DNA from: Candidatus Thorarchaeota archaeon
Lineage (GTDB): Archaea; Asgardarchaeota; Thorarchaeia; Thorarchaeales; Thorarchaeaceae
Direction: 5' to 3'
Length of the DNA: 64,000 nucleotides
NCBI GenBank assembly: GCA_018335335.1
Contig: JAGXKG010000005.1
Span: 2,868 to 66,867 of the forward strand
The position numbers were made by a program, and so were the translations under genes. How positions within the stretch are numbered: the first letter of the stretch is position 1; each line of letters begins with the position of its first letter. Positions 1 through 64,000 of the stretch are shown here, in pieces. The notes beneath the pieces were generated by a model. It worked only from the letters and a program-made list of their open reading frames with translations, was not told the origin of the DNA and made no database searches.

Positions 1-712
1 ATCCTCGCCACTTCTATGAACTCCCTGGTCCGTGTTTCAAGACGGATGATGCTGATTCGATCCACTCAGGTCCTACTACAGGGTCTCCCCTAGTTCGTTT
101 TCCGAGTATCTTCTCTTTTAATCAGACATCCTTTGATTAGATTGCTGGTTTCAGGTACTTTTCACCCCGCTTCCGCGGTACTTTTCAACTTTCGCTCGCG
201 CTACTAGTCTGCTATCGGTTTGACATAGTATTTAGGCTTCGCAGATTGTACCTGCGTTATTCACACGAGACAACCGACCCATGCTACTCTGGGATCCACA
301 GACATGCCAACGTTTTACACCTACGGGGGTGTCACCCTCTTTGCCGCGTCGTTCCAGACGACTTTGATTTGGACGTTGAGGCAATTGTCCGTGGCCCGTA
401 CACCACATCCCCCAACACTTTTCGTCTTGGGGTTTAGTTTGGCCTTTTCCCTTTTCGCTCGCTGTTACTCAGGGAATCACGACTTGTTTTCTACTCCTGC
501 TCATACTAAGATGTTTCAATTCTGAGCGTTCCCCTTCCCGAAATGACTCGGGAATAGCACGAGGTAATAGCCCGTGCTTGGAGGTCCTATTCGGAATCCC
601 GCGGATCAATGGCTTCATGCGCCTACCCACGGAATATCGCCGCTTGTCGCGTCCTTCTTCGGCATGTCAACCGAGTCATCCACCAACAACCGTACAGCGA
701 ATTGCAGTCCTA
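1..712 (-). rRNA. 23S (LSU) rRNA, 5' ~700 nt; the gene continues beyond the window start
   Basis: The reverse complement carries conserved LSU blocks: CCGTCTTGAAACACGGACC (rc of 27-45), GTACCGCGGAAGCGGGGTGAAAAGTACCTGAAACC (rc of ~147-181) and GGTGGATG...GAAGGACGCGACAAGCG (rc of ~642-684), which marks the 5' end region. The 5' boundary (~705-715) is estimated by analogy to the E. coli spacing. Confidence 0.85.
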
Positions 713-1207
713 ATCATATAACCAGTGCAGCATTACCTGCTGCCAAGGAGTTGAGTAAACCTCATTCGTACCTCCATCCTCTGCAATCAATCCATACACT
801 TCTGCCACGAAACTGTGTGACGGGAGTACGACTCCAAAGCATATGCATCGACGGTCCCCCACCGGGAATGACTCCAATCCTTAGGTCTGGTCCCGATGAG
901 TCCTGTCATCGAGCGCACATCTGTGCAGCTCTCGGGAGCCTCTCGCGAGGACTTTGGACCTGTGTAAACACACGCACAGTCTGAGGTGTGCGCGCTCAGC
1001 CAGCCAGTTACGCTGGCGATTTAAACATTGCTATACGTCAAGCTGTCAGAACTACTTCACAGCAACCTTGCTATAGCCGCCGTATAATGCGTTCCCTACT
1101 CAACGTATGCAAGCAAGCCTTATCGGGAACAGTTTCCTCATAAACATTTGGTTTCAGATGCGTTTAGCTGGTTCAATGCATCGCGTGAAAGAGTGCACAT
1201 AGCGATA

Positions 1208-1915
1208 CTAGTCAGGGCAGAGGCTGTGTTCCTGTACTTCCATCAGTTCTTCACATCCCTTCACGGCCAGATCAAGCATCTCTTCCAGCTGCGTCCGGTC
1301 GAAGGTCTCTCCTTCAGCTGTGCCTTGCACCTCAACAAACTCTGCATCACGCATCACGATATTCATGTCAACATCAGCGGTAGAATCCTCGATGTAACAA
1401 AGATCGAGTAGACATTCACCGTTGACCACACCAACACTCACAGCAGCAACTGTACCAATCAAAGGGCTTTCCGAAAGCATATCCATAGCAAGCATGTAAT
1501 CTATGGCATCAACAAGCGCGATGTAGCCACCAGTAATCGAAGCAGTCCGGGTGCCTCCATCTGCCTGGATAACATCACAATCGATACGAAGGGTATGTTC
1601 ACCCAACGATGGCAAATCAAGAGCTGTACGCAATGAGCGACCAATCAATCGCTGAATCTCGTAAGTACGACCGCTCCGTCGATACCGGTTGATGCGATTA
1701 TCAGTAGACCTCGGGAGCATGCCGTACTCTGCAGTACACCATCCTTGTCCTTTTCCATTTAGCCAACCAGGTACGCCAACTTCAACAGTAGCAGTGCAAA
1801 TAACCTTCGTCTCACCAGTTGCAATAAGGACTGAACCCTCAGGATGCTTGAGATAATCACGGGTAACTTCTACCGGGCGCAGTTCATCATTTTCGCGGCC
1901 ATCTGAACGAACCAT
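1208..1915 (-). CDS. rph: Ribonuclease PH, bacterial type
   Basis: The 235-aa ORF aligns along its length with E. coli RNase PH from memory: EGSVL..GETKV.CTA, GQGW.TAEYGMLPRST, GRTYEIQRLIGRSLR, DCDVIQADGGTRTASITG, VEVQGTAEGE. Confidence 0.9.
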   Translation of the reverse strand: MVRSDGRENDELRPVEVTRDYLKHPEGSVLIATGETKVICTATVEVGVPGWLNGKGQGWCTAEYGMLPRSTDNRINRYRRSGRTYEIQRLIGRSLRTALDLPSLGEHTLRIDCDVIQADGGTRTASITGGYIALVDAIDYMLAMDMLSESPLIGTVAAVSVGVVNGECLLDLCYIEDSTADVDMNIVMRDAEFVEVQGTAEGETFDRTQLEEMLDLAVKGCEELMEVQEHSLCPD

Positions 1916-2064
1916 GAAACCAACTCTGTTTCGAGGTGAGAAGTACCGGTATTAATGACTGTCGGATTCTTCAACCTAGAGCGGGCATACTCTTTTATTT
2001 CAATCTGCATCACAATGTATAAGCCGCGTCACGCGGTGAGATTCAATCCATAGCTCGGTGAGTT

Positions 2065-3093
2065 GTGATGATGGATATTCGAGCCAAATTCGAGCAAGCA
2101 CTCCAGGACACGGTAGACGAATGGAAGAAACAAGGGCATGTTGAAGGCATGTTTGTCTATGGGTCCTATGTGAACAAAGCCCAAACTCCAGATTCAGATC
2201 TCGATGTCTGTATAGTCTGGGACCAAGACGAGGCGCCAGTTCGCCTTCTGTCACGGCACAAAGGCGTCCGCATTGACATGACGTTCATCACTCAAGAAAG
2301 TATCCAAGAAGTATTGAACAGAGAGAGCGGAAATCCCCAGCAGATTGCCAAGGTCATCGAACGGGTGAAAGGCTCCAAGGTGGCATATGACCAATCAGGT
2401 AGACTTGAGGAATGGAGAGCAATAGCTGAAGATTATGTGTGGCCAGAAGAGGCGGTTATCATGATGAAGGAACGAACAGCCGGAGAGCTGGAACAAGCAA
2501 AGAAGCTGCTCGAAGAAAACCGGGTTAGCTCTATTTGCGAGCTGCGTAATGCGCTGTTTGACCTGGCACGCACAATCTTGATGATTGATAATAGATTCAG
2601 CATCATCAGAACCGCAGACGTCCTATCGGAAGCGAGGTTGCTTAATCCTCCAATGTACAGCCTCTTCCTGAGGACCTTCAAGCTACGAGGCATGAATGAA
2701 GAGCAGATTATGAAGGCTCTCGAAGATGTGAAAAGCTGGCTCCGAGAAGCAGAAGAGCGGCTTGACAAGAGCGACTTGGACACCGTTGTTATCCCCTTAC
2801 TCAATCGAGCGCAACGTCACTATTTCGGCGCCTTGTCCCTGACCATCAACGCATCTTATGAGCTGGCTGTACTGGAGATGCGTCACGCCATATACATGAT
2901 AGCTAACGCCCTGCTGGCTATGCACGGAATAGAAGAACCGGATAGTCTTGAGTTCATCACTTCCTTGCGAGAGAAAGAGAACGAATTCTATGAGGATATG
3001 CTCCTCTCACTCTGCGAGTTCGACCTGCAGCCAAAGGCTATCAAGCGAGCAATCGATGAATCCAAATTCGTCCTCGCCAGGTTAGCAGTCTAA
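2065..3093 (+). CDS. Nucleotidyltransferase-domain protein with a helical C-terminal domain (KNTase-like)
   Basis: GMFVYGSYVNK...DSDLDVCIV matches the minimal NTase motif (GS...DxD). The long alpha-helical C-terminal half is typical of NTase substrate-binding domains. Confidence 0.6.
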   Translation: MMMDIRAKFEQALQDTVDEWKKQGHVEGMFVYGSYVNKAQTPDSDLDVCIVWDQDEAPVRLLSRHKGVRIDMTFITQESIQEVLNRESGNPQQIAKVIERVKGSKVAYDQSGRLEEWRAIAEDYVWPEEAVIMMKERTAGELEQAKKLLEENRVSSICELRNALFDLARTILMIDNRFSIIRTADVLSEARLLNPPMYSLFLRTFKLRGMNEEQIMKALEDVKSWLREAEERLDKSDLDTVVIPLLNRAQRHYFGALSLTINASYELAVLEMRHAIYMIANALLAMHGIEEPDSLEFITSLREKENEFYEDMLLSLCEFDLQPKAIKRAIDESKFVLARLAV

Positions 3094-3148
3094 TGGTTTC
3101 GGACACATTCATTAGGAGCAGGTGGTACCTTTTTGGTAGTGGCTCAAA

Positions 3149-3715
3149 ATGTCTGCTGACGATGTTAAAATCCTCAAACTACTCAGTGTACTTCTGACCC
3201 AGACCAAACAGGACCAGCTCAAAGAGGAATTCGATAAATACACGGACGCTACCAATTTCGTCCTCGCCGAGATTCTCAAGCAACATCTCACCTCTGAGGG
3301 GCAGGCGATAAATGAATTGCGCGAGGAGTTCACGTCCAAGTTCGATCCGCGGATTGCCTATCTGGAGGATGTTGTCAGAACTGCAAGGGTCAAGATAGGA
3401 GAGCACAGGGCTATGGCGCGATCGATGAGGAGCCTGCGCAACAAGACGCCCTACTTCGAAGAGGGGAAAATGATATTCTCTGAACCGATTATCAAAGTGA
3501 AACCATCGGCCACTATCCTCTTCACTGCAGATGACGAGGAAATACCCGTACCATACGATAAGCGCACTCGCAACCGTAACAAGGAAATCCTGACAGAAAT
3601 AGCATCAGGAAAACGCGACCACGGACGGGTACGCCTTACCTGGAAGAAGGCAGGTTATGTCGGAGTCGATATCAGAGTGGAAGGGGGCAAACTTGGAAGA
3701 CCTGAAGAAATTTAG
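3149..3715 (+). CDS. Hypothetical protein resembling only the N-terminal (non-nuclease) half of IS200/IS605 OrfB/TnpB
   Basis: The pattern LLTQTKQDQLKEEFDKYTDATNFVLAEI resembles the TnpB N-terminal L.PT..Q...L.......N motif. The end, HGRVRLTWKKAGYVGVDIRVE, is also TnpB-like. No RuvC or Zn-finger part is present. The stop overlaps the stop of the convergent WD40 gene. Confidence 0.35.
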   Translation: MSADDVKILKLLSVLLTQTKQDQLKEEFDKYTDATNFVLAEILKQHLTSEGQAINELREEFTSKFDPRIAYLEDVVRTARVKIGEHRAMARSMRSLRNKTPYFEEGKMIFSEPIIKVKPSATILFTADDEEIPVPYDKRTRNRNKEILTEIASGKRDHGRVRLTWKKAGYVGVDIRVEGGKLGRPEEI

Positions 3716-4593
3716 AAGGACCAAGCCAGGAGAGACCCCGAAAAATCGGTTGTGAACAGCCGCTCAGTGGCAGGACACCATTCTACAGAACTGACTCCAC
3801 TCCAGAGTTTTGCCTGTTTCAGCTTTTTCTCTCTGTCCAACGACCATAATCTGATTGTGCGATCCGAGCTGGATGACACCATCCGGGTATCAGAGAGAAG
3901 AGTGAAATCGGTTATGGGGTCAGTGTGGCCCTCAAGAGTAAACGAAGTGGAAGGATCCTCAACAGGAAATACCCTGATGTCGCCAGTGTGAAAACCAAGA
4001 ATCACCCGGGTATCATCAGGAGTTGTCCCAAGACAACGAATCCGTTTCTTGTCCTCCCGAAGTGTAGAGAGAAGGTCGTACTCCTTCAAATCCCAGATAC
4101 GACAGCTGCCATTCCACGAGACACTCAAAAGCTGGGAATCCCCATCAGCAAAATGGAGACCAGAGACATTCAAATCGTCGGTCTGCATATTGCGTATGCA
4201 CTTCATGTGTTCTACTGAGAAGATCTTCACTTCGCCATCTCTGCCGCCAGCTGCACCTTTGTTTTCGTTATCTGCAATTGCCAGAGATTTGACCTCAGTG
4301 TGATGTTTGAGCATCTTCGGCTCCTTCTTACCTTTCTTGAGAGACCAGCGACGAGTTGTACCGTCCCAGGAACTGGAGAGGACGTGTTTGCCTTTTTTGA
4401 GAAAACGTACCTTGGAGACAATATCTTCATGACCCTTCAGTATCTTCAAAACAGTGCCCTCTTCTAGGTCAATAAGTAGAATTGGGCCCTCAGTAGTACC
4501 GCACGCAGCTCGTTTCCCGTCATGATCAACTGAAAGGCAGGTCAATGGAACTGCATCAGCTGGTTCCGGCTGATAAATGAGCTGCTTGTCCAA
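3712..4593 (-). CDS. WD40-repeat protein
   Basis: Repeated GH.D.V..V.F...G....S.S.DGT.R.W motifs (about 7 blades), e.g. GHEDIVSKVRF...SSSWDGTTRRWSL and GHTDPITDF...SSSSDRTIRLWSL. Confidence 0.85.
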   Translation of the reverse strand: MDKQLIYQPEPADAVPLTCLSVDHDGKRAACGTTEGPILLIDLEEGTVLKILKGHEDIVSKVRFLKKGKHVLSSSWDGTTRRWSLKKGKKEPKMLKHHTEVKSLAIADNENKGAAGGRDGEVKIFSVEHMKCIRNMQTDDLNVSGLHFADGDSQLLSVSWNGSCRIWDLKEYDLLSTLREDKKRIRCLGTTPDDTRVILGFHTGDIRVFPVEDPSTSFTLEGHTDPITDFTLLSDTRMVSSSSDRTIRLWSLDREKKLKQAKLWSGVSSVEWCPATERLFTTDFSGSLLAWSF

Positions 4594-4654
4594 TGCTTTG
4601 CACCATCTTTGGTTTGATATACGTCATATCAATAGGACTTCCGGTCTTAAAGCC

Positions 4655-5686
4655 TTAAGGTTCGTTTCTGCGCGTATACCAGAAATAGCTCATACCCACA
4701 ACAACAAAACCTGTAGCAACGAGTCCAATCTGGAGAAAGGGGAAAGCGTCAAGCTCAAAGATGGCATTGGAAGCCAAATCCTCGACGAGGAACACTTCCA
4801 TAACCTCACCGACAATCGCCAAGCTTTCAGCACTACATTTGTCAGGCGTATCCTCAAGAGTATGCCAATAATCCGGAAACGGAGCATGTTCGATGATATC
4901 GAGTGCTGGAATACCAGCATCGAGGAACGGGCGATGATCATCCAGTATTCTTGCTCCTACTGTCGGTAAGAAGGTGTCATTCCTGCCCATAGATTCGGCA
5001 CGTTCCCAGACTGCATTCTGCAGAGTGTCTGTGGAGGTGACTTCTTTTTCCAAGCGCAGCTCCTTATCGCCAACCATATCGAGAAGAATCATCGCCGAAA
5101 TCTGGCCTTTCCTTGTATCTGATAATGAATCAACGAAGTATGTTGAACCAACAATCCAATCCCAGCCATTGATGTCACCCGAGTCTTCGGCATCGAAGAA
5201 GACCAGCTCGATTCCTTGCTTGACTTCATCTGGTAGGACACATGCAAGCTCAAGAAGCACAGCAACACCGCTTGCACCGTCGTTTGCACCCAGTATGGGT
5301 TCTGATCGATTTTCTGGATGAGAATCCTTGTCTGCTCTTGGGCGGGTATCATAATGGGCTCCGAGGATGAATGAGGGAGTATGATTGCCGGGATAGGTAG
5401 CACGAATGTTCGAACAAAAGACATCCAGATATGTGAAATTCTGAAATACTACGTTCCAGCCGTAGTCATCTAAAGCCTCTGCCATATATGCCCTGCACGC
5501 ATTCAAATTCTCTGACCCTGGTGGGCGCGGACCAAAGTCACATTGCTCGACCAGATGGGTATATGCACGTGGCCCATCGAACACCGGTGTGTGAGCAGCA
5601 TCAACACCCGGACCGCTACTAAGAAAGAAGCATACGATGGCAATGAGTGCCCACGTGGCATGCTTGGAAGACATGAAGGATATCAC
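4655..5686 (-). CDS. M28-family metallopeptidase / glutaminyl-cyclase-like protein, secreted and C-terminally membrane-anchored
   Basis: LGAHYDTRPRADKD, GANDGASGVAVLLELA and VFFDAEDSG metal-ligand motifs. There is an N-terminal signal-like hydrophobic stretch and a C-terminal TM segment. Confidence 0.75.
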   Translation of the reverse strand: MISFMSSKHATWALIAIVCFFLSSGPGVDAAHTPVFDGPRAYTHLVEQCDFGPRPPGSENLNACRAYMAEALDDYGWNVVFQNFTYLDVFCSNIRATYPGNHTPSFILGAHYDTRPRADKDSHPENRSEPILGANDGASGVAVLLELACVLPDEVKQGIELVFFDAEDSGDINGWDWIVGSTYFVDSLSDTRKGQISAMILLDMVGDKELRLEKEVTSTDTLQNAVWERAESMGRNDTFLPTVGARILDDHRPFLDAGIPALDIIEHAPFPDYWHTLEDTPDKCSAESLAIVGEVMEVFLVEDLASNAIFELDAFPFLQIGLVATGFVVVGMSYFWYTRRNEP

Positions 5687-5746
5687 TACGGCATAACCTA
5701 AGAAGGTTTGGCAGTGGGCGTAAAGATGAAAGAAGCATACAGTAAC

Positions 5747-6415
5747 CTAGGTGGTACTACAGGAATCTCCACCAGTTTCCGGCCGCAACCCAAGTCGGCG
5801 CATGAGCTTGCCACCAGGGACTTGTTCTTCCGCTGCCGGCTCACCAGATTTATCCACTTTGACTGGTCTCCTTCGGACTTCTTCAAAGCCGTATGCCATC
5901 ACCAGCATCTTTGATGGATGGTTCTCCTCGAAAATTTCACAGTATATTTCCTCAATTCCTGCTTCAATGAAATATTCAGAGGCCCGTTGAATCATCGCTG
6001 TTGCAACACCCCGGCGGCGACGTTCAGGTAACACGCCTATCCCGGTGATTTCACCATAGACCCCACGGTCATCTTCTTCCACAAAACAGGCAATGAACCC
6101 CGATAGCTCACCCCAGAGCTCAGCCACGAAGATACCCTCTGTGTCGAGCTTCTCTGCTTCAGCTGTTGTTAAGGGACAGAAGGGGTCAGGAGAGGCTAGA
6201 AAACAACGATTGTAGAGGGCAACGAATTCCTCGATTTCGGTTTCCCTCAATTGTCGTACGTCTATGTAGCTTGGAATACTCTTGTCTTCCCACCAATCAC
6301 GAGCGAGTCTCAAGGCCTCCTCTGCGTCAGCCTTCATAATCAGATAGTGGCTGACGTTTGATTCAGACTCTTCCTGTGATGGCATCGTTGGTCTACCCTC
6401 TTCCGATTGATTCAA
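5747..6415 (-). CDS. GNAT-family N-acetyltransferase
   Basis: Acetyl-CoA motif A: GIGVLPERRRRGVATAMI. Confidence 0.75.
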   Translation of the reverse strand: MNQSEEGRPTMPSQEESESNVSHYLIMKADAEEALRLARDWWEDKSIPSYIDVRQLRETEIEEFVALYNRCFLASPDPFCPLTTAEAEKLDTEGIFVAELWGELSGFIACFVEEDDRGVYGEITGIGVLPERRRRGVATAMIQRASEYFIEAGIEEIYCEIFEENHPSKMLVMAYGFEEVRRRPVKVDKSGEPAAEEQVPGGKLMRRLGLRPETGGDSCSTT

Positions 6416-6449
6416 ACGGTTAACAATCTATTGGCAGCACCACTCAGCA

Positions 6450-7226
6450 TCAATCTGCATGAAGAGAGTCGATTGCTGCAATTGTGGCCTCGATTTCTTT
6501 CTCGACTGCTTCTTTGAGGAGTGGGTCTTCCTCACCGGATTCCTCGGTGGCGTCACTCAGTTCCCCTTTCTGCTCGCCATGCAGATTACCATCACAGGCT
6601 AGGATTGATGCCGCCTCCAAATCATTGGTAGTGGCGAAAACAAAAAGCAAGGAGGCCTCCATTTCTACACATTTCACATTTGCTCTCGTCCAGACATCCA
6701 GGGGGTTACCCATCTCAGGATTGTTGTAGTATACGTCTGTAGTCCAGCAGATGCCACGGTGAACACGATCCTCTGGGAATACAGCGGATATCTCGTCGAA
6801 AAGAGCCTTCTGCCAGACAGGAGAAGCAACAGCCGGATATTCTATGGGCGCATAGTTCAAGCCGGTTCGTTCATCCCTGACACATGCTGTGGGCACCACA
6901 ACGTCTCCCGTCGTGACATCACGAGATATGCCACCACAACTCCCCACTCTGATGATGACCTGAGCTCCGAGGTTCGTCAGCTCCTCTATGCAGATATGCG
7001 TGGTTGGTGTACCCATGCCGGTTCCAGAGAGTGTTACCGGGACTCCACCAGGGGTGTAGGCACGATAGGTTACCAAGCCACGATATCTGGCAACCTCCTC
7101 GGCATCATTCATCTGCGCAGCAATTTTCGGAATACGATCGGGATTGCCAGCTATAAGACAGATATCCTCAACATCGCCTTCACCAACTCGTAGATGGGGT
7201 TGAATACGCTTCTTCATGGGATTCAC
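6450..7226 (-). CDS. udp: Uridine phosphorylase-type nucleoside phosphorylase (PNP/UDP family 1)
   Basis: Co-linear with E. coli Udp from memory: IAGNPDRIPKIA, SGTGMGTPTT.I.IEEL..LG, IRVGSCGG, YAPIEYPAVA, VEMEAS.L. Confidence 0.75.
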   Translation of the reverse strand: MNPMKKRIQPHLRVGEGDVEDICLIAGNPDRIPKIAAQMNDAEEVARYRGLVTYRAYTPGGVPVTLSGTGMGTPTTHICIEELTNLGAQVIIRVGSCGGISRDVTTGDVVVPTACVRDERTGLNYAPIEYPAVASPVWQKALFDEISAVFPEDRVHRGICWTTDVYYNNPEMGNPLDVWTRANVKCVEMEASLLFVFATTNDLEAASILACDGNLHGEQKGELSDATEESGEEDPLLKEAVEKEIEATIAAIDSLHAD

Positions 7227-7370
7227 CTGTATGACAGTTCACTAGTGCCTATGTGTTTCGCCAAATAAGCAGGGTCGCACACTCTTATTTCGGTTCTTTC
7301 GTACAAATAACTTTCTCAACACAGAAGTTTCACGCGGTTGTGTTCACTCACCTGTACGGATAGGATTGTG

Positions 7371-8678
7371 TTAACAGTGGAAGTATGAAACGAGGCTCTC
7401 TTTCCGGGGAAAAAGGGTTGACACGAGAGACTTGACTTTCCCGGAAACCAGAAAGTCGATGTTCATCTTGGATAGTTCATCTATCCGATAGTCGCCCAGC
7501 ACCAATCGAACAAAATCCATCGGTGGTGCTCTTACATCCGTTTTGTCTCCCACTTCTGACGGCCCAGAATCGGTTATTCCAACTATAGCCCCACCGACAA
7601 TCTCGAGTTCATAGCAGTGTCTATAGGTATTCAAAGGCAGGGTGTAAGACAGCCCTTCAAACATGGTTCCATTGAGTCGTGTCTCCAAAACTGGCTGTAT
7701 CTTCCGCAAGAACCGCAGCATATCAGGAATGCGGATTTGGTACTTCCATCCTCGGCTTATTTCTCCGCCCATATCGAGTGCCAACCGTGCGAGGTTTGAT
7801 AACCTACTCCCTGGCAACGTTATTCGATAGAGGCCTTTGGAAAGCGCTTCCGTTCGAAGGAATTTCAACGTGGCAAGTATTCCCGAATAGGACACAATGC
7901 TGCTTTCGATGACATCAAGAGTAGCACCGCTCTCAGGCTTGGAGGCATCACCACGGGAAACCAGTCTGAAATATCCGACAATTGCTCCGCCTGTCTCTAC
8001 CACCAGTGTTGTGAAATCAGCGGCATACTCCTTTTTGAACCGCTCCTGAAGAGTCCATAACTCCTGTGAACGGCGGGCCGTGACAAGGAATTTCTCTCTT
8101 TGTTGATCATACAGTTTCATGATGGCACCCAAGTCGCTCTCTTGGGCTTCTCTGATGGAAACATCAGAAACTGTAGATGGGTACGACTCGTCTTTGGCCG
8201 GTATCTGATCAACTCTGATGGAGACAGATTTCGCGAGCGGGAGTATGAAATCATAACCGAAATTCCGATAGACATAGGGAATGCCTTGGATGGTGGAGAT
8301 ATCATACTCGCCGTCATGCAGGTGCTTCTCAAAGAGCTGGTAGAGTATTCGCATGAATCCCCTTCGACGATATCCTTCTAGCGTTCCCACATATCCAAGC
8401 TCGAGGTTCTTCAGCGGCACACCATCATAATCCCAGGTACTCGGAATCGCATTGAGAGAGGAAACGATCATGTCTTTGTCTGTATCGCGTATGTAGAAGT
8501 TCATCTCACGGGAGAAGTCAGGTAGATTTTTTATCAAATGTCTAAGCGCTACAGCATCCCCGCGATTATGTACCTTAGCATTGAACTCGACTAGTTCGTC
8601 AACCTCCGTATCGGATTGGACGATACCTATTTCGAAGCCATCTGATACTTCAGGGAGGTCATTCTCTGGTAGTGCCAC
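7371..8678 (-). CDS. GNAT acetyltransferase with tandem GNAT-like domains and a C-terminal extension (Eis-like architecture)
   Basis: YVGTLEGYRRRGFMRILY acetyl-CoA motif. The 435-aa length and second GNAT-like segment resemble Eis-type enzymes. Confidence 0.55.
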   Translation of the reverse strand: MALPENDLPEVSDGFEIGIVQSDTEVDELVEFNAKVHNRGDAVALRHLIKNLPDFSREMNFYIRDTDKDMIVSSLNAIPSTWDYDGVPLKNLELGYVGTLEGYRRRGFMRILYQLFEKHLHDGEYDISTIQGIPYVYRNFGYDFILPLAKSVSIRVDQIPAKDESYPSTVSDVSIREAQESDLGAIMKLYDQQREKFLVTARRSQELWTLQERFKKEYAADFTTLVVETGGAIVGYFRLVSRGDASKPESGATLDVIESSIVSYSGILATLKFLRTEALSKGLYRITLPGSRLSNLARLALDMGGEISRGWKYQIRIPDMLRFLRKIQPVLETRLNGTMFEGLSYTLPLNTYRHCYELEIVGGAIVGITDSGPSEVGDKTDVRAPPMDFVRLVLGDYRIDELSKMNIDFLVSGKVKSLVSTLFPRKESLVSYFHC

Positions 8679-8820
8679 TTGTTAAATCTCCTAGCAATAG
8701 CTTTCCTAATCTGCTATGCCGTCGATTTTATGGGGATGTCATCTTTATTTCAAGATGGCGGTTGTACCTCTCATAGGACAAATACCCCTTCAATCGTAAT
8801 GAAGACTCAGGAGGAAAAAT

Positions 8821-9813
8821 ATGTACAAAATAAGCGCAGGCATGACGACGAATATGAGGAAATCCGCAACAGACTGGATAGCTGGTCAAGCGTGCGAATT
8901 GGGATTGGACGGTATCTGGATCGGGGAGGATATAGGTATCGGTCAGGATGTATTCGTATTGACAGCAGCAACACTAATGCAGTCGACAGGGGTCAGGGTG
9001 GGTAATGGTATCATACCGATTACAGTCCATAATATCAGTACAACTGCACGAGCTGCTTTCAGCCTTTATGATCTTGCAGGAGAGCGCTATGTCTTTGGGA
9101 CAGGAATTGGGGGTCTACAGGACCTCAAGAAACGGGGTATCCATGTCAAGAAGCCAGTTACAGAACTTGAGCGGGAAATCCGTACCCTACGGAGCCTTTG
9201 GAATCAGGAACAAGTATCAATAGACAGTCAGCTATTTCATCTTGAGAACTATGCTCTTGGGATAAAGAACCCAGTTACTATACCCGTATTCATGGGAGTC
9301 AGAGGCCCACAAATGCTTGAGCTTGCAGGAAGAATCGCGGACGGTGTCATCTTCTCCGGGCCCATTGAGTACCTCCAGTCAGCATTTGAAATCGTTGAGG
9401 ACTCAGCATCCAAACATGGAAGAGACCCGGAAGATATTGAGAGGGTCGTATGGTTACCAACTATTATCCAGGAGGAACATGGGACCAGCCAGTTGGCCAG
9501 ACGTGTAGTTGCGCTTGTTGCTTCTGATATGCCGTCATACGTTTTGGAAATGCTCGATGTCAACGAGGAAAAGCTGAGTCAGGTCGTTGACACAGTTGCC
9601 AAAAAGGGACCGAGTGCAGGAGCCGAGTATGTACACGAGGAACTGATTGAAGCCTTCGCTATCTCAGGCACCCCTGAACAGATTGTGAAGCAGTTTGATA
9701 TGCTTGGAGATATGGGAGCCACAGATATCATCCTGGGGCCTCCGTACTCCAAGGGTTGGAGAGACCGGATGAAAACAGTCTTGAATATTTTCGCAGAAAG
9801 GAGGGAGGACTAG
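8821..9813 (+). CDS. LLM-class (luciferase-like) flavin/F420-dependent oxidoreductase
   Basis: Strong GGAGG 8 nt upstream. Typical LLM features are present: GLDGIWIGED, GTGIGG, GRIADGVIF, and the C-terminal GTPEQIVKQFDMLGDMGATDIILGP. Confidence 0.75.
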   Translation: MYKISAGMTTNMRKSATDWIAGQACELGLDGIWIGEDIGIGQDVFVLTAATLMQSTGVRVGNGIIPITVHNISTTARAAFSLYDLAGERYVFGTGIGGLQDLKKRGIHVKKPVTELEREIRTLRSLWNQEQVSIDSQLFHLENYALGIKNPVTIPVFMGVRGPQMLELAGRIADGVIFSGPIEYLQSAFEIVEDSASKHGRDPEDIERVVWLPTIIQEEHGTSQLARRVVALVASDMPSYVLEMLDVNEEKLSQVVDTVAKKGPSAGAEYVHEELIEAFAISGTPEQIVKQFDMLGDMGATDIILGPPYSKGWRDRMKTVLNIFAERRED

Positions 9814-10730
9814 TGGAATTTGGGCTAGCAGTGAATATTCGAGAGCCGATTGAGGAGATACGAGCCATTGTCCAAACATGTATCAACAGCGACATCACCC
9901 AAGTATGGGTAACCGACTATCCTGCCACCCGGTATTCACCGATTGTGGCCGCTGCATTAGCCAAAGACATACGTAACATGCGGTTTGGTATAGGATTGTT
10001 GAGTCCACTCCTTCACCCCGTCAATCAAATCAAAAGAACAATCAAATCTCTCATTTCCCGATATGGAGAGCGGTTTGATATCCTGATTGGACCAGGGGAC
10101 AGGACTGCACTTGCAAGGATTGGAGTTGACTATGGACATATTGATACGCTCGTGAGTCGCCTTGTTGACGATGCAATTGAAATCAAGAGATACATTTCCG
10201 AAAGGGGCTTCGACAGTAGAGTTTTCTTGGCAGCACAGGGTTCCAAAATGATATCTGAATCGAAGAAGACAGACGGGGTACTTCTGAATTACACTTCGGT
10301 TGATCAAACTGAGTGGGCGCAAAAACAACTCGGGAATGTCACGTCGGAATTCATTGTCAGTGTCGTTCCGCCCACATTCATATCCCAGACTGAGAAGTGC
10401 GATTCCTCTTTTGAAATCAAGCGGAGTGCCGCAATGGTCATTCTTGGACTGAACCAATCGGTAATGAACGGGTTATCAGTTGATGAAAGTATCTCAAATG
10501 CCAAAGAATTGCACAAAGAAAAGGGGTACATTGACAGACAAGTGATAGACGCGATAAGTGATCAAGCGCTACAAGAATTCTCAATTTGTACAACAGAAAA
10601 AGAGTTGATTAAGTACTTGGAGAAGATGAAAGCCATCGGTACAGACATGGTTGTATTTGGTCCTCCCGCCGGTAAACAAAAGGAGACTGTTGAGAAGCTT
10701 GTATCTGCAGTGGGCAAAATGAGTACATAA
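9813..10730 (+). CDS. LLM-class oxidoreductase paralogue
   Basis: The GTG start overlaps the upstream stop (TAGTG) and follows GGAGGGAGG. VEFGLAVN..., QVWVTDY, and a C-terminal ELIKYLEKMKAIGTDMVVFGP typical of LLM enzymes. Confidence 0.65.
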   Translation: MEFGLAVNIREPIEEIRAIVQTCINSDITQVWVTDYPATRYSPIVAAALAKDIRNMRFGIGLLSPLLHPVNQIKRTIKSLISRYGERFDILIGPGDRTALARIGVDYGHIDTLVSRLVDDAIEIKRYISERGFDSRVFLAAQGSKMISESKKTDGVLLNYTSVDQTEWAQKQLGNVTSEFIVSVVPPTFISQTEKCDSSFEIKRSAAMVILGLNQSVMNGLSVDESISNAKELHKEKGYIDRQVIDAISDQALQEFSICTTEKELIKYLEKMKAIGTDMVVFGPPAGKQKETVEKLVSAVGKMST

Positions 10731-10747
10731 GCTGAATTGTACTGCAG

Positions 10748-12205
10748 CTAATAGAAATAATCCGCCAAATCAAGATCATGTGAGGGGACATGCCATGTCC
10801 CGTCCGAGTAATTCCACTCCCTTGCGATGTCCAGCATGGTTCGAGAGCCCTTTTGAGGTATAGTCATAATCGGGTTAACCGACCAAACTCCTTCGTTCTG
10901 TTCCAGTGATCGAAATGCTTGGTAGTACTCAACCTGGTGCTTTGCAGGTACTTGTGCCCATACAATGACGCCTTTCTCTGATTGGTAGTACATTGCCTGA
11001 GGAACATCCGCAGCTGCATAAACCAGCCTGTTTCTCCATTCGGGTGCACAAAGAATCTCAAAACAGAAACTGGCGGATAACCGTAAACCACCAACCGTCA
11101 GATACGGAAGAACGAGCTCCTCATCCCGGATTCGCCTGATGAGGTATCCAACTTGTCGCGATGTCAGGTCCCAGCCTAACCGCTGTAAGCGTGTATGTAC
11201 TCTGCTTGGAGATGCGCGAGCATCCTGTGTGAGCTGTGAGATTACCGCGTACTCCTTAGGTTGCGCTGATTCCATCTTTCCTCTATTTCGAAGCAAAGGT
11301 GGCATTGATTCGATTTCAACATCTGAATCGAGTTTGTGTTCAAATGTTTCTGGGAAGTGCCATTCATCATCAGCGAAAAGTGAAAAATTGGTTGTTGCTC
11401 CCGCCGCCTGCTGTTCATGGTAGCCCATATAGCTAAACATTTTGTTGGAAAGTTTGTCCAAACTTGCTTGGAAAATTCGTCTGTTTTCATCTGTTGTGGG
11501 GTATAGAACCGAGAAGTATCCCAGTGGGGACATAGTGGTTTTGAGTATGGCCTTCGTAAAGGGGAACGCAGATAATGCAGCTTCAACTGATTCCCATTCA
11601 ACATCATCTCGCATCTTGAAAAAAACAATGGCTGAAGTAATACCGAATGCAGATTGATCGACAATACAGCTAAATCGAATCGAATTACGTTCGCGCAGTC
11701 GTTTCAGTGATCGCGACACTGTTCGAGAAGTGTAACCTAGTTCATCAGCACAATCAACCAATGTAGCAGTGGGCCGCTCAGCAAAGAAGGTCAAAACCTC
11801 AGAGTCAGTAGGACTTATGGGGGCATCCTGATTGAGGAATGCAAAGCTGTACGCAGATCGGATGGAGTCAGCAGTGCACATTTTGTATTTCCGTACCGTT
11901 TCAAGGTTATCAAGCAGCCGCTCCTTGAGTCGATCATTCACAGGGAGTACTGTTGGATCAGTTGGAGATTTTGCAAATTCAGGATTGTCTTTGAGTTCCT
12001 CAACAGCATCGATTGCCTCCTCGAAACTAACTGTCCCAGAGCAGATTCCCAAGTAAACCCGAATCACTTCAAGGTAGAATTTAGCAGAAGGTTCATCCGA
12101 AGAAGGAATCACATCATCATATGGGGTGTGTATACTAGATAGCACCGCCTTGCCTGATTCCATTTCATCACTCTCCTTCTGTAGACCAGAGTGGTTTTCT
12201 TCCAT
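10748..12205 (-). CDS. Transcriptional regulator with two Lrp/AsnC-like wHTH plus effector modules
   Basis: Two HTH segments (LVDCADELGYTSRTVSRSLKRLRE and ISQLTQDARASPSRVHTRLQRLG), each followed by a small beta-alpha domain. Confidence 0.55.
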   Translation of the reverse strand: MEENHSGLQKESDEMESGKAVLSSIHTPYDDVIPSSDEPSAKFYLEVIRVYLGICSGTVSFEEAIDAVEELKDNPEFAKSPTDPTVLPVNDRLKERLLDNLETVRKYKMCTADSIRSAYSFAFLNQDAPISPTDSEVLTFFAERPTATLVDCADELGYTSRTVSRSLKRLRERNSIRFSCIVDQSAFGITSAIVFFKMRDDVEWESVEAALSAFPFTKAILKTTMSPLGYFSVLYPTTDENRRIFQASLDKLSNKMFSYMGYHEQQAAGATTNFSLFADDEWHFPETFEHKLDSDVEIESMPPLLRNRGKMESAQPKEYAVISQLTQDARASPSRVHTRLQRLGWDLTSRQVGYLIRRIRDEELVLPYLTVGGLRLSASFCFEILCAPEWRNRLVYAAADVPQAMYYQSEKGVIVWAQVPAKHQVEYYQAFRSLEQNEGVWSVNPIMTIPQKGSRTMLDIAREWNYSDGTWHVPSHDLDLADYFY

Positions 12206-12245
12206 CTACGTCATCACCTTTAAGCAATTCATCCATGAAGATTCC

Positions 12246-13322
12246 TCAAGCCTTCTTGGATAGAATAGCCTCTAGTCCATTCTTTCTTTTCTCACGTTCA
12301 GTTAAGAATGTGCATATTTCAGCGGTATGGTGTCCAAGTGCAGCAAGAGACTTCGAAAATGAAATCCAGTCAAAGCCGGTAGGTACTTGAATTCGCATGA
12401 CTGCAAATTGACCACCAGAAATGATTCTTGTTTTTGGGAAAGACCTTCCCTGAGCGTGTAACAATCGCGAGAAAGTCTGTTCCTCACTCAACTCCTGTAC
12501 ACATACAACAATTTGTTGGTCGAGTCCAAGATTTGAGAGTACAACATAGGGGATTGCCATGTTGTCTCGGATCTGACTCAATCGACGCCGAAGCGTCCTC
12601 TTAGTTGGAACTTCAAGCCCAATCCTTCTGAGGGTTTCCGCCAAATCAGTTGAGGACGCATAGTAGTCAGTTTCAACTACACTCGCTGCAGCCATGTGTT
12701 TCCAGTCGATTTCACCTACCTTGCTTTGTTGAGTATGAGCACTTACTGGAAGTACATCTGCGTATTCCTTTGCTGCATCCATACTAGCTTCCATTCGGAA
12801 GCTGTAATCGAACTCCCAGTTCTTGCCATCAAAGAGACCAATATTCAGATGATTCGAAACACGACGAACAAATCCTGTGGTTACTTCCAGTTTGTATGGC
12901 TTCTTCTGAAAGCGGCGAATTTGGCTTCTGAACCAGTTGTATCTTCTTCCTGCCGGTAGAAGAGCCTCGAAGTACACACGCATATTCATAGCGGAGGTCA
13001 TGGCAGATTTGATAGCTAGAGTTGAATATGGATAAGTATCCAACCAAGCCCAGAATTTGTCTAGATTTGGATCGCCCTGATTTGCTTGTGCCCAACCAAA
13101 AACATAGTGAAGGCCAAGCTGCCCGTAATCAATATTGCCCTTAACTTGTAATCCAAACTCCTCTTCCAATCGGTGCCACACCTGGTTGACAGCCGAGCGA
13201 GTCACATTGAGATCACTAGCAATAGCCGCTTGTCGCATATGAGGATCTATTGCAATACGATTCAACAATCTTTGTTCAGCGGGGCCTAACGTTCGCAATG
13301 ATAATCCCTCCACATAGGTCAT
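12246..13322 (-). CDS. Transcriptional regulator, paralogue of the previous gene (double wHTH)
   Basis: LLNRIAIDPHMRQAAIASDLNVTRSAVNQVWHRLEE plus a second HTH (STDLAETLRRIGLEVPTKRTLRRRLSQIRD). Same architecture and orientation as 10748..12205. Confidence 0.55.
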   Translation of the reverse strand: MTYVEGLSLRTLGPAEQRLLNRIAIDPHMRQAAIASDLNVTRSAVNQVWHRLEEEFGLQVKGNIDYGQLGLHYVFGWAQANQGDPNLDKFWAWLDTYPYSTLAIKSAMTSAMNMRVYFEALLPAGRRYNWFRSQIRRFQKKPYKLEVTTGFVRRVSNHLNIGLFDGKNWEFDYSFRMEASMDAAKEYADVLPVSAHTQQSKVGEIDWKHMAAASVVETDYYASSTDLAETLRRIGLEVPTKRTLRRRLSQIRDNMAIPYVVLSNLGLDQQIVVCVQELSEEQTFSRLLHAQGRSFPKTRIISGGQFAVMRIQVPTGFDWISFSKSLAALGHHTAEICTFLTEREKRKNGLEAILSKKA

Positions 13323-13994
13323 CCCGTCGTGGACGAAAGGTCAATTTGCTATTATGTCCGATTGTTTAGAGCAGAGGGTAATAAACTGTCCCTTTTGTAA
13401 ACATCATTTTACCATTTGGAAGTATCTATTCTGAAATGGGTATATATGAGCCGTAGAGACGCCACAGCTTGTTTCTACGGCGCGGTTCTTCTTAATATGG
13501 CGTGAGGGCCTGTATAATGTTGAGTTGCGTTCGAGACAGCTCTCACACTGTGGACCATCGACCGTATGTATGGTATATGCAGGTAGTGGGGGCTCCTCTA
13601 GCGTAGCTAAGTATGACAATCAGGAATCAAGGAGGTGTAGCGAATTTCAGCCGAATCACTGCGGACAGTCTATGAAAGCATGACAAACAACCGCACAGTA
13701 CTCGAATTGCTGTCCATCGGTATTAGCGACGTATCTACTGTTGTCCAAGTACCCTGCGAAGACCCAACCCCATTCTAAATTTTGCAACTCAAACGGTAGT
13801 TGGTTCTTTGCATGAACAGTAGATGTTCACGTTGCTAGCTCAACTCTAGGTTGAGGTTGTCATACGGCAGATTTCAAGGAATCGAAGGAGGAGAAAAAAA
13901 CAATGGATCCGGTACCAGGCGGCCCAGACCCAACACCTTGGTAAATACACGAGAAACACAGAACAGTAAATGAAACAATGGAGAATAAAAAAGA

Positions 13995-14249
13995 ATGTTG
14001 AGAACAGAAAAAGCAACAGAAATAGCATTCAGCGATGATTTGACCCCCGAGGATGGTAGAGAGGTTGATCCTCTCACTGATCCCGAGACGGTCAGACTGG
14101 TTGCGCTCAATCTTGAACTCGCAGTCAAGAATCTGATGGGTTCAGCGAGTGCACCAGAGTGCTTGGTTCTTACAGCAGACATATGCAGCTATCGGCTGGT
14201 GGCAAGACCAGCTGACAATGGCGTTAAGGTGCAAGTCTTTGAACTGTGA
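13995..14249 (+). CDS. Hypothetical small acidic protein
   Basis: Only an ORF in a 1.1-kb intergenic region. It is followed by a GGGGGC/GCCCCC hairpin at 14276-14293. No recognisable motif. Confidence 0.3.
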   Translation: MLRTEKATEIAFSDDLTPEDGREVDPLTDPETVRLVALNLELAVKNLMGSASAPECLVLTADICSYRLVARPADNGVKVQVFEL

Positions 14250-14464
14250 GAGACAAGACTGAATACGGAATGTTTGGGGGCTTTAGGGCCCCCATTACAA
14301 CCCAGAGACAATATGCCGAATATATGAGATAGAGTGCAGTTCAAATATCAAAATCAAGAGCTAGCTTGAAGCAAAAGCACATCGAACCTACACAAACCAA
14401 GCACGGGCTTAGACAATCGTAGGGACGACTATCTTTTGCCGATACTGAAAAGAGGCTAGCGAAA

Positions 14465-15847
14465 ATGTGTGCATATGCACAGGGGCAGGAAGAGAAAGTG
14501 GCTGAAGAGGGGGATAACTGGAGAGATGCAGTAGACAAGGAGAACCAAGAAGACACGGAAGGTATCAGAGAATCCTTGCGCAACATATTCCAGTGGAAGA
14601 ACTATCGGATTTATCTGGCCACCTATACACTCTTTTCTGCATTCGGCATCCTTAGTAGATTTACGAATTTGTATCTACGGGAGATTGGATGGAGCTTCAT
14701 TCTTCTAGGAATTGTCATAACTATCACATCCACGGTTGCAACTCTATCCCGGTTCATAGGCGGATACATAGGCGACATTATGGATCGAAAGAATCTAGCA
14801 GTTATTGCAGCCGCCATGTTATCTGTCTATTATCTATTGATTGGCATCTCAACTGAGTTCATCGTGATTCTCGTTGGACTGCTCATCTATTCACTTGCCG
14901 ACCTGGCTAGGGGAGGGTCATCTGCTTATATCATGGATAATATGCCAGAGGATAACAGTGGTTTGGCTTTGTCGCTTTTCACTGCATTGCAGGTTGTTGG
15001 TGTTGGCACCCTTATTGTTCTGTCTTTTCTGGTTTCAGAGTTTGGTTTTGGTAACAGCATGAGGGGGCTATTTGCTGCAGCAGGAATCGGGTTATTTATC
15101 TCAGCTGTAGTGCGTGCAAAATACCTAGAGAGTAGCGGTCACAAACAAACCAGCGAACATGGTTCATTCATTAAGGGATTTATCAAAGATAACAAGCGAG
15201 CTGCAAAACTTGTTGTCATAACATTGCCAGCAGTACTAGTCATCACAGTTCTCGATTCGTTCAGTGATTCACTTTTCAACTTCGGGGCGTTAATCTATAC
15301 CAACGAATGGCTTGGGGTTTCTATACAGGGGATTAGCATCATGCTTATTGTCCAACTTCTTGTCAGCGTACCGTTACTGCTCAAGATGGGGCAAGTAGCA
15401 GATCGTTCACTCAAGAAAGCAGCCATTGGCGTTTATTCACTCATGCCAATTTCGGTGCTACTGCTCTTGCTCTCAGCGGTGATTCCGTACTGGGCGCCAA
15501 TGAACTTCATCTCCTCTGTCTCATCCATTCTCCCGGTATTCGAAGTCGTATTCAGTACACCATTTCTAGCAATCGTACTGAAGTATGTTAGCGATGCCGT
15601 CTGGGGACTCATGCTTATGACGATTATTCAGAAACTCATGCCCAGGGAGGATACCTCGAAAGTACTCGGTGTATTTTGGACAATTGTGTACATCAGCAAT
15701 TCACTTGGGCCATTGCTCGGGAGTGTGCTTTTTACGTATCTTCACCCAGCTATTCTGTTCATTCTCGTTTTAGTCCTGAATATAGGAATCCTAGCCTCGA
15801 TTACACGCAACGGACTTTTCGTGAAGCGGGGAGAAACAACACAGTAA
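14465..15847 (+). CDS. MFS transporter
   Basis: About 12 hydrophobic segments and an MFS-like loop motif (GGYIGDIMDRKN). Confidence 0.75.
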   Translation: MCAYAQGQEEKVAEEGDNWRDAVDKENQEDTEGIRESLRNIFQWKNYRIYLATYTLFSAFGILSRFTNLYLREIGWSFILLGIVITITSTVATLSRFIGGYIGDIMDRKNLAVIAAAMLSVYYLLIGISTEFIVILVGLLIYSLADLARGGSSAYIMDNMPEDNSGLALSLFTALQVVGVGTLIVLSFLVSEFGFGNSMRGLFAAAGIGLFISAVVRAKYLESSGHKQTSEHGSFIKGFIKDNKRAAKLVVITLPAVLVITVLDSFSDSLFNFGALIYTNEWLGVSIQGISIMLIVQLLVSVPLLLKMGQVADRSLKKAAIGVYSLMPISVLLLLLSAVIPYWAPMNFISSVSSILPVFEVVFSTPFLAIVLKYVSDAVWGLMLMTIIQKLMPREDTSKVLGVFWTIVYISNSLGPLLGSVLFTYLHPAILFILVLVLNIGILASITRNGLFVKRGETTQ

Positions 15848-15904
15848 CACCGTAATTTGCTATTGGCAACATTCTTGTTATATACAGCTACTGCAAAATC
15901 GGTT

Positions 15905-16561
15905 ATGGAGAGTAGTGCCTTGAAGGATGAGAAGAAACGAGCCAAGGAGGTAATTGAGATACTCCAAGGAGCCTACCCTGACGCTCCAGAGACATATCTG
16001 AAGTGGAGTAATCCGTTCGAGCTGACAATAGCAACGATTCTATCTGCAAATACAACAGATGCCTCAGTCAATAACGTAACCCCCGAACTGTTTGAAAAAT
16101 ATCCTGATGCAGAATCGATGAGAGAAGCCAATATTGACGAACTCAAAGATATCATCCGATCGGTGGGACTCTATAACAGAAAATCAGATTACATTCGAGA
16201 GTCTGCGAAAACTATAGTTGAAGACTTTGATGGAGAAGTCCCTTCAAATATGAAAGACCTCACCAAACTGAAAGGAGCAAGCAGGAAAACCGCCAATGTC
16301 ATTCTGAGCACAGCATTCGAAAAAAATGAGGGGGTTGTAGTGGATACGCATGTCATGCGGGTTACGAAGCGATTGGAGCTCACGGACAAGAAGAAACGCG
16401 ACAAAATAGAGAAGGACCTCATGAGCCTGCTGCCTCAAAGCATGTGGGACGAATATGCTCGGGTAATCGGTGCTCACGGCAGACAAATCTGTGAATCACG
16501 GAATCCGAAATGTTCGGAATGCCCGGTCAATCAGCTATGTCCCTATCCAGACAAGGATTAG
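15905..16561 (+). CDS. nth: Endonuclease III (DNA glycosylase/AP lyase)
   Basis: HhH-GPD signature (LKGASRKTANVIL, VVVDTHVMRVTKRL) and the C-terminal 4Fe-4S loop C..RNPKCSECPVNQLCPY. A TTATATA box lies ~25 nt upstream of the ATG at 15905. Confidence 0.9.
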   Translation: MESSALKDEKKRAKEVIEILQGAYPDAPETYLKWSNPFELTIATILSANTTDASVNNVTPELFEKYPDAESMREANIDELKDIIRSVGLYNRKSDYIRESAKTIVEDFDGEVPSNMKDLTKLKGASRKTANVILSTAFEKNEGVVVDTHVMRVTKRLELTDKKKRDKIEKDLMSLLPQSMWDEYARVIGAHGRQICESRNPKCSECPVNQLCPYPDKD

Positions 16562-16727
16562 GACTAGCTACGAGTACACAGGATGAAAGCGGGATTTTTG
16601 CAAGGAAGAGAATACAGCAAGGATTCGTACCAGCTTATTTGGAGTGAGTGTTCGAGCTCGGTATATATCTCAAAGTCAAACAGAATCTACCAGGATATTA
16701 TGGCATTATCACCTGCTGCTTTTTGAA

Positions 16728-17960
16728 TCACATACCACCTTTGAGACTCATTTCTACTGCTTGATCAATAGATGCCTGAAGTTCATCGGGGAGGTCCGGG
16801 ATGTCCAAGTGAACAAATCCACTTACGATAAGAGATGTAGCGGTTTCTTCATCGAGCCCTCTACTCATAAGATAACTAAGCTGTTCCTCTCCCACTTTAC
16901 CAACCGTTGCTTCATGGCTGAGTTCAGAACCTTCTGCATGTGCCTGTAGTTGCGGGACAGCCCTTATTGATGCATCATCACTTAGCAGCAACCCATCACA
17001 CTCAAGCCTGGCTTTTGTCCCGTCAGATAAGCCAATCAAATCGCCTCTGGCCGTAATGTGTGACTGTTCAGTTGCAATCGACCGTGAAAGAACTTTCCCA
17101 TTGGCTCTTGGTGCTTCAAGGCTCAAAGCACCACCGACATCATAGTGAGAGTTCTTAGTTCCGTAAACAACTGAATTCAAATCAGCCTTGGCATGGACTC
17201 CGGTCAACCGAACCTTCGGAAATGTCTGAATCGATTTGAGAGGGCTGAGAATGGCATAATTCGATAGAAATACTCCATGCTTTTCTACGAGGGCGGCGGA
17301 ACGAGGTCGAACATCAGTTTGTTCACTCCATTTGTGCACCATCGTAAAACTGAGTTTGGCCTGTGGTTTCACATAGAACTCCGATATCCCGAGGTGTAGC
17401 GAACGTTCGGTATTCGTTGGCGTGGCACATCCAGTCACGATATGCATTTCGGAGCCTTCCTCGGCAATGATAATATTGTGCACATTCTGTATAGATCGAT
17501 TCCGCTTCAAAACCAAGCAGGTCTGGACTGGCATCTTTATGTTGGCCCCAGATTCTGCCCGGATGAAATATCCATCATACGATTTCAAGGCACTTTCTGC
17601 AGTATACTTGTCAGTTTCAATGTCAACCAAGTTCCACAGATAATCGGACAGCCAATCATATCGCTCCAGAGCTTTGGAGATAGGAAGCACTTCGAGCCCT
17701 TCCTGATCCATGATTACGTCAGCAAGAATGCTTTCATTGTCCATCTGGAGGTAACTACCTGAAACCTGCCGTTCTGATGGGTCGAAACCTACTTCCCGAA
17801 CCAGATTACGGTCATCCTCCGAGAGTGCATCTAGACTCTCAAGCTCGCCCTTCCCACGATCTTCGAATTCATACTCGTCTAGTTCCAAATCAGGGCCGTA
17901 TTTCGCTCGTTTTTCTTTCGCTGTTTCTGCTCGCTGTTCGATATCTTTGTTACTCGCCAT
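16728..17960 (-). CDS. sufB: Fe-S cluster assembly scaffold, SufB/SufD family
   Basis: Beta-helix SufBD core, and located immediately downstream of sufC (the minimal archaeal sufCB arrangement). Confidence 0.75.
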   Translation of the reverse strand: MASNKDIEQRAETAKEKRAKYGPDLELDEYEFEDRGKGELESLDALSEDDRNLVREVGFDPSERQVSGSYLQMDNESILADVIMDQEGLEVLPISKALERYDWLSDYLWNLVDIETDKYTAESALKSYDGYFIRAESGANIKMPVQTCLVLKRNRSIQNVHNIIIAEEGSEMHIVTGCATPTNTERSLHLGISEFYVKPQAKLSFTMVHKWSEQTDVRPRSAALVEKHGVFLSNYAILSPLKSIQTFPKVRLTGVHAKADLNSVVYGTKNSHYDVGGALSLEAPRANGKVLSRSIATEQSHITARGDLIGLSDGTKARLECDGLLLSDDASIRAVPQLQAHAEGSELSHEATVGKVGEEQLSYLMSRGLDEETATSLIVSGFVHLDIPDLPDELQASIDQAVEMSLKGGM

Positions 17961-17984
17961 TTCCGATACATCCTCCCTTTTGGT

Positions 17985-18779
17985 CTAGCTGGCAACCTCC
18001 GCCAAGAAACGATCATAGCCCTTCTGTTCTAGGATGGGTATGTCTTCCATGCCTCCAACATACGCAAGCCTCCCCTCTTCGAGAATATACACCGTGTCAA
18101 CTTCAAGGTACTCGAGTACGTACCGGTGGTGGCTGATAATCACCATCGTCGAGGTGCCCTTGTCTCGCATTGCTTTCAGTTCTCGGCCCACCGTCTTCAG
18201 TGAATCATAGTCAAGACCGCTATCCGGTTCATCAAGAAACATTATTTTCGGATTGAGAGAGAGCACTTGAAACAGCTCACTACGTTTCAGTTCTCCACCG
18301 GAGAAATTGGTGTTCAAATCACGATCTGCAAGATTCTCTATGCCAAGTCGTTCAAAATCATCATGGATCTCCTGTCGTGCTGCGCATGAGCTGCCCATGA
18401 GATGATCCTCAGGTTCCTTGCAGCTATAATCGGGACATACACGGCAGATGAAATCCTCGAGCTTGACCCCGGGGATACTGGGAGGGTTCTGAAAAGCATA
18501 AGCGATGCCCATGTTGGCACGCTCATCTATACCCTTGTCAAGTATTGACTCGCCATGCATCAGTATATCGCCCCCAGTGACTTCGTAACTTGGCAAACCC
18601 ATGACGGTTTTGGCGAGCGTGGATTTTCCAGAAGCGTTCGGTCCCAGAATGGCATAAACGCCATCCTCTCCAAATTCCAAGTCAAGCCCTTTCAGAATCG
18701 GTATTCCTTCAACTTCGACCCGTAAATCCCGTACTTCCAGTAATTTGGCATCTGACATGATGTAATATCCTCTTCCCAT
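17985..18779 (-). CDS. sufC: Fe-S cluster assembly ATPase SufC
   Basis: Walker A GPNASGKST, signature FSGGELKR, Walker B MFLDEPDSGLD, H-loop ISHH. An alternative ATG at 18758 (MSDAKLLEV) is the more likely start. Confidence 0.9.
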   Translation of the reverse strand: MGRGYYIMSDAKLLEVRDLRVEVEGIPILKGLDLEFGEDGVYAILGPNASGKSTLAKTVMGLPSYEVTGGDILMHGESILDKGIDERANMGIAYAFQNPPSIPGVKLEDFICRVCPDYSCKEPEDHLMGSSCAARQEIHDDFERLGIENLADRDLNTNFSGGELKRSELFQVLSLNPKIMFLDEPDSGLDYDSLKTVGRELKAMRDKGTSTMVIISHHRYVLEYLEVDTVYILEEGRLAYVGGMEDIPILEQKGYDRFLAEVAS

Positions 18780-18849
18780 AGCGAGTACAATTGAATGAAA
18801 CGTTTAACCTGAATAGCTAATTAAGAATTGGGAAGCAGTCCCATCATCC

Positions 18850-19296
18850 CTATGCGGAGTACGTACCCATAATCTGAGCCTTCTCGATCATATGCTTCTC
18901 ACACAACTCCCGGAAATTTCCCTTGCTCGGCCGCTTCAGTTCCGGAACGTCTAGGGCATACAAAGTGAAGAAGTACCGGTGGGTACCTGAGGGGGGCGCA
19001 GGACCGCCATATGCTGCTTCATCATAGTCGTTCTCAACTTCCTTACCCGGGACCGGGGCACCTGCTGCAATGCTCCGTATATCCGACGGTATGGCATGTA
19101 CAAGCCAATGCTGCCAATTGCCAATCGGGGCGTCGGGGTCATTACAAATCAAAGCAAAGCTTTCCGTTCCTTCCGGAACGTCCTTCCAGGCCAAGTGCGG
19201 GCTGATGTTCTCTTTCTTGTATGCACATTTATCCGGAATGGCTTCACCGTCCTTGAAATCATCACTCCATAGTTCCATTTCATCACAGTCTCCCAA
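18850..19296 (-). CDS. YbhB/YbcL-family PEBP (Raf kinase inhibitor-like) protein
   Basis: NDPDAP, W.HW and GTHRYFFTLYALD motifs. Confidence 0.85.
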   Translation of the reverse strand: MGDCDEMELWSDDFKDGEAIPDKCAYKKENISPHLAWKDVPEGTESFALICNDPDAPIGNWQHWLVHAIPSDIRSIAAGAPVPGKEVENDYDEAAYGGPAPPSGTHRYFFTLYALDVPELKRPSKGNFRELCEKHMIEKAQIMGTYSA

Positions 19297-19393
19297 AACA
19301 ATCTCTTGTGAATACAGTAGGAACGGATATTATTTTGTCTTTTCATTTGTTAAATGATAACTCAGAAGGGACATCCGTACTGAAAGGTCTGGT

Positions 19394-19870
19394 TTACTGG
19401 TTCAAATAGTCCTTCAGCCATTCATAGACCCACTGCACATATTCTTCACAGTGAAATTTTCCCTCACTCTTCTCACCACGCTGGGTACCAGCTGGTTCTC
19501 GCTCCCCCTTGTCCATTGCTCTGAGATATCTGCAGGTTGTTGTTCCCCAAGCAGTGGCAAAATCCTCCAAAAAGCGACCAATAATATCCCTTGCCCGATT
19601 CCGTTTTCGATTGAATTCTGCAGGAATTTCTGTCCCGGTGGTTCCATGTAGCATCCCCAAACACATAACGCCTCCTGTTACTGCTCTACAGATCCTCCCA
19701 CTGCCAGCGATTCCACCACCAAGAACTGAGGCAATCTGCATACAGGATGTATCGATTTCGCCTATTGGTAGATCTCGTCTTGTTTTTATGATAACACTCT
19801 CTGCGCAATTAAAAGATAATTCGCCATCGGTCTCCATAGAAAGCGCCCAACTTCTTCTACCAGTTGCCAC
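19394..19870 (-). CDS. C_GCAxxG_C_C-family putative redox protein
   Basis: The conserved Cys pattern of the family is present (NCAESV, GG.AGSGRICRAVTGG, C...C), although the central GCAxxG is degenerate. Confidence 0.55.
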   Translation of the reverse strand: MATGRRSWALSMETDGELSFNCAESVIIKTRRDLPIGEIDTSCMQIASVLGGGIAGSGRICRAVTGGVMCLGMLHGTTGTEIPAEFNRKRNRARDIIGRFLEDFATAWGTTTCRYLRAMDKGEREPAGTQRGEKSEGKFHCEEYVQWVYEWLKDYLNQ

Positions 19871-19967
19871 ACCAAAAAGGTTCAGATGGCGGAACGGAGA
19901 AGAGGGTTGGCTGACATGCCATTATCCTTAAAACACAAACGCTCTCTGTGAAGAACAGGGAACTGTA

Positions 19968-20432
19968 GTGAGTATCCAAGAAGCCTTCAGGAAGATGATT
20001 AATCTAGCCATCGAGCGAGAAGAAGAAGCCCACGATTTCTATATGGAAGGAGCAGAAAATGCAGAGAATCGAGCATCAAAGAAGCTGCTCGAAGAACTTG
20101 CGGAACAGGAAGAGGATCACAAGGAGAAGCTGCAGAAGGCACTTGAAGATGGTGTATGTGAGACGTTCGCCTGCACGCTTGAAGAAGTTGAGAAGAGAAA
20201 ATTGGAAGATTACCTTATAGAAGTGCCCTTGAATCCATCATCCCCACCTCAAGATGTACTCATTGTTGCAATGAAACGAGAAAAGGCATCCTTTGAGTTC
20301 TACTCAGCTCTTGCCGAGCTGACTGAAGATCCAGCCAGTAAATCGGTCTTCCGAACTCTGGCAAAAGAAGAGGAAGAGCATAAGAACAATCTTCAGCAAA
20401 TGTACGATGAAAACATTGCCCCGTGGATGTAG
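19968..20432 (+). CDS. Ferritin-like/rubrerythrin-family diiron protein without a rubredoxin domain
   Basis: Two E...EE.H half-sites (EREEEAHDFY...EQEEDHKE and EKASFEFY...EEEEHKN). Confidence 0.7.
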   Translation: MSIQEAFRKMINLAIEREEEAHDFYMEGAENAENRASKKLLEELAEQEEDHKEKLQKALEDGVCETFACTLEEVEKRKLEDYLIEVPLNPSSPPQDVLIVAMKREKASFEFYSALAELTEDPASKSVFRTLAKEEEEHKNNLQQMYDENIAPWM

Positions 20433-20477
20433 TGAACCGCCCAGCAATATGACACTGAGCGATTCTGTTCCACATTA

Positions 20478-21755
20478 CTATTTGTGATGCAGGTTCTGAG
20501 CTGCTACGAAACTGAGGCCGTTTTCCGTTAGAACCTGAGCTGTGCGATTGAGAGCATCGTGCTTGTCCAGGTAGTTCGTCAGGAGTTCTGACATCAGACC
20601 CTTTTCTTGTATTTCTTTCTTGCTGAGGAAATACTCGAGTATGTTGCTGGGATGGTCCCGTGCAGCGTCCACTTCTGGAATTCCACCCTCATGCTTTGCA
20701 CTGATGTTCTTGACATGGTCTGCAAGCTCGACCAGTTCGTCTAGGCGATCATAGGGCTGTCGCACAATGCCCTTGTAGGTTTCTGTGATGTGATGCTCGA
20801 TACGGACAACATCGGTAAAACCGAAATGGTTTCGAATCATTGCCGCAAGCTCGATGGTTTCGTTGTTGACACTATTGCTCAGATTGAATCCAATAAGAGG
20901 AGTTGTTCCATCATCCCGACTGAAGAGCTTGGCGGTCATGAGCGTCCACAAACAGGCGTAGGGATTGTCATTTCCAAGAAAGACACTAATCTTGAACTCC
21001 ATATCTATCCCTAGCTTGTGCAACATGTAGCCAACGAGTACACTACCAGGGTTTGTATTGAGAACTTGTTTGATTCCATATTCGGTATAGTAATGGATGA
21101 ACTCATCAGCCCATTTCACTGCGTAATCGTTAGGCATCCCTACCCCACCGAAATAACCCGTTAGAGTTTCTGGCCCCCCTAGGTGGACATTCACGGGCTT
21201 CCCATCAGGGCCCGGAAGCGTCCCCTTTGTATCTAATGTTTCAACATACGAAGCGCCAACAATCTGCATTGCAGCAGCGAAAGCGAGGACATGGTCGTCC
21301 TGGACTTGTTCTTCCATTGATCGTACCCGAATGAATCTACCAGGCATCACCTCCTCGTGCTCGATTGCCTTTTTTGCTTCACGAATCACCCAAGGAAAGA
21401 ACTGACACGCACTTATCTCCAAGGTAACCGCGTGTTCTTCATCAAATGACATGGTTTCGTATCTGTCGCCAAGCACCTTACGCCTATAGGCAGGAATGGA
21501 AATGAACTCATCATCATCTCGTGCCTTCTGTAACCACTCTAGGTCTTCGACAAATGGCGAGTCCTTGTCCCGAAGCCGGGACATCAAAGTATCTAGGTCT
21601 CTGGCTTCCCGCGCCTTTGCGTTTATCTCTTCAACACCACCGTGCTTCTCAATGACGTCCAATAGGTCATTTACAAGGGGGTTATCTTCACTGACCAGCA
21701 GGTCGTTTATTTCAGCCAGTCTTTCAGGGTCGATTTTCAACTTCTGCATATCCAT
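20478..21755 (-). CDS. Hypothetical protein (425 aa), no recognisable family
   Basis: Long uninterrupted ORF with protein-like composition. It has a helical N-terminal ~110 aa and a globular C-terminal part. Confidence 0.6.
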   Translation of the reverse strand: MDMQKLKIDPERLAEINDLLVSEDNPLVNDLLDVIEKHGGVEEINAKAREARDLDTLMSRLRDKDSPFVEDLEWLQKARDDDEFISIPAYRRKVLGDRYETMSFDEEHAVTLEISACQFFPWVIREAKKAIEHEEVMPGRFIRVRSMEEQVQDDHVLAFAAAMQIVGASYVETLDTKGTLPGPDGKPVNVHLGGPETLTGYFGGVGMPNDYAVKWADEFIHYYTEYGIKQVLNTNPGSVLVGYMLHKLGIDMEFKISVFLGNDNPYACLWTLMTAKLFSRDDGTTPLIGFNLSNSVNNETIELAAMIRNHFGFTDVVRIEHHITETYKGIVRQPYDRLDELVELADHVKNISAKHEGGIPEVDAARDHPSNILEYFLSKKEIQEKGLMSELLTNYLDKHDALNRTAQVLTENGLSFVAAQNLHHK

Positions 21756-21923
21756 AGATGATACTTCCAGATAGTTATGGTTTGTACCAACTCAGGTTAA
21801 TTACATAACCATTTCTTACTTTGAGGGTTTCTTAAAAGAGGTTATGGCGGGCAGTAAATGGAGCATCAGAAGTACGAACCGGGAAAGCGAGAAAATGTGC
21901 TTCTGCTGGAGGTGGTTTCGATT

Positions 21924-22529
21924 TCACCATACATCATTTACAAGTCTTCGTTTTGTCTTCTCGAGGACCTCACTTAGGTTGACATCTCCTCCTAACTGAT
22001 TCGTAACAAACTCGTCCAGCTGAGATGCGATTTGGAGGCACCTTTCTTGACCTCGGATGGTATCATCAGAATGATCCATATAGTCCATCATCCCAAGAAC
22101 CCCGTAATCAATAGTCAAATTGCTGATTTCACGTACGAGTTTTGAAGCAAAGAGCTCAACTCGTAATGCCAGCCAATCAGAATCCTCAGCGGCGAGAGTA
22201 TCAATCACCCGGAGAAGCGAAAAATGGAATTGATACTTAAGCTCCCTCAATTTTGTTCTCATAGCTTTGGTCTCTTCAGAAAGCCGCTCCTCCTCCGTCT
22301 CTGCAGGTGTGTTTGTTAGGATGTTCACGCGGTCCCAAGTTGAAATGTCCTCTTTCACATCTTTGAGCCTACGTTGAGTCTCCCTCAATTCACACTCAGT
22401 ATACCGGATATCACTGACAGTGCTGCTTATCTGTTCATCATTTCGAGCTGCAGAAACGAGTTCGTTGGCATATTGCTCAATCGCTCCGCCCACAGTCATT
22501 GCAATCGGTTGTGCTTGCAGGTAATGCAA
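21924..22529 (-). CDS. Hypothetical coiled-coil protein
   Basis: ORF only, with heptad-like charged helices. Confidence 0.45.
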   Translation of the reverse strand: MHYLQAQPIAMTVGGAIEQYANELVSAARNDEQISSTVSDIRYTECELRETQRRLKDVKEDISTWDRVNILTNTPAETEEERLSEETKAMRTKLRELKYQFHFSLLRVIDTLAAEDSDWLALRVELFASKLVREISNLTIDYGVLGMMDYMDHSDDTIRGQERCLQIASQLDEFVTNQLGGDVNLSEVLEKTKRRLVNDVW

Positions 22530-22561
22530 CTATATATTTTGTGAGTCATCGTATTATCGTT

Positions 22562-23206
22562 CTACCAACTAATCTCAAGTCTGCCTACTTCTTGACGGAT
22601 ATAGCTTCTGACAATGGGGCCAACAATAGCTGCAACTATTGCCCCTACTGTTACTTGGATGAGATTCAGAAAAATCAGTTCGAGAAGCGCCGCCATCCAA
22701 GTTATTCCGATTATGAAAATTTCACCGAGGAGGTAACCAGTCAGCATAACAAGGGCACCAGCTGCAAGGGCGACTATATCCAAGACACGAATGCTATCAC
22801 CGCCATCCCGATAGCGAGATATGAGACTCACAGTCATTGCTTCACTGCCTTTTACCACAAGGGTAATGGGAACAAATGGCATGTAACCTAATACCGCATC
22901 CCCGGTAGCAGAACCAACACCACCTACAAAGAAGGCCCCAACAGGACCAAGAATAATACCACTTGTCATAACAAGAATATCACCGAAGTTGAGATATCCT
23001 GTTGAAGTGGGAAATGGAACTGATATCATGGCTGTTGCAACCGTGGTGAGGGCAGTCAATATGGCCATGATTGCGAGATAGATCGTCCTGCTAGCGCTTT
23101 CAAATTCATTCGATTCCAAGAATGGTTCTCCCTGTTCAGAACGTTCATAGTGTCCAGGAGTCGAATCGGAAAGCGTGTCAGTAGCGGAATTACTGCGAGG
23201 GGTCAT
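22562..23206 (-). CDS. ECF-transporter S-component-like membrane protein
   Basis: Five to six TM segments with S-component-like stretches (VPFPTSTGYLNFGDILVM, GPVGAFFVGGVGSATGD). Confidence 0.55.
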   Translation of the reverse strand: MTPRSNSATDTLSDSTPGHYERSEQGEPFLESNEFESASRTIYLAIMAILTALTTVATAMISVPFPTSTGYLNFGDILVMTSGIILGPVGAFFVGGVGSATGDAVLGYMPFVPITLVVKGSEAMTVSLISRYRDGGDSIRVLDIVALAAGALVMLTGYLLGEIFIIGITWMAALLELIFLNLIQVTVGAIVAAIVGPIVRSYIRQEVGRLEISW

Positions 23207-23285
23207 ACGAACACAACATAACAGGCCAACAGAACAATATATAAGTTTCTACCTATATATAGGCTATAATCAAGGGTGACGGTGG

Positions 23286-24782
23286 ATGTCGTTTGTCTCA
23301 AAATTGGTATGCACAGAATGTGGAAATGAGCTCGACAGGAAATCCACACGCACCCGCTGTGATAGATGCGGCGGAGTTCTTCAAGCAAAATACGACTGGA
23401 ATCATGTCCAAGAGGGCATATCCAAAGGAAACCTACAATGTCTGCCTACAACCCTTTGGAAATACAAAGAATTTCTCCCGGTAACTGCCGAGATGAAGAC
23501 TATCACCTTGGGGGAAGGGGGAACCCCGCTCCACGTCTCTGAGAGGTTAGCCAGTACCATTGGTTGTGCAAAGCTGTACCTAAAGGACGAAACCGCAAAT
23601 CCGACAGGTTCCTTCATAGATAGAGGAACTGCAGTTGAGATATCGGTAGCTCGTGACCTTGGAAATGTATCGATTCATTGCACTTCCAGCGGGAATCTTG
23701 CAGCATCACTTGTAGCCTATGCTGCACGCGCTGCAATCCGTTCAACAATCCATCTTCCACGCAACAGAAAGATGGACATGGGCAAGCTGTATCAGATTGT
23801 AGCTTTTGGCGCAGAATTGGAGGTTTCAAGGGATTACCAAGAGGCCATGAGAGAGGCCAAAGAAAGAGAAATTCACAGTCGTATTCTAGAGGCAGACAAT
23901 CCGTGGTTTCTTGAGGGGCTCAAAACGACGGGGTATGAAATCTGTGACCAGCTTGATTGGTCTGTTCCGGACTGGTTGATTGTTCCGGTGGGAAGTGGCG
24001 GGCATGTTTCGATGATCTGGAAAGGGTTGAAAGAGCTACATACACTTGGGTTCATCGATAGGCTTCCTCGACTTGTTGGCACGCAAGCTGAAGAGTGTGC
24101 ACCTATCGTTGACGCTTTCAACAAGGGGTCCGAGGTGATTGAGACGCCAACCGGCGTATCAGAAGTAGCAATGGACATCAGTATGAGAAATCCTTCGTGT
24201 GGAAAGCTGGCCCTTCATGCGCTCAACGAGTCGAATGGGCTGGCTCTATCTGTGCCTGACGACGACATGCTTGCTGCAGTGGGAGAGCTAGCGAAGAAGG
24301 AAGGGGTGTTTGCAGAACCTGCTTCTGCAACAACACTTGTGGCATTACGACAACTCTGTGAAGAGGGAACGATCGCTCCGGACTCAACCATAGTCTGTGT
24401 CATTACAGGCATGGGGCTGAAGTACCCAGAGGTGGCCCGTGAACTGGTGAAGGGAGAACGAAAGCTACGTAATATCCTCAACCAAGTTGAACATCGAAAA
24501 TATACCACTAAACTTGGGCGATCGAAAATCTCCATCCTCAAACTCCTTGCTGAAGGCGAGTCATATGGATACCAGATTTGGAAGGACCTTGCAAACCAGT
24601 TTGGAATCGAGATACGGGTTGCAACAGTCTATCAACATTTGAAGGATCTTGAGGAGGAGGGGTTGCTTACATCAACGAAAATAGAGCAGGTCCCCCGAAA
24701 AACCAAGTACTATCATCTCACGGAAAAGGGACAATGGGCACTCGAGAAGCTTGGGAAATTCGAAGAGACAGGACGATTATAG
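23286..24782 (+). CDS. Threonine-synthase-like PLP-fold domain lacking the catalytic lysine, fused to a C-terminal PadR-type wHTH
   Basis: N-terminal Zn ribbon CTECG...CDRCGG. ThrC-like motifs LYLKDETANPTGSFIDRG (Ile where Lys is expected), SSGN.AAS.VAYAAR and PVGSGGH. C-terminal PadR signature ESYGYQIW...VYQHLKDLEEEGLL...KYYHLTEKG. Confidence 0.8.
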   Translation: MSFVSKLVCTECGNELDRKSTRTRCDRCGGVLQAKYDWNHVQEGISKGNLQCLPTTLWKYKEFLPVTAEMKTITLGEGGTPLHVSERLASTIGCAKLYLKDETANPTGSFIDRGTAVEISVARDLGNVSIHCTSSGNLAASLVAYAARAAIRSTIHLPRNRKMDMGKLYQIVAFGAELEVSRDYQEAMREAKEREIHSRILEADNPWFLEGLKTTGYEICDQLDWSVPDWLIVPVGSGGHVSMIWKGLKELHTLGFIDRLPRLVGTQAEECAPIVDAFNKGSEVIETPTGVSEVAMDISMRNPSCGKLALHALNESNGLALSVPDDDMLAAVGELAKKEGVFAEPASATTLVALRQLCEEGTIAPDSTIVCVITGMGLKYPEVARELVKGERKLRNILNQVEHRKYTTKLGRSKISILKLLAEGESYGYQIWKDLANQFGIEIRVATVYQHLKDLEEEGLLTSTKIEQVPRKTKYYHLTEKGQWALEKLGKFEETGRL

Positions 24783-24931
24783 TAGGCTGCATGCTTTTGG
24801 CCAGGGAATGGTTCGACTGTTCGTTCAAATGAGCATTCATCGTGATAAGGCAAGGATTTTAACAATTTGCCACTAATTATTTACGATGGTCATAACACCA
24901 TGTTGTGACCCGCCTTGAGGTTGAGATAAAG

Positions 24932-25321
24932 ATGGATAAGAAATGGCTACAAACAGCGGATTGGAAGAATGAAAAGCATGTACCTGTGATCGATGCTCCT
25001 GATAAGGTGAAAAAGGGGGAAGTCGTCAAGGTTACGGTCCAGGTGGGCAAGGAGATACCACACCCGAACACGACAGCACACCACATAAAGTGGGCAGATC
25101 TCTTTTTCTGGCCGGACGGGGAGAAGTTCCCATATGAGATCGGGTATGTCTCATTTGATGCACACGGAGCATCAGTAAAGGGAGCGGACACAAGCACTGT
25201 GTATTGCGAACCATATGCTACGTTCGCATTCAAAACAGAGAAATCTGGAAAGCTCCTTTCGACCAGTTACTGTAACATTCACGGCCTCTGGAAAGACGAG
25301 AAAGAGCTCAAAGTGGAATAG
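24932..25321 (+). CDS. sor: Superoxide reductase (neelaredoxin-type, 1Fe-SOR)
   Basis: EKHVPVI, HP....HHI.W and CNIHGLW iron-ligand motifs. GAGGT lies upstream of the ATG at 24932. Confidence 0.85.
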   Translation: MDKKWLQTADWKNEKHVPVIDAPDKVKKGEVVKVTVQVGKEIPHPNTTAHHIKWADLFFWPDGEKFPYEIGYVSFDAHGASVKGADTSTVYCEPYATFAFKTEKSGKLLSTSYCNIHGLWKDEKELKVE

Positions 25322-25419
25322 ACAAGATAAAGTGGCCTGTGGTATACGGGCCACCTCTCATTTTATTTTAGCACATCAACGAAACAGAATCAGTAGTATT
25401 TCCTAGGTGATAGGTTGGG

Positions 25420-26016
25420 CTAGGCACGTTTCACCCAGCTAACAAGTTCGGTATCCATCGCGTTCTCCTTCAAGAATTCTTCGCGATATTCATCGTTTTT
25501 CAACTGAATCCATACATTCTGAGCAGCCGGATCAAAACCAACTATTCGAAGAGATTTCTGTAATTTGTTTATCCCGAATGCTAATGGAATGGCCAGTATT
25601 GTTACGGCAAAGAATATCCCAGCTCCAAATATCCACCATTGGATACCCGATCCATTTGTCAAAGCATTTGCGAAGTTGAGCCATGCGAAAAACAGCAGGG
25701 AAAAGCTGATACCGTTCGCAAGCACACAGATTGTCTTCAAGCGCCAGTCGACATCACCTGTGTAGTAATGATCTTCACAAACTGGAACCAAGAACGTCCG
25801 GGATTCAGGCGTTGGAAGGTCTAAACGCCGTCGTGCACTTGGAGTGTGACCCGGCTTCCAGCCAGGGCGCAAATACCCCCTCTTGTCAGGATAAGCTACG
25901 ACCCGTACTCTTTCTGTAGCTTCTGATGTGCAGACTGGGCAGATATCTGGAAAGTTCACCCTCTCAGCAGGAACTTTCACAATAGGCGGATCGAATTCCT
26001 CCTTGTAGGGGCTCAT
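25420..26016 (-). CDS. Membrane protein with an N-terminal Cys4 (zinc-ribbon-like) segment
   Basis: CPVC...VPVCEDH followed by three hydrophobic helices. Confidence 0.45.
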   Translation of the reverse strand: MSPYKEEFDPPIVKVPAERVNFPDICPVCTSEATERVRVVAYPDKRGYLRPGWKPGHTPSARRRLDLPTPESRTFLVPVCEDHYYTGDVDWRLKTICVLANGISFSLLFFAWLNFANALTNGSGIQWWIFGAGIFFAVTILAIPLAFGINKLQKSLRIVGFDPAAQNVWIQLKNDEYREEFLKENAMDTELVSWVKRA

Positions 26017-26085
26017 AGATATGCCTCTTCAATGAATATGAAAGGCTCTTAGCATTTACGCAAGATGAGTCTATCGACATGTACT

Positions 26086-26739
26086 TCATTCTGGTACAAG
26101 GAAGCCTTCATTCACCAACTTCGATACTATGGGTCTGAAGCCCGGACAGGTACGCCACTCCATGTTGTATTCGCATCTCTCACACGTTTCTGTCGTCTCA
26201 AGTACTCGTTTGATACTCAAAGCAGCAACAACAACAAGATACAGAAGGAAAACTAGAGTGAATTTCGCGTTAATCATGGATAAAAGTCCATCAGCTAAGA
26301 GAAGTGACCATACAACAGCTGCAAATGAGCCGCCAAGAAGGAACTTCGAGAGGATCTTTCGTCGTTTCGTTTCAGTCAGATGAGCGGTAATGGCCAGTAG
26401 ATAGATAACAATGCCGCCCACTCCACCCCAGAATAGAAAGAAACGATTGAAAGACATAATCTGAGTCAGCCAGAGAAAAAACAACACTATAATACTGGTT
26501 ACAAATGAGAGCATATTGAAGAAACAGCCGATACACCAGTATCGTCCTTTGAATTCGAAGGTATGTAATGAGAATTCTGGGCAGGCGGGGTGATGAGACG
26601 TAAGAAAGGGAGAAGCAATCTGCAAGAAGCGAATTGGGTGGCTTAGAATCTCTCGATAATCAGGCCTCAGCGATTCACCACTATCCATGCCGGAAGGGGA
26701 GTCAGGTGGAACTGGGTTTGGAGTTCCACCATTTTCCAT
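26086..26739 (-). CDS. Hypothetical polytopic membrane protein
   Basis: Four to five TM helices and Cys motifs (CIGC, CERCEYNMEWRTCPG). Confidence 0.45.
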   Translation of the reverse strand: MENGGTPNPVPPDSPSGMDSGESLRPDYREILSHPIRFLQIASPFLTSHHPACPEFSLHTFEFKGRYWCIGCFFNMLSFVTSIIVLFFLWLTQIMSFNRFFLFWGGVGGIVIYLLAITAHLTETKRRKILSKFLLGGSFAAVVWSLLLADGLLSMINAKFTLVFLLYLVVVAALSIKRVLETTETCERCEYNMEWRTCPGFRPIVSKLVNEGFLVPE

Positions 26740-26790
26740 GCAGTGAACCCTTCCGACTACCGCAGATCGATTATGGCTATTGTAGCGGGA

Positions 26791-27162
26791 TTATGGACTG
26801 ATTGGTATCAATGACCAGATAACGCTCAAACCACCAAGGAATACTATAGCAATTACTGCAAAGACAACGATTTCGATTACAAACGTCATAATCCAAGCCG
26901 TAATCGCCTTGCCCCATCCGATTTTATGGCGTGACTTGATAACCCACCACTGAAGAATGCATCCAATACAGGGGATGAGAAAAACAATCGCCATGAAAAG
27001 CGCGGTTACAAATGTGTCGCCTAGATCTCTATTCTTGCCGTTCACAAAGCCAAGTGCGATACCTAGGAAAATACCGTTTATGACCAGCGAAATAAGAGCC
27101 AGAATAACGAGATAGATAAGACCTTCTGAGATATTGATTGGTAGATTGAATTGAAGTAGCAT
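26791..27162 (-). CDS. Small membrane protein
   Basis: Three to four TM helices; ORF only. Confidence 0.45.
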   Translation of the reverse strand: MLLQFNLPINISEGLIYLVILALISLVINGIFLGIALGFVNGKNRDLGDTFVTALFMAIVFLIPCIGCILQWWVIKSRHKIGWGKAITAWIMTFVIEIVVFAVIAIVFLGGLSVIWSLIPISP

Positions 27163-27247
27163 AGTAAGGGCCTCCTTAAATGATACCGTTTGTCCTTGCT
27201 GACGAATCCATAATTTAAAAGCCTAGCGCATACTTGCTGGGATAGAA

Positions 27248-27844
27248 ATGCATGGAAACCAAGGTAGTAGAAATGCGATGTATACTGGCAAGAAAGTTCG
27301 GCTTCGAGCTCTAGAAATGGATGATTTAGATAGTGTCATGGAACATTGGAATACCTACGAAACAAGGAGATTTCTGTACTCAGCGGTTCCTATGTCTCAA
27401 GGAACGGAAAAGGAATGGTTGGAGAAAGCAAGCAAGAGCCGCCCATGGAAAGATGGTGAGTTGAACCTAGCAATTGAAGACAAAAAGACAGCCGAGTTCC
27501 TAGGAACTGTCAGTCTTATGGATGTTTCAAAGCAACACAGCCGAGCTGAATTTGGAATCGCTATCCATAACCCCGAAAACCAGGGCAAGGGGTATGGAAC
27601 CGATGCAACACGTGTCATGCTGTGGATTGGATTCCATGTACTTAATCTCAACAGTATTTTCTTGCTTACATTAGCACATAACAAACGTGCAATCAGAGCC
27701 TATGAAAAAGCTGGCTTCAAAAAATGCGGGACGTTTAGAAAAGCTGCTTATACAGAGGGAGAATTCCATGATTTCGTTGCAATGGATGTCTTGAAGGAAG
27801 ACTTCATGGGAGAATATCCTCTAGGAACGCATATTGAGGAATAG
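27248..27844 (+). CDS. GNAT N-acetyltransferase (RimJ/RimL-like)
   Basis: VRLRALEMDD, EFGIAIHNPENQGKGYGT and N.RAIRAYEKAGFK motifs. Confidence 0.8.
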   Translation: MHGNQGSRNAMYTGKKVRLRALEMDDLDSVMEHWNTYETRRFLYSAVPMSQGTEKEWLEKASKSRPWKDGELNLAIEDKKTAEFLGTVSLMDVSKQHSRAEFGIAIHNPENQGKGYGTDATRVMLWIGFHVLNLNSIFLLTLAHNKRAIRAYEKAGFKKCGTFRKAAYTEGEFHDFVAMDVLKEDFMGEYPLGTHIEE

Positions 27845-28096
27845 ATACCGACACCGAAATTGATGGATTGTTGCATAGTGCGTTTCCAATTGCAAAGGAT
27901 ATCAGGCAAAAATGTGGACTAGATAAGACCTTTATCATCGAGTGTTCTGAGAAACACGAAGATATTCCCAACTAGGCCTTCACAAAATGCTCAGAGAATC
28001 GCAACAACCAAAAGCAAGGAACTAGAGTTGGTCAACAGAGAATCTCAAATTGTGCTTGAGCATCACATGATTACTATTAGAGAGGAGATTTGACAG

Positions 28097-30106
28097 ATGC
28101 CAGAGTCAGAATCCATCCATGAAAAAGCCATCAATACAATTCGTTTTCTATCTGCAGACGCTGTTCAACGTGCAAATTCCGGTCATCCGGGAATGCCAAT
28201 GGGCAGTGCCACGATTGCCTATACCCTCTGGAGACGCCATCTCAGGTATAATCCAAAGAATCCTGAGTGGCCAGATCGAGATCGATTCATACTCTCGGGG
28301 GGGCACGGATCCATGCTCCTATACTCATTGCTCCACCTTACAGGGTACGACTTAAGTTTGGAAGATATCAAAAAATTCAGGCAGTGGGGAAGTCCAACTC
28401 CAGGTCATCCTGAGTGTCATGAGACTCCAGGTGTGGAAGTGACAACAGGACCACTCGGGCAGGGATTCGGTAACGCTGTTGGAATGGCCATTGCAGAAAA
28501 ACATCTAGCAGCAGTATTCAATCGAGATAACCATGAGATCATTGACCATTATACATATGTTCTGGCAACCGATGGCGATATGATGGAGGGTATTAGCTCC
28601 GAAGGGGGTTCCTTGGCGGGTCACCTCAAACTGGGCAAGCTAATAGTTCTGTATGATGATAATGAGATTTCTATCGATGGAAGCACAGATATTACATTTA
28701 CAGAGGATGTAAGGAAACGCTTTGAGGCCTTTGGCTGGCACATACAGACCGTTGAGAATGGCAATGACATCGAAGCTATTGATACTGCAATAAAGAAAGC
28801 CAAAGAGGATTCAAGGCCTTCACTGATAGCCTGTCAAACCCATATCGGATATGGTATGCCAAACAAACAGGATACCGCCAAGGCTCATGGAGAGCCACCT
28901 GGTGAGGACGAACTGGAAGGAGCAAAAGAGAACCTTGGATGGCCGCTTGAACCTCGTTTCTATATCCCGGAAGAGGTGCTTGAACATTTCAGACAAGCTG
29001 TCCCACAGGGAGAGAAGCTAGAGAAAGAATGGAAAGCACAAATCGATGAATATGCACAGAAACATCCTGAACTAGCTGAGGAGTTTAATCGCCGCATGAA
29101 AGGGGAACTTCCTGACGGATGGGATGTGGACCTTCCACGCTATGCCGAAGATGATGGAAAGCTTGCAACGAGGGTTCCATCGGGTCACGTTATCAATGCT
29201 CTTGCTCAACACGTTCCCGAACTGATTGGTGGTTCCGCAGACCTAACACCATCAAATAAGACATGGATAGACGAAAGCACAGCCTTGCAGGCAGATAATC
29301 CAGAAGGGCGAAACATCCATTTTGGAGTACGAGAGCATGTTATGGCAACCATAGTCAATGGAATGGCAGCTCATGGCGGTATCAAACCATACGGAGCCAC
29401 GTTCCTCATTTTCTCCGATTACATGCGACCAGCAATCAGGATGTCAGCGCTTTCTCGTCATAACAGCCTGTGGATTTTCACCCATGACAGTATTGGATTG
29501 GGAGAAGATGGGCCAACTCATCAGCCGGTGGAGCAATTAGCTTCCCTTCGAGCTATTCCCAATCTGGTAGTAATTCGTCCCTGTGATGCAAATGAAGTCG
29601 TGGAGGGCTGGAAGTTCGGAATGAAGCGAACAGAAGGCCCGACCGCATTCGCGTTTACTCGTCAGAAAGTCCCAATTCTTAATCGTGATGAATATACCAA
29701 AGCAGAAGGCCTTCAGAAGGGGGCATATGTCCTCGCAGACCTTGGCAACGAGGACCCCCAGCTACTACTGATGGCTTCGGGGTCCGAGGTGCACCTTATT
29801 GTGGAAGCGGGAAAGGAGCTCGCAGAAGAAGGAATCAGCGTTAGACTGGTTTCGTTCCCAAGCTGGGAATTGTTCCAACAACAGGCCGAAGAGTATCGCA
29901 AATCTGTCCTTCCACCGAACATAACAGCAAGACTAGCAGTTGAAGCAGGTGTGTCACAAGGATGGGAACGCTGGGTGGGAGAAAATGGAGACATCATCGG
30001 TGTTGAGAAGTTTGGCTCTTCTGCACCCTACAAAGTCATTTTTGAGAAGTACGGATTTACCGTTCGGAATGTCATCAACAGAGCAAAAGCATTGGTAGAG
30101 AAATAG
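28097..30106 (+). CDS. tkt: Transketolase, full-length single-polypeptide type
   Basis: [44 protein letters not shown] and DGD.MEG motifs, plus the pyrimidine-binding and C-terminal domains (669 aa). Confidence 0.95.
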
Positions 30107-30165
30107 TAGGTTTATGAAGAGTGCCTGTTACTTCTCGATTCTGATAAGAGAGGTGCAGGCGCGAT

Positions 30166-31296
30166 TCATTTTCCACCTGATTTGGGGCTCTTTGTAACAA
30201 CATGGCCAAGGTCATTCAGAACCTTTCTCGCCAGCTGTTTGGCTTCTGAATCTCGATGCAGCAGAGCAGCAGCGAAACTATCGAGAGATCGAGGGTGGGA
30301 TTTCTTGGCCTCCTCCAAAGCATTCTCGAAGTGTACCTCCCGATCATTCTTCAGGACATTGAGAAGATACGGAATTGCCTTCTCTTCGAATTTGGCGATG
30401 GTGTTTGCCGCCTTCTCTCGCACACTCGATTCCAAATCATAAAGACACTCTACCAGTACCGGAATACTTGATGACAGGCGAATACTTCCAAGTGCCTCTA
30501 TTGCTGCCTTCTTCACCCAAGGATACTTATCTTCAGTCGCCGCACATAGATACGGTTCTGCACGAGAATCACCAATGATCCCCAGAGACTGAGCTGCCTT
30601 GGTCCGTTCACCGGAGTTATTACCTGTGAGACGAAGTATTTCACAGAGTATCTTTTCCATCCTATCGGAAACGTTGTCAAATTTCACGCGTTCGATTTCA
30701 AAATCAAAGTCGACAGGGCATATATCAGAGGATAAGACAATCCCTAGCCTGTTGAGATGCTCAATGAGTTTCTCACCAAAGCCATTGTTTCGAACTTCTG
30801 AAGTTGTGAGTTTGAAACCATAATAGCTCTGTACAAATCTCTGGGAATCGAAGCCCTCTTGGCAAACAGAACGTAAATGCTCAATACGTGTTGAAGCTAT
30901 TTGGGGAATGAGAATCGCGGCTTGTGTTTCTACAAGCTCTTCCACATCTATGAAAAACGTGTTGCCAATCTCCACCTGTTTTCTAAGATTCTTCAACGCT
31001 ACTTCTTCAATATAGTTGAAAAAACAACGTTCATCTGTACGATATGCAGATGTAAGTATATCAATTGGTTTTGCATCAATACAAGCAAGATGTGAAATTC
31101 GTAGAGCTTCAAAAAGTGTCCGCCTTAGATAGCCCCACTTGTAGCTGAAATCTTCCTCAGAAAGAATCTCTAAGGCGTCGATGATTTCTTGGCCCCCTTT
31201 ATGATTACATGCAATGATAATGCGTTCTCTAAGACGGTCAGAACGTAAAGAAGCGATATCCTGCTTCAACCCAGAGAGTAGATGTGCATCAGGCAA
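30166..31296 (-). CDS. HEAT-repeat (PBS-lyase-type) protein
   Basis: The C-terminal half has repeats of the form D....VR..AA.ALG.IG....IP.L. Confidence 0.6.
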   Translation of the reverse strand: MPDAHLLSGLKQDIASLRSDRLRERIIIACNHKGGQEIIDALEILSEEDFSYKWGYLRRTLFEALRISHLACIDAKPIDILTSAYRTDERCFFNYIEEVALKNLRKQVEIGNTFFIDVEELVETQAAILIPQIASTRIEHLRSVCQEGFDSQRFVQSYYGFKLTTSEVRNNGFGEKLIEHLNRLGIVLSSDICPVDFDFEIERVKFDNVSDRMEKILCEILRLTGNNSGERTKAAQSLGIIGDSRAEPYLCAATEDKYPWVKKAAIEALGSIRLSSSIPVLVECLYDLESSVREKAANTIAKFEEKAIPYLLNVLKNDREVHFENALEEAKKSHPRSLDSFAAALLHRDSEAKQLARKVLNDLGHVVTKSPKSGGK

Positions 31297-31385
31297 GATT
31301 GACGACCAGAATCAAATTATGAAATGAGAAATCGCAGTACTAGCATGTAGTAAGAAGGGGGGCCCTCTTCTCGATAGGTGGTATG

Positions 31386-31703
31386 TTATTCCAACCCCAG
31401 GTCTTCTATTTCCTCTTCTACCTCTTCTATGCCTTCAGCATAGAAATCCTGTTCGTCGGGTTCAAGATGATAGAGTAGGCGCAGGAATTCACCGGCGTGA
31501 ACACGTTCTTCATCAGCAATATCAATCAATACTTCCTTTGCCAATTCGTCATCGGTTGATTCTGCAAGCTGCATGTAGAGTTGTATGGCTTCGTATTCAG
31601 CAGCAATCATGTATCGAATTGCGCGTACAAGTTCCGAATGCGTAAGCTTTCGGTCGTTAGCCAATCCAGAAAAAGTGTCTGCAAATTCAGGCATTTTAAT
31701 CAC
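31386..31703 (-). CDS. Small ferritin-like diiron protein (EncFtn/rubrerythrin-fold half-ferritin)
   Basis: AAEYEAIQLY...DIADEERVHAGEF gives one E..(x)..EE..H site per ~100-aa chain. The C-terminus is acidic. Confidence 0.6.
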   Translation of the reverse strand: MIKMPEFADTFSGLANDRKLTHSELVRAIRYMIAAEYEAIQLYMQLAESTDDELAKEVLIDIADEERVHAGEFLRLLYHLEPDEQDFYAEGIEEVEEEIEDLGLE

Positions 31704-31767
31704 ATCATTATACTTCTAAAGGGTAAATGCGGTCTTATGACGCTTTGGTTTACTTCGTTGCCAGTTC

Positions 31768-32553
31768 TTACTGTTTCAGAGCGGTTATGATAAGCCGTTC
31801 AGCGTTTGTGTTATACTCAGTACCCTTGAAACTGCCGTAGGTTCTCATACCCGAGAAACCGCATTCTTCCAGCATTTCGGCAAGTTCGGCAGCAGAATAC
31901 AAGTTCTGCACAGAGACCCATTCATGCCAGATGCCATTCCTGTCAAGCAGCTTCCAAGAGGTCCTCAGCTTTGTTTCGTTTTCGATGATGTTGCTTTCAA
32001 TGACATAAACACCACGTCCGGTCTCCATTTCACTTGTTCGTGGGAACAATTCAAGAACAATTCCTTTGCCCCAAAAATCAATGAGCAGCTTTCCCGGACT
32101 GTGCAAGGATTTGTAGATGTTCTTGAGTACAAGTATCTCATCACTATAATCTGCAAAATAACCAAAAGAGCCGTACATATTGATTGCCGCGTCAAAAGAG
32201 TCAGGCTTGCAAAATTCCCGCATGTCTCCTATACGAAACTCGGCTGGCAAATCCTCCTCGGAAGCCGCTGTCCGGGCCTGTTCAATGAAATAATCATTGA
32301 TATCCACACCAACGACATCGTAACCCCGACTAGACAGTTCTAGGGCATGTCTTCCATATCCGCAGCATAAATCCAAGACCCGATCTGTTGGATGTAAATC
32401 TAATAGATTAATCAAACCTTGTACATCAGATTCAGTCGTATCAAGCAAGCTAGGGGGGAACACTACAGGCGCCATCAGCTGCCACATGTCTTTCATTTCG
32501 TGCCACTGTAGCACGCCATCGTCTGATTCTTTTCCCGTCTTGTTCTGACCCAA
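31768..32553 (-). CDS. Class I SAM-dependent methyltransferase
   Basis: Motif I VLDLCCGYGRH and motif II VVGVDIND. Confidence 0.85.
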   Translation of the reverse strand: MGQNKTGKESDDGVLQWHEMKDMWQLMAPVVFPPSLLDTTESDVQGLINLLDLHPTDRVLDLCCGYGRHALELSSRGYDVVGVDINDYFIEQARTAASEEDLPAEFRIGDMREFCKPDSFDAAINMYGSFGYFADYSDEILVLKNIYKSLHSPGKLLIDFWGKGIVLELFPRTSEMETGRGVYVIESNIIENETKLRTSWKLLDRNGIWHEWVSVQNLYSAAELAEMLEECGFSGMRTYGSFKGTEYNTNAERLIITALKQ

Positions 32554-32641
32554 TCCAGAACACCATCCTGTTTGCTTTCACTTGTTTATCGTAGACTAAT
32601 CACATTAAGGTACTGTGGAGAGCAACATAGCAGAGCTCAGG

Positions 32642-34549
32642 TTAACGTCGTATTGCCAATCTAAGGGCATTAGCTATTACTGCTAGGGTTATGCCCATAT
32701 CACCTAGGCCGATTGCAATCCAAAGGCTAACAAAACCCGGAATCGCCAGCACTCCTAGGACAGCTTTCGTTCCAATTGAGAGTATCACGTTATTCCGAAC
32801 GATACCCATTGTCTTCTTCGCACGCTGCAGAAGCTCAGGTATTCTGGAGAGATCATCCTCCATAAGTGCGATGTCTGACGTTTCGAGGGCAATATCACTT
32901 GATATGACCCCCATTGAGATACCAGCATCTGCTGCAGCCATAGCAGGAGCGTCATTAACTCCATCACCCACCATGATAATTGGTCCTTCTTTGCCAAGCT
33001 CCTTCACAGCTTCGACTTTCTCGTGAGGGAGCAATTCTGCTCGCCATTCATCAATTCCTAGTTCAGTTGCTATCTCACGCGCAACTGAATTGTGGTCGCC
33101 AGTTAGCATAACAGTTCGAATTCCCTTTTCCTTCAGCGCGTCAATAGTAGCTTTACTCTCAGGCCGCAATACATCCGCAAGAATCAGAGTTCCTATGTGC
33201 CCTGACTGTTTGGCAACGTATACGGGTGTTCCGGTACGTACAGCACCCACGCCTTCCTCTGAGATGGAGATAGATTTCTCCTCCATCAATCTGCGATTTC
33301 CAACCAGATATACGGTGCCATCGATTTCGGCGCGAATGCCCCGTCCTGGCAGAGAGCGGAAATTGTATGCTGTTCTAAGAGGTAATTCTTGGTCCTTTGA
33401 TTCTTGAACAATGGCCTCCGCAAGAGGATGTTCAGACATGCGTTCCAATGACGCTGCGATTTCAAGAACTTCATCTTGGTTAGCGTCTATTGTATGAATA
33501 TCTCTGACCTCTAATTTGGCCTGAGTAAGGGTTCCGGTTTTGTCAAAAGCCACCGTCTTGACCTTGCTCATTCGTTCAACATACTTCGAGGCTTTCACAA
33601 GAACGCCATCTCTTGCGGAACCAGTTATGGAAGATACCATACTGACCGGAATAGAAATTGCAAAAGCACATGGACACGAGATAACGAGCAACGATAAACC
33701 GCGATAAATTGCTTCAGGAAGAGATAGTCCCAGCAAGAAGGTGATTACGGTAAGGCCAAGTGAGAAGCCAACAACAGCTGGAGTGTAGATATGGGAAAAC
33801 TTGGTCACTGTCAGTTCAGCAGGTGCCTTTTCCTTCCTTGCCTGTTCAATATAATCAATAATCTTGGATAGGACTGTATCACCAGATTCCTTTGTAACTT
33901 CGATTTCCAAATACCCCTTCCCGTTGATGGTACCAGCATACACCTCATCGCCAACTTCCTTGGTAACAAGCATGGACTCACCTGTAATTGGCGCCTGATT
34001 TACAGCGGAAGATCCCTGGACCACCTGGCCATCTAGTCCTATCTTATCTCCAGGCCTAATAGTTATGATGTCTCCAACTTCGACATCTTCAGGAGATTTG
34101 CACTGCTCGCCCGCAGGTGTTTTCACAGTGATACTAGGAGGTTTTAGATCAAGTAAGCTCTCAATTTCAGTCCGCACCCGTTCACTGGACTTCTCTTCAA
34201 GGAGCTCAGCTATGGAGAACAGGAGCATGACGGATGCGCCTTCAGCAGGGGCACCAATGAGCATCGCCCCTATGGCTGCAAATGTCATAAGGAAGTTGAT
34301 GTCCAGATGTGCCTGTGCCGCACCTCGTAACCCCGCAGGAATAACCCAACGACCAGCAGAAAGCATAGAAACGAGGTATGCAGCATAATAGACATGTATT
34401 GGAAAAGAAGCAAACTCCAATACTAGACCTCCAATGAGTGCTATCGCCGAGACAGCAACAACGGGGTATTTCTGCCTGAGATTTGACGGGGTATTTTTTG
34501 CCTCATCTGCAGCGCAGTAAGCACAATAGGCATCAGAGTCCACAGACAT
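32642..34549 (-). CDS. P1B-type heavy-metal-translocating ATPase (Zn/Cd/Co-type CPC pump)
   Basis: TGES, SCPCAF, DKTGTLT, MLTGD and GDGVNDAPA motifs. The likely start is MSVDSD at 34549, which overlaps the arsR stop. Confidence 0.9.
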   Translation of the reverse strand: MSVDSDAYCAYCAADEAKNTPSNLRQKYPVVAVSAIALIGGLVLEFASFPIHVYYAAYLVSMLSAGRWVIPAGLRGAAQAHLDINFLMTFAAIGAMLIGAPAEGASVMLLFSIAELLEEKSSERVRTEIESLLDLKPPSITVKTPAGEQCKSPEDVEVGDIITIRPGDKIGLDGQVVQGSSAVNQAPITGESMLVTKEVGDEVYAGTINGKGYLEIEVTKESGDTVLSKIIDYIEQARKEKAPAELTVTKFSHIYTPAVVGFSLGLTVITFLLGLSLPEAIYRGLSLLVISCPCAFAISIPVSMVSSITGSARDGVLVKASKYVERMSKVKTVAFDKTGTLTQAKLEVRDIHTIDANQDEVLEIAASLERMSEHPLAEAIVQESKDQELPLRTAYNFRSLPGRGIRAEIDGTVYLVGNRRLMEEKSISISEEGVGAVRTGTPVYVAKQSGHIGTLILADVLRPESKATIDALKEKGIRTVMLTGDHNSVAREIATELGIDEWRAELLPHEKVEAVKELGKEGPIIMVGDGVNDAPAMAAADAGISMGVISSDIALETSDIALMEDDLSRIPELLQRAKKTMGIVRNNVILSIGTKAVLGVLAIPGFVSLWIAIGLGDMGITLAVIANALRLAIRR

Positions 34550-34874
34550 GATCTCTGGCCCGCCAAAGGATATCACGCACACATTCGTCGTCTAGGTGAT
34601 AGTAGACTTCTTTGCCTTCCTTCTCATAACTGACGAAGCCAAGATCCTCAAGCTTGCCCAAATGATGACTTACATTGCTAACTGACATGTCTAGCTGATT
34701 TGCAATATCAGATACGCAAAGACGCCTATCCTCTGCTAAATTGTTGATAATTTGTAACCTCGATTTGTCTGCTAGAGCCTTGAAAATCTTGACAATGTCG
34801 GCGATTTCCTCAGGTTCAAGCTCAGGCGTAGCAGTTATTGATTCTGTTCCGGCTTTCATCGCATCCAACAACAT
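34533..34874 (-). CDS. ArsR/SmtB-family metalloregulator
   Basis: FKALADKSRLQIINNL...CVSDIANQLDMSVSNVSHHL and a DDEC... C-terminal ligand region. It sits immediately upstream of the ATPase. Confidence 0.85.
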   Translation of the reverse strand: MLLDAMKAGTESITATPELEPEEIADIVKIFKALADKSRLQIINNLAEDRRLCVSDIANQLDMSVSNVSHHLGKLEDLGFVSYEKEGKEVYYHLDDECVRDILWRARDHVCGL

Positions 34875-35019
34875 GTTTCTATGGTTGATTAAGTATTAAA
34901 ATGTGTTAAAAGCGGCATTGGTAAGCAGAACTGAGCAATAGGGCTGGAAGGTTCCTACCCAAAAACTGTGGCAAAGGTGATAAGTTGCGGATGGCCACCA
35001 CGCATGAACCAATTCATGG

Positions 35020-35529
35020 ATGTTGATTCAGATGCCGTTTACACCGTTTCATTTCGGTCCCGCGATGCTGTTTGTCTTTCTTTTCTTCCCATTCTTTGAT
35101 GTTGCGGCCCTACTGCTTTCCAGTGTAATAGTAGATGTAGAACCGTTCGGAGTGTTGTTCTTGGGTTTTCCGGGACCGTTGCACGGGTTTCTCCACACAT
35201 TTGTAGGAGCAACAATCATGGGGATACTAGCCTCATTTCTAGTATACATCTTACAATTACCGGTTCAGAGAATCCTCGTTCTTTTTAAGATAAGACAAGA
35301 GACGAAAATAAGCAGAATCGTTTACACTAGTCTCTTTGGAACCTACTCACATGTGTTTCTAGACTCGTTTCTATATGCTGAGATGAATCCCTTCTTCCCT
35401 TTTCTTGGGAACCCGCTATATGGTCTCCTGCCCGGGCTCTGGATCTATATGATCTGCATGATAGGATTCCTCATTGGATTTCTTCTCTATCTCTTCAGAC
35501 TGGTTATATTGGCAAATGATACGGTATAG
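35020..35529 (+). CDS. Hypothetical membrane protein
   Basis: Four to five TM helices with conserved His residues (HGFLHTF, SHVFLD). Confidence 0.45.
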   Translation: MLIQMPFTPFHFGPAMLFVFLFFPFFDVAALLLSSVIVDVEPFGVLFLGFPGPLHGFLHTFVGATIMGILASFLVYILQLPVQRILVLFKIRQETKISRIVYTSLFGTYSHVFLDSFLYAEMNPFFPFLGNPLYGLLPGLWIYMICMIGFLIGFLLYLFRLVILANDTV

Positions 35530-35619
35530 CAAACCCAACTGGGAAAACATTGCGCAGTTCTCCACGTTTTTCGAAGTATTGTCAGATTCTATGTTACTCG
35601 TAGTTGGTGAAAATTTACA

Positions 35620-36267
35620 ATGGAAACGAAGTGGCGTGAATTGCCCAAACCCAGTCTTTCTGGCAACATGTCTATTGAGGAAGTCCTTGCGTCAAGACGG
35701 ACGGTCCGAAATTTTGCTGAAAGGTATATTGAACTGAAAACCGTGTCGCAATTGCTATGGGCGCTACAAGGAATAACTCAGAAGGGAAATGCTGAGAGAG
35801 AAGAGGATTCATTTCGAACAGCGCCCTCAGCAGGCAGAAGCTATCCCCTAGTTGTTTACCTTCTATATGGCGATTTATGGATATATCAACCGGAAGAACA
35901 TGCCTTAACCCTACACAAACGAGAAGATCTAAGAAAAACCCTAGCAGAAGCTGTCTTAACCAGAATGAATCGAGAAGCAATCGAGGGGGCCCCACTAACA
36001 GTAGTAGTAGCTTCGGATAACAAGTCCATAGTAGAGCTAACGCCGAGGGTGGAAGATGCTCTTTGTTTCACGTACTTAGAAGCGGGACATGCCACTCAGA
36101 ATCTCATATTGCAGGCCTGGGCGCTTGGTCTTGGAGCGTGTACAATAACCAGCTACAAGACCGCTAAGGCACAGAGATTACTTACATTGCCACTACATCA
36201 TCGGCCAATTTATCTGATACCTTTGGGCATCCCAAATAATCATACTAGTGTGAGTAATGGATTGTAG
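35620..36267 (+). CDS. Nitroreductase-fold protein (SagB/ThcOx-type dehydrogenase domain)
   Basis: RRTVRNF, PSAGRSYPL and EAGHATQNL.LQA.ALGLG motifs. Confidence 0.75.
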   Translation: METKWRELPKPSLSGNMSIEEVLASRRTVRNFAERYIELKTVSQLLWALQGITQKGNAEREEDSFRTAPSAGRSYPLVVYLLYGDLWIYQPEEHALTLHKREDLRKTLAEAVLTRMNREAIEGAPLTVVVASDNKSIVELTPRVEDALCFTYLEAGHATQNLILQAWALGLGACTITSYKTAKAQRLLTLPLHHRPIYLIPLGIPNNHTSVSNGL

Positions 36268-36304
36268 CGGGGCAGCCTTTACAGCCAACTTTTTCCATCT
36301 GAGG

Positions 36305-36667
36305 TCATTTTGCACAATTAGTGCCGCAGGGCGACGTCTCCGACAGTTCATCGGGTAAGTGCGGCTGAAATTCCGCGGGATATGCTATCTGATCGACGAG
36401 GGTAATACTTACCTCATCAGCCCCAAGTAAGTCCGGTTTTTCTTCAGGAAGCGTAAACCACCACTTCATGTCCTCGGGAGCTATGAACACACCCAAGAAA
36501 AGGTTTGAGCGAACACCCGAGGCTAACAGACGGGGGCAATTCTTCATTGACTCTGCGTTCCTAGCAGCTTTCTTCGCTGTAGGCATTTTGGCAACCATTA
36601 CGCCTAGAGTACTCTTGTTTGTAGATGAATCGTTGTCATCTTTGTGATGCTTCTTCAATAGGTTCAA
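36305..36667 (-). CDS. Hypothetical protein
   Basis: ORF only. Confidence 0.35.
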   Translation of the reverse strand: MNLLKKHHKDDNDSSTNKSTLGVMVAKMPTAKKAARNAESMKNCPRLLASGVRSNLFLGVFIAPEDMKWWFTLPEEKPDLLGADEVSITLVDQIAYPAEFQPHLPDELSETSPCGTNCAK

Positions 36668-36852
36668 CTCTTTGACTTAAGGGCTTCTTCAGTCAGTCTG
36701 TGTCTTCAGCTACATCTCATATGAGAGTTGATGTTGAAGCAGTTGAAATGATACAGTATGGCACCTACCACTAGTCTATTATTGCAGTAGGGACCGCCTG
36801 ATATAGGAGACAATTCCTGTCGAAGATCCCGCCTCATGAGATAGACTAAGGT

Positions 36853-38028
36853 GTGCATGAGAAAATGGATGATGAGCCACTGTATATGGATGCAAATATC
36901 AGGGTTGTATATGGCATCACTCTCATGGCCGTCATGGGGGTATCAAGTATTTCTCCTGCACTTCCGCAGATATCCCGTGTATTTGAGATAGGACCAGAGC
37001 AGGTGGGACTCCTAATCACGGTCTTCACTTTACCCGGAATCTTTCTGACATTCGGATTGGGAATACTAGCAGATCGATTTGGGAGGAAAAGGATACTTGT
37101 TCCATCGCTCTTGCTTTTCGGTTTTGCGGGAACTGCTTGCGCATTTGTTGGGTCATTTGTAATGTTGATGATACTTCGTTTCATCCAAGGAGTGGGGGCT
37201 GCTGCCATTGGTTCTTTGACTATTACACTTCTCGGAGACCTCTATTCTGGTGAGAGACAGAAGAAAGCGATGCTGTATAATGCGGGAGTACTGAGTATCG
37301 GTACCGCTTCCTATCCATCCATAGGAGGTGCCCTTGCATCCCTCGACTGGCATTTTCCATTTCTTCTAGCATTCTTTGCCATCCCCATAGCTGGCCTAGT
37401 GACATTCAAATTGGAAACTATTGAACCCGAGGGGGCACCAGATTTCGGCGGATATTTGAGAACTGCGTGGAAGGGTATCAAAAATGTGGAAGTCATTGTC
37501 ATGCTATTCGTCAGCGTCATGACCTTCATTCTCCTATATGGGGCTCACCAGACCTATGTGCCTATTCTGTTAGATAAGGAATATGGCTCATCATCCTTAA
37601 TCATCGGTATCGTTATGTCTAGCGTATCAGTAGCAACGGGTCTCACGTCGTGGTTTCTAGCCAAATATGGGCACAGCTACGATGGGGTTAAGCTATTACA
37701 GGCAGCCTTTCTCGTCTATTGTCTCGTGATGCTTGTAATCCCTCTTGTGAACAGCTTGTGGCTGATGCTAATTCCACTTACGCTGTTTGGTGCTGCACAG
37801 GGTATGAATATTCCAACAAGACAAAATCTTCTTGCCGAGGTTTCATCAGAAGAATACAGGGCCGCGGTCATGTCACTCAACGGCATGGCTCTGAGAGGGG
37901 GACAAACGCTGGGGCCGACCATTATGGGGCTGGCATTCCTAATAGGGGGTTTGGATTTGCCATTCCTTTTGGGGGCTGTATTTGCCCTATTCACATTCTT
38001 AGTTTTGACAGTCACTCTACGAAAATGA
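36853..38028 (+). CDS. MFS transporter
   Basis: Twelve TM segments and GILADRFGRKR (MFS motif A). Confidence 0.8.
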   Translation: MHEKMDDEPLYMDANIRVVYGITLMAVMGVSSISPALPQISRVFEIGPEQVGLLITVFTLPGIFLTFGLGILADRFGRKRILVPSLLLFGFAGTACAFVGSFVMLMILRFIQGVGAAAIGSLTITLLGDLYSGERQKKAMLYNAGVLSIGTASYPSIGGALASLDWHFPFLLAFFAIPIAGLVTFKLETIEPEGAPDFGGYLRTAWKGIKNVEVIVMLFVSVMTFILLYGAHQTYVPILLDKEYGSSSLIIGIVMSSVSVATGLTSWFLAKYGHSYDGVKLLQAAFLVYCLVMLVIPLVNSLWLMLIPLTLFGAAQGMNIPTRQNLLAEVSSEEYRAAVMSLNGMALRGGQTLGPTIMGLAFLIGGLDLPFLLGAVFALFTFLVLTVTLRK

Positions 38029-38099
38029 AGATATTAGCAATATCCACTTTCTGACGAGAAAAATCCAATCATCCAAGAGATTCATTGCAGTAAGTCTGT

Positions 38100-38582
38100 C
38101 TAATGCTCAAATCGATTATCAGCTGTTTTGACAGTATTCTCATCATCAAGAAACTGAGAAAGCCAGCCAGATGTAGCATGCGGCCGATGATCGAACTCAG
38201 GTACGAAGGGCTTGATATCCAACAGGGGAGTATTATCCAACATGTCTGCACCGCGGAAAACTATTCTATCGTTCTCCATTTTCACAACCTCAACCACAGA
38301 GATGCCTATCGGATTAGGTCTAGCTGGGGCCCTAGTGGAGAAAAGGCCCCGTGCTTCATCTCCTAAATAGGGGCGGACCATCATCTGTGGATCTTTTGAT
38401 TGATGGAACCAATAGAGGAGTAGTATGTGGGAGAACTGATTAAGAGAATGAAGGCCAGAAACATATTCGGAGTGAAGTACGACCTCTCCAAGTTCATCCG
38501 ACATATGTGCTTGAATCGTAATGCCTTCACTGGACGTGAAAGGTGTTCGTATCACACCGATTGGTTTTATGTTCATATTCAA
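38100..38582 (-). CDS. trmO: tRNA (m6t6A37) methyltransferase TrmO/TsaA family
   Basis: RPNPIGISVVEV and DMLDNTPLLDIKPFVPEFD signature. Confidence 0.85.
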   Translation of the reverse strand: MNMNIKPIGVIRTPFTSSEGITIQAHMSDELGEVVLHSEYVSGLHSLNQFSHILLLYWFHQSKDPQMMVRPYLGDEARGLFSTRAPARPNPIGISVVEVVKMENDRIVFRGADMLDNTPLLDIKPFVPEFDHRPHATSGWLSQFLDDENTVKTADNRFEH

Positions 38583-38629
38583 ATTCTGATTCCATCCTGT
38601 ATTGTCTGCCGTGTTAGAGTATTACCAAT

Positions 38630-39295
38630 TCATAGATTGTGTTGACCTTTTAGTTGTTGAACAAATGATTCTATTATTCTATTCTCAGCCCGTCTCAGAC
38701 GCTCCTGCATGGCAACCCTACTGATGCCAAGTTCACTAGCAAGCTCACTTACCGTAATAGGGTGAGGAATCTCATAATATCCTGCCCGGTATGCTGCAAG
38801 AATGGCTTCCTCTTGTTTTTCGGTTAGAAGTGACTCAAATAGGCTTAGGGGATTGGATCTCAGCAATCGAATCTTGGCGGTAGTGAAGCGCCTTCTGAGA
38901 ATTTTCAAAAGTGTTCCAAGGTGCGCTCTTGATGGAGATAGTACTGAATGCTTCTGAATACCATCTTGGATTATGATCGGAAGTTTGGTCATGCTACCGC
39001 ATTCAAGTATCGTCTCATGAATCGAGGGGAAGTCTAGCTGATGGGTTACCCGGGTCCAATAAACTCTGGGCGACTTGTAAGTCACAGATACCTCCACGAC
39101 ACTATCGGAAGCACGGAGGGCATCTATGTATTCTTCAATGAATCTTCCACTATCATCAAGACTCTCAACAATCCCAAAACCAGTGGGGCCACTAATTGTC
39201 ACAATCAAAACTCGAACGGGTATCTTTCGAGTAAGCTCACAAGAGTAGTAGTCTCTCGCACTGATTTCAAAGGTGCTCTGAATCATTTTAAACAC
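38630..39295 (-). CDS. HTH_10 (bacterio-opsin-activator-type) transcriptional regulator
   Basis: C-terminal LTEKQEEAILAAYRAGYYEIPHPITVSELASELGISRVAMQERLRRAENRII. Confidence 0.75.
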   Translation of the reverse strand: MFKMIQSTFEISARDYYSCELTRKIPVRVLIVTISGPTGFGIVESLDDSGRFIEEYIDALRASDSVVEVSVTYKSPRVYWTRVTHQLDFPSIHETILECGSMTKLPIIIQDGIQKHSVLSPSRAHLGTLLKILRRRFTTAKIRLLRSNPLSLFESLLTEKQEEAILAAYRAGYYEIPHPITVSELASELGISRVAMQERLRRAENRIIESFVQQLKGQHNL

Positions 39296-39414
39296 CCGTC
39301 TTATGACGGGTAAACCTTCATTCCAGTGATAACTGTTCGTATTGGCAGAAAGGAGGTCCTAAACTGTCGAATCTTCTTGTAAACACTGATGCCAATCTGT
39401 CCAAGGAACACCTA

Positions 39415-40305
39415 ATGGCGTCCCTCGAAGCACTAGTCGTTACAATACTCTGGTCTTCATCATATGTCATCATCAAACTCGGCCTTGAAGAAGTACCACC
39501 CCTCCTTTTCTCAGGACTTCGGTATTCGGTTGCATCAGTTGTGCTCATTGGTTTCGTTTTGTCTCAAGGACGCTATAGAAAACAGATTGTTAGCAAGGAG
39601 AAAACATGGTGGGGGATTATTGCGGTTTACGGAGTTATATTCGTGGCATTTACTCAAGGAGCTCATTACGTTGCATTATCCCTTCTTCCTGCTATCACGG
39701 AGTCTATGCTACTCAATCTGACGCCTGTAATTGTACTCCTCATGGGGATCATATTTCTAGATGAAACACCAACGAAAGGACAGCTGCTTCTTATTTTCAT
39801 TGGGTTAGTCGGCATTCTAATCTACTTCTTTCCATTGAACTTGCCATTGGTACAGGTTATCGGGTTGTTTGTTGCAATAGGTGAATTACTGGCTAACGCA
39901 TTGTCATCTCTACTGGGAAGAAAAATTAACAGAGATAGTATCGACCATCCCGTAGTGATTACTAGTCTCAGTATGGGTATTGGTTCCGTTGTTCTCCTAC
40001 TCTCAGGCATAATCCTGGAAGGAATGGTCCCCATATCGCCAATTAGTCTAGCATATATTCTCTGGCTAGCAATCATAAATACCGCCTTTGCCTTCACCCT
40101 GTGGAACAAAGCCATGCGGGTATTGAGGGCAGTAGATGTTTCTCTCATAAATAGCACAATGCTCCCCCAGATCGTCATCTTGTCCGTTCTTTTCCTAGGA
40201 GAAATGCCCGACATTCTTGACTGGATCGGGCTTGTACTGCTCGCTCTAAGCATCGCGCTTATTCAGATTACCCAAGCGAAAAGAAAGGGAGCTGTTAAAG
40301 GGTGA
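39415..40305 (+). CDS. EamA/DMT-family transporter
   Basis: Ten TM helices in two EamA halves. Confidence 0.85.
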   Translation: MASLEALVVTILWSSSYVIIKLGLEEVPPLLFSGLRYSVASVVLIGFVLSQGRYRKQIVSKEKTWWGIIAVYGVIFVAFTQGAHYVALSLLPAITESMLLNLTPVIVLLMGIIFLDETPTKGQLLLIFIGLVGILIYFFPLNLPLVQVIGLFVAIGELLANALSSLLGRKINRDSIDHPVVITSLSMGIGSVVLLLSGIILEGMVPISPISLAYILWLAIINTAFAFTLWNKAMRVLRAVDVSLINSTMLPQIVILSVLFLGEMPDILDWIGLVLLALSIALIQITQAKRKGAVKG

Positions 40306-40505
40306 ATTTTCAAAAAAAACGGCATTGAGGCGCAGAGATTCGCATCGCTGATAAAAAATTTGGTACACATGTTCCAATTTTTGGCGTTAGGATGCTGAAG
40401 AAACTAGCTTTGTAGAAACAGTCGGCGGTGATAGCCCAAAGCATAAATGTAATTAACAATAGTTATCAATGTTTCATATACTCTTGTCGACGGAAAGTGA
40501 AATAC

Positions 40506-41387
40506 ATGATAGGCGCTCTCATAATTGCTCTAAGAGAGGGATTGGAAATAGCACTAGTGGTAGTTATCATGCTAGCCTATCTTCGGAAATCGAATCAGTC
40601 AGCAATGAATGTGTACGTTTTTTCGGGCCTTGTCCTAGCAGGAATCACGAGCCTTCTGATTGGAGGGGGAATAGTGGCAATCTGGGGAAGTGTAGAGGAA
40701 GTGGTACTGGAAATCTTCGAGGGTGTGCTTGTTGTCATTGCATCTCTTCTACTGACGACCATGATTGTTTGGATGAAGAGAAAAGGAAAAGAGATTTCAT
40801 CAGACATTGAAGCATCAATAGAAGGTAAACTGCAGACCGAGGGGAGATGGGGACTTGCACTGTTGAGCTTCGCTCTGGTCCTCCGAGAAGGGGTAGAAAT
40901 CGTGCTATTCACAGCAGCATTGGTAATTCGCGAAGGGTATCAGACGTACATTGGCCTCACTCTTGGGCTTGTTCTTGCAGCAGGCATAGGCATAGGGATC
41001 TATCGAGGTTCTCTCGAAATAAGGTTCAGAACGTTTTTCAAATGGACATCTGCGTTCCTCATCCTATTTGCAGCAGGAATGCTTGCATATGGCATACATG
41101 AATTGCAGGAAGCAGGTTTTCTTCTTATTGGTCCTCTCGAGATATGGAACATAAATCCGCCCGCGTTACCGGGAGGGGCAGTCCACCCATTACATGAAGA
41201 TGGTTTTATCGGGGGTCTGGCAAAGAGCCTTTTTGGATACAACGGGAATCCATCTGCTTTGGAAGTTGCATCGTATCTGTCCTATATCCTAGTTATGGGA
41301 ATCTATTTCTTCAAAAAGAGAGAAAAGGATTCTGTTCCATCAGTCTCCAAGGACTTGAAGGATGAAACCCCATCCAAGCGTCTCTAA
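40506..41387 (+). CDS. FTR1-family high-affinity iron permease
   Basis: Two REGLE-type motifs (ALREGLEIALV and VLREGVEIVLF). The ATG at 40506 is the preferred start. Confidence 0.8.
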   Translation: MIGALIIALREGLEIALVVVIMLAYLRKSNQSAMNVYVFSGLVLAGITSLLIGGGIVAIWGSVEEVVLEIFEGVLVVIASLLLTTMIVWMKRKGKEISSDIEASIEGKLQTEGRWGLALLSFALVLREGVEIVLFTAALVIREGYQTYIGLTLGLVLAAGIGIGIYRGSLEIRFRTFFKWTSAFLILFAAGMLAYGIHELQEAGFLLIGPLEIWNINPPALPGGAVHPLHEDGFIGGLAKSLFGYNGNPSALEVASYLSYILVMGIYFFKKREKDSVPSVSKDLKDETPSKRL

Positions 41388-41395
41388 TGATTCTA

Positions 41396-41686
41396 CTATC
41401 GGCGCTGAGGATGATACTTCAAATGCATCCCGCCGTCAATGAGTTTCACATTGAATGGGAATAGGCCAATCCGATCACCGTCTTCTATTGGGTCAGATAG
41501 TCTTGCGAGTTTTCCATTGATGAAACAATCGCCTATCTCACTCGCATCCAAATCCAATTTCAACAGGAGATCCCCAAATGTCTCGCCAGGTTTGACTTCT
41601 TTTTCTAGTACAGTGTTTTCGCTTGCCTTGCTCCGAGATACGAGAGAACGCAATCTACCGTAGAGTCTGATACTAATCATACACAT
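41396..41686 (-). CDS. MoaD/ThiS-like beta-grasp (ubiquitin-like) protein with residues after a Gly-Gly
   Basis: MISIRLYG..., ING....SDPIEDGDRIGLFP is typical of MoaD/ThiS. A GG occurs 10 residues before the stop (..LIDGGMHLKYHPQRR). Confidence 0.5.
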   Translation of the reverse strand: MCMISIRLYGRLRSLVSRSKASENTVLEKEVKPGETFGDLLLKLDLDASEIGDCFINGKLARLSDPIEDGDRIGLFPFNVKLIDGGMHLKYHPQRR

Positions 41687-41822
41687 TGTTATTCTCTGGA
41701 GACAAATAATCTCTATCATATGGAGGCCGATCTTCAAGCGCCTCTTCAAGAAGCTTACCTGGACTGATTGGACCCAGATATGAAGTGAAGGACAGGCTCG
41801 AAGTTGCGCAAATAGTCGTATG

Positions 41823-41844
41823 ATTTAGAACACGTGTTCTAAAT
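41823..41844. promoter_or_regulatory. Perfect 22-bp palindrome ATTTAGAACACGTGTTCTAAAT, candidate operator
   Basis: Read directly from the sequence. It lies in the 141-bp spacer upstream of the MoaD-like gene. Confidence 0.45.
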
Positions 41845-41890
41845 ATTTGCGGGATTCAAACTATCCGAGTGCGACGGTATTCAGTTCACT

Positions 41891-42271
41891 TTACTCCATG
41901 AAGTATTCTTTGACTGCGGGGATATTCAAGTAAACCAATGACAAAATACAGAGAATAATGCCTTCCAACCATAAGAAAGAGAAAGCATAGAGCACTATAC
42001 CAATCAGATTCAAAATAATTGCATAGTTCCACATTTCATCTTCAACATTCCATAGTCCTCTAGCAACCCAGAGGGCAGCCACAGCCACAACGAACCCAAG
42101 CGCGGAAAGAGCGTCTTCCCACCAAGCTAGACCAAGTGCAGCTGCAGCTAATCCCACCATTGCGTTAGCTATCAGTAGAAAAACTGCAATCGTAACTTCT
42201 TTTGGTCTATCGGATTCTTTCTGCTCAGGTTCTTCAACAGCAATCTCCGTCATGATACGATTCACCTTCAC
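41891..42271 (-). CDS. Small membrane protein
   Basis: Three to four TM helices; ORF only. Confidence 0.45.
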   Translation of the reverse strand: MKVNRIMTEIAVEEPEQKESDRPKEVTIAVFLLIANAMVGLAAAALGLAWWEDALSALGFVVAVAALWVARGLWNVEDEMWNYAIILNLIGIVLYAFSFLWLEGIILCILSLVYLNIPAVKEYFME

Positions 42272-42410
42272 ACAAATATTCAGGTCTTACTAATGTGAGT
42301 TTCGCTTTTCTGGGAGTCATAGAGAGGGTCGTATCCCATTCTACTGGCGTCGAAGTTATTTCTTAAATTGCGAATGCGGACAGTTCAGCTCCTAGTGGAG
42401 AGGCATAGAA

Positions 42411-42968
42411 ATGGTCACAGATATTAGAGGATACCATGCGAATGATTTGGTGGTGTGTCGCGGTTTGTGGCATGAACTGACCGAACATCATCAAGAAATC
42501 TACGACGATTCATCAATTGGAGGGGAAACCCCTGGTCATCTCTTCGATGAACATCTTGCCAACGTCGGTGTAGATAGGGTTTGGGTTGCGGAGAAGAAAG
42601 GCAAAATCGTTGGGATGGTTTCCTTGCAAGACTCAGAGGGCGGCTTGGAAATCGAGCCAATCATCGTAAAGAAAGGACATCGTGGAGAAGGAATAGGAGA
42701 GAAACTCCTTCGATTTGCAATACAAAAGGCAAGAGAACTCGGTGTCCGATACCTTATGATTCGACCGGTGATGAGGAATTGGGATGCTATCCGAAAGTTT
42801 CATCGGGAAGGGTTCGTCAACATAGGGCGGATCGAGCTTTTCAAAGATCTGAGGGGGATGAATGGCAAGAAGGACCATCTCTGTTTGGAGTTCAATTCAG
42901 GTATTGATGCCGTCTCACCAGTGGTCTGGCGACCGAATTTCCGAAAGGGTAGTCTTCCAGTGATTTAG
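42411..42968 (+). CDS. GNAT N-acetyltransferase
   Basis: IIVKKGHRGEGIGEKLL acetyl-CoA motif. Confidence 0.75.
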   Translation: MVTDIRGYHANDLVVCRGLWHELTEHHQEIYDDSSIGGETPGHLFDEHLANVGVDRVWVAEKKGKIVGMVSLQDSEGGLEIEPIIVKKGHRGEGIGEKLLRFAIQKARELGVRYLMIRPVMRNWDAIRKFHREGFVNIGRIELFKDLRGMNGKKDHLCLEFNSGIDAVSPVVWRPNFRKGSLPVI

Positions 42969-43898
42969 TACTTGATTTGTCTCTTGAGCAATATGTTCAA
43001 TCCTAGTCAAGGTTGTATCGGGTAAGTCGCGCTGTTGTTCAGCCTTACATGCTGCCAAGATACGATTCAAGTGCTTGACAGGCTGCTTTGCTCTTTCACC
43101 CCAGTCCCATACTGTGCACCAATGCTCTGATAGATATTCTCCATACGTTTCTACGGCTTGCATCCGGGAATCCGGCAATGCTATCGTTCCGGGATGTAAC
43201 CATAGCATATCAGTACCATTTGGAGCTACCCCGAAAATGGCATTGGAATAAAACTGATACACAGGAATGCCGATATTCTCACAGTAGCGACTGATTCGCG
43301 CCGCCCCTGCAACACCACCAGCAATGGAATAGATAAGGATAGCCCTGATGTTGGAACTCTGTTGCAGAGTAGTATGAATCATTCGTTCCATGGTTCCTCC
43401 GGTGGCAATAGTATCTCCAATCAACACAATTGCATCTGAAGGCATGGCTTCGTAATTTTGGTATGATAGGTCTGTAATCCATCCCTCTGCGGTCTTTATT
43501 CTCTGAGCCCCAACGAAACAGCGATTGAGAGTCTCACTGAACAGGGTCTGGAACGCCTGTGTCATACGATAGTACAAGGCACCAGCAAGAGGTACGATTT
43601 CTGCAATCTGCTCCAGGGTTGCCTTTCGAAGTTCGGGGCAGATTTCAAAAGCAATACGAAGAAAATCAGTACTAGCAATCTGTGCGCTTCTTGCGAGATT
43701 TGCACCAACAATCCAAGGTGACAGCAATATCTTGAGAGAGCTGTCTGATTCTATGATGAATGTGTTATCAAGCAAGTGTTCGCTTCGCACACGGTACGCT
43801 TGATGCCGCAAGTCATCGGTATATTCCGTTTTTTCTAATTCAACATTCTTCCTGATTGACTGTTGATCGACCAATGTCCTTCCCCTATTCAGGCACAA
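42915..43898 (-). CDS. Divergent type-I phosphoribosyltransferase-fold protein (UPRTase-like core with extra N/C regions)
   Basis: PRPP loop AIVLIGDTIATGGTM, plus an upstream VPLAGALYY segment like the UPRT VPILRAG. Confidence 0.55.
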   Translation of the reverse strand: MCLNRGRTLVDQQSIRKNVELEKTEYTDDLRHQAYRVRSEHLLDNTFIIESDSSLKILLSPWIVGANLARSAQIASTDFLRIAFEICPELRKATLEQIAEIVPLAGALYYRMTQAFQTLFSETLNRCFVGAQRIKTAEGWITDLSYQNYEAMPSDAIVLIGDTIATGGTMERMIHTTLQQSSNIRAILIYSIAGGVAGAARISRYCENIGIPVYQFYSNAIFGVAPNGTDMLWLHPGTIALPDSRMQAVETYGEYLSEHWCTVWDWGERAKQPVKHLNRILAACKAEQQRDLPDTTLTRIEHIAQETNQVLNHWKTTLSEIRSPDHW

Positions 43899-44047
43899 AT
43901 GTGTGATTGGTTCAAATGACTTTTGTTAAAGCGTGGATTGCGTTTTCCGTTCTCTGCAGGAAGCATGTAACAAAGCGTTTCGATGTAGAATATTCCACAA
44001 TCTATTCGTAAAATGGATAGTCCAGCCTTTCAGGCACATCTGAAATC

Positions 44048-44188
44048 ATGGCTGAGAAGTTGCGGGAATACGATGATGTAGGGGTTGACCTCATGTCGGT
44101 CTGCTTGCCGTGGGTGGGCAAGAACATCATGGACAGTAGATTAAGAACTATAGAAATCATCAAAGATCAGGTCATGCCTTTGCTCTAA
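44048..44188 (+). pseudogene. Remnant of the C-terminal end of an LLM-class oxidoreductase
   Basis: The 46-codon ORF MAEKLREYDDVGVDLMSVCL......EIIKDQVMPLL matches the typical LLM C-terminus (..vaekLreyaeaGvD.l.l......e.f.eeVmP.l). There is no upstream body. Confidence 0.35.
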
Positions 44189-44224
44189 TCGGCATTTAAA
44201 TCCAACAATCCATCATTCTTTTGA

Positions 44225-45376
44225 TTAATTCTTGTCTGTCGAGGTCATGGCAGCTTTGATTTCCTGCAGTTGTTTCCTCTTTCGTTTCCTGAGATTACGT
44301 ACTCTGCGTTCAGCATAGCCACTAGAATCACAGTCCAATTGCTCCAAGAGGTGGAGAATCTCATCGGGAGGTCGTTTTTCAAGCAAACGGAGGATACGGT
44401 GTGTTTGACGATAACCGGTTCTTCTAGTCTTCATAATCATTTCACCGATTTCTTTACCTGCGAGACTTGCCAAAGCATTGAGCGAGCTTCTTCCCCAGTT
44501 TCCTCTACGCTGAGTGAAAGGTAGGAGATATTCAGCTGACGAAGGGTGGCCAATCATTTCTAATGCATTCATAATTTTTACAGCTGTATAGTACAGCTTT
44601 GTGTCGGATAGATAACGATGAAGCCATGGTAGGAATCTCGAGTCCGCATGATCCCTGACAAAGGTTGCAGATTTCCGAACAGCTTGTTTGCCTCTGTAAG
44701 TCAGCATTCTAAGAATATGCCAGAGAATATCCTGTGTGTTGGAAGTGCAATTTTCGAATCCGGATATACGACCACCCAGCTGTAGTGGTGTCCGCTTAAT
44801 GGTTATCTCCGCTCCCATCTCATCTATAATTTCACTCATAGCCCCCTTCATACGTTTGAATCCCTCTCGACGATTTGAAGTCAACGAGCCACACCTCGTA
44901 AGAACTGAATAACCATAAGCCGTCCCCACCATATCTCTAACAGTACACTCAGATGGAAGGTCAAGAATCTCCTCCTTTCTCGCGTCGAGTATATCAGGTA
45001 TCAAAACTGCAAAGGGTCCACTTGACATAGCATCAATATCAAGGAGATATGTATTCTTCTTCTGAATCATCTCTTGCAGGATTTCATCTGCAATATCAAG
45101 ACAAGATGTTCTGACCTCGGCAAGGGATTCCCCGTCTACATCGTCGTTTTCCAGTAGAGATTCATAATCAGTATCAATTCCGCCAACGCTATGCAATCCC
45201 AAGAGGTGCAACACCGCATCACGAATTCGAGGTCGGGCGATTTTATGGTCTCTTACGAGAAAGATCTTTTTGACACTCAACCAACCCCACTGAGCTATCT
45301 CTTGCTCTACCAGCTGATCGAGAAAATCATAACGCCGCCATCTTGCTGCATTCAGAATGTGTTCATCACGTTCCAC
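44225..45376 (-). CDS. Hypothetical helical-repeat protein
   Basis: ORF only; basic C-terminal tail (RKRKRKQ). Confidence 0.45.
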   Translation of the reverse strand: MERDEHILNAARWRRYDFLDQLVEQEIAQWGWLSVKKIFLVRDHKIARPRIRDAVLHLLGLHSVGGIDTDYESLLENDDVDGESLAEVRTSCLDIADEILQEMIQKKNTYLLDIDAMSSGPFAVLIPDILDARKEEILDLPSECTVRDMVGTAYGYSVLTRCGSLTSNRREGFKRMKGAMSEIIDEMGAEITIKRTPLQLGGRISGFENCTSNTQDILWHILRMLTYRGKQAVRKSATFVRDHADSRFLPWLHRYLSDTKLYYTAVKIMNALEMIGHPSSAEYLLPFTQRRGNWGRSSLNALASLAGKEIGEMIMKTRRTGYRQTHRILRLLEKRPPDEILHLLEQLDCDSSGYAERRVRNLRKRKRKQLQEIKAAMTSTDKN

Positions 45377-45855
45377 TTTTTGCTCCCCCAGTAAGTATCC
45401 TACTGCATGATAAAAACGCCAATAGAAAATGTAAAACTTCCGAGTGGGGGGTAGAAAGCGATGTTTTCTGATTGGTGTCGGAAGTCAGCAGCATAGAAGA
45501 CTAACAATTCGCTTTCACCATCATATTCCCATCGATATCTTTCCACGGATTTCAAGCATCACAGATATGAACATGACAACCACAACCGGTATCAATACAA
45601 CCTCATCGTCCAGTACTGACGGAATCATTGTTTGGAATCGTACTGCCATATTGTTTATGGTAGGCGGCGCATTGTCCTGTTATGTGTCATAGTCACATTG
45701 AGAAAACGAAAGCCAGAGTAGCAGTATCTACCTTACAACACCCATTCTTAGTGTCTTCTAACTGAGGGCTTATTAGAATACTAACAAGAGGACCGACACT
45801 TGTTGAGCTGTGATTTACAGTACAAAAATCGTTCAAAGCGGCAAGGAAAGGAGTA

Positions 45856-46446
45856 ATGACGATGGATTTGAAAGGGACAGAAACGGGGAAGAATCTGCTT
45901 ACATCTTTTGCTGGAGAAAGCCAAGCGAGAATGAGATACACGTTTTATGCGAGTCAGGCCAAGAAGGAGGGTTTTCCCCACATCGCAGATGTTTTCCATG
46001 AGACTGCTAATCACGAGAAGGAGCATGCGGAACGATTCTTCAAATTCCTGAAGGAAGGAGGAGCAACTCCAATGTTGAAAGTTGATTGGGAATTCCCCTC
46101 AGGCCCGCTTGCAAGCACAGAAGAGAATCTTCGAGCTGCTGCAGAAGGTGAGAAGTACGAGTTCTCCGAGATGTATCCGGGGTACGCGGATATTGCGGAG
46201 GAAGAGGGTTTCAGCAGGATTGCATCTGCATGGAGGATGATTGCGAAAGCTGAAACGTGGCACCACGAGCGCTACATAGCACTTGCCGAGCAACTCAAGG
46301 ATGGTGCACTTCTCAAGCGAAAGGAGAGTATTGAGTGGCGCTGTTCTAACTGTGGTTATCGACACGAGGGGGATACCCCACCAGCAAAATGCCCTGCCTG
46401 TGATCATGACCAGGCTTACTTCATGGTGCATTACACCAGCTACTGA
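45856..46446 (+). CDS. rbr: Rubrerythrin
   Basis: Diiron four-helix motifs (GESQARMRY, EKEHAE, GEKYEF, E..H.ERY) plus a C-terminal rubredoxin-like CSNCGY...CPACDH. Confidence 0.9.
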   Translation: MTMDLKGTETGKNLLTSFAGESQARMRYTFYASQAKKEGFPHIADVFHETANHEKEHAERFFKFLKEGGATPMLKVDWEFPSGPLASTEENLRAAAEGEKYEFSEMYPGYADIAEEEGFSRIASAWRMIAKAETWHHERYIALAEQLKDGALLKRKESIEWRCSNCGYRHEGDTPPAKCPACDHDQAYFMVHYTSY

Positions 46447-46533
46447 TGGAATGCCAGCAAAAAGAACCTAGATTGCTAGACAGAGCCCTTCAAGGGCTCT
46501 AGCTTTCTTCTTTTTCGGAATCTTTGCATAAAC

Positions 46534-47403
46534 TCACGTTGAGGAGACTAAGGAGCTAGAAGACCGGCCATTCCGGGGAGAGCCAAGCTTGTCCAACATG
46601 GCGTCTATCAGGTGAGACCGTTCAGAGGGGTCTTGCATTTCAAGTGCTGTTAACGGAATCGTATCTATGCCCAAGATACTACTAACACGCTCGCCTGTAA
46701 GTGCAGCAGCACGATCCTGTTTATTTGCAACGCCCAAAAGAGCTGCATCACCGGTCCAAGAACGGGCATGCGGAATCATTTTTCTAGACCATAATACCCT
46801 TTCAAGGGTACTATCCGTTGTGACAAGAACAAGCTGAGAACCTCTAAGATAGGTTGGCCACAAACTGCGGAATCTGGGCTGTCCACCAATATCCCACAAA
46901 ACAATGCCTGTCCCACTCCCAATAAAACCACCGGGTACAGGTCTCACTTCGACACCGATGGTAGAGACGTACCTAAGCGGGATACGTTGCTTGAGTAGCA
47001 TCCGGGAAATTGTGGTTTTCCCAACACGTGGCTGCCCAAAAATCGCGATTTTAATCTGTTGACTCAAAACGATGCTTACTGCTTTCTCCATCACCTTATT
47101 GATTGGGATTACATCAATTTCACGGACACAGCGCTCCCAAATCTTCGTAAGCACTTCTTCCAAAGTAGCAACATCATCAACTATGGGAGATACTGTAATG
47201 AGTGAGTGTTCTTCATCAGCAATATAGCTGACACGTCGATTGCCAAGGTTGAGATGGTCACGAAACGAATGCTTTTTCCCCCCTATTATTTCAGAAAATG
47301 CGCTCAGGAATCTCTTCATGGAATCGCCTAGTTCTGCCACGCCAAAGATTTCTTTTGCAAGCAGGTCACCATAACTGTTGAATATGAGCAGCGCTTCAAT
47401 CAT
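46534..47403 (-). CDS. Roadblock/LC7-like N-terminal domain fused to an Arf/Sar-like small GTPase
   Basis: G1 GQPRVGKT, G3 WDIGGQPRFRSLW, G4 ANKQD. The N-terminal ~110 aa (MIEALLIFNSYGDLLAKE...) has a Roadblock/MglB-like pattern. The ATG at 47403 is preferred over the TTG at 47427. Confidence 0.8.
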   Translation of the reverse strand: MIEALLIFNSYGDLLAKEIFGVAELGDSMKRFLSAFSEIIGGKKHSFRDHLNLGNRRVSYIADEEHSLITVSPIVDDVATLEEVLTKIWERCVREIDVIPINKVMEKAVSIVLSQQIKIAIFGQPRVGKTTISRMLLKQRIPLRYVSTIGVEVRPVPGGFIGSGTGIVLWDIGGQPRFRSLWPTYLRGSQLVLVTTDSTLERVLWSRKMIPHARSWTGDAALLGVANKQDRAAALTGERVSSILGIDTIPLTALEMQDPSERSHLIDAMLDKLGSPRNGRSSSSLVSST

Positions 47404-47427
47404 TGATAGCCCTACAACACCAATCAA

Positions 47428-48120
47428 GTGGAGAAAAAGGATATATTTAGTGGAGAAAAATCATCACCCAATCTATTTCGGGCACTTGGTGAAGTGAATG
47501 GAGATGAGAAATTGCTCGTTCAAATCATAGTGGTATTGTTGGTCGGCCTCAGCTTAGGCGCATTTGTTACCCATTTCTATTATACCAGTACCAGTCTGTC
47601 AACTACAAGTCTGCCAACAAGCAATGAATCAACTATAGGTGGCAATGAAGACAACTGGGGGATTGGAGGCATTTCAGTTGTTGAAGTGTCAGTCTCGGAA
47701 CAAGATCTCAAAAACATCCTTACGGAAATTGAATCCTGGAAGAAGAAACAGCTTGAAAGATTCTTCGGCAATTTTCTTAGGGAAAGAGAAATAGATATAC
47801 TTGAGGCTCTAGCAAAGGCATTCGTAGTGGATGGGCAACCTAAGCACAGCCATTTGAAGGAGATATCCAAAGGTTGGATGAATAGACATCAGATTCATTT
47901 GGAAAGCGGAGTATCACGAAAAGTGATTTACAAGCGCGCAGGAGTTATGGATCGTCTAACAACAGTTGGACTGGTGCTTATGACGAAGAGAGGTACATGG
48001 GGCCGCGGGAAATACGAGTATCGTCTTAATACAGAGAATGCATTTGTTTCCACTTACGCAGGAGCAGTTCTTAGAGCATTGTCTTATATCTATTCCCTAT
48101 CACTCGAATCCCAAGAGTGA
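47428..48120 (+). CDS. Single-pass membrane protein with a C-terminal wHTH-like domain
   Basis: One TM helix (LLVQIIVVLLVGLSLGAFV), a Ser/Thr-rich linker, and a C-terminal helical segment (EIDILEALAKAF...VIYKRAGVMDRLTTVGLV). The start codon is uncertain. Confidence 0.4.
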   Translation: MEKKDIFSGEKSSPNLFRALGEVNGDEKLLVQIIVVLLVGLSLGAFVTHFYYTSTSLSTTSLPTSNESTIGGNEDNWGIGGISVVEVSVSEQDLKNILTEIESWKKKQLERFFGNFLREREIDILEALAKAFVVDGQPKHSHLKEISKGWMNRHQIHLESGVSRKVIYKRAGVMDRLTTVGLVLMTKRGTWGRGKYEYRLNTENAFVSTYAGAVLRALSYIYSLSLESQE

Positions 48121-48125
48121 GATAC

Positions 48126-49103
48126 CTATCGACTGTTTCCCCGTCCAAATTCAACATCAAGCACTACATGGAGCTGTCTTGGTGCATAGCTCTTTACTTC
48201 GCGTTTTGACAGGATTCTTTCTATATGATATCCAGCCTCATCAGAATACTCCTTAAGAAGGCCTATAGGTGCCTCGAAGAGCTCCGATTCATAGAAGACA
48301 TCATGATAGTGGATGATACCACCATGTTTCTTGAGAATTTGGAAAGCAGCCGGCAGGAATTCATAGGTGTCAGGCAGATATCCCATAACAATGCGGTCTG
48401 CAGCACTATTTAGCTGAGTTGTATAGTCTCTACAGTCACCAAAAAGGGGTGTAAGGACGTCTTGAACATCATTTAGTTTGATGTTCTCTTTCAAGAAGTC
48501 AAAACTCGCCGGATTGATCTCAATAGCATAGACCCGAGATGGTTTTCCCAAGACCGCAATTGGAATCGAGAAATATCCTATGCCGGCAAACATATCGACG
48601 ACTGTTTCTGATTCGCCAACTCTCTTGGCAATCCGCGCGCGTTCAGTAACGTTTCCTTTCGCGAACATCACTTCAGATATATCGAGTCTGAATAGACACC
48701 CATTTTCTTTATGCACCGTAACGGTGCTTGGTTCACCTGCAATAACTTCGATTTTAGGCAGGCGCATAGCACCGGATATTCCACCTATTTTCTGACAAAC
48801 CGTCCGTACATTGGGGATAACTTCGAGAGTAGTTTCTCCAATCAACAATCGATAATCCTCAGCTTCAGATTGGAGGTTCAATATGAGGATATCACCGATA
48901 CGTTGATAGCCAGACGGCAGAGCTTCTAAATCTCCTTTCGGAAGTCTGGGCGCTAGCTTTTCCTTAAGCACATCTTTGAATGGTTTGTCCATATCTACCC
49001 AAGTAGATACTCCTTTCTCCATGATAAAAAAGTTGTATTGTGGAAGGAAGTAGGGTGATAATGAGTAGGATTCTAGGAACTGCATCACACTATGAATCGG
49101 CAA
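48126..49103 (-). CDS. Trm5/Taw2-family (Met-10+) tRNA methyl/aminocarboxypropyl transferase
   Basis: VVDMFAGIGYFSIPIA and VYAIEINP motifs. The start is probably internal. Confidence 0.8.
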   Translation of the reverse strand: MPIHSVMQFLESYSLSPYFLPQYNFFIMEKGVSTWVDMDKPFKDVLKEKLAPRLPKGDLEALPSGYQRIGDILILNLQSEAEDYRLLIGETTLEVIPNVRTVCQKIGGISGAMRLPKIEVIAGEPSTVTVHKENGCLFRLDISEVMFAKGNVTERARIAKRVGESETVVDMFAGIGYFSIPIAVLGKPSRVYAIEINPASFDFLKENIKLNDVQDVLTPLFGDCRDYTTQLNSAADRIVMGYLPDTYEFLPAAFQILKKHGGIIHYHDVFYESELFEAPIGLLKEYSDEAGYHIERILSKREVKSYAPRQLHVVLDVEFGRGNSR

Positions 49104-49360
49104 TTTACTTATATTAATTCAGAATGTTATGAATTTTGTATAATTATGATGACCGTCTGCGGGGAGACGATTTTGCCTTCTTGGATTGGTGGCATCAGTG
49201 AATGTGATACTATTGATTAGTTCAACGGGAACTCTAGATACGACTGACTTCTGGTATCCAGCAAGCAGAGAGAGTTCCAACTCCGGAACTACAACCATGG
49301 AATCAAATCACGTCAACGTACCTTGTAGTATTGAAGAAGGCAACCTCATGCAGAGAGATA

Positions 49361-49984
49361 TCACGATGTATAGGTGTAATTCAAGAGCATATGAAACAGG
49401 CACAAAAAAATGGAGGAGAGAATATTCATGACGTGGGTGCCGCGAATACTTGCAGGATCCGTCACAAAAACGTCGTTCTCAGACGGATGATATTGAAGAA
49501 TGAAGTTATTCTGATCAAGCACAAAAAGGATGTCATCTATAGATTGTACTAGGCTTCGATATCGCTCCTCGCTTTCATGTAGTACTTCTTTCATGCGTCT
49601 ATGGCGCACAACGCTTTTCACATGATGTGCAATCTCGGTGAACAATCCACCCAAATCATCCGTTTTTTCGAAGTATTAATCTGCTCCAAGATTGAGCGCT
49701 TGAATGGCAATATCTTCTCGACTACGGCCAGTAAATATGATGAATGGCATATCAGAATCCTGATCTCTGAGCCATTCCAATATTTCTAATCTATTTAGTT
49801 TTCCAGGTCCAAGGTAGTAGTCACAGATGACAGCATTGATTTCATTGCTCTCCAACAGACGGAGAGCCTCCTGTCCCGTGGTAGCCGGAACTAGATGAAA
49901 ATCTTCATCTTGCATGCCAAGAAACTGCTGCGCCAAGAAGATCAGGTCTTCATCATCATCGACTACCAGTATCTGGATATCTAT
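49361..49984 (-). pseudogene. Response-regulator receiver plus PAS gene, disrupted
   Basis: The REC domain (ILVVDDDEDL...MPFIIFTGRS...ALNLGAD) runs in frame into a TAA (49676-49678) exactly where GADDY is expected, then continues YFEKT...ERYRSLVQSIDD (PAS). The only codon correctly spaced from GGAGG is ATA (49982-49984). Confidence 0.6.
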
Positions 49985-50121
49985 GCATGGTCCTCCGCTT
50001 GGACATCATACTAAGTTGCAACTGTGTTATTACTCCCATTTGATATTTTCCACTGACTTACATTTTGATGTATCCCTGTTACAGTATTGCATCAATACTC
50101 GCAAATTGATGATGGAATAAT

Positions 50122-50751
50122 GTGATATTCGTTCGCGAAAACCGGGATAAAATACAAAACTTTAAATCTATTCTGAATAAATTAAAATTACTGCTGCAGC
50201 TAACCCCAGAGCTGAGCATGGAGTATAGAACTATGCCCCGCCGTGATTCTCTCGTATACACGAAATTTTCCCGCATTTGTAAGAAACATCTCCAGTGGAT
50301 TGGTTTGTCAGAAGCCGCAACAGATGTGCTTGCAGTCTTGCTAGCTGAATACTACTGGTCAGGAAAACCTCTCAAATCAGAGACTCTTGCCACAATTACT
50401 GGATATTCAAGGGGTAGCATTAGTGCTGCCATTTCTCAACTCAAGTCCCTTGCATTCATCGAGGGGAGAGTGGACACAAGCCAAGAGGGAAGAGGCAGAA
50501 GGCCTACTCTCTATGCCCTGAGTGAAGGTTTGTCAGGACTGATAATGTTCGGTATCCGCAGACTCGGTATCGAGCTTGAAGGCCTTCAGAATGAAATCGC
50601 AGCATTGAAACTGACCATTGAGCCTGAGAAGAAGAATGCGGTAGAAGCTATGGATGCTCTCTCCGAGGAGATAAAGCGAAATTCTGAACAACTCAGGGAA
50701 TACAGCCGACACATTCTGTCAGCCAAGGCAATGGACGAACTAAAGTCCTAA
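50122..50751 (+). CDS. GbsR/MarR-like wHTH transcriptional regulator
   Basis: LATITGYSRGSISAAISQLKSLAFIEGRV...GRRPTLYAL. The start is probably internal (MEYRT). Confidence 0.55.
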   Translation: MIFVRENRDKIQNFKSILNKLKLLLQLTPELSMEYRTMPRRDSLVYTKFSRICKKHLQWIGLSEAATDVLAVLLAEYYWSGKPLKSETLATITGYSRGSISAAISQLKSLAFIEGRVDTSQEGRGRRPTLYALSEGLSGLIMFGIRRLGIELEGLQNEIAALKLTIEPEKKNAVEAMDALSEEIKRNSEQLREYSRHILSAKAMDELKS

Positions 50752-50901
50752 ACCAAAAATATAACACGGGCTGGCAATAACCAGCTCGTACACAAAGACA
50801 GCGAATTCAATCTGATTATATACTAGGATGAGATTTCCGTTTCCTTAGAGGGGTGTTCTATATTGGATGACCATGGAGCGATACGAAAGAGGATACTTGG
50901 A

Positions 50902-50954
50902 GATCTTAGAAAGCATCGTTCATCGAGGTCTACATATACATATGTAGATATATA
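50902..50954. repeat. Repeat R1, copy a: ghost of the vapB promoter plus first codons
   Basis: 44/53 identical to 51999..52051, including the core ATATACATATGTAGATATATA and an ATG.TTTCTAAGA start (minus strand). Confidence 0.7.
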
Positions 50955-51000
50955 TCACTCGTTTTAGAGCGAATAAAAATTCAAGAGTAGGCAAGTTTTA

Positions 51001-51020
51001 CAAAAATCCTAAAAAATCCG
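51001..51020 (-). terminator. Oligo-T terminator candidate (minus strand GGATTTTTTAGGATTTTTG)
   Basis: The A6 and A5 runs on the plus strand give T6 and T5 on the minus strand, directly 3' of the structured region. Confidence 0.4.
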
Positions 51021-51265
51021 AGTGGAAGAGTGTAAAATATCTGTAAGATTTCCTGCAAGTGCTACTGTGACCGAGAGTGGTAGGACTTTATTAGGCCCAG
51101 TACGGAACCCTGGTCTGATAGGACTAGGCAAGTGGGCTAGTAATCCGTCATGACGCACGCGGCCGAAAGCTGTGAGGTGGACGCGTTCCACTAAGCAGAA
51201 GTCCTCACTCTCCACACAAGGGCTTCATCAACCCCCGGAGAATCCGAGTAGTCAAACGGTTCTTC
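51010..51265 (-). ncRNA. Unassigned structured RNA candidate
   Basis: Locally GC-rich and non-coding. Bounded by a TATA-like box (rc of 51289-51297) and T-runs. A 7+7-bp closing helix pairs GAGAGTG-GT-AGGACTT (51073-51088) with AAGTCCTCACTCTC (51199-51212). Internal hairpins include ACTAG/CTAGT and GTGGA/TCCAC. Confidence 0.35.
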
Positions 51266-51311
51266 AACTCGCCAGTGTAATCATGTGCAAAATATAGAGG
51301 ATGTTCAACAG
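51246..51311. repeat. Repeat R2, copy a
   Basis: About 77% identical over ~66 bp to 61141..61207. The core is TGCAAAATATAGAGGRTGYTCAACAG (24/26). Confidence 0.7.
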
Positions 51312-51359
51312 CTTGAACATAAGGCACATTCCATGGCTAATGCAACTCTTATGGTAGAT

Positions 51360-51767
51360 TCAGTAGGATTCGACAGAAACACTTGAAATTCGCTCAAAAT
51401 GCTGAACATTGCGAGTAAGTACACGCTTGATTCCCTTTGACAACGCAGTTCCAGCAATCATTACATCACGGCTGCCAATGGGAGTTCCCTTACTCAGGAG
51501 CTGGGCAAGAATCTTAGCTGACTCAAGCGACGCAGCTCTCTCGAATGGAAGGACTTCGACTCTGGCTAAAATCTGCTCCAACTCTTCGGTGCGTCTCTGG
51601 ATCTTGTCTCGTGAAGACCTACAGATTCTATAGAGCCCGGTGTAGAGTTCGAATGTGTTGATTTCCGAGGTGTACAGAGGCTCCTCTTCTGCGCTGTCAA
51701 GCCATTCAATTGCTGCACCATCTTTTCGAAGAACATCAACCAAGAAAGTCGTATCCAAGAATATCAA
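51360..51767 (-). CDS. vapC: PIN-domain toxin VapC
   Basis: MIFLDTTFLVD, the acidic PIN residues (D5, E.., D..) and a 4-nt overlap with vapB. Confidence 0.9.
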   Translation of the reverse strand: MIFLDTTFLVDVLRKDGAAIEWLDSAEEEPLYTSEINTFELYTGLYRICRSSRDKIQRRTEELEQILARVEVLPFERAASLESAKILAQLLSKGTPIGSRDVMIAGTALSKGIKRVLTRNVQHFERISSVSVESY

Positions 51768-52012
51768 GACAAATCAACTCGCTCCAAATCAAATCCTTCG
51801 CCAATCTTTTCCAGAGTCTCTTCGAGCTTCCGAGCTTCAGCATCAGTCAGATCTGACCAACCTTCCGATGTCTTGGCCCACATTCGAAGTGATGTTGTGG
51901 TCTTTCCTCTGGCGAGCCGAGCTATAGTATCACCGAAACTTTCGCCTGGTAACTTCATTTTCTTGAGGAGGTTATACACATCTTCAGTAACAGATATGGT
52001 CTTAGAAACCAT
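51764..52012 (-). CDS. vapB: VapB-type antitoxin (archaeal small-antitoxin family, DUF217-like from memory)
   Basis: MVSKTISVTEDVYNLLKKMKLPGESFGDTIARL, translationally coupled to vapC. Confidence 0.8.
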   Translation of the reverse strand: MVSKTISVTEDVYNLLKKMKLPGESFGDTIARLARGKTTTSLRMWAKTSEGWSDLTDAEARKLEETLEKIGEGFDLERVDLS

Positions 52013-52051
52013 TGTTTATCGTGATTCATATATACATATGTAGATATATAA
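51999..52051. repeat. Repeat R1, copy b: functional vapB promoter and 5' end
   Basis: See copy a. It contains a TATA-like TTATATAT ~40 nt upstream of the vapB ATG and the palindrome TACATATGTA. Confidence 0.7.
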
Positions 52052-52087
52052 TTTTGTTGAGGGGTTGATTCCGAGGGGGCGGTTCAG

Positions 52088-52324
52088 CTACTCGGTATCG
52101 AAGATAGACCAAGCCGCTTCCTCCTCTTTCCAAAATGTGTCCATTGCACTTGATAACTTTTCAACCGATTCATTGGAAATACATCCGACGAAAGCATCAA
52201 GCGACCGTCTACTTGTCAGTCTGATGATAACCGGACTGAAGCTCTCGCTAGCCTTCTTTTCGTTCTTTAGAAGCTCATACGCGTCTTCCGAGAGTGTGAT
52301 GGTCTTGTACCCCATAGTCTTCAC
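52088..52324 (-). CDS. Orphan VapB-type antitoxin paralogue
   Basis: MGYKTITLSEDAYELLKNEKKASESFSPVIIRL aligns with VapB. No toxin gene follows. Confidence 0.7.
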   Translation of the reverse strand: MKTMGYKTITLSEDAYELLKNEKKASESFSPVIIRLTSRRSLDAFVGCISNESVEKLSSAMDTFWKEEEAAWSIFDTE

Positions 52325-52484
52325 ATTCTGAGTGTCTGTATAATGGTTTTCAACTTGTTTCCCAACAGAGTAACAACACTTTGATTGGAAATAGATGAGT
52401 CATCAAGCAGTAGCAAATAGTAACATCAAAGCCTTCATTCATTTTGTTGAGATAGCAGCGATTCTGCTCATTTCGAATCTTCTT

Positions 52485-52661
52485 TTACCTGTTCTCCTTC
52501 AAACCTTTCATCTCCTTCTGTTCGTCCAGAGTGAGTGTTCCGGACCCTGCAAGGTCATCAATCCCTCCCTGGTCCTTTATGAGCCGGAGAAGAAGTTCAT
52601 CGAAGCTTTCATCATCTCGCTTCAAACGTTTGAGTGTCTTATAGGCGTCTTCTGTCTTGAC
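52485..52661 (-). pseudogene. Degenerate VapB-type antitoxin paralogue with no start codon
   Basis: My own translation of the minus strand gives ..ARVKTEDAYKTLKRLKRDDESFDELLLRLIKDQ...LTLDEQKEMKGLKENR*. This is the same family, but the N-terminal KTI.V residues and any ATG/GTG/TTG are missing. It is in frame behind the stop of 52707..52904. Confidence 0.4.
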
Positions 52662-52706
52662 TCTAGCAAATCCTGCCGTACTACAGCAGTCTCGGATAAA
52701 AGAGCC

Positions 52707-52904
52707 TTATACTTCGTCAAGGGGGGTAAACTCCTCTTCGGAAAGAATTCGATTCTGCCGCTCGGCAAACTCGACCTTTTCAGCCATGGCCAGAAGACGG
52801 CGAACCAGCTCATCATAGGTTTCCCCCTTTCTGCCAAATTGCTTCAACAAATCGCGGGTGCTCTTGGAGAGAGGAATTGTGATTGTGTCGCCCATCTCTA
52901 TCAT
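52707..52904 (-). CDS. Orphan antitoxin-like protein, distant member of the same family
   Basis: MGDTITIPLSKSTRDLLKQFGRKGETYDELVRRLL shares the T-I-x-hydrophobic...LLK...GE[ST][FY].[DE].[IV].RL pattern. Confidence 0.55.
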   Translation of the reverse strand: MIEMGDTITIPLSKSTRDLLKQFGRKGETYDELVRRLLAMAEKVEFAERQNRILSEEEFTPLDEV

Positions 52905-52949
52905 AGCTTATAATATTGATAATTACTTATAATTTCCTCCGAAGGTGTC

Positions 52950-53165
52950 CTAGAGGTTCACCTTCTCAGCTATCTCAATCACGGAAATGTTCTCATCTTG
53001 AGTTAGAATCTCTATAATCCGCAGTCGTGATGGGTCTGATAGCGTTTGAAACACCTTCGAAAGCTCTTCTATATCTGATTCAGTTAGGTTGATGGGTTCT
53101 ATGACTTTCCTCCTCCACGGTGTTATATGTGAATATTTGAAAACATATTCGAAAAATTTAGCCAT
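52950..53165 (-). pseudogene. Truncated ArsR-family regulator (N-terminal 71 aa only)
   Basis: LSDPSRLRIIEILTQDENISVIEIAEKVNL then a stop. The recognition helix (S.S.VSHHL) and the wing are absent. Confidence 0.55.
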
Positions 53166-53449
53166 GATAAGTATTCCTGTGCAGCAGGCGAAGAAGACAT
53201 CATATTACGCCAACACGCGAGAATATAGCAGGTTTTTAGAGATATCATCTCTAGTACTTCTACCAAGGAATATCAAGTGATTCGTCACAAGTTATGAAGC
53301 CCAGTAGTTTGGCTTTAAAGGCTGAAGAAGCGCATAGATGAACATGTCAGGTTACAGTAGTCTATTCATTTGCTGGAATTGATGATTGAGAAATGTTATT
53401 ACTGACTGCTCGTTTGAAAACAGAAGTCATCCTGCAAAGATATCTGTGA

Positions 53450-53995
53450 GTGGAGTACATGGCTGAAGAAGCAACAGAAAGGAAAGGACCTGCATCGCGT
53501 GGAAAACCTGCTATTGTAGATCCTGAGTTCAAACATCAGGTGTTGAGAGAACATGGTGGCGAAAGCCTGAGGCTGTGTTTCCAGTGTGGGACGTGTACTG
53601 CAGGATGTATTATCACAGAGTATAGTGATGAATACCAAGGTCCTCGAAAAATCATACGAATGGTTCAGCTCGGCTTAGTTGAAGACCTTCTCTCCAGCCC
53701 CCAGCTATGGGCCTGTGCTAATTGTCATGAATGCACGGAGGTCTGCCCACAAGGGGTCAGTCCTGCCAATATATTAAACGCGGTTCGACGCATAGCTGCA
53801 AAGGAAGAGCGTTTTCCTCCTGCCTACAGGCAATTTGTTGAAACAATTCTTGAAGATGGATGGCTTTTGGAGGACTCTTACTCAGATTTTATTGAAGATG
53901 ATCGGGATGACTTGGATCTTGAAACAGAGTTGAATTGGAACAAGAAATTCGTAGAACATGTTAAGAAGAAATACTTCCCCGAGGTAGAAGAATAA
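53450..53995 (+). CDS. hdrC: Heterodisulfide reductase subunit C-like 4Fe-4S protein
   Basis: CFQCGTCTAGC and CANCHECTEVCPQG cluster motifs with HdrC-type spacing. The start may be the internal MAEE. Confidence 0.8.
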   Translation: MEYMAEEATERKGPASRGKPAIVDPEFKHQVLREHGGESLRLCFQCGTCTAGCIITEYSDEYQGPRKIIRMVQLGLVEDLLSSPQLWACANCHECTEVCPQGVSPANILNAVRRIAAKEERFPPAYRQFVETILEDGWLLEDSYSDFIEDDRDDLDLETELNWNKKFVEHVKKKYFPEVEE

Positions 53996-54120
53996 TGGAT
54001 GAAATTTTGCTCTATCGTGGGTATACGACACAAGTTCGACTTCCTAATTATGAAGCCTCTACTATCGCAGGTTTGAAGAAACTGGAGAGAAGGCAAGAAG
54101 AGGGCGTCTGGAGGGTTTAG
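53995..54120 (+). pseudogene. hdrB remnant (41 codons)
   Basis: The ATG overlaps the hdrC stop (TAATG). MDEILLYRGYTTQVRLPNYEASTIAGLKKLE matches the HdrB N-terminus (y.lflGC.ip.R.P.yEas.r.v..kLg) with GC changed to GY. A stop follows after 41 codons and no CCG domains are present. Confidence 0.45.
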
Positions 54121-54123
54121 ACT

Positions 54124-54645
54124 ATGTGGAATTACTACGCAGTCTGGAGGGTCTTAGAGGAATTGCTTGGCAATCTCAAGGAAAGAGGTGTTGAGATACC
54201 TGCAGGCTTTTTGACGAAACTGAAGGCCGCTCACGGGAATATTAACATCTTGAAAGCAGACCCAACCTATGAAGACACCATGAAGAAGGTAGAGGAGCAA
54301 TTGAACAACCTAGAGGGACATCTAGTCTATCTTGCTGAAAACAGAGTGGGTCCAGAATATGCGGACAAATGGATAGCCAGAATCAAACAGGCCAGGGAGT
54401 CTGAGCCTGAGGTGTCACGGGCAAAACCGTTTTCTCCGGGGGTTCCACGAGCAGACTATTGGATTCGCCTTACGATAGGAGAGGTAATTAAACTAGAGGA
54501 GATAAAGGAAATGGCTTCAGACTTGGGCCTCTCAATCAAAGCGGAAGACGCTGATACAGTCATAGTCCACGGTAAAGAGGCAAAGGTAAAGAGGTTGGTC
54601 AAGAACATGACTACGAAGATGAGAGAAGAGAGAAACAGAGCCTAG
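54124..54645 (+). CDS. Hypothetical protein (archaeal DUF-like, Cys-free)
   Basis: ORF only. It occupies the position where hdrB would be expected. Confidence 0.5.
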   Translation: MWNYYAVWRVLEELLGNLKERGVEIPAGFLTKLKAAHGNINILKADPTYEDTMKKVEEQLNNLEGHLVYLAENRVGPEYADKWIARIKQARESEPEVSRAKPFSPGVPRADYWIRLTIGEVIKLEEIKEMASDLGLSIKAEDADTVIVHGKEAKVKRLVKNMTTKMREERNRA

Positions 54646-54662
54646 GCTCTGTCATATTTGTT

Positions 54663-55154
54663 CTATTTATCGGCCTCTGACGCTGCATCTGCCAAAATTC
54701 GTGCGGCTGTTGCAGATATTCGAGACTTCCGTGCTTTAGTTTCACGGCTCTGCAATGAGAGAGCCTCTACTGGACAGACATCTATACATTTTGGCTCGCC
54801 GTCACAAAGGTCGCAGACGATAGCAATTTTGTCAGGACCCACTGTGATTGCTCCAAAATCGCACGCTTCAACGCACCAACCACATCCATTGCACTTGTCT
54901 TCATCGACGATGATATGACCGTCTTCCTCACTCTGTTGCAAAGCATCTCTCGGGCAAGCGATGACACATGGGGCGTCTTCGCACATTCTGCAAGCTATCG
55001 CGAGATTACCGCTCGGATAGACACGAAGCGCTCTAATCCGAGACCTGATGGGATTGAAGACGCCATCTTTCTCAAGGGAACATGCATATTCACAGACAGT
55101 ACAACCAGTGCAGAGGTCCGGGTCACAACTCACAAACTTGTGTATTTTCACCAT
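54663..55154 (-). CDS. Four-cluster 4Fe-4S ferredoxin (AOR partner, DmsB/HybA-like)
   Basis: CTGCTVCEYAC, CRMCEDAPCVIACP, CNGCGWCVEAC and CDLCDGEPKCIDVCP. GGAGG lies 7 nt before the ATG at 55154. Confidence 0.85.
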   Translation of the reverse strand: MVKIHKFVSCDPDLCTGCTVCEYACSLEKDGVFNPIRSRIRALRVYPSGNLAIACRMCEDAPCVIACPRDALQQSEEDGHIIVDEDKCNGCGWCVEACDFGAITVGPDKIAIVCDLCDGEPKCIDVCPVEALSLQSRETKARKSRISATAARILADAASEADK

Positions 55155-55167
55155 TCTGTTACCTCCA

Positions 55168-57081
55168 TCAATCCCTCTTCGTCTTCTTCGTGGTCTTTTT
55201 CTTCCCACTCTTCTTCTTCGAATCTGTGTTCTTCAAGTCCTCAAGGTACCCGGCATAACTCTCGAGTCCCAACTCCTTGAGCTTGGCGTCCGATGGGATA
55301 CCCTCTTTTGACCACCCTCGTGTTTCATAGTAGTCATCAAGAAGAAGGTCTAGTTCCTCTTGAGTGACGAGTGAACCCTTTGCAACTCCCGACTTGATTG
55401 GGTCAGTCATGCATCGGATGGGGAGTGTGTCCTTCTCACGACCAATGCCCTCCCGGAGATTGTAGATCTTGCCCAAGTTGCTGATTCTCTCACCACAGCG
55501 TCGCATCTCCTCTGCGGTCATTGGAATCCCAGTGGCCAGAGTGTACATTTTGGCATAACTCTCGTAGTCCCATATCCTTCTGGAGAACTTGCAAATAATG
55601 AGCGAGTCCATGACGCTATAGAGGTCCTCTCCATCTATGACAAGTTGACCCCTTCCTTTCTCAGCCTTGAAACGGTCGACCTGCCCCCCCAAGTCGGGCC
55701 CGTAGGCACCATGTCTTTGATGGTCGGCCCCTCTGCGTGAAACAGCATAACCTAGAGCACAGGTTTTGAGGCCCCGCACATCATAACCCGTCATTTCAAC
55801 GCCTTTGATATGCATAGCGAACTTCTCTGAACCTTTTCCTAGCTTAGCAGCTGCACGTTCCACACCTTCAGCCAAAAGGTCTCCTATATCTTCTCTGAGG
55901 GCAATCTTCTCTACCATGTCACACATACCTTCGGCGTTACCGAACTCAAGCTCTATACCACCTGTGTCCTCTTTGGTGATGATTCCCTTCTCGTATGCTT
56001 CCATAGCAAATGCCACCACAACACCTGTTGATAGAGCATCTGTACCGTATAAGTCACAGAGCTGTACAGCCCGAACGATTGCGTCCGGTCTGTCAACACC
56101 TGTACACGAACCAAAAGCATAGCTTGGCTCATATTCGACACGACCGATTGCACCTTTGAATGGGCCTTCTCTTACCACAGCAACATGCTCGCAGCGCATT
56201 CCACAGCTATCGCAGGCCTGTATTTTCTCAACATACATTTCATTGGAAGCTTCTCCACTTATCTTGTCTGCCTTCTCGAATACTGCATCTTGCCAGTTTC
56301 TCGTGGGCATAGCAGCCTGCTTGTTTAGTGTCAGAACGTTGGCCGCAGTACCAAGATTTCGGTACTTCTCTGTTTCCGGTCCCTTTGTCTTCTCATAGAT
56401 TTCAAGTGCCATCTCTTTGAAGCCATCAACATCAGCCACTTCTACATCATTGAAGCCTCTCACTGCGACAGCCTTGAGGTTCTTGGATCCCATCACCGCG
56501 CCCATTCCTGTGCGCCCGGCTGCTCTGAGCCGGTCATTTATGATAGCTGAAAAGCGGACAAGTTTCTCTCCTGCTGGACCGATCGATGCGACTCTCACCC
56601 CAGGATCTCCCAAGTCCGACTTGATTATGTCCTCCGTGTCCCAGTTATTCTTACCCCACAAATGGCTGGCATCGAGGATCTGGACGCTATCATCCTCCAA
56701 ATAGAGATATGACGGCCGCTCAGCCTTTCCTGTCACCACGACGATGTCATATCCAGCTCTCCTTAGTTCCGAGCCAAAGAATCCCGTTGAATATGACTCA
56801 CCGAGTCCCTGTGATTGGGGCGATTTTGCAGCGACACCCCACTTGCTGGCGCTCCCGGACACCATCATACCACAAAAGGTGCCACACGAGTATACTATAG
56901 GATTCTCGGGATCAAAAGCATCTGTGTTAGGCCGCTGATAATCAGTGATCATTTTGATACCGAATCCGGCACCACCGAGGAACTTTCTAGCCATCTCCTC
57001 CCCTAGCGGTTCGGTCTTTGTTTTTCCAGTGCGCAGGTTGATGTACAAGATATTGTTTGCATATCCTTTCACGTTATACAC
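55168..57081 (-). CDS. aor: Tungsten-type aldehyde:ferredoxin oxidoreductase
   Basis: N-terminal NILYINL.TGK, the AOR cluster and pterin motifs (CDSCGMRCEH, GTDALSTG, DHQRHGAY) and length typical of AOR, plus a Lys-rich tail. Confidence 0.95.
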   Translation of the reverse strand: MYNVKGYANNILYINLRTGKTKTEPLGEEMARKFLGGAGFGIKMITDYQRPNTDAFDPENPIVYSCGTFCGMMVSGSASKWGVAAKSPQSQGLGESYSTGFFGSELRRAGYDIVVVTGKAERPSYLYLEDDSVQILDASHLWGKNNWDTEDIIKSDLGDPGVRVASIGPAGEKLVRFSAIINDRLRAAGRTGMGAVMGSKNLKAVAVRGFNDVEVADVDGFKEMALEIYEKTKGPETEKYRNLGTAANVLTLNKQAAMPTRNWQDAVFEKADKISGEASNEMYVEKIQACDSCGMRCEHVAVVREGPFKGAIGRVEYEPSYAFGSCTGVDRPDAIVRAVQLCDLYGTDALSTGVVVAFAMEAYEKGIITKEDTGGIELEFGNAEGMCDMVEKIALREDIGDLLAEGVERAAAKLGKGSEKFAMHIKGVEMTGYDVRGLKTCALGYAVSRRGADHQRHGAYGPDLGGQVDRFKAEKGRGQLVIDGEDLYSVMDSLIICKFSRRIWDYESYAKMYTLATGIPMTAEEMRRCGERISNLGKIYNLREGIGREKDTLPIRCMTDPIKSGVAKGSLVTQEELDLLLDDYYETRGWSKEGIPSDAKLKELGLESYAGYLEDLKNTDSKKKSGKKKTTKKTKRD

Positions 57082-57406
57082 TCTCAGCCAGTTCCAAATG
57101 CATATTTTCGTGTGAGCGGCGAATAAAGCTGTGATAAACGTATCGACGATTATATGTTCACGACCAGATGGATTAACGTGGGACAGTCGAGAAGAGGACC
57201 GCTTAATTCGATAGAATCTGGGAAAAAGATACGGATACGTGCAGCTGGCAGGATCTCTTCTGAATGAAGAAACACAAAGGCGGTCTCTCGAAGCATGAGA
57301 TTCTCACCAAGTTTTTTATTTCATTCCAAAAGAGATTTAATATATACGATATTGCGAAGCGCATCTTAGTCACAATATAGCAAGCTAACAGAGGAATGAT
57401 AGGTAT

Positions 57407-58273
57407 TTGCCACTACGACTGCAGAAGACAGAAACTGACAATGCTTTGGTCATCGAACGCGGGCTCTACACAAAACGCTTCTTGCTGACTGTAAATCGGG
57501 AAAAGTGTAGAGGATGTGGCGTTTGTGAAAGGGTCTGTCATACAGACGCGATTGCTCTCGTCGACAGAGAGAAGACAATAGTAGACGGAGAAGAGGTTGC
57601 GCAAAGAGCGATTCTTGATATTGACGAGCATCTCTGCGATCACTGCGGCATGTGTGAAGCAATGTGTCCGTTTTGTGCAATCGAACATACAATCAATGGT
57701 GAGCCAATCGTGTGTGTCTACGAAACAGAGAGTTTCCCTCAGTATGTTCGCGACATCAGGGTCAAGGAAGAGAAGATAAATCCGTATTTGGAAAGAGCAG
57801 ACGAGTTGTGTCCGTTGAATCTCATTTCGGTAGAAGATGGAAAACTAGCCATCGATGAGAAATCATGTCCCTGTTGCAGACATTGTGAAGACAGGACAGA
57901 AGGCGCGATTCTTGTGCGTCCAATCTTCTTGGGCTCCATCATCATCAATCAGGAGAAGTGTCCTGAAGGCTGCAAGAGCTGCCTAGATGTGTGTCCCGTA
58001 GAGGCTCTGGAATTAAGCGAGGATGGGAATGTCTATCCCCTAGGAAGATACTGTGTTTACTGCGAGGCATGCGTTCAAGTCTGCCCAAAGCCGGAGGAGG
58101 CGCTGATTGTTACACGGACATCAGTTCGACATACCCCCATCAAGTCTGGGGCATGGAACAAAGCGTTAGACAAACTGGCGACCTCCGATGCCTGCGATCG
58201 TGAACTTCGGACGAAAAGAACAAGTAAAGTTGCCGAGGCCATGAAACGACGAGACATGGGTGGAGGAAAGTGA
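57407..58273 (+). CDS. Polyferredoxin-like protein (4-5 [4Fe-4S] motifs)
   Basis: CRGCGVCERVC, CDHCGMCEAMCP, CPCCRHCE, CPEGCKSCLDVCP and CVYCEACVQVCP. The TTG start is uncertain. Confidence 0.8.
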   Translation: MPLRLQKTETDNALVIERGLYTKRFLLTVNREKCRGCGVCERVCHTDAIALVDREKTIVDGEEVAQRAILDIDEHLCDHCGMCEAMCPFCAIEHTINGEPIVCVYETESFPQYVRDIRVKEEKINPYLERADELCPLNLISVEDGKLAIDEKSCPCCRHCEDRTEGAILVRPIFLGSIIINQEKCPEGCKSCLDVCPVEALELSEDGNVYPLGRYCVYCEACVQVCPKPEEALIVTRTSVRHTPIKSGAWNKALDKLATSDACDRELRTKRTSKVAEAMKRRDMGGGK

Positions 58274-58309
58274 TCAATATTGACTGACACGGAGACCGAA
58301 CAGAATCAT

Positions 58310-60796
58310 ATGACACGCGTAGCGGAAGAACCCCGAATTGGTGTCTTCATCTGCCACTGCGGTTCGAACATAGCTGGCACTCTCGACATTGACGAGTTAG
58401 AAGAATATGCCAAAACGCTTGACTCGGTTGTCCACGTCAAACAGAACCGATACACATGTGCAGATCCCGGTCAGAAGGAGATTCGTGAAGCCATTAAGGA
58501 ACACAAACTCAACAAGGTGGTGGTTGCCGCATGTTCACCCCGAATGCACGAACCCACCTTTAGGGTCACGGTCTCGGACGCAGGAATGAACCCGTTCAAC
58601 TTCATCATGGCCAATATCAGAGAACACTGCTCATGGTGTCATGAGGAGACCGAGGACTCTTTGCAAAAGGCGAAAGAAATCATCAAGATGGCGGTTGTCA
58701 AGGCTGCATTGACCGTGCCTCTGCAGAAGTTCGAAGTGCCTGTGACGGATAAAGCCATGGTCATCGGAGGGGGCGTTTCCGGAATCCATGCCGCTCTTGA
58801 CCTCGCCAATATGGGATATAAGACGTATCTTGTCGAACGTGATGAGAGTATTGGCGGCCACATGGCTCAGCTCGACAAGACCTTCCCCACACTGGACTGT
58901 TCAATCTGTATCGAGGGGCCGAAGATGGTCGAGGCGGGACGACACGCCAATATCGAAATCATCTCTTTTGCGGATGTCGTACATGTGGATGGGTACGTTG
59001 GAAACTTCGAGGTGAGAATCCAAAAGAATCCCCGATACGTCATCCAAGATAATTGTACAGGCTGCGGCGAGTGTTCAGATGTCTGCCCAGTAGAGTATCC
59101 TAATGCGTGGGAACAGAATCTGGGAACGCGAAAGGCAATTTCCGTCCCATTCCCACAGGCTGTCCCTCTCGTGTACACTATAAATCGCGACCACTGTATC
59201 GAGTGTTACAAGTGTGTTGATGTCTGTGGCGAACGGCAGGCTATCGACTTCGAACAGGAGCCTGAAGAGATTGAAGTGGAGGTGGGAACTATCACAGTGG
59301 CTACAGGCTATCACTCCATGTACGAACCAGTCAGGGGAGGAGAGTCTGAGGCGGCTCAAGAAGGGTATTATGGTTACGGGAAATTCGAGAATGTCATAAC
59401 CGCCCTTGAAGTAGAGCGACTCATCTGTGCGGGCGGACCCACAGGAGGAGAAGTCATTCGTAGGTCTGATGGGAAACACCCTCATCGTGTAGGCTTCATC
59501 CAATGTGTGGGCTCTCGAGATGTCAATAAGTACGAGTATTGCTCCAATTTCTGCTGCATGTACACTCTGAAGAATGCCATTCTCATCAATGAGCACGAGC
59601 CTGATACTGAGATATTCATCTGGTATATCGACATGAGGACTCCTGGAAAGGGATATGAGGACTTCTACACCAGAGCAAGAGAAGCCGGCTTCACGTTCAT
59701 CAAGGGCAGACCACACAAGGTCATCGAGGACCCCGAAACCAAGAACCTGATTGTACGTTCTGAAGATGTGCTCCTCGGGAAAGAGGTAGAGGTAGAGGTT
59801 GACCTGCTAATCCTAGCTACGGCTGGTGAGCCAAGCTTTGGAACTGGGGAGCTCGGCGCGAAACTCCATATCACCAGAAGCGCCGACGGATTCTTCATGG
59901 AGGCACATCCGAAGCTCAAACCCCTCGATACAGCTGTGGATGGAATCACCCTGTCCGGTGCCTGTCAGGGTCTCAAGGACATACCTCACTCAGTATCAGC
60001 TGGCAGCGGTGCAGCGTCGCGTGCTGCGACCATCCTGTCGAAAGATACCGTTGAGATTGAGCCCATTGTAGCTGTGGTTGACCCTGACAAGTGCATGAAT
60101 GTGGATCGAAACTGTGGCATCTGTGTGGACAAATGCCCCTATGTTGCCATCACAGCAAAAGACGGTAAGGCTGCCGTTATCAACGTAGCCAATTGTCATG
60201 GCTGCGGTACATGTGTTGCGTCTTGTCCCCACGATGCCATTGAGCAGATGCACTTCACTGACCCTATGATTTTCTCGCAAATCAGAGCAGCACTGGAGGA
60301 CAAGCCCGAGGAAAAGATTCTGGTCTTTGCCTGCAATTGGTGCTGTTATGGTGGGTCTGATCTTGCAGGAACAAGCAGGTTCACCTATCCTCCCAATTCA
60401 CGCATCATCAGAGTGATGTGTTCCGGCAGGGTGGACACGGACTTTGTCGCAGAGGCCTTCAGACTTGGTGCTGGAGCAGTCATGGTGGGTGCATGCCACA
60501 GACCCACAGACTGTCACTACATCAGCGGAAATATTATCGCATATGAGAGGTTCCAACGCTACCATAAGGTGCTTGAAAGAGCAGGAATCAGCACCGAGAG
60601 ATTCCTATGGAAGGAAATCTCCGCAGCTGAGGGACTTGTCTTTGCAAGAACAATGGAAGAGCTGAATCAGAGGCTTGAGGACATCGGTATCGACAGGATC
60701 AAGGAAGAGAATGAAAAGGCGAGGAATAGAATCTCAGCACCTCTAAAGAGGAAGGGGCTCATTCCAAAAAGCGAGAAGACAGAACAAGAAGAGTAA
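58310..60796 (+). CDS. hdrA: HdrA-like flavoprotein fused to a C-terminal MvhD domain
   Basis: IGVFICHCGSNIAG, the FAD motif VIGGGVSGIHAAL, LDCSICIEGPKM, an inserted 2x[4Fe-4S] domain, CVGSRD...CSNFCCMY, and a C-terminal ferredoxin domain. The MvhD signature follows: FACNWCCYGGSDLAG...RVMCSGRVD...GACH..DCHY. Confidence 0.9.
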   Translation: MTRVAEEPRIGVFICHCGSNIAGTLDIDELEEYAKTLDSVVHVKQNRYTCADPGQKEIREAIKEHKLNKVVVAACSPRMHEPTFRVTVSDAGMNPFNFIMANIREHCSWCHEETEDSLQKAKEIIKMAVVKAALTVPLQKFEVPVTDKAMVIGGGVSGIHAALDLANMGYKTYLVERDESIGGHMAQLDKTFPTLDCSICIEGPKMVEAGRHANIEIISFADVVHVDGYVGNFEVRIQKNPRYVIQDNCTGCGECSDVCPVEYPNAWEQNLGTRKAISVPFPQAVPLVYTINRDHCIECYKCVDVCGERQAIDFEQEPEEIEVEVGTITVATGYHSMYEPVRGGESEAAQEGYYGYGKFENVITALEVERLICAGGPTGGEVIRRSDGKHPHRVGFIQCVGSRDVNKYEYCSNFCCMYTLKNAILINEHEPDTEIFIWYIDMRTPGKGYEDFYTRAREAGFTFIKGRPHKVIEDPETKNLIVRSEDVLLGKEVEVEVDLLILATAGEPSFGTGELGAKLHITRSADGFFMEAHPKLKPLDTAVDGITLSGACQGLKDIPHSVSAGSGAASRAATILSKDTVEIEPIVAVVDPDKCMNVDRNCGICVDKCPYVAITAKDGKAAVINVANCHGCGTCVASCPHDAIEQMHFTDPMIFSQIRAALEDKPEEKILVFACNWCCYGGSDLAGTSRFTYPPNSRIIRVMCSGRVDTDFVAEAFRLGAGAVMVGACHRPTDCHYISGNIIAYERFQRYHKVLERAGISTERFLWKEISAAEGLVFARTMEELNQRLEDIGIDRIKEENEKARNRISAPLKRKGLIPKSEKTEQEE

Positions 60797-60876
60797 TCCT
60801 GTATCGAGAAATCAGGTTCTCTCGCGCGTTCTCCTCGGATAGCCTCCGAGCTGAGATAGATGATTCTCCCCGTTCG

Positions 60877-61146
60877 TTGGTGAGGGCGAATCCCATCGTG
60901 GCCAACAGCTTCCCGAGGCATCTGTCGCAATTATCGAACTCGAGCGCGGAGAGGGTCGCTGATGAGGTCCTTGTGGAATACGCTCAGGCACTGGTGAAAG
61001 ACGGAAAATCCTCTGTAGCGAGAAAACATGTGAAAGAAGCTATCAGCATCTACGAGAAGCAACTGCAGAAATGGAATAGTGATAGTATTCGTGCTGAACT
61101 CGAAACGGCGAAAGAGTTACTGAAACAAATCGAAGAGTGTGAGTAG
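60877..61146 (+). CDS. Hypothetical helical protein
   Basis: ORF only; the C-terminal half looks like a TPR-like helix pair. Confidence 0.4.
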   Translation: MVRANPIVANSFPRHLSQLSNSSAERVADEVLVEYAQALVKDGKSSVARKHVKEAISIYEKQLQKWNSDSIRAELETAKELLKQIEECE

Positions 61147-61207
61147 CCAAACGGCCGGTCAACTCAACATTGTAAAACATCTGCAAAATATAGAGGGTGC
61201 TCAACAG
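61141..61207. repeat. Repeat R2, copy b
   Basis: See 51246..51311. Confidence 0.7.
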
Positions 61208-61370
61208 TGCCAGGAGGGCAAACTCCCTGTTCTCTAACCTGCCCGCGGGCCCGATACTTCAGCTGCTCTACCTCTACGAGGTAGAAACGTAGGAGGTGAT
61301 TGATGGAAGCGATAATATGCTCATCTATTGGATGTTTAAGGGGAGAGTTCTATGGGTAAAGAGTGTTCAT

Positions 61371-61769
61371 TCATAATTGTTCTGAAGAGTCTGAAACTGC
61401 ATGCTTTCTTAGCCATGCGGCGCTAGTATCGATTTCAACCTCTCCTTTTGCTATTGAAATACACATATCTTCAGCATCATCAATGTCTATCATTAAATAA
61501 TGACCATTGAAAGCAAGAAAAAGCGCAGTAGTCAGCCATCCCGTTCTTTTATTACCATCAACAAATGGATGTTTGTCAATTATGCAATGCAACAGGGCCG
61601 CAGCCTTTTTCCAAATAGAGGGATATGGATCAAATCCGTAGTATTGCTTGACTGGGATTTCCAAACAATCAACCAAGTCTGATTTACATAAGATTCCGGA
61701 CTCGCCCCCGTATCGTTCCAGAGATTGTTCATGTATTCTCATTACCTGACTTATTGATAACAATCTCAA
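61371..61769 (-). CDS. doc: Fic/Doc-family toxin (death-on-curing type)
   Basis: Fic motif HPFVDGNKRTG, ~130 aa Doc-size protein. Confidence 0.9.
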   Translation of the reverse strand: MRLLSISQVMRIHEQSLERYGGESGILCKSDLVDCLEIPVKQYYGFDPYPSIWKKAAALLHCIIDKHPFVDGNKRTGWLTTALFLAFNGHYLMIDIDDAEDMCISIAKGEVEIDTSAAWLRKHAVSDSSEQL

Positions 61770-61795
61770 ATAGAACTGCCCTCTCTAATGGACTA

Positions 61796-62065
61796 CTAAC
61801 CAGCTAATCTTCTCAGCAACTCATCATATTTTTCAAATGCCTTCTCAAGGGCTTCTTCAAACTCATCATCAGGAATTTGTGAATCTATTCTACGAGGGGT
61901 CGTAGTCATTATTGGGACTCTAATAGAGACCTGGTGATTTGAGTCAACTCCAGTTGTTTCAATTTCAGAACTCATTTCTGCTGAAGTGGAGTCCAACATC
62001 TGAGAGGCAGAGGTAAGGCCTGATGTATCATCTTCTGGATTTTCTTCAATCTCTTCATATGACAT
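61796..62065 (-). CDS. Small acidic protein, putative Doc antitoxin
   Basis: Lies 26 nt upstream of doc. It has a disordered acidic N-terminus and a C-terminal amphipathic helix (DEFEEALEKAFEKYDELLRRL). No recognisable DNA-binding fold. Confidence 0.4.
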   Translation of the reverse strand: MSYEEIEENPEDDTSGLTSASQMLDSTSAEMSSEIETTGVDSNHQVSIRVPIMTTTPRRIDSQIPDDEFEEALEKAFEKYDELLRRLAG

Positions 62066-62105
62066 TTAATGGCCACCTCTTATGTTATTATTAGGTGATT
62101 TTCTA

Positions 62106-63137
62106 CTAAATCTTTTCATTCTGGAACCATCCTTCCTCTAGCACTCGTTCTTGATACCCAATGGTAGGTTGAGGAATGGCAGGAGGTTTTATTTCGACAC
62201 GATTTATTTCCTTTCTTGTTCTAAATACATGGGTCAATCCAGTGGTTTCAATAATAGCTCTATTCAATTCAGCAACAACTGAGTCGCCCTCATTAAGTTC
62301 CGATTCTGGATGGTAGGGTTGATTCAATAACAAAGCTTGAACATACAAATTAAAAAGATTCATCACCAGTTGTTCTGTCGCCAAATCTGCCTCTTCGATG
62401 TTGAGTTCAAGCGTTTCAATTGCTTCTCGGCGCCCCATCAAATAGTTGTGTGAGAATCGTTCCTCCGTCAGGATCTTAACAGTTTTTTCAATTTGGTTTT
62501 CATCATCCATATGCATTGATAAAAGGGATTCTCCAAAAAAGGATATCTGCTGTCTAGATCGATATACTGACCCAAGTGCAATGGGGTGAACTTTATTCGT
62601 AAGTTCTTTGAAAACTTCCAACCTAGATTTTTCACTCTTTAGGTCGAAAGATTTTTCGGCCAAGCCAAGAAAACCCATTACGTCTTCTACCGAAATTGGA
62701 ACTTGTCGCGTGTTGCCCTTTGGAGCACCAGGGACTTGAAGTATCGGAGCAAAAGGTGTTCCAACTGATGGGTCTATAGGACTCAAAAGCCCCAATCTAG
62801 TCATAAATATGCTATCTGCACCCAAGGCGATTAGTGTCGCGCAGCTGAGAGCCTTAGAAGGGATAATAATTCTGAATTCATCAGTGAACTCCCTAATCAG
62901 ATTCACCAAAGCAAAACCAGCCATGGTGATTCCCCCGGTACTATAGAGCATCAAATCAATGCGATTCTGTTTTCCCATTTTTGTTAGATGTTTACTAAGA
63001 GGTGTTAGAATATCACTGGCAATTTTTGTTTCAGCGTTTCTTCGGTCACCCAAAATACAAACTATTAATCGAGATTTTCGAGTGTCTTCAATCTCCTCTA
63101 TTAGCCGTAACCGATTCTTCTTCAATGCTGTGGACAT
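62106..63137 (-). CDS. ClpP/SppA-fold serine protease of the SDH (serine dehydrogenase proteinase) family
   Basis: IDLMLYSTGGITMAG...IIIPSKALSCATLIALGADSIFM..LGLLSPIDPS matches the family core (lhT.GG...vp..A.SAgTliALgAdeI.M...LGPiDPq). Confidence 0.75.
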   Translation of the reverse strand: MSTALKKNRLRLIEEIEDTRKSRLIVCILGDRRNAETKIASDILTPLSKHLTKMGKQNRIDLMLYSTGGITMAGFALVNLIREFTDEFRIIIPSKALSCATLIALGADSIFMTRLGLLSPIDPSVGTPFAPILQVPGAPKGNTRQVPISVEDVMGFLGLAEKSFDLKSEKSRLEVFKELTNKVHPIALGSVYRSRQQISFFGESLLSMHMDDENQIEKTVKILTEERFSHNYLMGRREAIETLELNIEEADLATEQLVMNLFNLYVQALLLNQPYHPESELNEGDSVVAELNRAIIETTGLTHVFRTRKEINRVEIKPPAIPQPTIGYQERVLEEGWFQNEKI

Positions 63138-63389
63138 AAACCTTCAATTGATTCATTGAGTCGAACATAAATAAACCTCTTCAATATGCTATTTAACTTG
63201 GAATGAATAAGGAAGAATGTCAAAGATATCTCAATAATTGTCAATCTACCACTCCTTTAGTCGAAAATCAGAAATCCACGCAGGACATACATGAGATAAT
63301 TGGCTTAACCAATATGCCCCCTTTCCAAAGAGTCGTAACAAGGTCCGACCTGTCTGTGGGGGGAACGGAGAGTACAATTCGTTGAATGC

Positions 63390-63655
63390 AAGAATTACTC
63401 TCACGCTCTTCCCCGTCCTATCGATGCAGAGTGAGTGAACCCAACTGCGGAAACTTCTGTGTTCCACCCTTACCCTGCCAGCGTCGCCGCTCCCACGGTA
63501 CCCGCAGGCCCGTGAGTCAGCAGGGGCTTCGTCCGCGTTCACTGGAACGGGGTTCCTCCCGCGGTCCTGGCTTCCGTCTCCTGTCGTCATCCCGGGTCAT
63601 CACTCCTGGCGACAGCGAGGTCTTCCACAGTTCTTGCCGTGACATGGTTGGCATT
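63390..63655. ncRNA. GC-rich structured RNA candidate (class and strand unresolved)
   Basis: GC is clearly above the flanks, and both-strand ORFs here are non-protein-like. Nested helices: GCCAG (63477-81)/CTGGC (63567-71) enclose two hairpins, and CTGTCG...CGACAG spans 63581-63615. A TATA-like ATATAAAG lies on the minus strand at ~63674-63682. Confidence 0.4.
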
Positions 63656-63768
63656 TGTCAGTCTGCTACAATACTTTATATGATTAGGAGAAGCATAGTA
63701 GCTATATTGAGGGGAGCGATGTAGACTCTATTATAGCGCTCAACTGGCTCATTTCTCTCTGTGGAATT

Positions 63769-64000
63769 GTGATATTGTTCGCTTCGGTGCACGTGGGGCG
63801 GGTTTTGGTCGTTCAACCCGTAGAAACTCAGTTCCCTCTGATGCTCCTCATAGCTGCACTCTCAATCATCACCCTAGTGGGAGTGGTCGGACGGAAGCAG
63901 GAGGAGAGCGACATGCCTCGATACGAACTGCAGACGAAGATGGTGGCGTTCTCCGCAGTCGCTACCCTTCTCCTTGTTCTCTTTGTGCTGATAGGCTTTC
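63769..64000 (+). CDS. Partial membrane protein (runs off the window)
   Basis: The frame is open from 63688 to the end, with hydrophobic segments (VILFASVHVGRVLVV, LMLLIAALSIITLVGVV). The GTG start at 63769 is a guess. Confidence 0.35.
   Translation, partial: MILFASVHVGRVLVVQPVETQFPLMLLIAALSIITLVGVVGRKQEESDMPRYELQTKMVAFSAVATLLLVLFVLIGF

Follow-up and report, generated by a model that had tools for sequence, protein, structure and literature searches.

The window analysed here, a stretch of 64,000 nucleotides, contains a gene that fuses a threonine synthase (ThrC)-like domain to a PadR-type winged helix. A 79-bp TATA-rich spacer (23207..23285) separates it from a divergently transcribed gene for an ECF-type S-component. 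The spacer contains a candidate operator. The locus has the following features, with the basis of each assignment in brackets.

20478..21755, minus strand: conserved protein of 425 aa with no assigned family, downstream of the S-component gene and on the same strand (locus clustering)
21924..22529, minus strand: ORF of 201 aa, 32 bp downstream of the S-component gene and on the same strand (ORF call)
22562..23206, minus strand: divergent gene for a candidate transporter of B6 vitamers, an ECF-type S-component in the PdxU/HmpT family (PF07155, HmpT match)
23237..23263, no strand: candidate operator ATATATAAG-TTTCTA-CCTATATATAGG, a 9-N6-9 inverted repeat (conservation, metagenome scan)
23286..24782, plus strand: ThrC-like/PadR fusion gene, 498 aa (ORF call, PALP and PadR matches, AF2 model, Foldseek)
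23295..23393, plus strand: N-terminal zinc ribbon, residues ~4–36, with Cys9/Cys12/Cys25/Cys28 (conserved cysteines, model strands)
23502..24410, plus strand: ThrC-type fold-type II PLP domain, residues 73–375 (Pfam PALP, alignments, family-specific positions)
23616..23618, plus strand: codon ATA for Ile111, which replaces the Schiff-base lysine (alignment to solved ThrC)
24519..24770, plus strand: C-terminal PadR-type winged helix and terminal helix, residues 412–495 (Pfam, PDB matches, model)

A preliminary description, made from the sequence, had assigned a zinc ribbon, a full-length ThrC domain and a C-terminal PadR module to this single 498-aa ORF, and all three parts are borne out. The zinc ribbon has the form CxxC...CxxC (C9/C12/C25/C28), with each cysteine conserved in at least 90% of the family, and its region has three short strands in the AF2 model. 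The ThrC model NF006050 matches residues 1–390, zinc-ribbon region included, and Pfam PALP matches residues 73–375 (E 1e-64). A profile search likewise backs the PadR domain (PF03551, residues 417–487, E 8e-18, 64.6 bits against a gathering cut-off of 27), and among solved PadR proteins the module matches 3L7W, 2ESH, 5DYM and LmrR entries in sequence. The AF2 model of the fusion protein has a mean pLDDT of 84.3 and a pTM of 0.76. Structure prediction, which the preliminary description had proposed, recovers both the ThrC fold and the elements of a winged helix. ThrC structures 2D1F and 2ZSJ are the top Foldseek matches of the model (TM on target 0.84–0.86). The PadR module consists of helices 412–422, 428–439 and 445–457, strands 461–469 and 471–478, and a helix after the wing (480–495). 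The linker between the enzyme-like domain and the winged helix (403–409) is modelled with low confidence.

Identity to solved ThrC structures is ~37–39%. Alignment to 2ZSJ, 6CGQ and 2D1F places Ile111 of NPTGSFIDRG on the Lys of NPTGSFKDRG, which confirms the replacement of the Schiff-base lysine first read from the ATA codon. All 120 closest homologues (45–90% identity) are the same fusion and carry Ile (105) or Leu (15), and never Lys, at position 111. They come from independent assemblies, so neither the fusion nor Ile111 is an artefact; sequencing error and an assembly join were both rejected on this ground. Orthologues thus share the lysine loss together with the fusion. Among 150 representatives, Lys is absent from 62 of 64 winged-helix fusions and present in 82 of 84 relatives without a winged helix (Fisher p ~1e-36, a value that ignores shared ancestry). 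Every full-length relative without a winged helix retains Lys, and the Lys-keeping relatives without one include nine ThrC+LeuA_dimer proteins. Lys-containing relatives of 610–620 aa were considered as winged-helix fusions and rejected, being ThrC+LeuA_dimer proteins. The lysine is replaced by Ile, Leu or Val in one fusion subfamily and by Arg in another.

Further positions separate the fusions from plain ThrC. At position 208, plain ThrC most often has Arg (33/73) and the fusions have Phe, Leu, Tyr or Ile (Phe208 here). At position 138, Ala, Met or Thr in plain ThrC becomes Leu in fusions (Leu138 here). We take these positions to correspond to Arg160 and Thr88 of ThrC (T. thermophilus numbering), both presumably binding the phosphate of O-phosphohomoserine, and Lys61 to act as both Schiff base and catalytic base; the roles of the phosphate-loop residues are assumed in the same numbering. 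Kept in the fusions are F110, N137, the glycine loop (G236/G238), T374, G375 and G377, which we take to be PLP contacts. The substrate-side loop 294–298 of the fusions has a family-specific acidic residue, D/E297 (Asp297 here). The winged-helix fusions are contiguous in a neighbour-joining tree of the PALP region, and a K/R/S/A subgroup adjoins plain ThrC. Neither monophyly nor an order of events is claimed from this tree because its midpoint root fell inside the fusion group.

The preliminary description had left open whether the architecture was already catalogued. It is catalogued as "threonine synthase" only, and NCBIfam NF004170 models the whole fusion; a full-text literature search found no description of the ThrC-PadR family as a regulator.

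The divergent ECF S-component gene noted earlier across the TATA-rich spacer is also substantiated. Its product matches PF07155 (E 8e-28, 98 bits against a cut-off of 26.7), and in the PDB only HmpT (4HZU chain S, E 2.9e-12) matches it meaningfully. Among six HmpT pocket residues read from the alignment, Tyr120, Asn140 and Gln143 are identical, Glu41 is conservatively replaced by Asp, and His84 and Gln87 are replaced by Lys and Glu. PdxU and PdxU2/HmpT are members of PF07155 (PMC9997740), and pyridoxamine is transported by HmpT (PMC4860826).

Gene neighbourhoods were compared at 83 loci from Asgard archaea, Bathyarchaeia, Nitrososphaerota, Methanomethylicia, Thermoprotei and others. A divergent PF07155 gene lies directly upstream of the regulator gene at 62 of them, and 63 have PF07155 in the locus. 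At eight loci without PF07155, pdxS and/or pdxT lies within 2 kb (SOR_SNZ 4e-96, SNO 2e-52); both genes are present at six, and pdxT alone at L054 and L056. Neither a PF07155 gene nor pdxS/T is nearby at 12 of the 83. Genes of the threonine or methionine pathways do not recur in these 83 neighbourhoods. Within the 64-kb window, searches found no ABC ATPase or ECF energising module, no pdxS or pdxT, and no second ThrC. The EcfA/A'/T module may be encoded elsewhere in the genome. The 201-aa ORF has no Pfam or NCBIfam match and is a singleton in the clustering of related loci (cluster 454); it is possibly co-transcribed with the S-component gene. The 425-aa protein has no family or PDB match and is encoded downstream of the S-component, on the same strand, at 35 Thor/Loki-type loci. 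Its membership in the regulator system is uncertain.

The candidate operator has the general form ATATATAAG-N6-CCTATATATAGG, also written ATATATAAG-N6-CCTATATAT(AGG), and its right arm extends to a perfect 12-bp palindrome. Both arms coincide with the likely TATA boxes of the divergent gene pair, ~29–35 bp from the start codons. Since both arms are TATA-like, conservation of the operator may partly reflect core promoters. The exact element occurs once in the window and is unique among its promoters. Across phyla it is kept at the same place with high information content, and the flanking CC/GG and the fixed N6 are conserved. A site with at most two mismatches lies within −120 to +60 of the called start at 64 of the 83 loci; 23 other sites occur in 934 kb. 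The exact pattern was also scanned for in 241 million metagenome records, and the regulator and/or PF07155 or pdxS/T stands beside the match in 74 of the 80 loci read. At L062, L105 and L132, where the S-component gene is separated from the regulator, the operator has remained beside the S-component gene, and at L050, L084 and L088 operator sites overlap in tandem. In the paralogous Arg-type subfamily the 9-N6-9 geometry of the palindromes recurs, with different half-sites. Mirrored compensatory changes among 44 unique main-subfamily operators number eight against 5.2 expected in a shuffle test (p ~0.05). This covariation is too weak as stand-alone evidence; symmetric variation between subfamilies is clearer. 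Together with the pairing conserved at 62 of 83 loci, the palindromic candidate operator in the spacer supports the earlier suggestion that the S-component gene is a target of the fusion protein.

Domain architecture, residue changes, gene neighbourhood and operator are all conserved. The fusion is probably a ThrC-derived, non-catalytic sensor-repressor for vitamin B6, an archaeal analogue of bacterial PdxR. The ligand is proposed from gene context and residue conservation, and DNA binding and repression when B6 is abundant are predicted. By this mechanism, a zinc-ribbon threonine synthase would have been joined to a PadR winged helix and, with catalysis lost, become a transcription factor. 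The ThrC-like domain appears to retain the cofactor pocket, from which the Schiff-base and acid-base Lys (now Ile111) and the presumed phosphate Arg (now Phe208) are gone. Because that Lys and the Arg for the phosphate of O-phosphohomoserine are lost, the protein is presumably unable to make threonine. Reversible, non-covalent binding of a B6 vitamer (PLP or PMP) is the most likely function of the sensor domain and would make the free B6 pool readable. A regulator dimer would occupy the inverted repeat at 23237..23263. In its B6-loaded form it would keep TBP/TFB off the back-to-back promoters and so repress its own gene and the S-component gene. Other lineages of Archaea have this protein and its operator in front of pdxS-pdxT.

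The preliminary description had proposed a PadR-type transcription factor that senses its ligand through a dead ThrC fold, and the conserved lysine loss, the fusion, the gene pairing and the palindrome support that proposal. Its list of ligands fares unevenly. PLP, or another B6 vitamer, is the preferred candidate; the hydrophobic residue at the presumed phosphate-Arg position (208) and the identity of the regulated genes as B6 genes count against phosphohomoserine and threonine. We lean slightly towards a broader reading as well, in which the fusions form an uncharacterised, archaea-wide family of B6-responsive transcription factors. The family would have arisen by an early, single ThrC-PadR fusion followed by loss of the lysine, giving a reversible, non-covalent PLP/PMP sensor that occupies TATA boxes and so switches off both the uptake and the synthesis of B6. 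PdxR would have been independently reinvented from another PLP fold, and the S-component would be the first candidate archaeal B6 transporter. The regulon might further include GNAT acetyltransferases, the 425-aa protein and a PurM-like protein.

Other readings share parts of this evidence. ThrC enzymes are the closest homologues of the sensor domain, and D/E297 in loop 294–298 could contact an amino group. Both observations would suit a regulator that responds to an amino-acid-pathway effector (O-phosphohomoserine, threonine, homoserine or a related compound) and controls amino-acid-related uptake. We regard this as unlikely, given the hydrophobic residue of the fusions at the presumed phosphate-Arg position, regulated genes that are pdxST or a vitamin-type PF07155 S-component, and neighbourhoods in which no threonine or methionine pathway gene recurs. 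Regulation of thiamine or hydroxymethylpyrimidine (HMP) salvage instead of B6 is distinctly unlikely. Eight loci have pdxS and/or pdxT in place of the S-component gene, and the sensor derives from a PLP enzyme whose presumed PLP contacts are kept. The first prediction for HmpT-type S-components was HMP transport, but carriage of pyridoxamine by HmpT has been shown (PMC4860826). At L145 an exact operator match lies upstream of a gene for a Thi4-like thiazole synthase, as judged by sequence, but this is one of 80 motif loci. PurM-like AIRS/AIRS_C genes adjoin the S-component gene at L062 and L192; by our own reading, however, the AIRS proteins lack ThiL-like sequence motifs.

The TATA-rich element might also be a strong bidirectional core promoter and nothing else. 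The winged helix would then bind elsewhere or non-specifically, to DNA or protein, and the adjacency of the two genes would reflect co-expression. Archaeal-TATA-like arms at the distance expected from the start codons fit this account, as does the weak mirrored covariation in the main subfamily. It is nevertheless very unlikely, since no other promoter in the window has the exact element, which is also nearly restricted to regulator-type loci in metagenomes. The flanking CC/GG and fixed N6 conserved across phyla, the different palindromes of identical geometry in paralogous subfamilies and the tandem overlapping sites also speak against it. Highly improbable is a protein with retained catalysis, as a threonine synthase or through another PLP-dependent activity independent of an internal aldimine, to which DNA binding has been added. 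The Lys that we take to be Schiff base and catalytic base is absent from essentially the whole clade, the Arg presumed to bind the substrate phosphate is also lost, and full-length relatives without the winged helix all keep the Lys. In favour of an enzyme are scores above the curated ThrC cut-offs (NF006050, 321 bits against 303; TIGR00260, 205.6 against 167.1) and the precedent of RbkR, an archaeal enzyme and regulator in one (PMC8305020).

The favoured B6 sensor-repressor can be set beside several known systems. Like the MocR-family PdxR, it would pair a PLP-enzyme fold with a winged helix as B6 sensor, and it is transcribed divergently from its putative targets. The two proteins are nevertheless unrelated in both domains. 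PdxR joins an N-terminal GntR winged helix to a fold-type I aminotransferase domain, whereas the present protein combines a zinc ribbon and a ThrC domain of fold type II with a C-terminal PadR module. MocR/PdxR proteins generally retain the PLP lysine, which the ThrC-PadR fusion has lost. Because of the PALP fold type II, the C-terminal PadR module and the absence of Lys, the fusion is considered a functional analogue of PdxR and not a member of its family. The target genes suggested here by context, pdxST and a PF07155 B6 transporter, are also those of PdxR (PMC5320631). Bacterial PdxR regulons comprise pdxST, pdxK and pdxU, and MocR/PdxR regulators are absent from Archaea (PMC5320631), whereas the ThrC-PadR family was found in Archaea only.

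With zinc-ribbon ThrC (NF006050 / PRK08197; TIGR00260) the fusion shares the fold, the zinc ribbon and the glycine-rich loop. It differs from ThrC in the change of the catalytic Lys to Ile and of the presumed substrate-phosphate Arg to Phe, in the extra C-terminal PadR module, and in a genomic context of vitamin B6 genes instead of threonine biosynthesis. PadR proteins typically have inverted-repeat operators, bound by a dimer, and regulate their own genes; the helix after the wing mediates dimerisation in this family. As in small-type PadR proteins such as LmrR, the winged helix is followed by a single C-terminal helix. Stand-alone PadR proteins bind ligand in or between PadR domains; here, in contrast, the module is C-terminal on a 400-residue enzyme-like sensor. 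ThiR, a ThiN-like domain with an HTH, is an enzyme-derived archaeal vitamin regulator of the same logic. RbkR (riboflavin kinase with an HTH) similarly serves an archaeal vitamin pathway with a sensor that is a copy of a vitamin-binding enzyme (PMC8305020). Unlike the fusion, RbkR and ThiR have other sensor and DNA-binding folds and concern other vitamins, and RbkR keeps enzyme activity where the fusion is without the catalytic residue.

In the literature searched, vitamin B6 homeostasis has no described regulator in Archaea. If the B6 reading is true, the family fills this gap in Asgard archaea, Bathyarchaeia, Nitrososphaerota, Thermoprotei, Methanomethylicia and some Thermoplasmata and Methanobacteriota. 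It would also present an evolutionary case of an enzyme turned sensor through loss of a covalent cofactor anchor, with convergence on MocR. The candidate operator is defined, and prediction of the regulon is therefore possible. The public name "threonine synthase" arises because the family passes the curated ThrC model cut-offs. Given this misannotation, a threonine synthase that is absent at the regulator locus may be credited to Asgard and other uncultured archaea when their metabolism is reconstructed.

B6 transporters are a recognised gap (PMC9997740), and the conserved S-component gene offers a specific candidate for an archaeal one. Its product differs from HmpT in its low identity, in the absence of EcfA/A'/T genes nearby and in a ~40-residue N-terminal extension, and has the Pfam family PF07155 in common with HmpT/PdxU2 and PdxU.

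The 498-residue open reading frame at 23286..24782 is confirmed as real, and the three parts first read in its product were recovered: an N-terminal CxxC...CxxC zinc ribbon (C9, C12, C25, and C28), a complete threonine synthase (ThrC)-type PLP domain (PALP, residues 73–375, E 1e-64 by profile search), and a C-terminal PadR winged helix (residues 417–487, E 8e-18; 64.6 bits, gathering score 27). Judged by these matches, the fusion is a bona fide PadR-domain protein of unusual architecture. Its motif reads NPTGSFIDRG, and, as the preliminary description had it, the ATA codon at 23616..23618 stands in place of the Schiff-base lysine, here by alignment to the solved structures of threonine synthase 2ZSJ, 6CGQ, and 2D1F (37–39% identity over ~330 aligned residues). 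An AlphaFold2 model from 33 family members (mean pLDDT 84.3, pTM 0.76) has ThrC structures as its top structural matches (TM 0.84–0.86 on target); beyond a low-confidence linker (403–409), its C-terminal part folds into three helices followed by a wing of two strands and a final helix. The features of the locus are:

23286..24782, forward strand: ThrC-like/PadR fusion gene, ORF call of 498 residues
22562..23206, reverse strand: divergent ECF S-component-like gene, confirmed as PF07155 (E 8e-28) across a 79-bp spacer
23237..23263: candidate operator, a 9-N6-9 inverted repeat
23252..23263: 12-bp palindrome CCTATATATAGG, right part of the candidate operator
20478..21755, reverse strand: 425-aa protein, downstream of the S-component gene and co-oriented with it
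19968..20432, forward strand: flanking ferritin/rubrerythrin-like gene
24905..25321, forward strand: flanking desulfoferrodoxin-domain (superoxide reductase type) gene

PALP and PadR domains occur together in 120/120 best matches from a 5.8-billion-protein collection (45–90% identity; Thor-, Hod-, Loki-, Odin-, and Sif-archaeal assemblies), and lysine is found in none of them (Ile in 105, Leu in 15). An exhaustive search covered 1.84 billion cluster representatives, and the best 150 were examined. Winged-helix fusions (~440–500 aa) make up 64 of these 150; I/L/V/M/T/R/N/A/S/F replaces lysine in 62 and lysine is kept in two. Relatives without the winged helix keep lysine in 82/84 cases, comprising 73 plain ThrC (~410 aa) and nine ThrC plus LeuA_dimer fusions (~615 aa). 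The two exceptions look incomplete, one being a 362-aa fragment and the other a 519-aa protein with a PALP domain that stops 34 residues short of the C-terminus. The association of lysine loss with fusion (Fisher p ~1e-36) is descriptive only, because the compared sequences are related by descent. P0166, P0178, and P0214 are lysine-containing zinc-ribbon ThrC proteins of ~615 aa fused to the LeuA allosteric/dimerisation domain (PF08502), another route for attaching a regulatory module to ThrC. Across the loci compared below, the family spans Asgard archaea (Thor, Hermod, Hod, Loki, Sif, Borr, and Baldr), Bathyarchaeia, Nitrososphaerota (Terraquivivens and others), Methanomethylicia, Thermoprotei, and some genomes labeled Thermoplasmata or Methanobacteriota. 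The closest relative of the window locus is in a Thorarchaeota MAG (79% protein identity).

Residues were compared between 61 fusions and 73 plain ThrC relatives. Position 111 is Lys in 100% of plain ThrC and hydrophobic or Arg in fusions. Position 208, which in solved ThrC corresponds to the Arg of NPYRIEGQKT, is F/L/Y/I in fusions and most commonly Arg in plain ThrC. Position 138 changes from A/M/T to Leu, and position 297, within a low-confidence model loop (294–298), is Asp/Glu in 54/61 fusions and A/G/S in ThrC. Fusions retain F110, D112, R113, N137, the glycine loop G236-x-G238, T374, G375, G377, and K379. In Thermus thermophilus ThrC structures, Lys61 reportedly acts as Schiff base and catalytic base, and Arg160 and Thr88 reportedly hold the substrate phosphate; PLP is said to be contacted at O3′ by the Asn of S-T-G-N, at its phosphate by the glycine loop, and at N1 by the Thr of (L/I)TG. 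Given these roles, the kept and changed positions indicate a preserved cofactor pocket and the loss of both catalysis and phosphohomoserine binding.

All named members among the 120 best matches bear the name "threonine synthase." The NCBIfam model NF004170 (PRK05638, "threonine synthase") has 442 positions and covers the entire fusion, and the window protein passes NF006050 and TIGR00260, hence the uniform annotation. On sequence comparison the fusion lacks two defining ThrC features, so it should not be filed as threonine synthase despite passing HMM cut-offs.

The neighborhood comparison drew on 80 loci taken from species-representative genomes, to which three earlier loci and the window were added, with counts given over 83; ORFs were called crudely, and an S-component HMM was run against them. 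The association with genes for B6 uptake or synthesis is conserved. A PF07155-type gene is present in 63/83 loci and lies directly upstream and divergent in 62. Of the loci lacking such a gene, eight carry pdxS and/or pdxT no more than 2 kb away (Pfam SOR_SNZ 4e-96, SNO 2e-52). Six have both genes: in L050 (Borrarchaeum) and in L057, L058, L060, and L070 (Bathyarchaeia) these are divergent, and in L067 (Baldrarchaeum) they lie downstream in the same orientation; pdxT only was recovered in L054 and L056. PF07155 includes the B6 transporters PdxU and PdxU2/HmpT (PMC9997740). HmpT, which carries pyridoxamine (PMC4860826), is the sole meaningful solved homologue of the window S-component (4HZU chain S, E 2.9e-12); the six conserved residues of the HmpT pocket include Tyr120, Asn140, and Gln143, unchanged in the window protein, and Glu41, which is Asp there. 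In bacteria, PdxR regulons are made up of pdxST, pdxK, and pdxU, and Archaea are without MocR proteins (PMC5320631). The S-component gene had been suggested as the regulator's target, and from the pairing kept in 62/83 loci and the conserved spacer palindrome we infer that it is.

The 425-aa protein, which has no Pfam, NCBIfam, or PDB match, recurs in 35 Thor/Loki-type loci, where it follows the S-component gene on the same strand, mostly at a distance of 60–170 bp, and may be a further B6-locus member or mere synteny. The ferritin/desulfoferrodoxin arrangement recurs in Loki locus L003 and ~30 others, probably from common descent and not for a functional reason. The regulator/S-component pair is repeatedly accompanied by GNAT acetyltransferase genes; in 14 loci one lies between the two. 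These genes are possible extra regulon members. PurM-superfamily (AIRS/AIRS_C) genes adjoin the S-component gene in one Nitrososphaerota and one Bathyarchaeia locus and could encode a kinase-like salvage enzyme; by reading, their motifs are not ThiL-like.

L001 6118..7270, L028 5350..6099, L029 5203..5916, L030 8682..9623, L086 8812..9273: GNAT genes
L062 1706..2755, L192 6298..7218: PurM-superfamily genes

L030 also holds a second perfect copy of the operator (8688), located before a GNAT gene (Acetyltransf_1 plus Acetyltransf_18) that is divergent from a radical-SAM gene.

Locus spacers have the element ATATATAAG-N6-CCTATATATAGG in common, and the exact palindrome CCTATATATAGG occurs once in the 64-kb window. 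Sites with ≤2 mismatches lie within −120..+60 of a called start in 64/83 loci; the remaining 934 kb hold 23, several reflecting miscalled starts or second operators. The Hodarchaeota operator is a perfect 22-bp palindrome. Tandem overlapping sites with a common middle arm occur in L050, L084 (Loki paralogue locus), and L088 (Odinarchaeum). The palindromes of L054, L061/L069, L086, and L192 (other lineages, Arg-type subfamily) share this geometry, and their two arms are altered in concert. Where the S-component gene is apart from the regulator (L062, L105, and L132), it is the S-component gene that keeps the operator. When 241 million metagenome records were scanned for the exact pattern, 102 stretches came up, and 80 of them were read. 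In 65 the element is flanked by the regulator and the S-component gene, one to either side; in nine others at least one flank holds the regulator, a PF07155 gene, or pdxS/T; and six appear unrelated by their flanking ORFs (two phage-like, one bacterial-looking, one Thi4-like, and two others). In the Thi4-like case, L145, gene identities are by reading of the sequences: the exact match (1250..1276) lies upstream of a Thi4-like thiazole synthase gene, with no regulator nearby, and a small HTH protein and a ThiF/MoeB-like gene lie on the other side. This match may be either chance or a link to thiamine metabolism. Arm centers lie ~29 bp upstream of the regulator ATG and ~35 bp upstream of the S-component ATG, where TATA boxes of leaderless or short-leader archaeal genes would be expected; the conserved palindrome covers both likely TATA boxes.

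In a second subfamily, Arg takes the place of the lysine (NPTNSFRDR) in 119/120 best matches; this subfamily scores nearest to the NF004170 cut-off and is found at L086, L088, L192, and L193. A few paralogous members keep Lys (L084). PF07155 genes adjoin these Arg-type and Lys-retaining paralogues in 5/6 distinct contexts, and the paralogous subfamily has its own 9-N6-9 palindromes, such as AATAGTAAAG-TTATAA-CTTTACTATT in L192. Both subfamilies can co-occur in one lineage and may sense different vitamers.

A conserved, apparently non-catalytic ThrC-like domain with its cofactor pocket intact is fused to PadR. ThrC and PadR proteins are both dimeric, and the regulator is probably a dimer. It would bind a B6 vitamer non-covalently, which could be PLP or PMP; without the lysine, binding would be freely reversible and therefore fit for sensing the free pool. 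Speculatively, acidic 297 might favor an amino or hydrated aldehyde group. The liganded regulator would sit on the operator, block TBP/TFB, and repress transcription of itself and of the transporter gene or pdxST. Opposite polarity, by activation or with the apo form as repressor, is possible. These functional claims draw on sequence and genomic context.

A residual enzyme is disfavored by the missing catalytic base, and the early view that the protein is probably not a synthase gains from Phe/Leu/Tyr/Ile at position 208, where Arg is reported to bind phosphate. Loss of that Arg, and a regulon that does not fit, likewise disfavor an amino-acid metabolite as effector. The history of HmpT, the single thi4 match, and the PurM-like neighbors would suit a thiamine or HMP role, which is outweighed by the pdxST loci and the PLP-fold sensor domain. 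That the palindrome is a promoter only is disfavored by its uniqueness, fixed geometry, subfamily-specific forms, and tandem sites.

The proposed B6 regulation resembles that by bacterial PdxR. However, both domains of MocR/PdxR have other folds, their order is reversed, and the Lys is gone from the fusion; by these sequence features the fusion is not a MocR protein. ThiR, an enzyme-derived archaeal vitamin regulator, represents the same concept, as does the enzyme-derived archaeal regulator RbkR (PMC8305020). The ThrC-like/PadR family was nowhere described in a full-text literature search, and we rate the fusion as a putative, independently invented PLP-fold/wHTH B6 regulator.

Two further features were annotated; the rRNA identifies the window as archaeal.

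1..707, reverse strand: 5′ 691 positions of archaeal 23S rRNA (Rfam RF02540, 511 bits), truncated at the window edge
50904..50954 and 52000..52050: two 51-nt direct copies, 84% identical and 1096 bp apart

Each 51-nt copy ends with the TATA-rich palindrome ATATATACATATGTAGATATATA, and both lie within a 1.6-kb stretch without long ORFs.

Follow-up and report, generated by a model that had tools for sequence, protein, structure and literature searches.

Proteins in which an N-terminal longin domain is followed by a C-terminal Arf-like GTPase in one open reading frame have been published for several Asgard archaea. Five longin domains joined in this way are known from Lokiarchaeum (Klinger et al. 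2016, as cited in PMC4917890), longin-GTPase (L-G) architectures have been described in MK-D1 (PMC10933270), and Asgard Arf proteins (AArfs) with longin N-termini have also been reported (PMC11914678). The small GTPase genes of MK-D1 are generally not located in operons with Roadblock, longin, or TRAPPC3 genes (PMC10933270), while neighboring genes, operons, and transmembrane features go unmentioned in PMC11914678. The native regulators and effectors of Asgard Arf-like GTPases are still unidentified (PMC11914678). To date, these proteins have been studied mainly in yeast, in mammalian cells, or in vitro.

The window analyzed here, a stretch of 64 kb, encodes a further member of this published architecture, so that the fusion itself is not new. 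Its product is very probably a two-domain GTP switch made of an N-terminal longin domain and a complete Arf-like small GTPase (Table 1), the latter presumably competent for hydrolysis, and it falls within a clade of longin-fused GTPases specific to Asgard archaea. Unlike the published L-G fusions, whose accounts include no winged-helix neighbor, upstream box, or Sec23/24-like linkage, this gene lies next to a membrane-anchored winged-helix protein gene, with which it is likely to be functionally linked. No description of this conserved neighbor, of the conserved upstream box, or of the link to Sec23/24-like genes was found in the papers searched. As candidates, the orthogroup offers a winged-helix protein kept beside the gene through repeated rearrangement, a gene-specific box, and a Sec23/24-like gene that shares this box in some lineages. 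Should one of these links be true, it would reveal what the switch is connected to in an archaeal cell, and would bear on whether membrane-trafficking logic predates eukaryotes.

Table 1. Features of the locus, in window coordinates.
Feature	Position	Strand	Remarks
Longin-Arf-like GTPase gene	46534..47403	-	289 aa, stop codon within range; from the ORF and its translation
Longin domain	47068..47403	-	residues 1-112; acidic, pI 5.1; from DSSP of the model, profile, and structural matches
Arf-like G domain	46579..47067	-	residues 113-275; G1 123-130, G2 T148, G3 170-175, G4 227-230, G5 ~A253
Conserved box TCCTTTTTCTCC	47430..47441	-	begins 38 nt upstream of the GTPase ATG
Second, partial box copy TTTTTCTCCAC	47450..47460	-	22 nt upstream of the first copy
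Neighbor gene	47428..48120	+	longest ORF from GTG 47428; probable start TTG 47512 (202 aa)
Neighbor membrane helix	47512..47583	+	residues 29-52 in long-ORF numbering
Neighbor winged-helix (MarR-like) domain	47770..48114	+	residues ~115-229; basic, pI ~10
PRTase-like gene	42915..43898	-	327 aa; loosely linked to the pair; single-copy in the genome

The GTPase gene is a genuine single reading frame without stops, and the motifs GQPRVGKT, WDIGGQ, and NKQD that the first-pass annotation had picked out are all present in the translation. It starts at ATG 47403, the same start being used by its orthologues, which all open with MI(E/Q)A; the six full-length orthologues are of equal length, with identities of 40–97%. 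The closest named records come from Lokiarchaeota and Thorarchaeota metagenome-assembled genomes, in agreement with the earlier view that the gene is typical of this group. The structure model has a mean pLDDT of 79 and ends, after the G domain, in a disordered tail of 14 residues.

All five G motifs of the Ras superfamily, G1 to G5, are found in the G domain: GQPRVGKT, T148, WDIGGQ followed by PRFRSLWPTY, NKQD, and an invariant A253. The P-loop differs from that of Ras in having Pro and Arg at the positions of G12 and G13. Switch II (WDIGGQ...PRFRSLW) is nearly the same as in Arl8, and NKQD with the family pattern LP.A, as well as the DS after strand 4, are shared with Arl8, Arl5, Arf1, and the Asgard ArfR1 (PDB 8oun, 8oum). 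In Pfam, the protein is matched by Arf (1.6e-15; 57.5 bits against a cut-off of 22.3), Roc (1.1e-13), and Ras (4.7e-09), the Arf model (PF00025) being unspecific, since proteins of E. coli and of eight further control genomes pass its cut-off as well; Gtr1_RagA gave no match at E values up to 0.1, and neither did SRPRB. Membership of the Arf family is indicated by the PF00025 profile together with switch II and NKQD. The best PDB sequence matches of the G domain are Arl5, Asgard ArfR, Arf1, and Arl8, MglA being absent from the best 60, which bears out the proposal of an Arf-like, eukaryote-like G domain. Against the PDB, the profile of the orthogroup scores 66 bits with Arl5, 65 with GerdArfR1, 64 with Arf1, 62 with Arl8, and 61 with Rab6, and both Foldseek and VIA-align match the domain to Arf, Arl, and Rab chains (up to Z 20), the fold matches to Rab, Arf, Sar, and Ras chains lying at Z 17–20.

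On the other hand, the defining feature of the Arf family, the N-terminal amphipathic helix (PMC11914678; bioRxiv 10.1101/2024.02.28.582541), is missing. In Arf proteins, this helix links GTP binding to insertion into the membrane and frequently carries a myristoyl group at Gly2. The longin domain takes the position that the amphipathic helix and myristoylation site occupy in Arf proteins; the protein begins with MIEALL and has no Gly2, and its 289 residues contain neither an Arf-type N-terminal amphipathic helix nor a C-terminal lipidation motif. In a quick IQ-TREE analysis, a branch with an SH-aLRT of 97 sets apart all 69 G domains that are fused to a longin domain, together with just one unfused GTPase, which comes from the same genome as the window. 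Eukaryote-type Arf sequences form a separate clade (support 95) that does not include the longin-fused one, the tree being unrooted, without outgroup or curated references, and such that the placement of both clades relative to Rab/Ras-like paralogues is not separable. The term "Arf-like" therefore rests on motifs and profile scores.

The model of the N-terminal domain, with a pLDDT mostly of 70–90, follows the order strand-strand-helix-strand-strand-strand-helix-helix (DSSP strands 4–9 and 14–19; helix 27–40; strands 47–53, 56–62, and 66–73; helices 78–91 and 101–113). This arrangement, from which an N-terminal helix is absent, is that of a longin domain. Its profile matches are longin domain 1 of MON1 (E 0.003), AP-2 mu (0.19), and AP-3 sigma (0.45), and among 125 relatives the Pfam families found include Fuz_longin_1 (7 members, best 2e-8), Longin (4), and Clat_adaptor_s (3). 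PDB fold searches were run with the full-length model, and G domain matches filled their lists; the longin part was searched in the ESM Atlas, where it reached TM scores of 0.76 with AP-1 sigma, 0.80 with longin SNAREs, and 0.74 with an archaeal cluster of Fuz/MON1-type longins. The domain was found in 128 cluster representatives; a G domain is also present in 70 of the 125 that were scanned, and 31 of the 125 match Gtr1_RagA. Eukaryotic longin domains act in trans as platforms for Rab, Arf, Rag, and SR-beta GTPases. In the fusion, the longin domain would represent a built-in platform for docking, dimerization, or regulation of the G domain.

The divergently encoded neighbor probably starts at TTG 47512, a start suggested by sequence comparison, since its homologues begin 0–9 residues before the membrane helix, a GGAG sits 9 nt upstream of this codon, and the promoter box of the GTPase gene falls inside 47428..47511. 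With this start, the two genes diverge across ~108 bp; the divergent arrangement noted earlier is therefore kept, but not the 24-bp start-to-start spacing. The first-pass description of a single-pass membrane protein with a winged-helix C-terminus is supported by the model, VIA-align, Foldseek, and hydropathy. In all eight homologues, the best 19-residue Kyte-Doolittle window has a mean of 2.2–3.3, and the model contains a helix at residues 27–56. In five of the eight, K or R follows no more than 10 residues past the helix and the N-terminal stub is short and acidic or neutral, features that suggest an N-out, C-in topology. The model as a whole is poor (pLDDT 53), reaching 70–86 over most of the winged-helix part and being confident only at residues ~120–220. 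This part aligns with MarR-family and other winged-helix chains at Z 9–10 over 100–118 residues (VIA-align), and almost all of the best 50 Foldseek matches listed are MarR-family or other winged-helix DNA-binding proteins, with weak E values of 1.5e-3 to 1e-2. Like MarR proteins, it has a winged helix-turn-helix flanked by helices, and its pI ranges from 9.0 to 10.6 across the eight homologues. No Pfam or NCBIfam family matches the neighbor, even at E values up to 10, and it has no extracellular domain.

The functional link between both proteins, which the first-pass annotation had offered as speculation, has gained real support from the comparison of loci. Among eight diverged lineages with locus DNA, seven keep a homologue of the neighbor (hmmsearch E 1e-32 to 1e-100) near the GTPase orthologue, in either orientation. 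Both genes are directly adjacent in the window/L001, L003/L009, L004-6, L010, L011, and L013, and one gene apart in L002/L008. They are divergent in three lineages and co-directional in four, the latter with operon-like gaps of 56–93 nt. The GTPases of these seven lineages are only 40–48% identical to one another, and the surroundings beyond the pair differ entirely, with TYW2 and rubrerythrin genes in the window, DeoC and transketolase genes in L002, and others elsewhere. The exception is L012, which lacks a membrane-anchored neighbor nearby and holds only a soluble paralogue elsewhere in that genome. Complex prediction with the full GTPase and residues 86–230 of the neighbor gave a score of 0.00 in both runs, which is evidence neither way.

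A second conserved element is found in the DNA itself. The 12-nt box TCCTTTTTCNCC stands upstream of the start of the GTPase orthologue at 10 of 11 loci, with nine exact copies starting at -28 to -50 and degenerate copies in L013. In the window, the direct repeat GTGGAGAAAAA begins at 47428 and 47450 (+ strand), and similar repeats at a spacing of ~22 nt also occur in L001, L004, L011, and L013. The 2.9-Mb genome contains four copies of the box where ~1 would be expected; none of the other three has a gene start downstream, all being within or next to coding sequence, and they look like chance hits. Within the window there is one exact match, and seven sites with at most one mismatch against 1.7 expected.

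The best reading of these data, and one that we moderately favor, is that the GTP switch has a functional link to a winged-helix protein tethered to the membrane, which would be its regulator or partner. The GTPase would work with a neighbor that, in the predicted N-out, C-in topology, exposes its basic MarR-like winged helix to the cytoplasm. As a membrane-tethered regulator, the neighbor would recognize the TCCTTTTTCNCC repeats before the GTPase gene, a box that in some lineages also stands ahead of an adjoining Sec23/24-like gene, and would thereby make production of the switch depend on a membrane-proximal state. It may additionally dock the switch at the membrane. Action through the DNA box is a tentative proposal, put at slightly less than an even chance. 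It is based on the MarR-like fold recovered by two aligners, the basic character of the domain, the conservation of the box with its ~22-nt direct repeat and the lack of any other gene-fronting copy in the genome, and the same box ahead of the Sec23/24-like gene in L003 and L011.

In this respect, the locus resembles MarR and ToxR/CadC-type tethered regulators, with which the neighbor shares the helix-winged helix-helix fold and the basic domain, and whose genes also adjoin, and often diverge from, a gene with a specific upstream repeat. Clear differences exist, however: the neighbor belongs to no Pfam family, it has its membrane helix at the very N-terminus and lacks an external sensor domain, and the box is a direct repeat rather than a palindrome. 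MarR dimers usually bind palindromes, and the shape of the box thus counts against a regulatory role, as do the low confidence of the neighbor model and its middling fold scores. The box is also kept in L012 despite the missing anchored neighbor, and may therefore be read by another factor or be an unusual core promoter. Furthermore, two paralogues of the neighbor in the same genome lie on contig C42, which carries no GTPase, amid surface-protein-like genes; a pairing of these paralogues with longin-GTPases was looked for and is absent.

A less probable explanation, which we consider rather unlikely, is that the neighbor does not bind DNA, and is instead a membrane receptor or anchor. Its cytoplasmic winged helix would then contact either the acidic longin domain or the G domain in its GTP-bound form, bringing to the membrane a switch with no anchor of its own, and the box would be a promoter read by something else. 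The absence of an amphipathic helix and of lipidation motifs from the GTPase, the strong N-terminal membrane helix of a neighbor that lacks an extracellular domain, the operon-like spacing in the four co-directional lineages, the contrast in charge between the longin domain and the winged helix, and the Sec23/24-like gene beside some of the pairs would all suit a receptor, and eukaryotic longin domains are known to bind small GTPases. The logic would resemble that of Sec12-Sar1-Sec23/24 or of the SRP receptor. In the latter, SR-alpha, with its longin-like SRX domain, and membrane-anchored SR-beta (PDB 1nrj, 2fh5) likewise bring together a domain of the longin type, a GTPase resembling Arf, and one membrane helix, and SR-beta chains match the G domain at Z 16–17.5. 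However, longin domain and GTPase form a single chain here, the membrane helix belongs to a separate winged-helix protein, and there is no SRP-type NG domain. What argues for a regulator rather than a receptor is that the winged helix is MarR-like and as strongly basic as in DNA binders, and that a gene-specific box with direct repeats lies exactly where a local regulator would act. A fused longin-GTPase-winged-helix form, moreover, was not found: the C-terminal extensions of ten long relatives contain no HTH family in Pfam, and the neighbor profile matches only its own family among the proteins searched. A 536-residue relative in L004 has marginal TrmB/HTH_9 matches (E 0.02–0.03).

The Sec23/24-like gene adjoins the pair in L003, in L011, and on the P0007 contig, with the box also preceding it in the first two. 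It encodes a gelsolin-less protein with zinc finger, trunk, and beta-sandwich parts. Three lineages thus encode this protein together with a GTPase of the Arf/Sar kind and a membrane protein of a single span, a set reminiscent of Sar1-Sec12-Sec23/24, which initiates the COPII coat. Unlike Sec12, the membrane protein is a winged helix and not a beta-propeller, and the Sec23/24-like gene of the genome studied here is located elsewhere, with another GTPase, in an operon that has no box upstream. That the pair and the Sec23/24-like gene constitute a native archaeal membrane-recruitment module, in which the anchored winged helix would dock or activate the longin-Arf-like switch, which would then engage the Sec23/24-like protein, is improbable on present data. 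If true, the receptor-GTPase-inner-coat logic of COPII, or that of SR-alpha/SR-beta, would have a forerunner among prokaryotes, and genomic data would for the first time point to the native partners of Asgard Arf-like GTPases.

Even less probable is the absence of any link, in which case related Asgard genomes would simply have inherited the adjacency with their gene order, the box would be a core promoter, and the gene would join a family of longin-GTPase fusions that has been catalogued before. The loci all belong to one fairly narrow group, and in a sample of 151 genomes from across the phylum only 6 were found to have the neighbor family (a word-based search yielded only seven proteins). 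Adjacency is lost in L012, and paralogues of the neighbor occur without a GTPase. Inherited order is nevertheless difficult to reconcile with wholly different neighborhoods outside the pair and with an adjacency that has survived several flips of relative orientation. In addition, synonymous sites are expected to be saturated at the protein identities given above, and a 12-nt non-coding box has still been kept.

As regards the N-terminal domain, the Rag/Gtr and MglA-MglB systems also combine a small GTPase with a platform of the Roadblock/longin superfold. In Rag proteins a Roadblock domain follows the G domain, and in MglA-MglB it is a protein of its own, MglB; the fusion, by contrast, has a domain of the longin subtype at its N-terminus, and only the disordered tail stands behind the G domain. 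The first-pass annotation had correctly noticed a domain of ~110 residues (~112 in the present delimitation), but assigned it to the Roadblock/LC7/MglB type, which the longin topology, profiles, and structural matches contradict; its comparison with a reversed Rag/Gtr order therefore rested on the wrong fold subtype. An MglB/Roadblock-type domain ahead of the G domain, serving as a built-in GAP or dimerization module in a reversed Rag/Gtr architecture, is highly improbable, because, even though Roadblock and longin share a core fold and can look similar by eye (PMC10933270), Asgard Roadblock-GTPase fusions exist (PMC4917890, PMC10933270), and separate Roadblock genes lie on both sides of another Arf-like GTPase gene in the same genome, the model lacks the N-terminal helix that precedes the first hairpin in Roadblock domains and has two C-terminal helices where these have one or none, its structural neighbors are AP sigma subunits and longin SNAREs, none of 15 family members matches Robl_LC7 at E values up to 10, this family does not rank with the 25 Pfam families that the 125 relatives match most often, a list that does include the three longin-type families, and hhalign against two genuine Roadblock proteins of the same genome gives a probability below 1%.

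Finally, a PRTase-like gene lies near the pair in the window, and this proximity prompted a comparison of the winged-helix neighbor with the Pfam family wHTH-PRTase_assc, which gave no match. The PRTase-like protein itself has only weak matches to PRTase families in Pfam (E ~0.01), and it is 47% identical to the product of the 307-aa gene that stands between the neighbor and the GTPase in L002 and L008.

The GTPase gene encodes an intact switch, a longin domain followed by a GTPase domain, with no membrane anchor of its own. The gene has stayed next to that of a basic winged-helix protein anchored in the membrane, and the promoter region of the GTPase gene holds a gene-specific 12-nt box. We infer that the GTPase gene and this neighbour work together. 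The GTPase fusion and its membrane winged-helix neighbour, as described in the first-pass annotation, are retained, whereas the Roadblock fold proposed there for the N-terminal domain is corrected to longin. The fusion as such is not new, since similar ones have been reported in Asgard archaea: a passage of Dey et al. (PMC4917890), citing Klinger et al. 2016, gives 5 of 41 Lokiarchaeum longin domains as fused to Arf-like small GTPases; GTPase domains of MK-D1 are fused to a longin or Roadblock domain (Tran et al., PMC10933270); and some Asgard Arf proteins hold N-terminal longin domains, their regulators still to be established (PMC11914678). The conserved module around the fusion appears to be undescribed in the literature searched.

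The N-terminal domain is a longin domain, judging from an AlphaFold2 model of the GTPase (built from 15 relatives, mean pLDDT 79), with strands at residues 4-9 and 14-19, a helix at 27-40, strands at 47-53, 56-62, and 66-73, and helices at 78-91 and 101-113. A helix preceding the first hairpin distinguishes Roadblock from longin (PMC10933270), and it is absent from this order. Compared with solved structures, the domain profile matches the first longin domain of MON1 (E 0.003), as well as the AP-2 mu N-terminal domain and AP-3 sigma, while residues 1-112 of the ESM Atlas model align with AP-1 sigma (TM 0.76), longin SNAREs (0.80), and an archaeal Fuz/MON1-type longin cluster (0.74). Against two genuine Roadblock proteins encoded in the own genome, profile comparison gave probabilities below 1%. 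These results contradict a Roadblock/LC7/MglB-like domain. A full-library profile search returned 128 cluster representatives bearing this domain N-terminally; among the 125 scanned, Arf/Roc was found in 70, Fuz_longin_1 in seven, Longin in four, and Clat_adaptor_s in three, with Robl_LC7 absent from the 25 most-matched Pfam families. The window's own genome, that of an Asgard archaeon, derives from salt-lake metagenomes, and its closest metagenome-assembled genome carries the NCBI label Lokiarchaeota; it holds six matches to the domain. In many relatives 440-750 residues long, the C-terminal extensions belong to no Pfam family.

The start of the gene is placed at ATG 47403, because every orthologue starts with MI(E/Q)A; the extended start TTG 47427 would add eight residues that are absent from all of them. 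The G motifs read in the first pass are all present: GQPRVGKT at 123-130, WDIGGQ at 170-175 followed by PRFRSLWPTYLRGS, and NKQD at 227-230. Thr148 (switch I) and Ala253 (G5) are invariant, and nothing in the sequence suggests a dead enzyme, since the switch-II glutamine is retained. The P-loop is mildly atypical, with Pro and Arg at the positions of Ras G12 and G13, where remoter relatives have G.

Residues 113-275 match the Pfam Arf model (1.6e-15, 57.5 bits), as well as Roc and Ras models and the NCBIfam small_GTP domain model; the own genome holds 22 Arf-model matches. Among PDB sequences, the orthogroup profile scores best against Arl5 (66 bits), the Asgard GerdArfR1 (65), Arf1 (64), and Arl8 (62), with Rab6 (61) and Sec4 (58) just behind, and structure comparison alone does not distinguish Arf from Rab. 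The unfused proteins returned by a word-based search are all of the Arf family, Arl8 or Arf/Arl type, and the switch II of Arl8 is nearly identical to that of the GTPase. A quick IQ-TREE run took in 69 longin-fused G domains, 16 of the eukaryote-type Arf family, and 16 from other own-genome small GTPases, 101 in all. In this tree, one branch (SH-aLRT 97) sets apart all longin-fused domains plus one unfused own-genome GTPase, and eukaryote-type Arf sequences form a separate clade (support 95), with no supported order among these two clades and the Rab/Ras-like paralogues. The GTPase orthogroup comprises ten cluster representatives (support 99). Judged by motifs and profile scores, the label "Arf-like" is right, as first proposed, and an ordinary prokaryotic MglA is excluded, none being found among the best 60 PDB sequence matches. 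The GTPase lacks the N-terminal amphipathic helix that defines the Arf family proper, and on that point does not qualify as a member.

Homologues of the neighbour (hmmsearch E 1e-32 to 1e-100; BLASTP 1e-14 to 1e-21 against the window protein) are kept beside GTPase orthologues, being directly adjacent in six lineages. The pair is divergent in the lineage of the window, L001, and G037, and at loci L011 and L013, and co-directional with gaps of 56-93 nt in L003/L009, L004-6, and L010. In L002/L008/G124, one gene parts the two; in L002 and L008 it is a 47%-identical orthologue of the window PRTase-like gene. A ninth contig (P0007) has at the same place a divergent gene of 196 aa that matches no Pfam family, and only at L012 is the neighbour missing, a genome search yielding only a soluble paralogue elsewhere. 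Across these lineages the GTPases are 40-48% identical, flanking genes differ, and orientation has changed repeatedly. In L010, a truncated second winged-helix copy is divergent from the neighbour with a reversed box between them, and an ARPP-1 domain gene lies immediately 3' of the GTPase. The longin-GTPase paralogue in L004, 58% identical to own-genome C78, shows marginal TrmB/HTH_9 matches in a long C-terminal extension.

In relatives of the neighbour, 0-9 residues precede a strongly hydrophobic helix (21 in the called L003 protein and 28 in the long L001 ORF), followed by a linker and a conserved domain of about 105 residues with a pI of 9-10.6. Most stubs ahead of the helix have no basic residue, and K or R shortly follows it in five of eight homologues, which suggests an N-out, C-in topology with a cytoplasmic domain. 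The structural model is poor overall (pLDDT 53) and reaches 70-86 over most of residues ~120-220, which align with MarR-family and other winged-helix chains (VIA-align Z 9-10); nearly all of the best 50 listed Foldseek matches are of these kinds, with weak E-values. The hydrophobic helix and these matches bear out the earlier reading of a membrane protein with a winged-helix part. We think that its true start is probably TTG 47512, because the product then starts as its homologues do, GGAG sits 9 nt upstream, codons 1-28 of the long ORF differ from the 90%-identical relative about three times as often as the remainder does, and the conserved box falls within them. The family is narrow, having turned up in six genomes of a phylum-wide sample of 151, and none of its own-genome paralogues adjoins a GTPase gene. 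Two of them lie on the 6.3-kb contig C42, which has no GTPase; the genes around them encode repeat proteins and a parallel beta-helix-like surface protein.

The box, TCCTTTTTCNCC, lies 5' of the start codon on the GTPase coding strand at 10 of 11 loci, with nine exact copies beginning at -28 to -50 and degenerate copies in L013; the one exception is L009, which appears to be a deletion variant. The loci with the box include L002/L008, despite the intervening gene, and L012. The extended consensus spans about 16-18 nt, and several loci have a weaker second copy about 22 nt upstream (window repeat starts, 47428 and 47450). About one exact copy is expected in the 2.94-Mb own genome and four occur; none of the remaining three is followed by a gene start. 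That non-coding DNA is conserved to this degree across lineages whose synonymous sites are saturated implies that the box is functional, as an operator or as an atypical promoter specific to the GTPase gene.

Our tentative preference is that the neighbour is a regulator tethered to the membrane, which would read the box. However, the box has no palindrome, and it persists in the neighbour-less L012. A purely protein–protein role, with the neighbour as membrane receptor for the switch, seems slightly less likely; against it stand that its domain is MarR-like and basic and that no fused form was found. A box-reading regulator and a receptor are not mutually exclusive.

Coordinates of the genes and segments discussed, in the numbering of each locus
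Locus	Feature	Position	Strand	Description
Window	GTPase gene	46534-47403	-	289 residues
Window	Neighbour gene	47428-48120	+	no Pfam or NCBIfam family match
Window	PRTase-like gene	42915-43898	-	single copy; PRPP-loop motif VLIGDTIATGGT; weak Pfam PRTase matches
Window	383-aa ORF	44225-45376	-	between rubrerythrin and PRTase-like genes; weak DUF6000 and HEAT matches
L003	Upstream Sec23/24-like N-terminus	1985-2040		frame 1
L004	Longin-GTPase paralogue	737-2347	+	536 aa; directly upstream of pair
L007 (C42)	Neighbour-family paralogues	1019-1774; 3854-4174	-; -	membrane-anchored, 251 aa; soluble, 106 aa
L010	Truncated winged-helix copy; ARPP-1 domain gene	1-330; 2050-2676	-; +	
L014 (C43:94000-105000)	Sec23/24-like operon	3392-7728	-	Sec23/24-like 543 aa, Roadblock 157 aa, Arf-like GTPase 187 aa, Roadblock 127 aa

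In the 90%-identical relative L001, the syntenic region has no counterpart of the 383-aa ORF of the window.

In L003, L011, and P0007, the pair has next to it a Sec23/24-like gene (VWA-type trunk, Sec23 beta-sandwich), which lies apart from the pair in the own genome and in four further genomes of this family. The box lies about 30-45 nt ahead of its coding start in L003, and a form shorter by one base about 40 nt ahead in L011. The single own-genome homologue, on contig C43, comes first in its operon, a cluster that ties the gene to a small GTPase and, likely, to its regulators. This protein comprises a zinc finger, trunk, and beta-sandwich, and a third Roadblock gene is divergent from the operon. 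The called start of the L003 Sec23/24-like gene is ATG 2180, and a conserved N-terminus with the zinc-finger cysteines lies upstream, in a frame with no canonical start codon past a TGA, which suggests that the start was mis-called or is unusual, or that there is a sequencing error.

What the first reader, a model, noticed from the sequence alone, without database searches (positions are those of the whole stretch)
53450..60796. AOR + ferredoxin placed back-to-back with polyferredoxin + HdrA-MvhD, beside HdrC but without a functional HdrB
Within 7.3 kb:
- hdrC-like (53450..53995);
- a 41-codon hdrB stub;
- a Cys-free unknown ORF (54124..54645);
- on the minus strand, aldehyde:ferredoxin oxidoreductase (55168..57081) and a four-cluster ferredoxin (54663..55154);
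- divergently across a 325-bp spacer, a polyferredoxin (57407..58273) and an HdrA-MvhD fusion (58310..60796).

HdrA is the established flavin-based electron-bifurcating module, and MvhD normally wires it to a hydrogenase. No hydrogenase, formate dehydrogenase or intact HdrB (the heterodisulfide site) is present here. The only primary dehydrogenase in the neighbourhood is the AOR.

This suggests a module coupling aldehyde/acid redox chemistry to ferredoxin through HdrA-MvhD, with an unknown second acceptor. That coupling is inference from gene adjacency only.
Basis: partly seen in the sequence, partly recalled or inferred. Interest (0 to 1): 0.65.

Follow-up and report, generated by a model that had tools for sequence, protein, structure and literature searches.

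The report
Tungsten aldehyde oxidoreductase wired to Hdr
A Thorarchaeota (Asgard) genome carries a tungsten aldehyde-oxidising enzyme next to the methanogen-type "electron-splitting" HdrA machinery; the same gene set travels together in archaea and bacteria, which points to an undescribed energy-coupling enzyme, and this genome has secondarily lost one part (HdrB).

Summary
All seven ORFs exist. They are HdrC, a 41-codon HdrB relic, a DUF2096 protein, a WorS-type four-cluster ferredoxin, a canonical AOR (WorL), an FwdF-like polyferredoxin and an HdrA2-type HdrA-MvhD fusion.

The adjacency is not chance.
- The same 6-7 gene set is the only thing shared by 19 loci from Thorarchaeota, Bathyarchaeia, Clostridia, Actinomycetota and Chloroflexota.
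- In bacteria it forms a compact co-directional operon.
- The AOR and HdrA2 trees are congruent.
- An independent AOR-centred metagenome scan finds Hdr genes beside nearly every member of this AOR clade.

The missing HdrB is a derived, lineage-specific loss.
- Close relatives keep an intact 294-321 aa HdrB.
- Three MAGs of this genus share the deletion, together with a chimeric HdrC.
- The remaining genes are under purifying selection.

Best reading: an Hdr-type flavin-based electron-bifurcating tungsten aldehyde/acid oxidoreductase. It is not in the 2026 WOR classification or in any paper I could find. The direction of electron flow (acid reduction or aldehyde oxidation) and the HdrB substrate remain unresolved.

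The genome encodes three Mvh hydrogenases and about 16 CCG proteins elsewhere, so a partner supplied in trans is possible.

The parts
53450..53995 (+). HdrC (two [4Fe-4S] motifs). It is a chimera: residues 1-88 are orthologous to the module's HdrC in relatives, and residues 111-181 are of a paralogous (contig C164-like) type.
   Evidence: It matches TIGR03290 at 92.8 bits, with Cys motifs at residues 43 and 89. Residues 1-88 are 86% identical to L014 HdrC and 41% to C164 HdrC. Residues 111-181 are 30% and 51% identical, respectively. dN/dS is 0.25 against L019.
53995..54120 (+). HdrB relic (41 codons; pseudogene remnant).
   Evidence: Relatives have an intact 294-321 aa HdrB at this position. 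The relic is shared with L019 and L140 but has decayed differently in each. Its N-terminal part is 15/30 identical to the N-terminus of the C164 HdrB. Its tail resembles the C-terminus of the resident HdrB.
54124..54645 (+). DUF2096-family protein (no Cys), a conserved accessory of the Hdr part of the module.
   Evidence: It matches PF23100 at E=2.4e-15. It is present in 14 of 18 module loci compared and beside Hdr in L022, L061 and L082. The AF2 model (pLDDT 84.7) shows a four-helix bundle plus a KH-like C-terminal domain, with no significant PDB fold match.
54663..55154 (-). WorS/AorA-type small subunit with four [4Fe-4S] motifs.
   Evidence: The best PDB hits are 6x6u_B, 9mqx_E and 8c0z_C. 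It has four Cys motifs. A homologue follows every AOR of this clade.
55168..57081 (-). Tungsten aldehyde:ferredoxin oxidoreductase large subunit (WorL), AOR sensu stricto type.
   Evidence: It has AFOR_N and AFOR_C domains. It scores 412 bits to 9mqx_D and 392 to 1aor, but only 216 to BamB. The equivalents of 1AOR Cys288/291/295/494, Glu313 and His448 are conserved. It belongs to a 55-member Hdr-associated clade.
57082..57406 (.). Divergent intergenic region with two separately conserved TATA-like boxes: 57131-57146 on the AOR side and 57328-57347 on the polyferredoxin side.
   Evidence: Based on an alignment of five Thorarchaeota loci and the coordinates. Promoter function is inferred, not shown.
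57407..58273 (+). Polyferredoxin (24 Cys, 4-6 clusters), FwdF/FmdF-like.
   Evidence: It matches NF042909 FwdF at 127 bits. The best PDB hits are 5t5i_F and 7bkb_K. It is always adjacent to HdrA2 in relatives.
58310..60796 (+). HdrA2-type HdrA-MvhD fusion (the bifurcating FAD subunit plus a [2Fe-2S] adaptor domain). The ORF is open from 58280.
   Evidence: It scores 1014.5 bits on NF040770. Residues 6-664 score 821 bits to 5odc_A, and residues 667-803 match MvhD 5odc_D.

Best explanation
The seven genes are one conserved, co-inherited module. I read it as encoding a cytoplasmic, Hdr-type flavin-based electron-bifurcating tungsten aldehyde/carboxylate oxidoreductase.

Proposed parts:
- WorL (AOR) plus WorS, the catalytic unit with its Fe-S wire.
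- HdrA2, carrying the bifurcating FAD, several Fe-S clusters and a fused MvhD adaptor.
- An FwdF-like polyferredoxin.
- HdrC and, ancestrally, HdrB as the high-potential exit.
- DUF2096 as an accessory of unknown role.

Shown: the gene identities, conserved cofactor motifs, conserved linkage, congruent phylogenies, and purifying selection.

Inferred: a physical complex, and the direction of electron flow.
- My preferred direction (about 45%): reduced ferredoxin feeds HdrA2. The high-potential electron leaves through HdrC/HdrB to a disulfide or other acceptor. The low-potential electron goes through the polyferredoxin and WorS into the tungsten site and reduces a carboxylic acid to an aldehyde. 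This mirrors BamBC in class II benzoyl-CoA reductase and Fwd in the Hdr-Fwd supercomplex.
- The alternative direction (about 30%): aldehyde oxidation feeds the FAD through WorS/MvhD and is split between ferredoxin and the HdrB substrate, as in A. mobile WorABCSL.

In this genome and two congeners, an old recombination replaced the 3' half of hdrC and deleted hdrB. The module still appears functional. It probably uses an HdrB encoded elsewhere, as M. acetivorans HdrA2 does.
For: Linkage:
- All 7 Thorarchaeota loci with enough flank, plus G037, have the arrangement HdrC-(HdrB)-DUF2096-<WorS-<AOR-pFd>-HdrA2>.
- Six bacterial loci carry the same genes as compact co-directional operons. HdrC and HdrB are even fused in L043 and L049. 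No other dehydrogenase is present.
- Only these genes are shared among 19 loci of five phyla.

Independent AOR-centred metagenome scan:
- Every AOR at 53% identity or more is followed by WorS.
- In the AOR tree a 55-member clade (SH-aLRT 100) separates from the about 10 paralogues in this genome.
- Its subclades A and B (22 of 22) carry the HdrA2 module.
- In subclade C, 10 of 12 loci with long flanks have other Hdr genes within 10 kb. L082 has a full Mvh-Hdr operon, and L101 has AOR-WorS-HdrA/MvhD.

Phylogeny: in the HdrA2 tree the AOR-linked sequences form a clade (SH-aLRT 98) with the same internal topology as the AOR tree.

Selection: dN/dS between the two HdrB-less genomes is 0.08-0.26 for all six intact genes, against 0.54 for the relic.

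Precedents:
- The BCRII structure places the AOR-type unit at the low-potential output of an HdrA-like subunit.
- FmdF-like polyferredoxins wire HdrA to a W/Mo enzyme (7bkb).
- M. acetivorans hdrA2 and a polyferredoxin form an operon, with hdrC2B2 in trans and reduced ferredoxin as donor.
Against:
- In the archaea the two units are divergent, with separate TATA-like boxes. Co-transcription is therefore impossible and co-regulation is unproven.
- A sister clade of Bathyarchaeia pFd-HdrA2(-HdrCB) loci lacks AOR. Two AOR loci of subclade C have no Hdr within 10 kb. Each half can therefore exist alone.
- The closest characterised WorL (A. mobile WOR1) works in the opposite direction to my preferred one.
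- HdrB is missing in this genome, so the high-potential exit here is unknown.
- The loci found through HdrA2 are biased toward containing HdrA2. Only the AOR-centred set is unbiased.
Confidence: 0.6

Rival explanations
1. Two independent enzymes share a neighbourhood. AOR-WorS would be an ordinary Class II ferredoxin-dependent aldehyde oxidoreductase. pFd-HdrA2 (with HdrCB) would be a Methanosarcina-type ferredoxin:disulfide oxidoreductase. They would be linked only through the soluble ferredoxin pool or common regulation, with no physical complex and no bifurcation involving the tungsten site.
For: - The orientation is divergent, with two separate conserved TATA-like boxes.
- The Bathyarchaeia sister clade has pFd-HdrA2 without AOR.
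- Two AOR loci have no Hdr within 10 kb.
- M. acetivorans HdrA2 works without any AOR.
Against: - The bacterial versions are compact co-directional operons containing only these genes.
- The AOR and HdrA2 topologies are congruent, and the whole set occurs in both domains.
- The AOR clade is associated with Hdr modules of different types, which is hard to explain by chance neighbourhood.
Confidence: 0.2
2. In this particular genome the module is a decaying relic. Loss of HdrB would have broken the high-potential branch, and the remaining genes would be on their way to pseudogenisation.
For: - HdrB is reduced to a 41-codon relic and HdrC is chimeric.
- dN/dS of all module genes is about twofold higher in the comparison of the two HdrB-less genomes than in the comparison with L014.
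- The locus is flanked by toxin-antitoxin islands.
Against: - All six other genes are intact in three independent HdrB-less MAGs.
- Their dN/dS is 0.08-0.26, and all Cys motifs and catalytic residues are kept.
- HdrC itself is under purifying selection in both halves (0.27 and 0.23).
- M. acetivorans is a precedent for HdrB supplied in trans.
Confidence: 0.1
3. The fused MvhD domain docks one of the genome's Mvh-type [NiFe] hydrogenases encoded elsewhere. The real system would then be H2-driven bifurcation, with AOR as low-potential acceptor and HdrCB as high-potential acceptor.
For: - The genome has three Mvh loci, on C43, C162 and C164.
- In AOR subclade C (for example L082), AOR-WorS lies next to a full DUF2096-HdrA-MvhD-HdrCB-MvhGA operon.
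- A paralogous WorS-AOR lies beside MvhD-MvhG-MvhA on C162.
Against: - Each of the three Mvh loci has its own MvhD.
- No hydrogenase is conserved next to the HdrA2-type module in any of 19 loci, including the self-contained bacterial operons.
Confidence: 0.1

Closest known systems
Class II benzoyl-CoA reductase Bam[(BC)2DEFGHI]2 of Geobacter metallireducens (bioRxiv 10.64898/2026.04.10.717634)
   Same: It combines an AOR-family tungsten subunit and its Fe-S subunit with an HdrA-type bifurcating flavoprotein, an MvhD-type adaptor and a CCG/HdrB-like high-potential exit. The tungsten unit sits on the low-potential branch.
   Different: - WorL here is an aldehyde-type AOR (216 bits to BamB against 392-412 to AORs). 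It is not a BamB.
- There is no BamGHI (Bfu) input module.
- HdrA is a single canonical HdrA fused to MvhD, not a fused double HdrA.
- WorS has four clusters, not three.
- A polyferredoxin and DUF2096 are added.
WorABCSL (Class IV WOR, A. mobile / E. limosum WOR1; PDB 9MQX; PMC12318220)
   Same: It is the closest solved WorL and WorS. A WorSL unit is coupled to a flavin-based bifurcating 'plug', and aldehyde/acid chemistry is linked to ferredoxin plus a second carrier.
   Different: The plug there is BfuABC (FMN, NAD+). Here it is Hdr-type (FAD, HdrC/B, MvhD). No WorABC genes are in the module. The 2025 and 2026 WOR typing papers do not list an Hdr-linked type.
HdrA2B2C2 of Methanosarcina acetivorans (PMC5296606) with its polyferredoxin operon partner MA2867 (PMC4561719)
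   Same: It has an HdrA-MvhD fusion and an adjacent polyferredoxin. HdrB/C may be encoded elsewhere. Reduced ferredoxin serves as donor.
   Different: That system has no AOR/WorS and no DUF2096, and its substrate is CoM-S-S-CoB in a methanogen. Here the host is a non-methanogenic Asgard archaeon with an unknown HdrB substrate. The NF040770 score is just below the cut-off (1014.5 against 1100).
Mvh/Fdh-Hdr-Fmd(Fwd) supercomplex of hydrogenotrophic methanogens (5odc, 7bkb)
   Same: It has a canonical HdrA (821 bits to 5odc_A) and MvhD. An FwdF/FmdF-like polyferredoxin is the likely wire from HdrA to a tungsten/molybdenum pterin enzyme that catalyses a reduction at very low potential.
   Different: The terminal enzyme there is formylmethanofuran dehydrogenase, and the input is a hydrogenase or formate dehydrogenase. 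Neither is present in this module.

Membership tests
AOR/WOR family (tungsten aldehyde oxidoreductases) | AFOR_N plus AFOR_C domains, [4Fe-4S] Cys ligands and catalytic Glu/His | tested here: met
   PF02730 and PF01314 match at E=1.7e-71 and 1.2e-127. The equivalents of 1AOR C288/C291/C295/C494, E313 and H448 align. Tungsten content cannot be read from sequence.
WOR Class II (WorL + WorS) | An adjacent small subunit with four [4Fe-4S] clusters | tested here: met
   The 163-aa protein has four Cys motifs. Its best hits are the WorS/AorA chains 6x6u_B, 9mqx_E and 8c0z_C.
WOR Class IV sensu Adams lab (WorLS + WorABC) | BfuABC-type subunits WorA/B/C in the operon | tested here: not met
   None of the seven module proteins has Bfu/NuoEF-type domains. 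No such gene is conserved in 19 related loci.
Class II benzoyl-CoA reductase (BamBCDEFGHI) | A BamB-type catalytic subunit | tested here: not met
   The score to 4z3w_A is 216 bits, against 392-412 bits to AORs.
Class II benzoyl-CoA reductase (BamBCDEFGHI) | An HdrA-like, MvhD-like and CCG-protein module plus a BamGHI input module | tested here: not met
   HdrA and MvhD are present. The CCG protein (HdrB) is present only in relatives. BamGHI is absent everywhere.
HdrA2B2C2 subclass (HdrA-MvhD fusion type Ia) | HdrA with a C-terminal MvhD fusion | tested here: met
   PF02662 matches at residues 670-793. Residues 6-664 match HdrA 5odc_A.
HdrA2B2C2 subclass (HdrA-MvhD fusion type Ia) | NCBIfam NF040770 at or above its cut-off | tested here: inconclusive
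   The score is 1014.5 bits against a cut-off of 1100.
HdrA2B2C2 subclass (HdrA-MvhD fusion type Ia) | Cognate HdrB (two CCG domains) and HdrC | tested here: inconclusive
   HdrC is present but chimeric. HdrB is deleted here and intact in relatives. The best HdrB in the genome is only 41% identical to the orthologue.
MvhAGD-HdrABC | Group 3c [NiFe] hydrogenase MvhAG encoded with Hdr | tested here: not met
   There is no MvhA/G on contig C113. Three Mvh loci lie elsewhere, each with its own MvhD.
Any of the above as a physical complex | Subunits co-purify, and Fe-S chains lie within electron-transfer distance | not testable with these tools

The most novel reading that the evidence does not exclude
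The module is an Asgard/Bathyarchaeia/bacterial counterpart of the methanogen Hdr-Fwd supercomplex. HdrA2-based bifurcation of ferredoxin-derived electrons would be paid for by reduction of an HdrB substrate. It would push electrons below about -580 mV through an FwdF-like polyferredoxin and WorS into a tungsten AOR. That would make a ferredoxin-driven, disulfide-coupled carboxylic-acid reductase. On this reading, this genus is a natural rewiring experiment: a chimeric HdrC recruits a paralogous HdrB in trans.
Probability: 0.3. Interest if true: 0.8.

Novelty: new variant of a known kind. Interest (0 to 1): 0.66.

Why it matters
Only four families of flavin-based electron-bifurcating enzymes are known. 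Tungsten AOR-family enzymes have been found coupled to them in just two forms: Bfu-type WOR1, and the very specialised benzoyl-CoA reductase.

An Hdr-type plug on an ordinary aldehyde/acid AOR would be a third form. It is shared by Asgard archaea, Bathyarchaeia and several bacterial phyla.

If confirmed, it would have three consequences.
- It would give a function to HdrA2-type genes in non-methanogens.
- It would help explain why AORs and Hdr are among the most highly expressed genes reported for Asgard archaea (PMC11291895).
- It could offer a route to acid-to-aldehyde reduction at physiological potentials, which matters for fermentation balance and for biocatalytic alcohol production.

The HdrB-less congeners provide a natural comparison for testing what the high-potential branch does.

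Tried and rejected
- BamB / class II benzoyl-CoA reductase membership: rejected. The AOR is aldehyde-type.
- A hydrogenase, formate dehydrogenase or CCG protein hidden in the window: none on contig C113.
- The look-up of encoding contigs with the window's HdrA2: no record.
- DUF2096 structure prediction and Foldseek against the PDB: the model is good, but there were no significant matches, only a weak KH-like C-terminal domain. No function could be assigned.
- Literature: six searches and nine papers gave no description of an AOR-HdrA2 pairing. Absence from this library is not proof of absence.
- More distant Asgard HdrA-MvhD fusions (47-56% identity) were checked for AOR linkage: none had it. 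The linkage is therefore specific to one HdrA2 subclade.
- A simple in-place deletion of hdrB: rejected, because the HdrC C-terminal half is also of foreign or paralogous type.

Full report
**1. Observation**

Pfam and NCBIfam identify the genes as follows:
- 53450-53995 is HdrC-like (TIGR03290, 92.8 bits).
- 54124-54645 is a DUF2096_N protein (PF23100, E=2.4e-15) with no cysteine.
- 54663-55154(-) is a ferredoxin with four cluster motifs.
- 55168-57081(-) has AFOR_N and AFOR_C domains.
- 57407-58273 is a polyferredoxin whose best family hit is FwdF (127 bits).
- 58310-60796 is an HdrA-MvhD fusion. It scores 1014.5 bits on the HdrA2 model NF040770 (cut-off 1100).

PDB comparisons sharpen these assignments.
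- The AOR is closest to aldehyde-type enzymes: 9mqx_D at 412 bits, 1aor at 392 and AorB 8c0z at 372. BamB scores only 216 bits.
- The AOR keeps the equivalents of 1AOR Cys288/291/295/494, Glu313 and His448.
- The small ferredoxin is WorS/AorA-like.
- HdrA residues 6-664 score 821 bits to M. wolfeii HdrA, and residues 667-803 match MvhD.
- The best structural relatives of the polyferredoxin are FwdF and FmdF (5t5i_F, 7bkb_K).

Contig C113 carries no hydrogenase, no Mo/W-bisPGD enzyme and no CCG protein.

**2. Organism and genome background**

HdrA2 relatives with record titles place the window in Thorarchaeota, an Asgard group. The assembly is a 2.94-Mb MAG, 97% complete.

Outside the window the genome holds:
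- about 16 CCG-domain proteins;
- about 10 AOR paralogues, at most 38% identical to this one;
- several Hdr clusters;
- three Mvh-type hydrogenase loci, each with its own MvhD.

'No hydrogenase, no HdrB' is therefore true of the locus, not of the cell.

**3. Synteny, HdrA2-centred**

I ran tblastn with the window's proteins against 65 loci found through HdrA2 and against 20 further regions from an Asgard-wide genome search.

- Thorarchaeota: the arrangement HdrC-HdrB-DUF2096-<WorS-<AOR-pFd>-HdrA2> appears in every locus with enough flank. These are L014-L019, L054 and G037.
- Bacteria: six loci from Clostridia/Oscillospiraceae, Actinomycetota/Humimicrobiia and Thermoflexales carry the same genes as compact co-directional operons.
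  - One order is AOR-WorS-DUF2096-HdrCB(fused)-pFd-HdrA2.
  - The other is MoaD-like-AOR-WorS-HdrA2-HdrC-HdrB-pFd.
  - No other dehydrogenase is present.
- Cross-comparison of all ORFs from 19 loci of five phyla shows that only these genes are shared. The flanks are unrelated.
- More distant Asgard HdrA-MvhD fusions (47-56% identity) have HdrCB or Mvh next to them, but never this AOR.
- Orthologues at 78% identity or more occur in only about eight of some 45 sampled genomes of the window's family.

**4. Synteny, AOR-centred (unbiased with respect to Hdr)**

A metagenome scan with the AOR returned 61 loci.

- Every AOR at 53% identity or more is followed by WorS.
- In a tree of 70 AORs, a 55-member clade (SH-aLRT 100) separates from the genome's own paralogues.
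- Subclade A (bacterial) and subclade B (Thorarchaeota, Bathyarchaeia and Clostridia) are HdrA2-module linked in 22 of 22 cases.
- In subclade C, 10 of 12 loci with long flanks have other Hdr genes within 10 kb.
  - L082 has MoaD<-|AOR-WorS->|<- protease, MvhA, MvhG, HdrB, HdrC, MvhD, a 1011-aa HdrA and a DUF2096-like gene.
  - L101 has AOR-WorS-HdrA/MvhD in one direction.
- In the HdrA2 tree the AOR-linked sequences form a clade of 20 (SH-aLRT 98). Its internal order matches AOR subclade B. The bacterial group again branches separately.

I read the congruence as showing that AOR and HdrA2 have been inherited, and transferred between domains, as one unit.

The caveats:
- The two trees are quick ML trees.
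- A sister Bathyarchaeia clade has pFd-HdrA2(-HdrCB) without AOR.
- Two AOR loci have no Hdr nearby.

**5. The missing HdrB**

Relatives L014, L054, L015, L016, L024 and L069 have an intact two-CCG HdrB of 294-321 aa between HdrC and DUF2096.

The window, L019 (TEKIR_14) and L140 (G037, same genus) instead have about 130 bp there. The remnant reads differently in each genome, and in G037 it has lost its start. That is what a neutrally decaying relic would look like, and three independent assemblies rule out an artefact.

This was not a simple deletion.
- HdrC residues 1-88 are 86% identical to L014's HdrC.
- HdrC residues 111-181 match L014 only locally (8 of 27) but are 51% identical to the HdrC on the genome's contig C164.
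- The first 30 residues of the relic are 15/30 identical to the N-terminus of the C164 HdrB.
- The relic's tail (LKKLERRQEEGV) resembles the C-terminus of the resident HdrB (LLKKLQEGGEEGI).

The simplest reading is an old recombination with a C164-like hdrCB. It replaced the 3' half of hdrC and removed nearly all of hdrB.

dN/dS between the two HdrB-less genomes:

| Gene | dN/dS |
|---|---|
| HdrA2 | 0.08 |
| AOR | 0.115 |
| pFd | 0.205 |
| DUF2096 | 0.22 |
| HdrC | 0.25 |
| WorS | 0.26 |
| HdrB relic | 0.54 |

The rest of the module is still under purifying selection, though somewhat relaxed relative to the comparison with L014.

In M. acetivorans, hdrA2 and a polyferredoxin form an operon while hdrC2B2 lie elsewhere. 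An HdrB supplied in trans therefore has a precedent. The idea that the chimeric HdrC C-terminus serves to bind a paralogous HdrB is my inference.

**6. Mechanism**

Shown: the cofactor-binding motifs are present in all parts, and the gene set is self-contained. Its only evident substrate-handling parts are the tungsten site, the HdrB site (in relatives) and the ferredoxin-type domains.

Inferred: these parts form a complex that couples three redox couples.
- Acid/aldehyde, about -580 mV.
- Ferredoxin, about -450 to -500 mV.
- The HdrB substrate, about -150 mV for known heterodisulfides (textbook values).

Two wirings are possible.

Wiring (i): AOR at the low-potential output. Ferredoxin is the donor and HdrCB is the high-potential exit. 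Support:
- The BCRII cryo-EM structure places BamBC on the low-potential branch of HdrA-like BamE, with MvhD-like BamF as the input adaptor and CCG-type BamD as the high-potential exit.
- The polyferredoxin is FwdF/FmdF-like.
- M. acetivorans HdrA2B2C2 uses reduced ferredoxin as donor.
- In L082-type loci a hydrogenase already occupies the MvhD port.

Wiring (ii): AOR as the input. Support:
- The closest solved WorSL (A. mobile WorABCSL, 9MQX) feeds aldehyde electrons into a bifurcating plug.
- In the self-contained operons no other module is available to dock on MvhD.

I put about 45% on (i) and about 30% on (ii). The remainder goes to no complex or to other chemistry.

The divergent spacer holds two separately conserved TATA-like boxes, at 57131-57146 and 57328-57347. 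The two units therefore have their own promoters.

**7. Comparison with what is known, and novelty**

- The 2026 WOR classification defines five classes. Its bifurcating Class IV comprises WorLS plus BfuABC-type WorABC, together with the benzoyl-CoA reductase. Hdr is mentioned only for the latter.
- The 2025 structure paper lists four types within the AOR clade, none of them Hdr-linked.
- Papers on HdrA2, on HdrA diversity and on Asgard or Bathyarchaeia metabolism do not mention an AOR partner.
- I found no description of this pairing, but the library is incomplete.

Earlier notes of this scan report the same AOR-Hdr pairing in Anaerolineae, a DPANN archaeon and others. I saw them only after forming my reading, and I treat them as agreeing leads rather than evidence.

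I classify the module as a new variant of a known kind: a flavin-based bifurcating tungsten oxidoreductase with an Hdr-type rather than a Bfu-type core, and with an aldehyde-type rather than a BamB-type catalytic subunit.

**8. Verdict**

The coupling is well supported by comparative genomics. 'No HdrB' is a derived loss in this lineage, not part of the design.
- Function, direction of electron flow and the HdrB substrate remain to be shown experimentally.

Noticed in passing
own genome contig C162:1140-8581 (outside the window): A paralogous MoaD-like / amidohydrolase / WorS / AOR string lies directly beside MvhD-MvhG-MvhA, all on one strand. This is a second, different AOR-MvhD association in the same genome (a possible hydrogenase-linked AOR).
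   Followed up: partly
own genome contig C25:22136-23974 (outside the window): An MvhD-like gene lies immediately upstream of a 675-aa Mo/W-bisPGD (FdhA-like) ORF. This suggests a third kind of MvhD-adapted module in this genome.
   Followed up: no
L048, L055, L076 (about 10594-10610): The bacterial HdrA2 homologues have an in-frame stop near codon 198. It falls next to the conserved LDCSIC motif, where the window has Cys. This is probably a selenocysteine codon.
   Followed up: no
window 54124-54645 and L082:21336-21686: DUF2096 follows Hdr genes, not AOR. It is also present in L022 and L061 without AOR and beside a type II HdrA in L082. The model shows a four-helix bundle plus a KH-like domain with no cysteines, so it is not a thiol substrate. 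Its role is unknown.
   Followed up: partly
L069:4516-4782 and 4995-5891: The first 85 or so codons of hdrB are duplicated about 480 bp upstream of the full gene. This is either a local duplication or an assembly repeat.
   Followed up: no
L024/L079 between HdrB and DUF2096 (L024:4010-5532): A FAD-dependent (phytoene-desaturase-like) oxidoreductase, split into 349-aa and 156-aa ORFs, is inserted into the module in one Bathyarchaeia lineage only.
   Followed up: no
window 50845-53165 and 61371-63137: The module is bracketed by toxin-antitoxin islands: a VapB/VapC array upstream and a Doc operon downstream. The flanks are not conserved in any relative. This fits a mobile or recombination-prone neighbourhood.
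   Followed up: no
window 54663-54750 (C-terminus of WorS): WorS has a tail of about 28 residues beyond its last cluster motif (SRETKARKSRISATAARILADAASEADK). In A. mobile and A. aromaticum a C-terminal helix of WorS/AorA decides nanowire assembly and docking.
   Followed up: no
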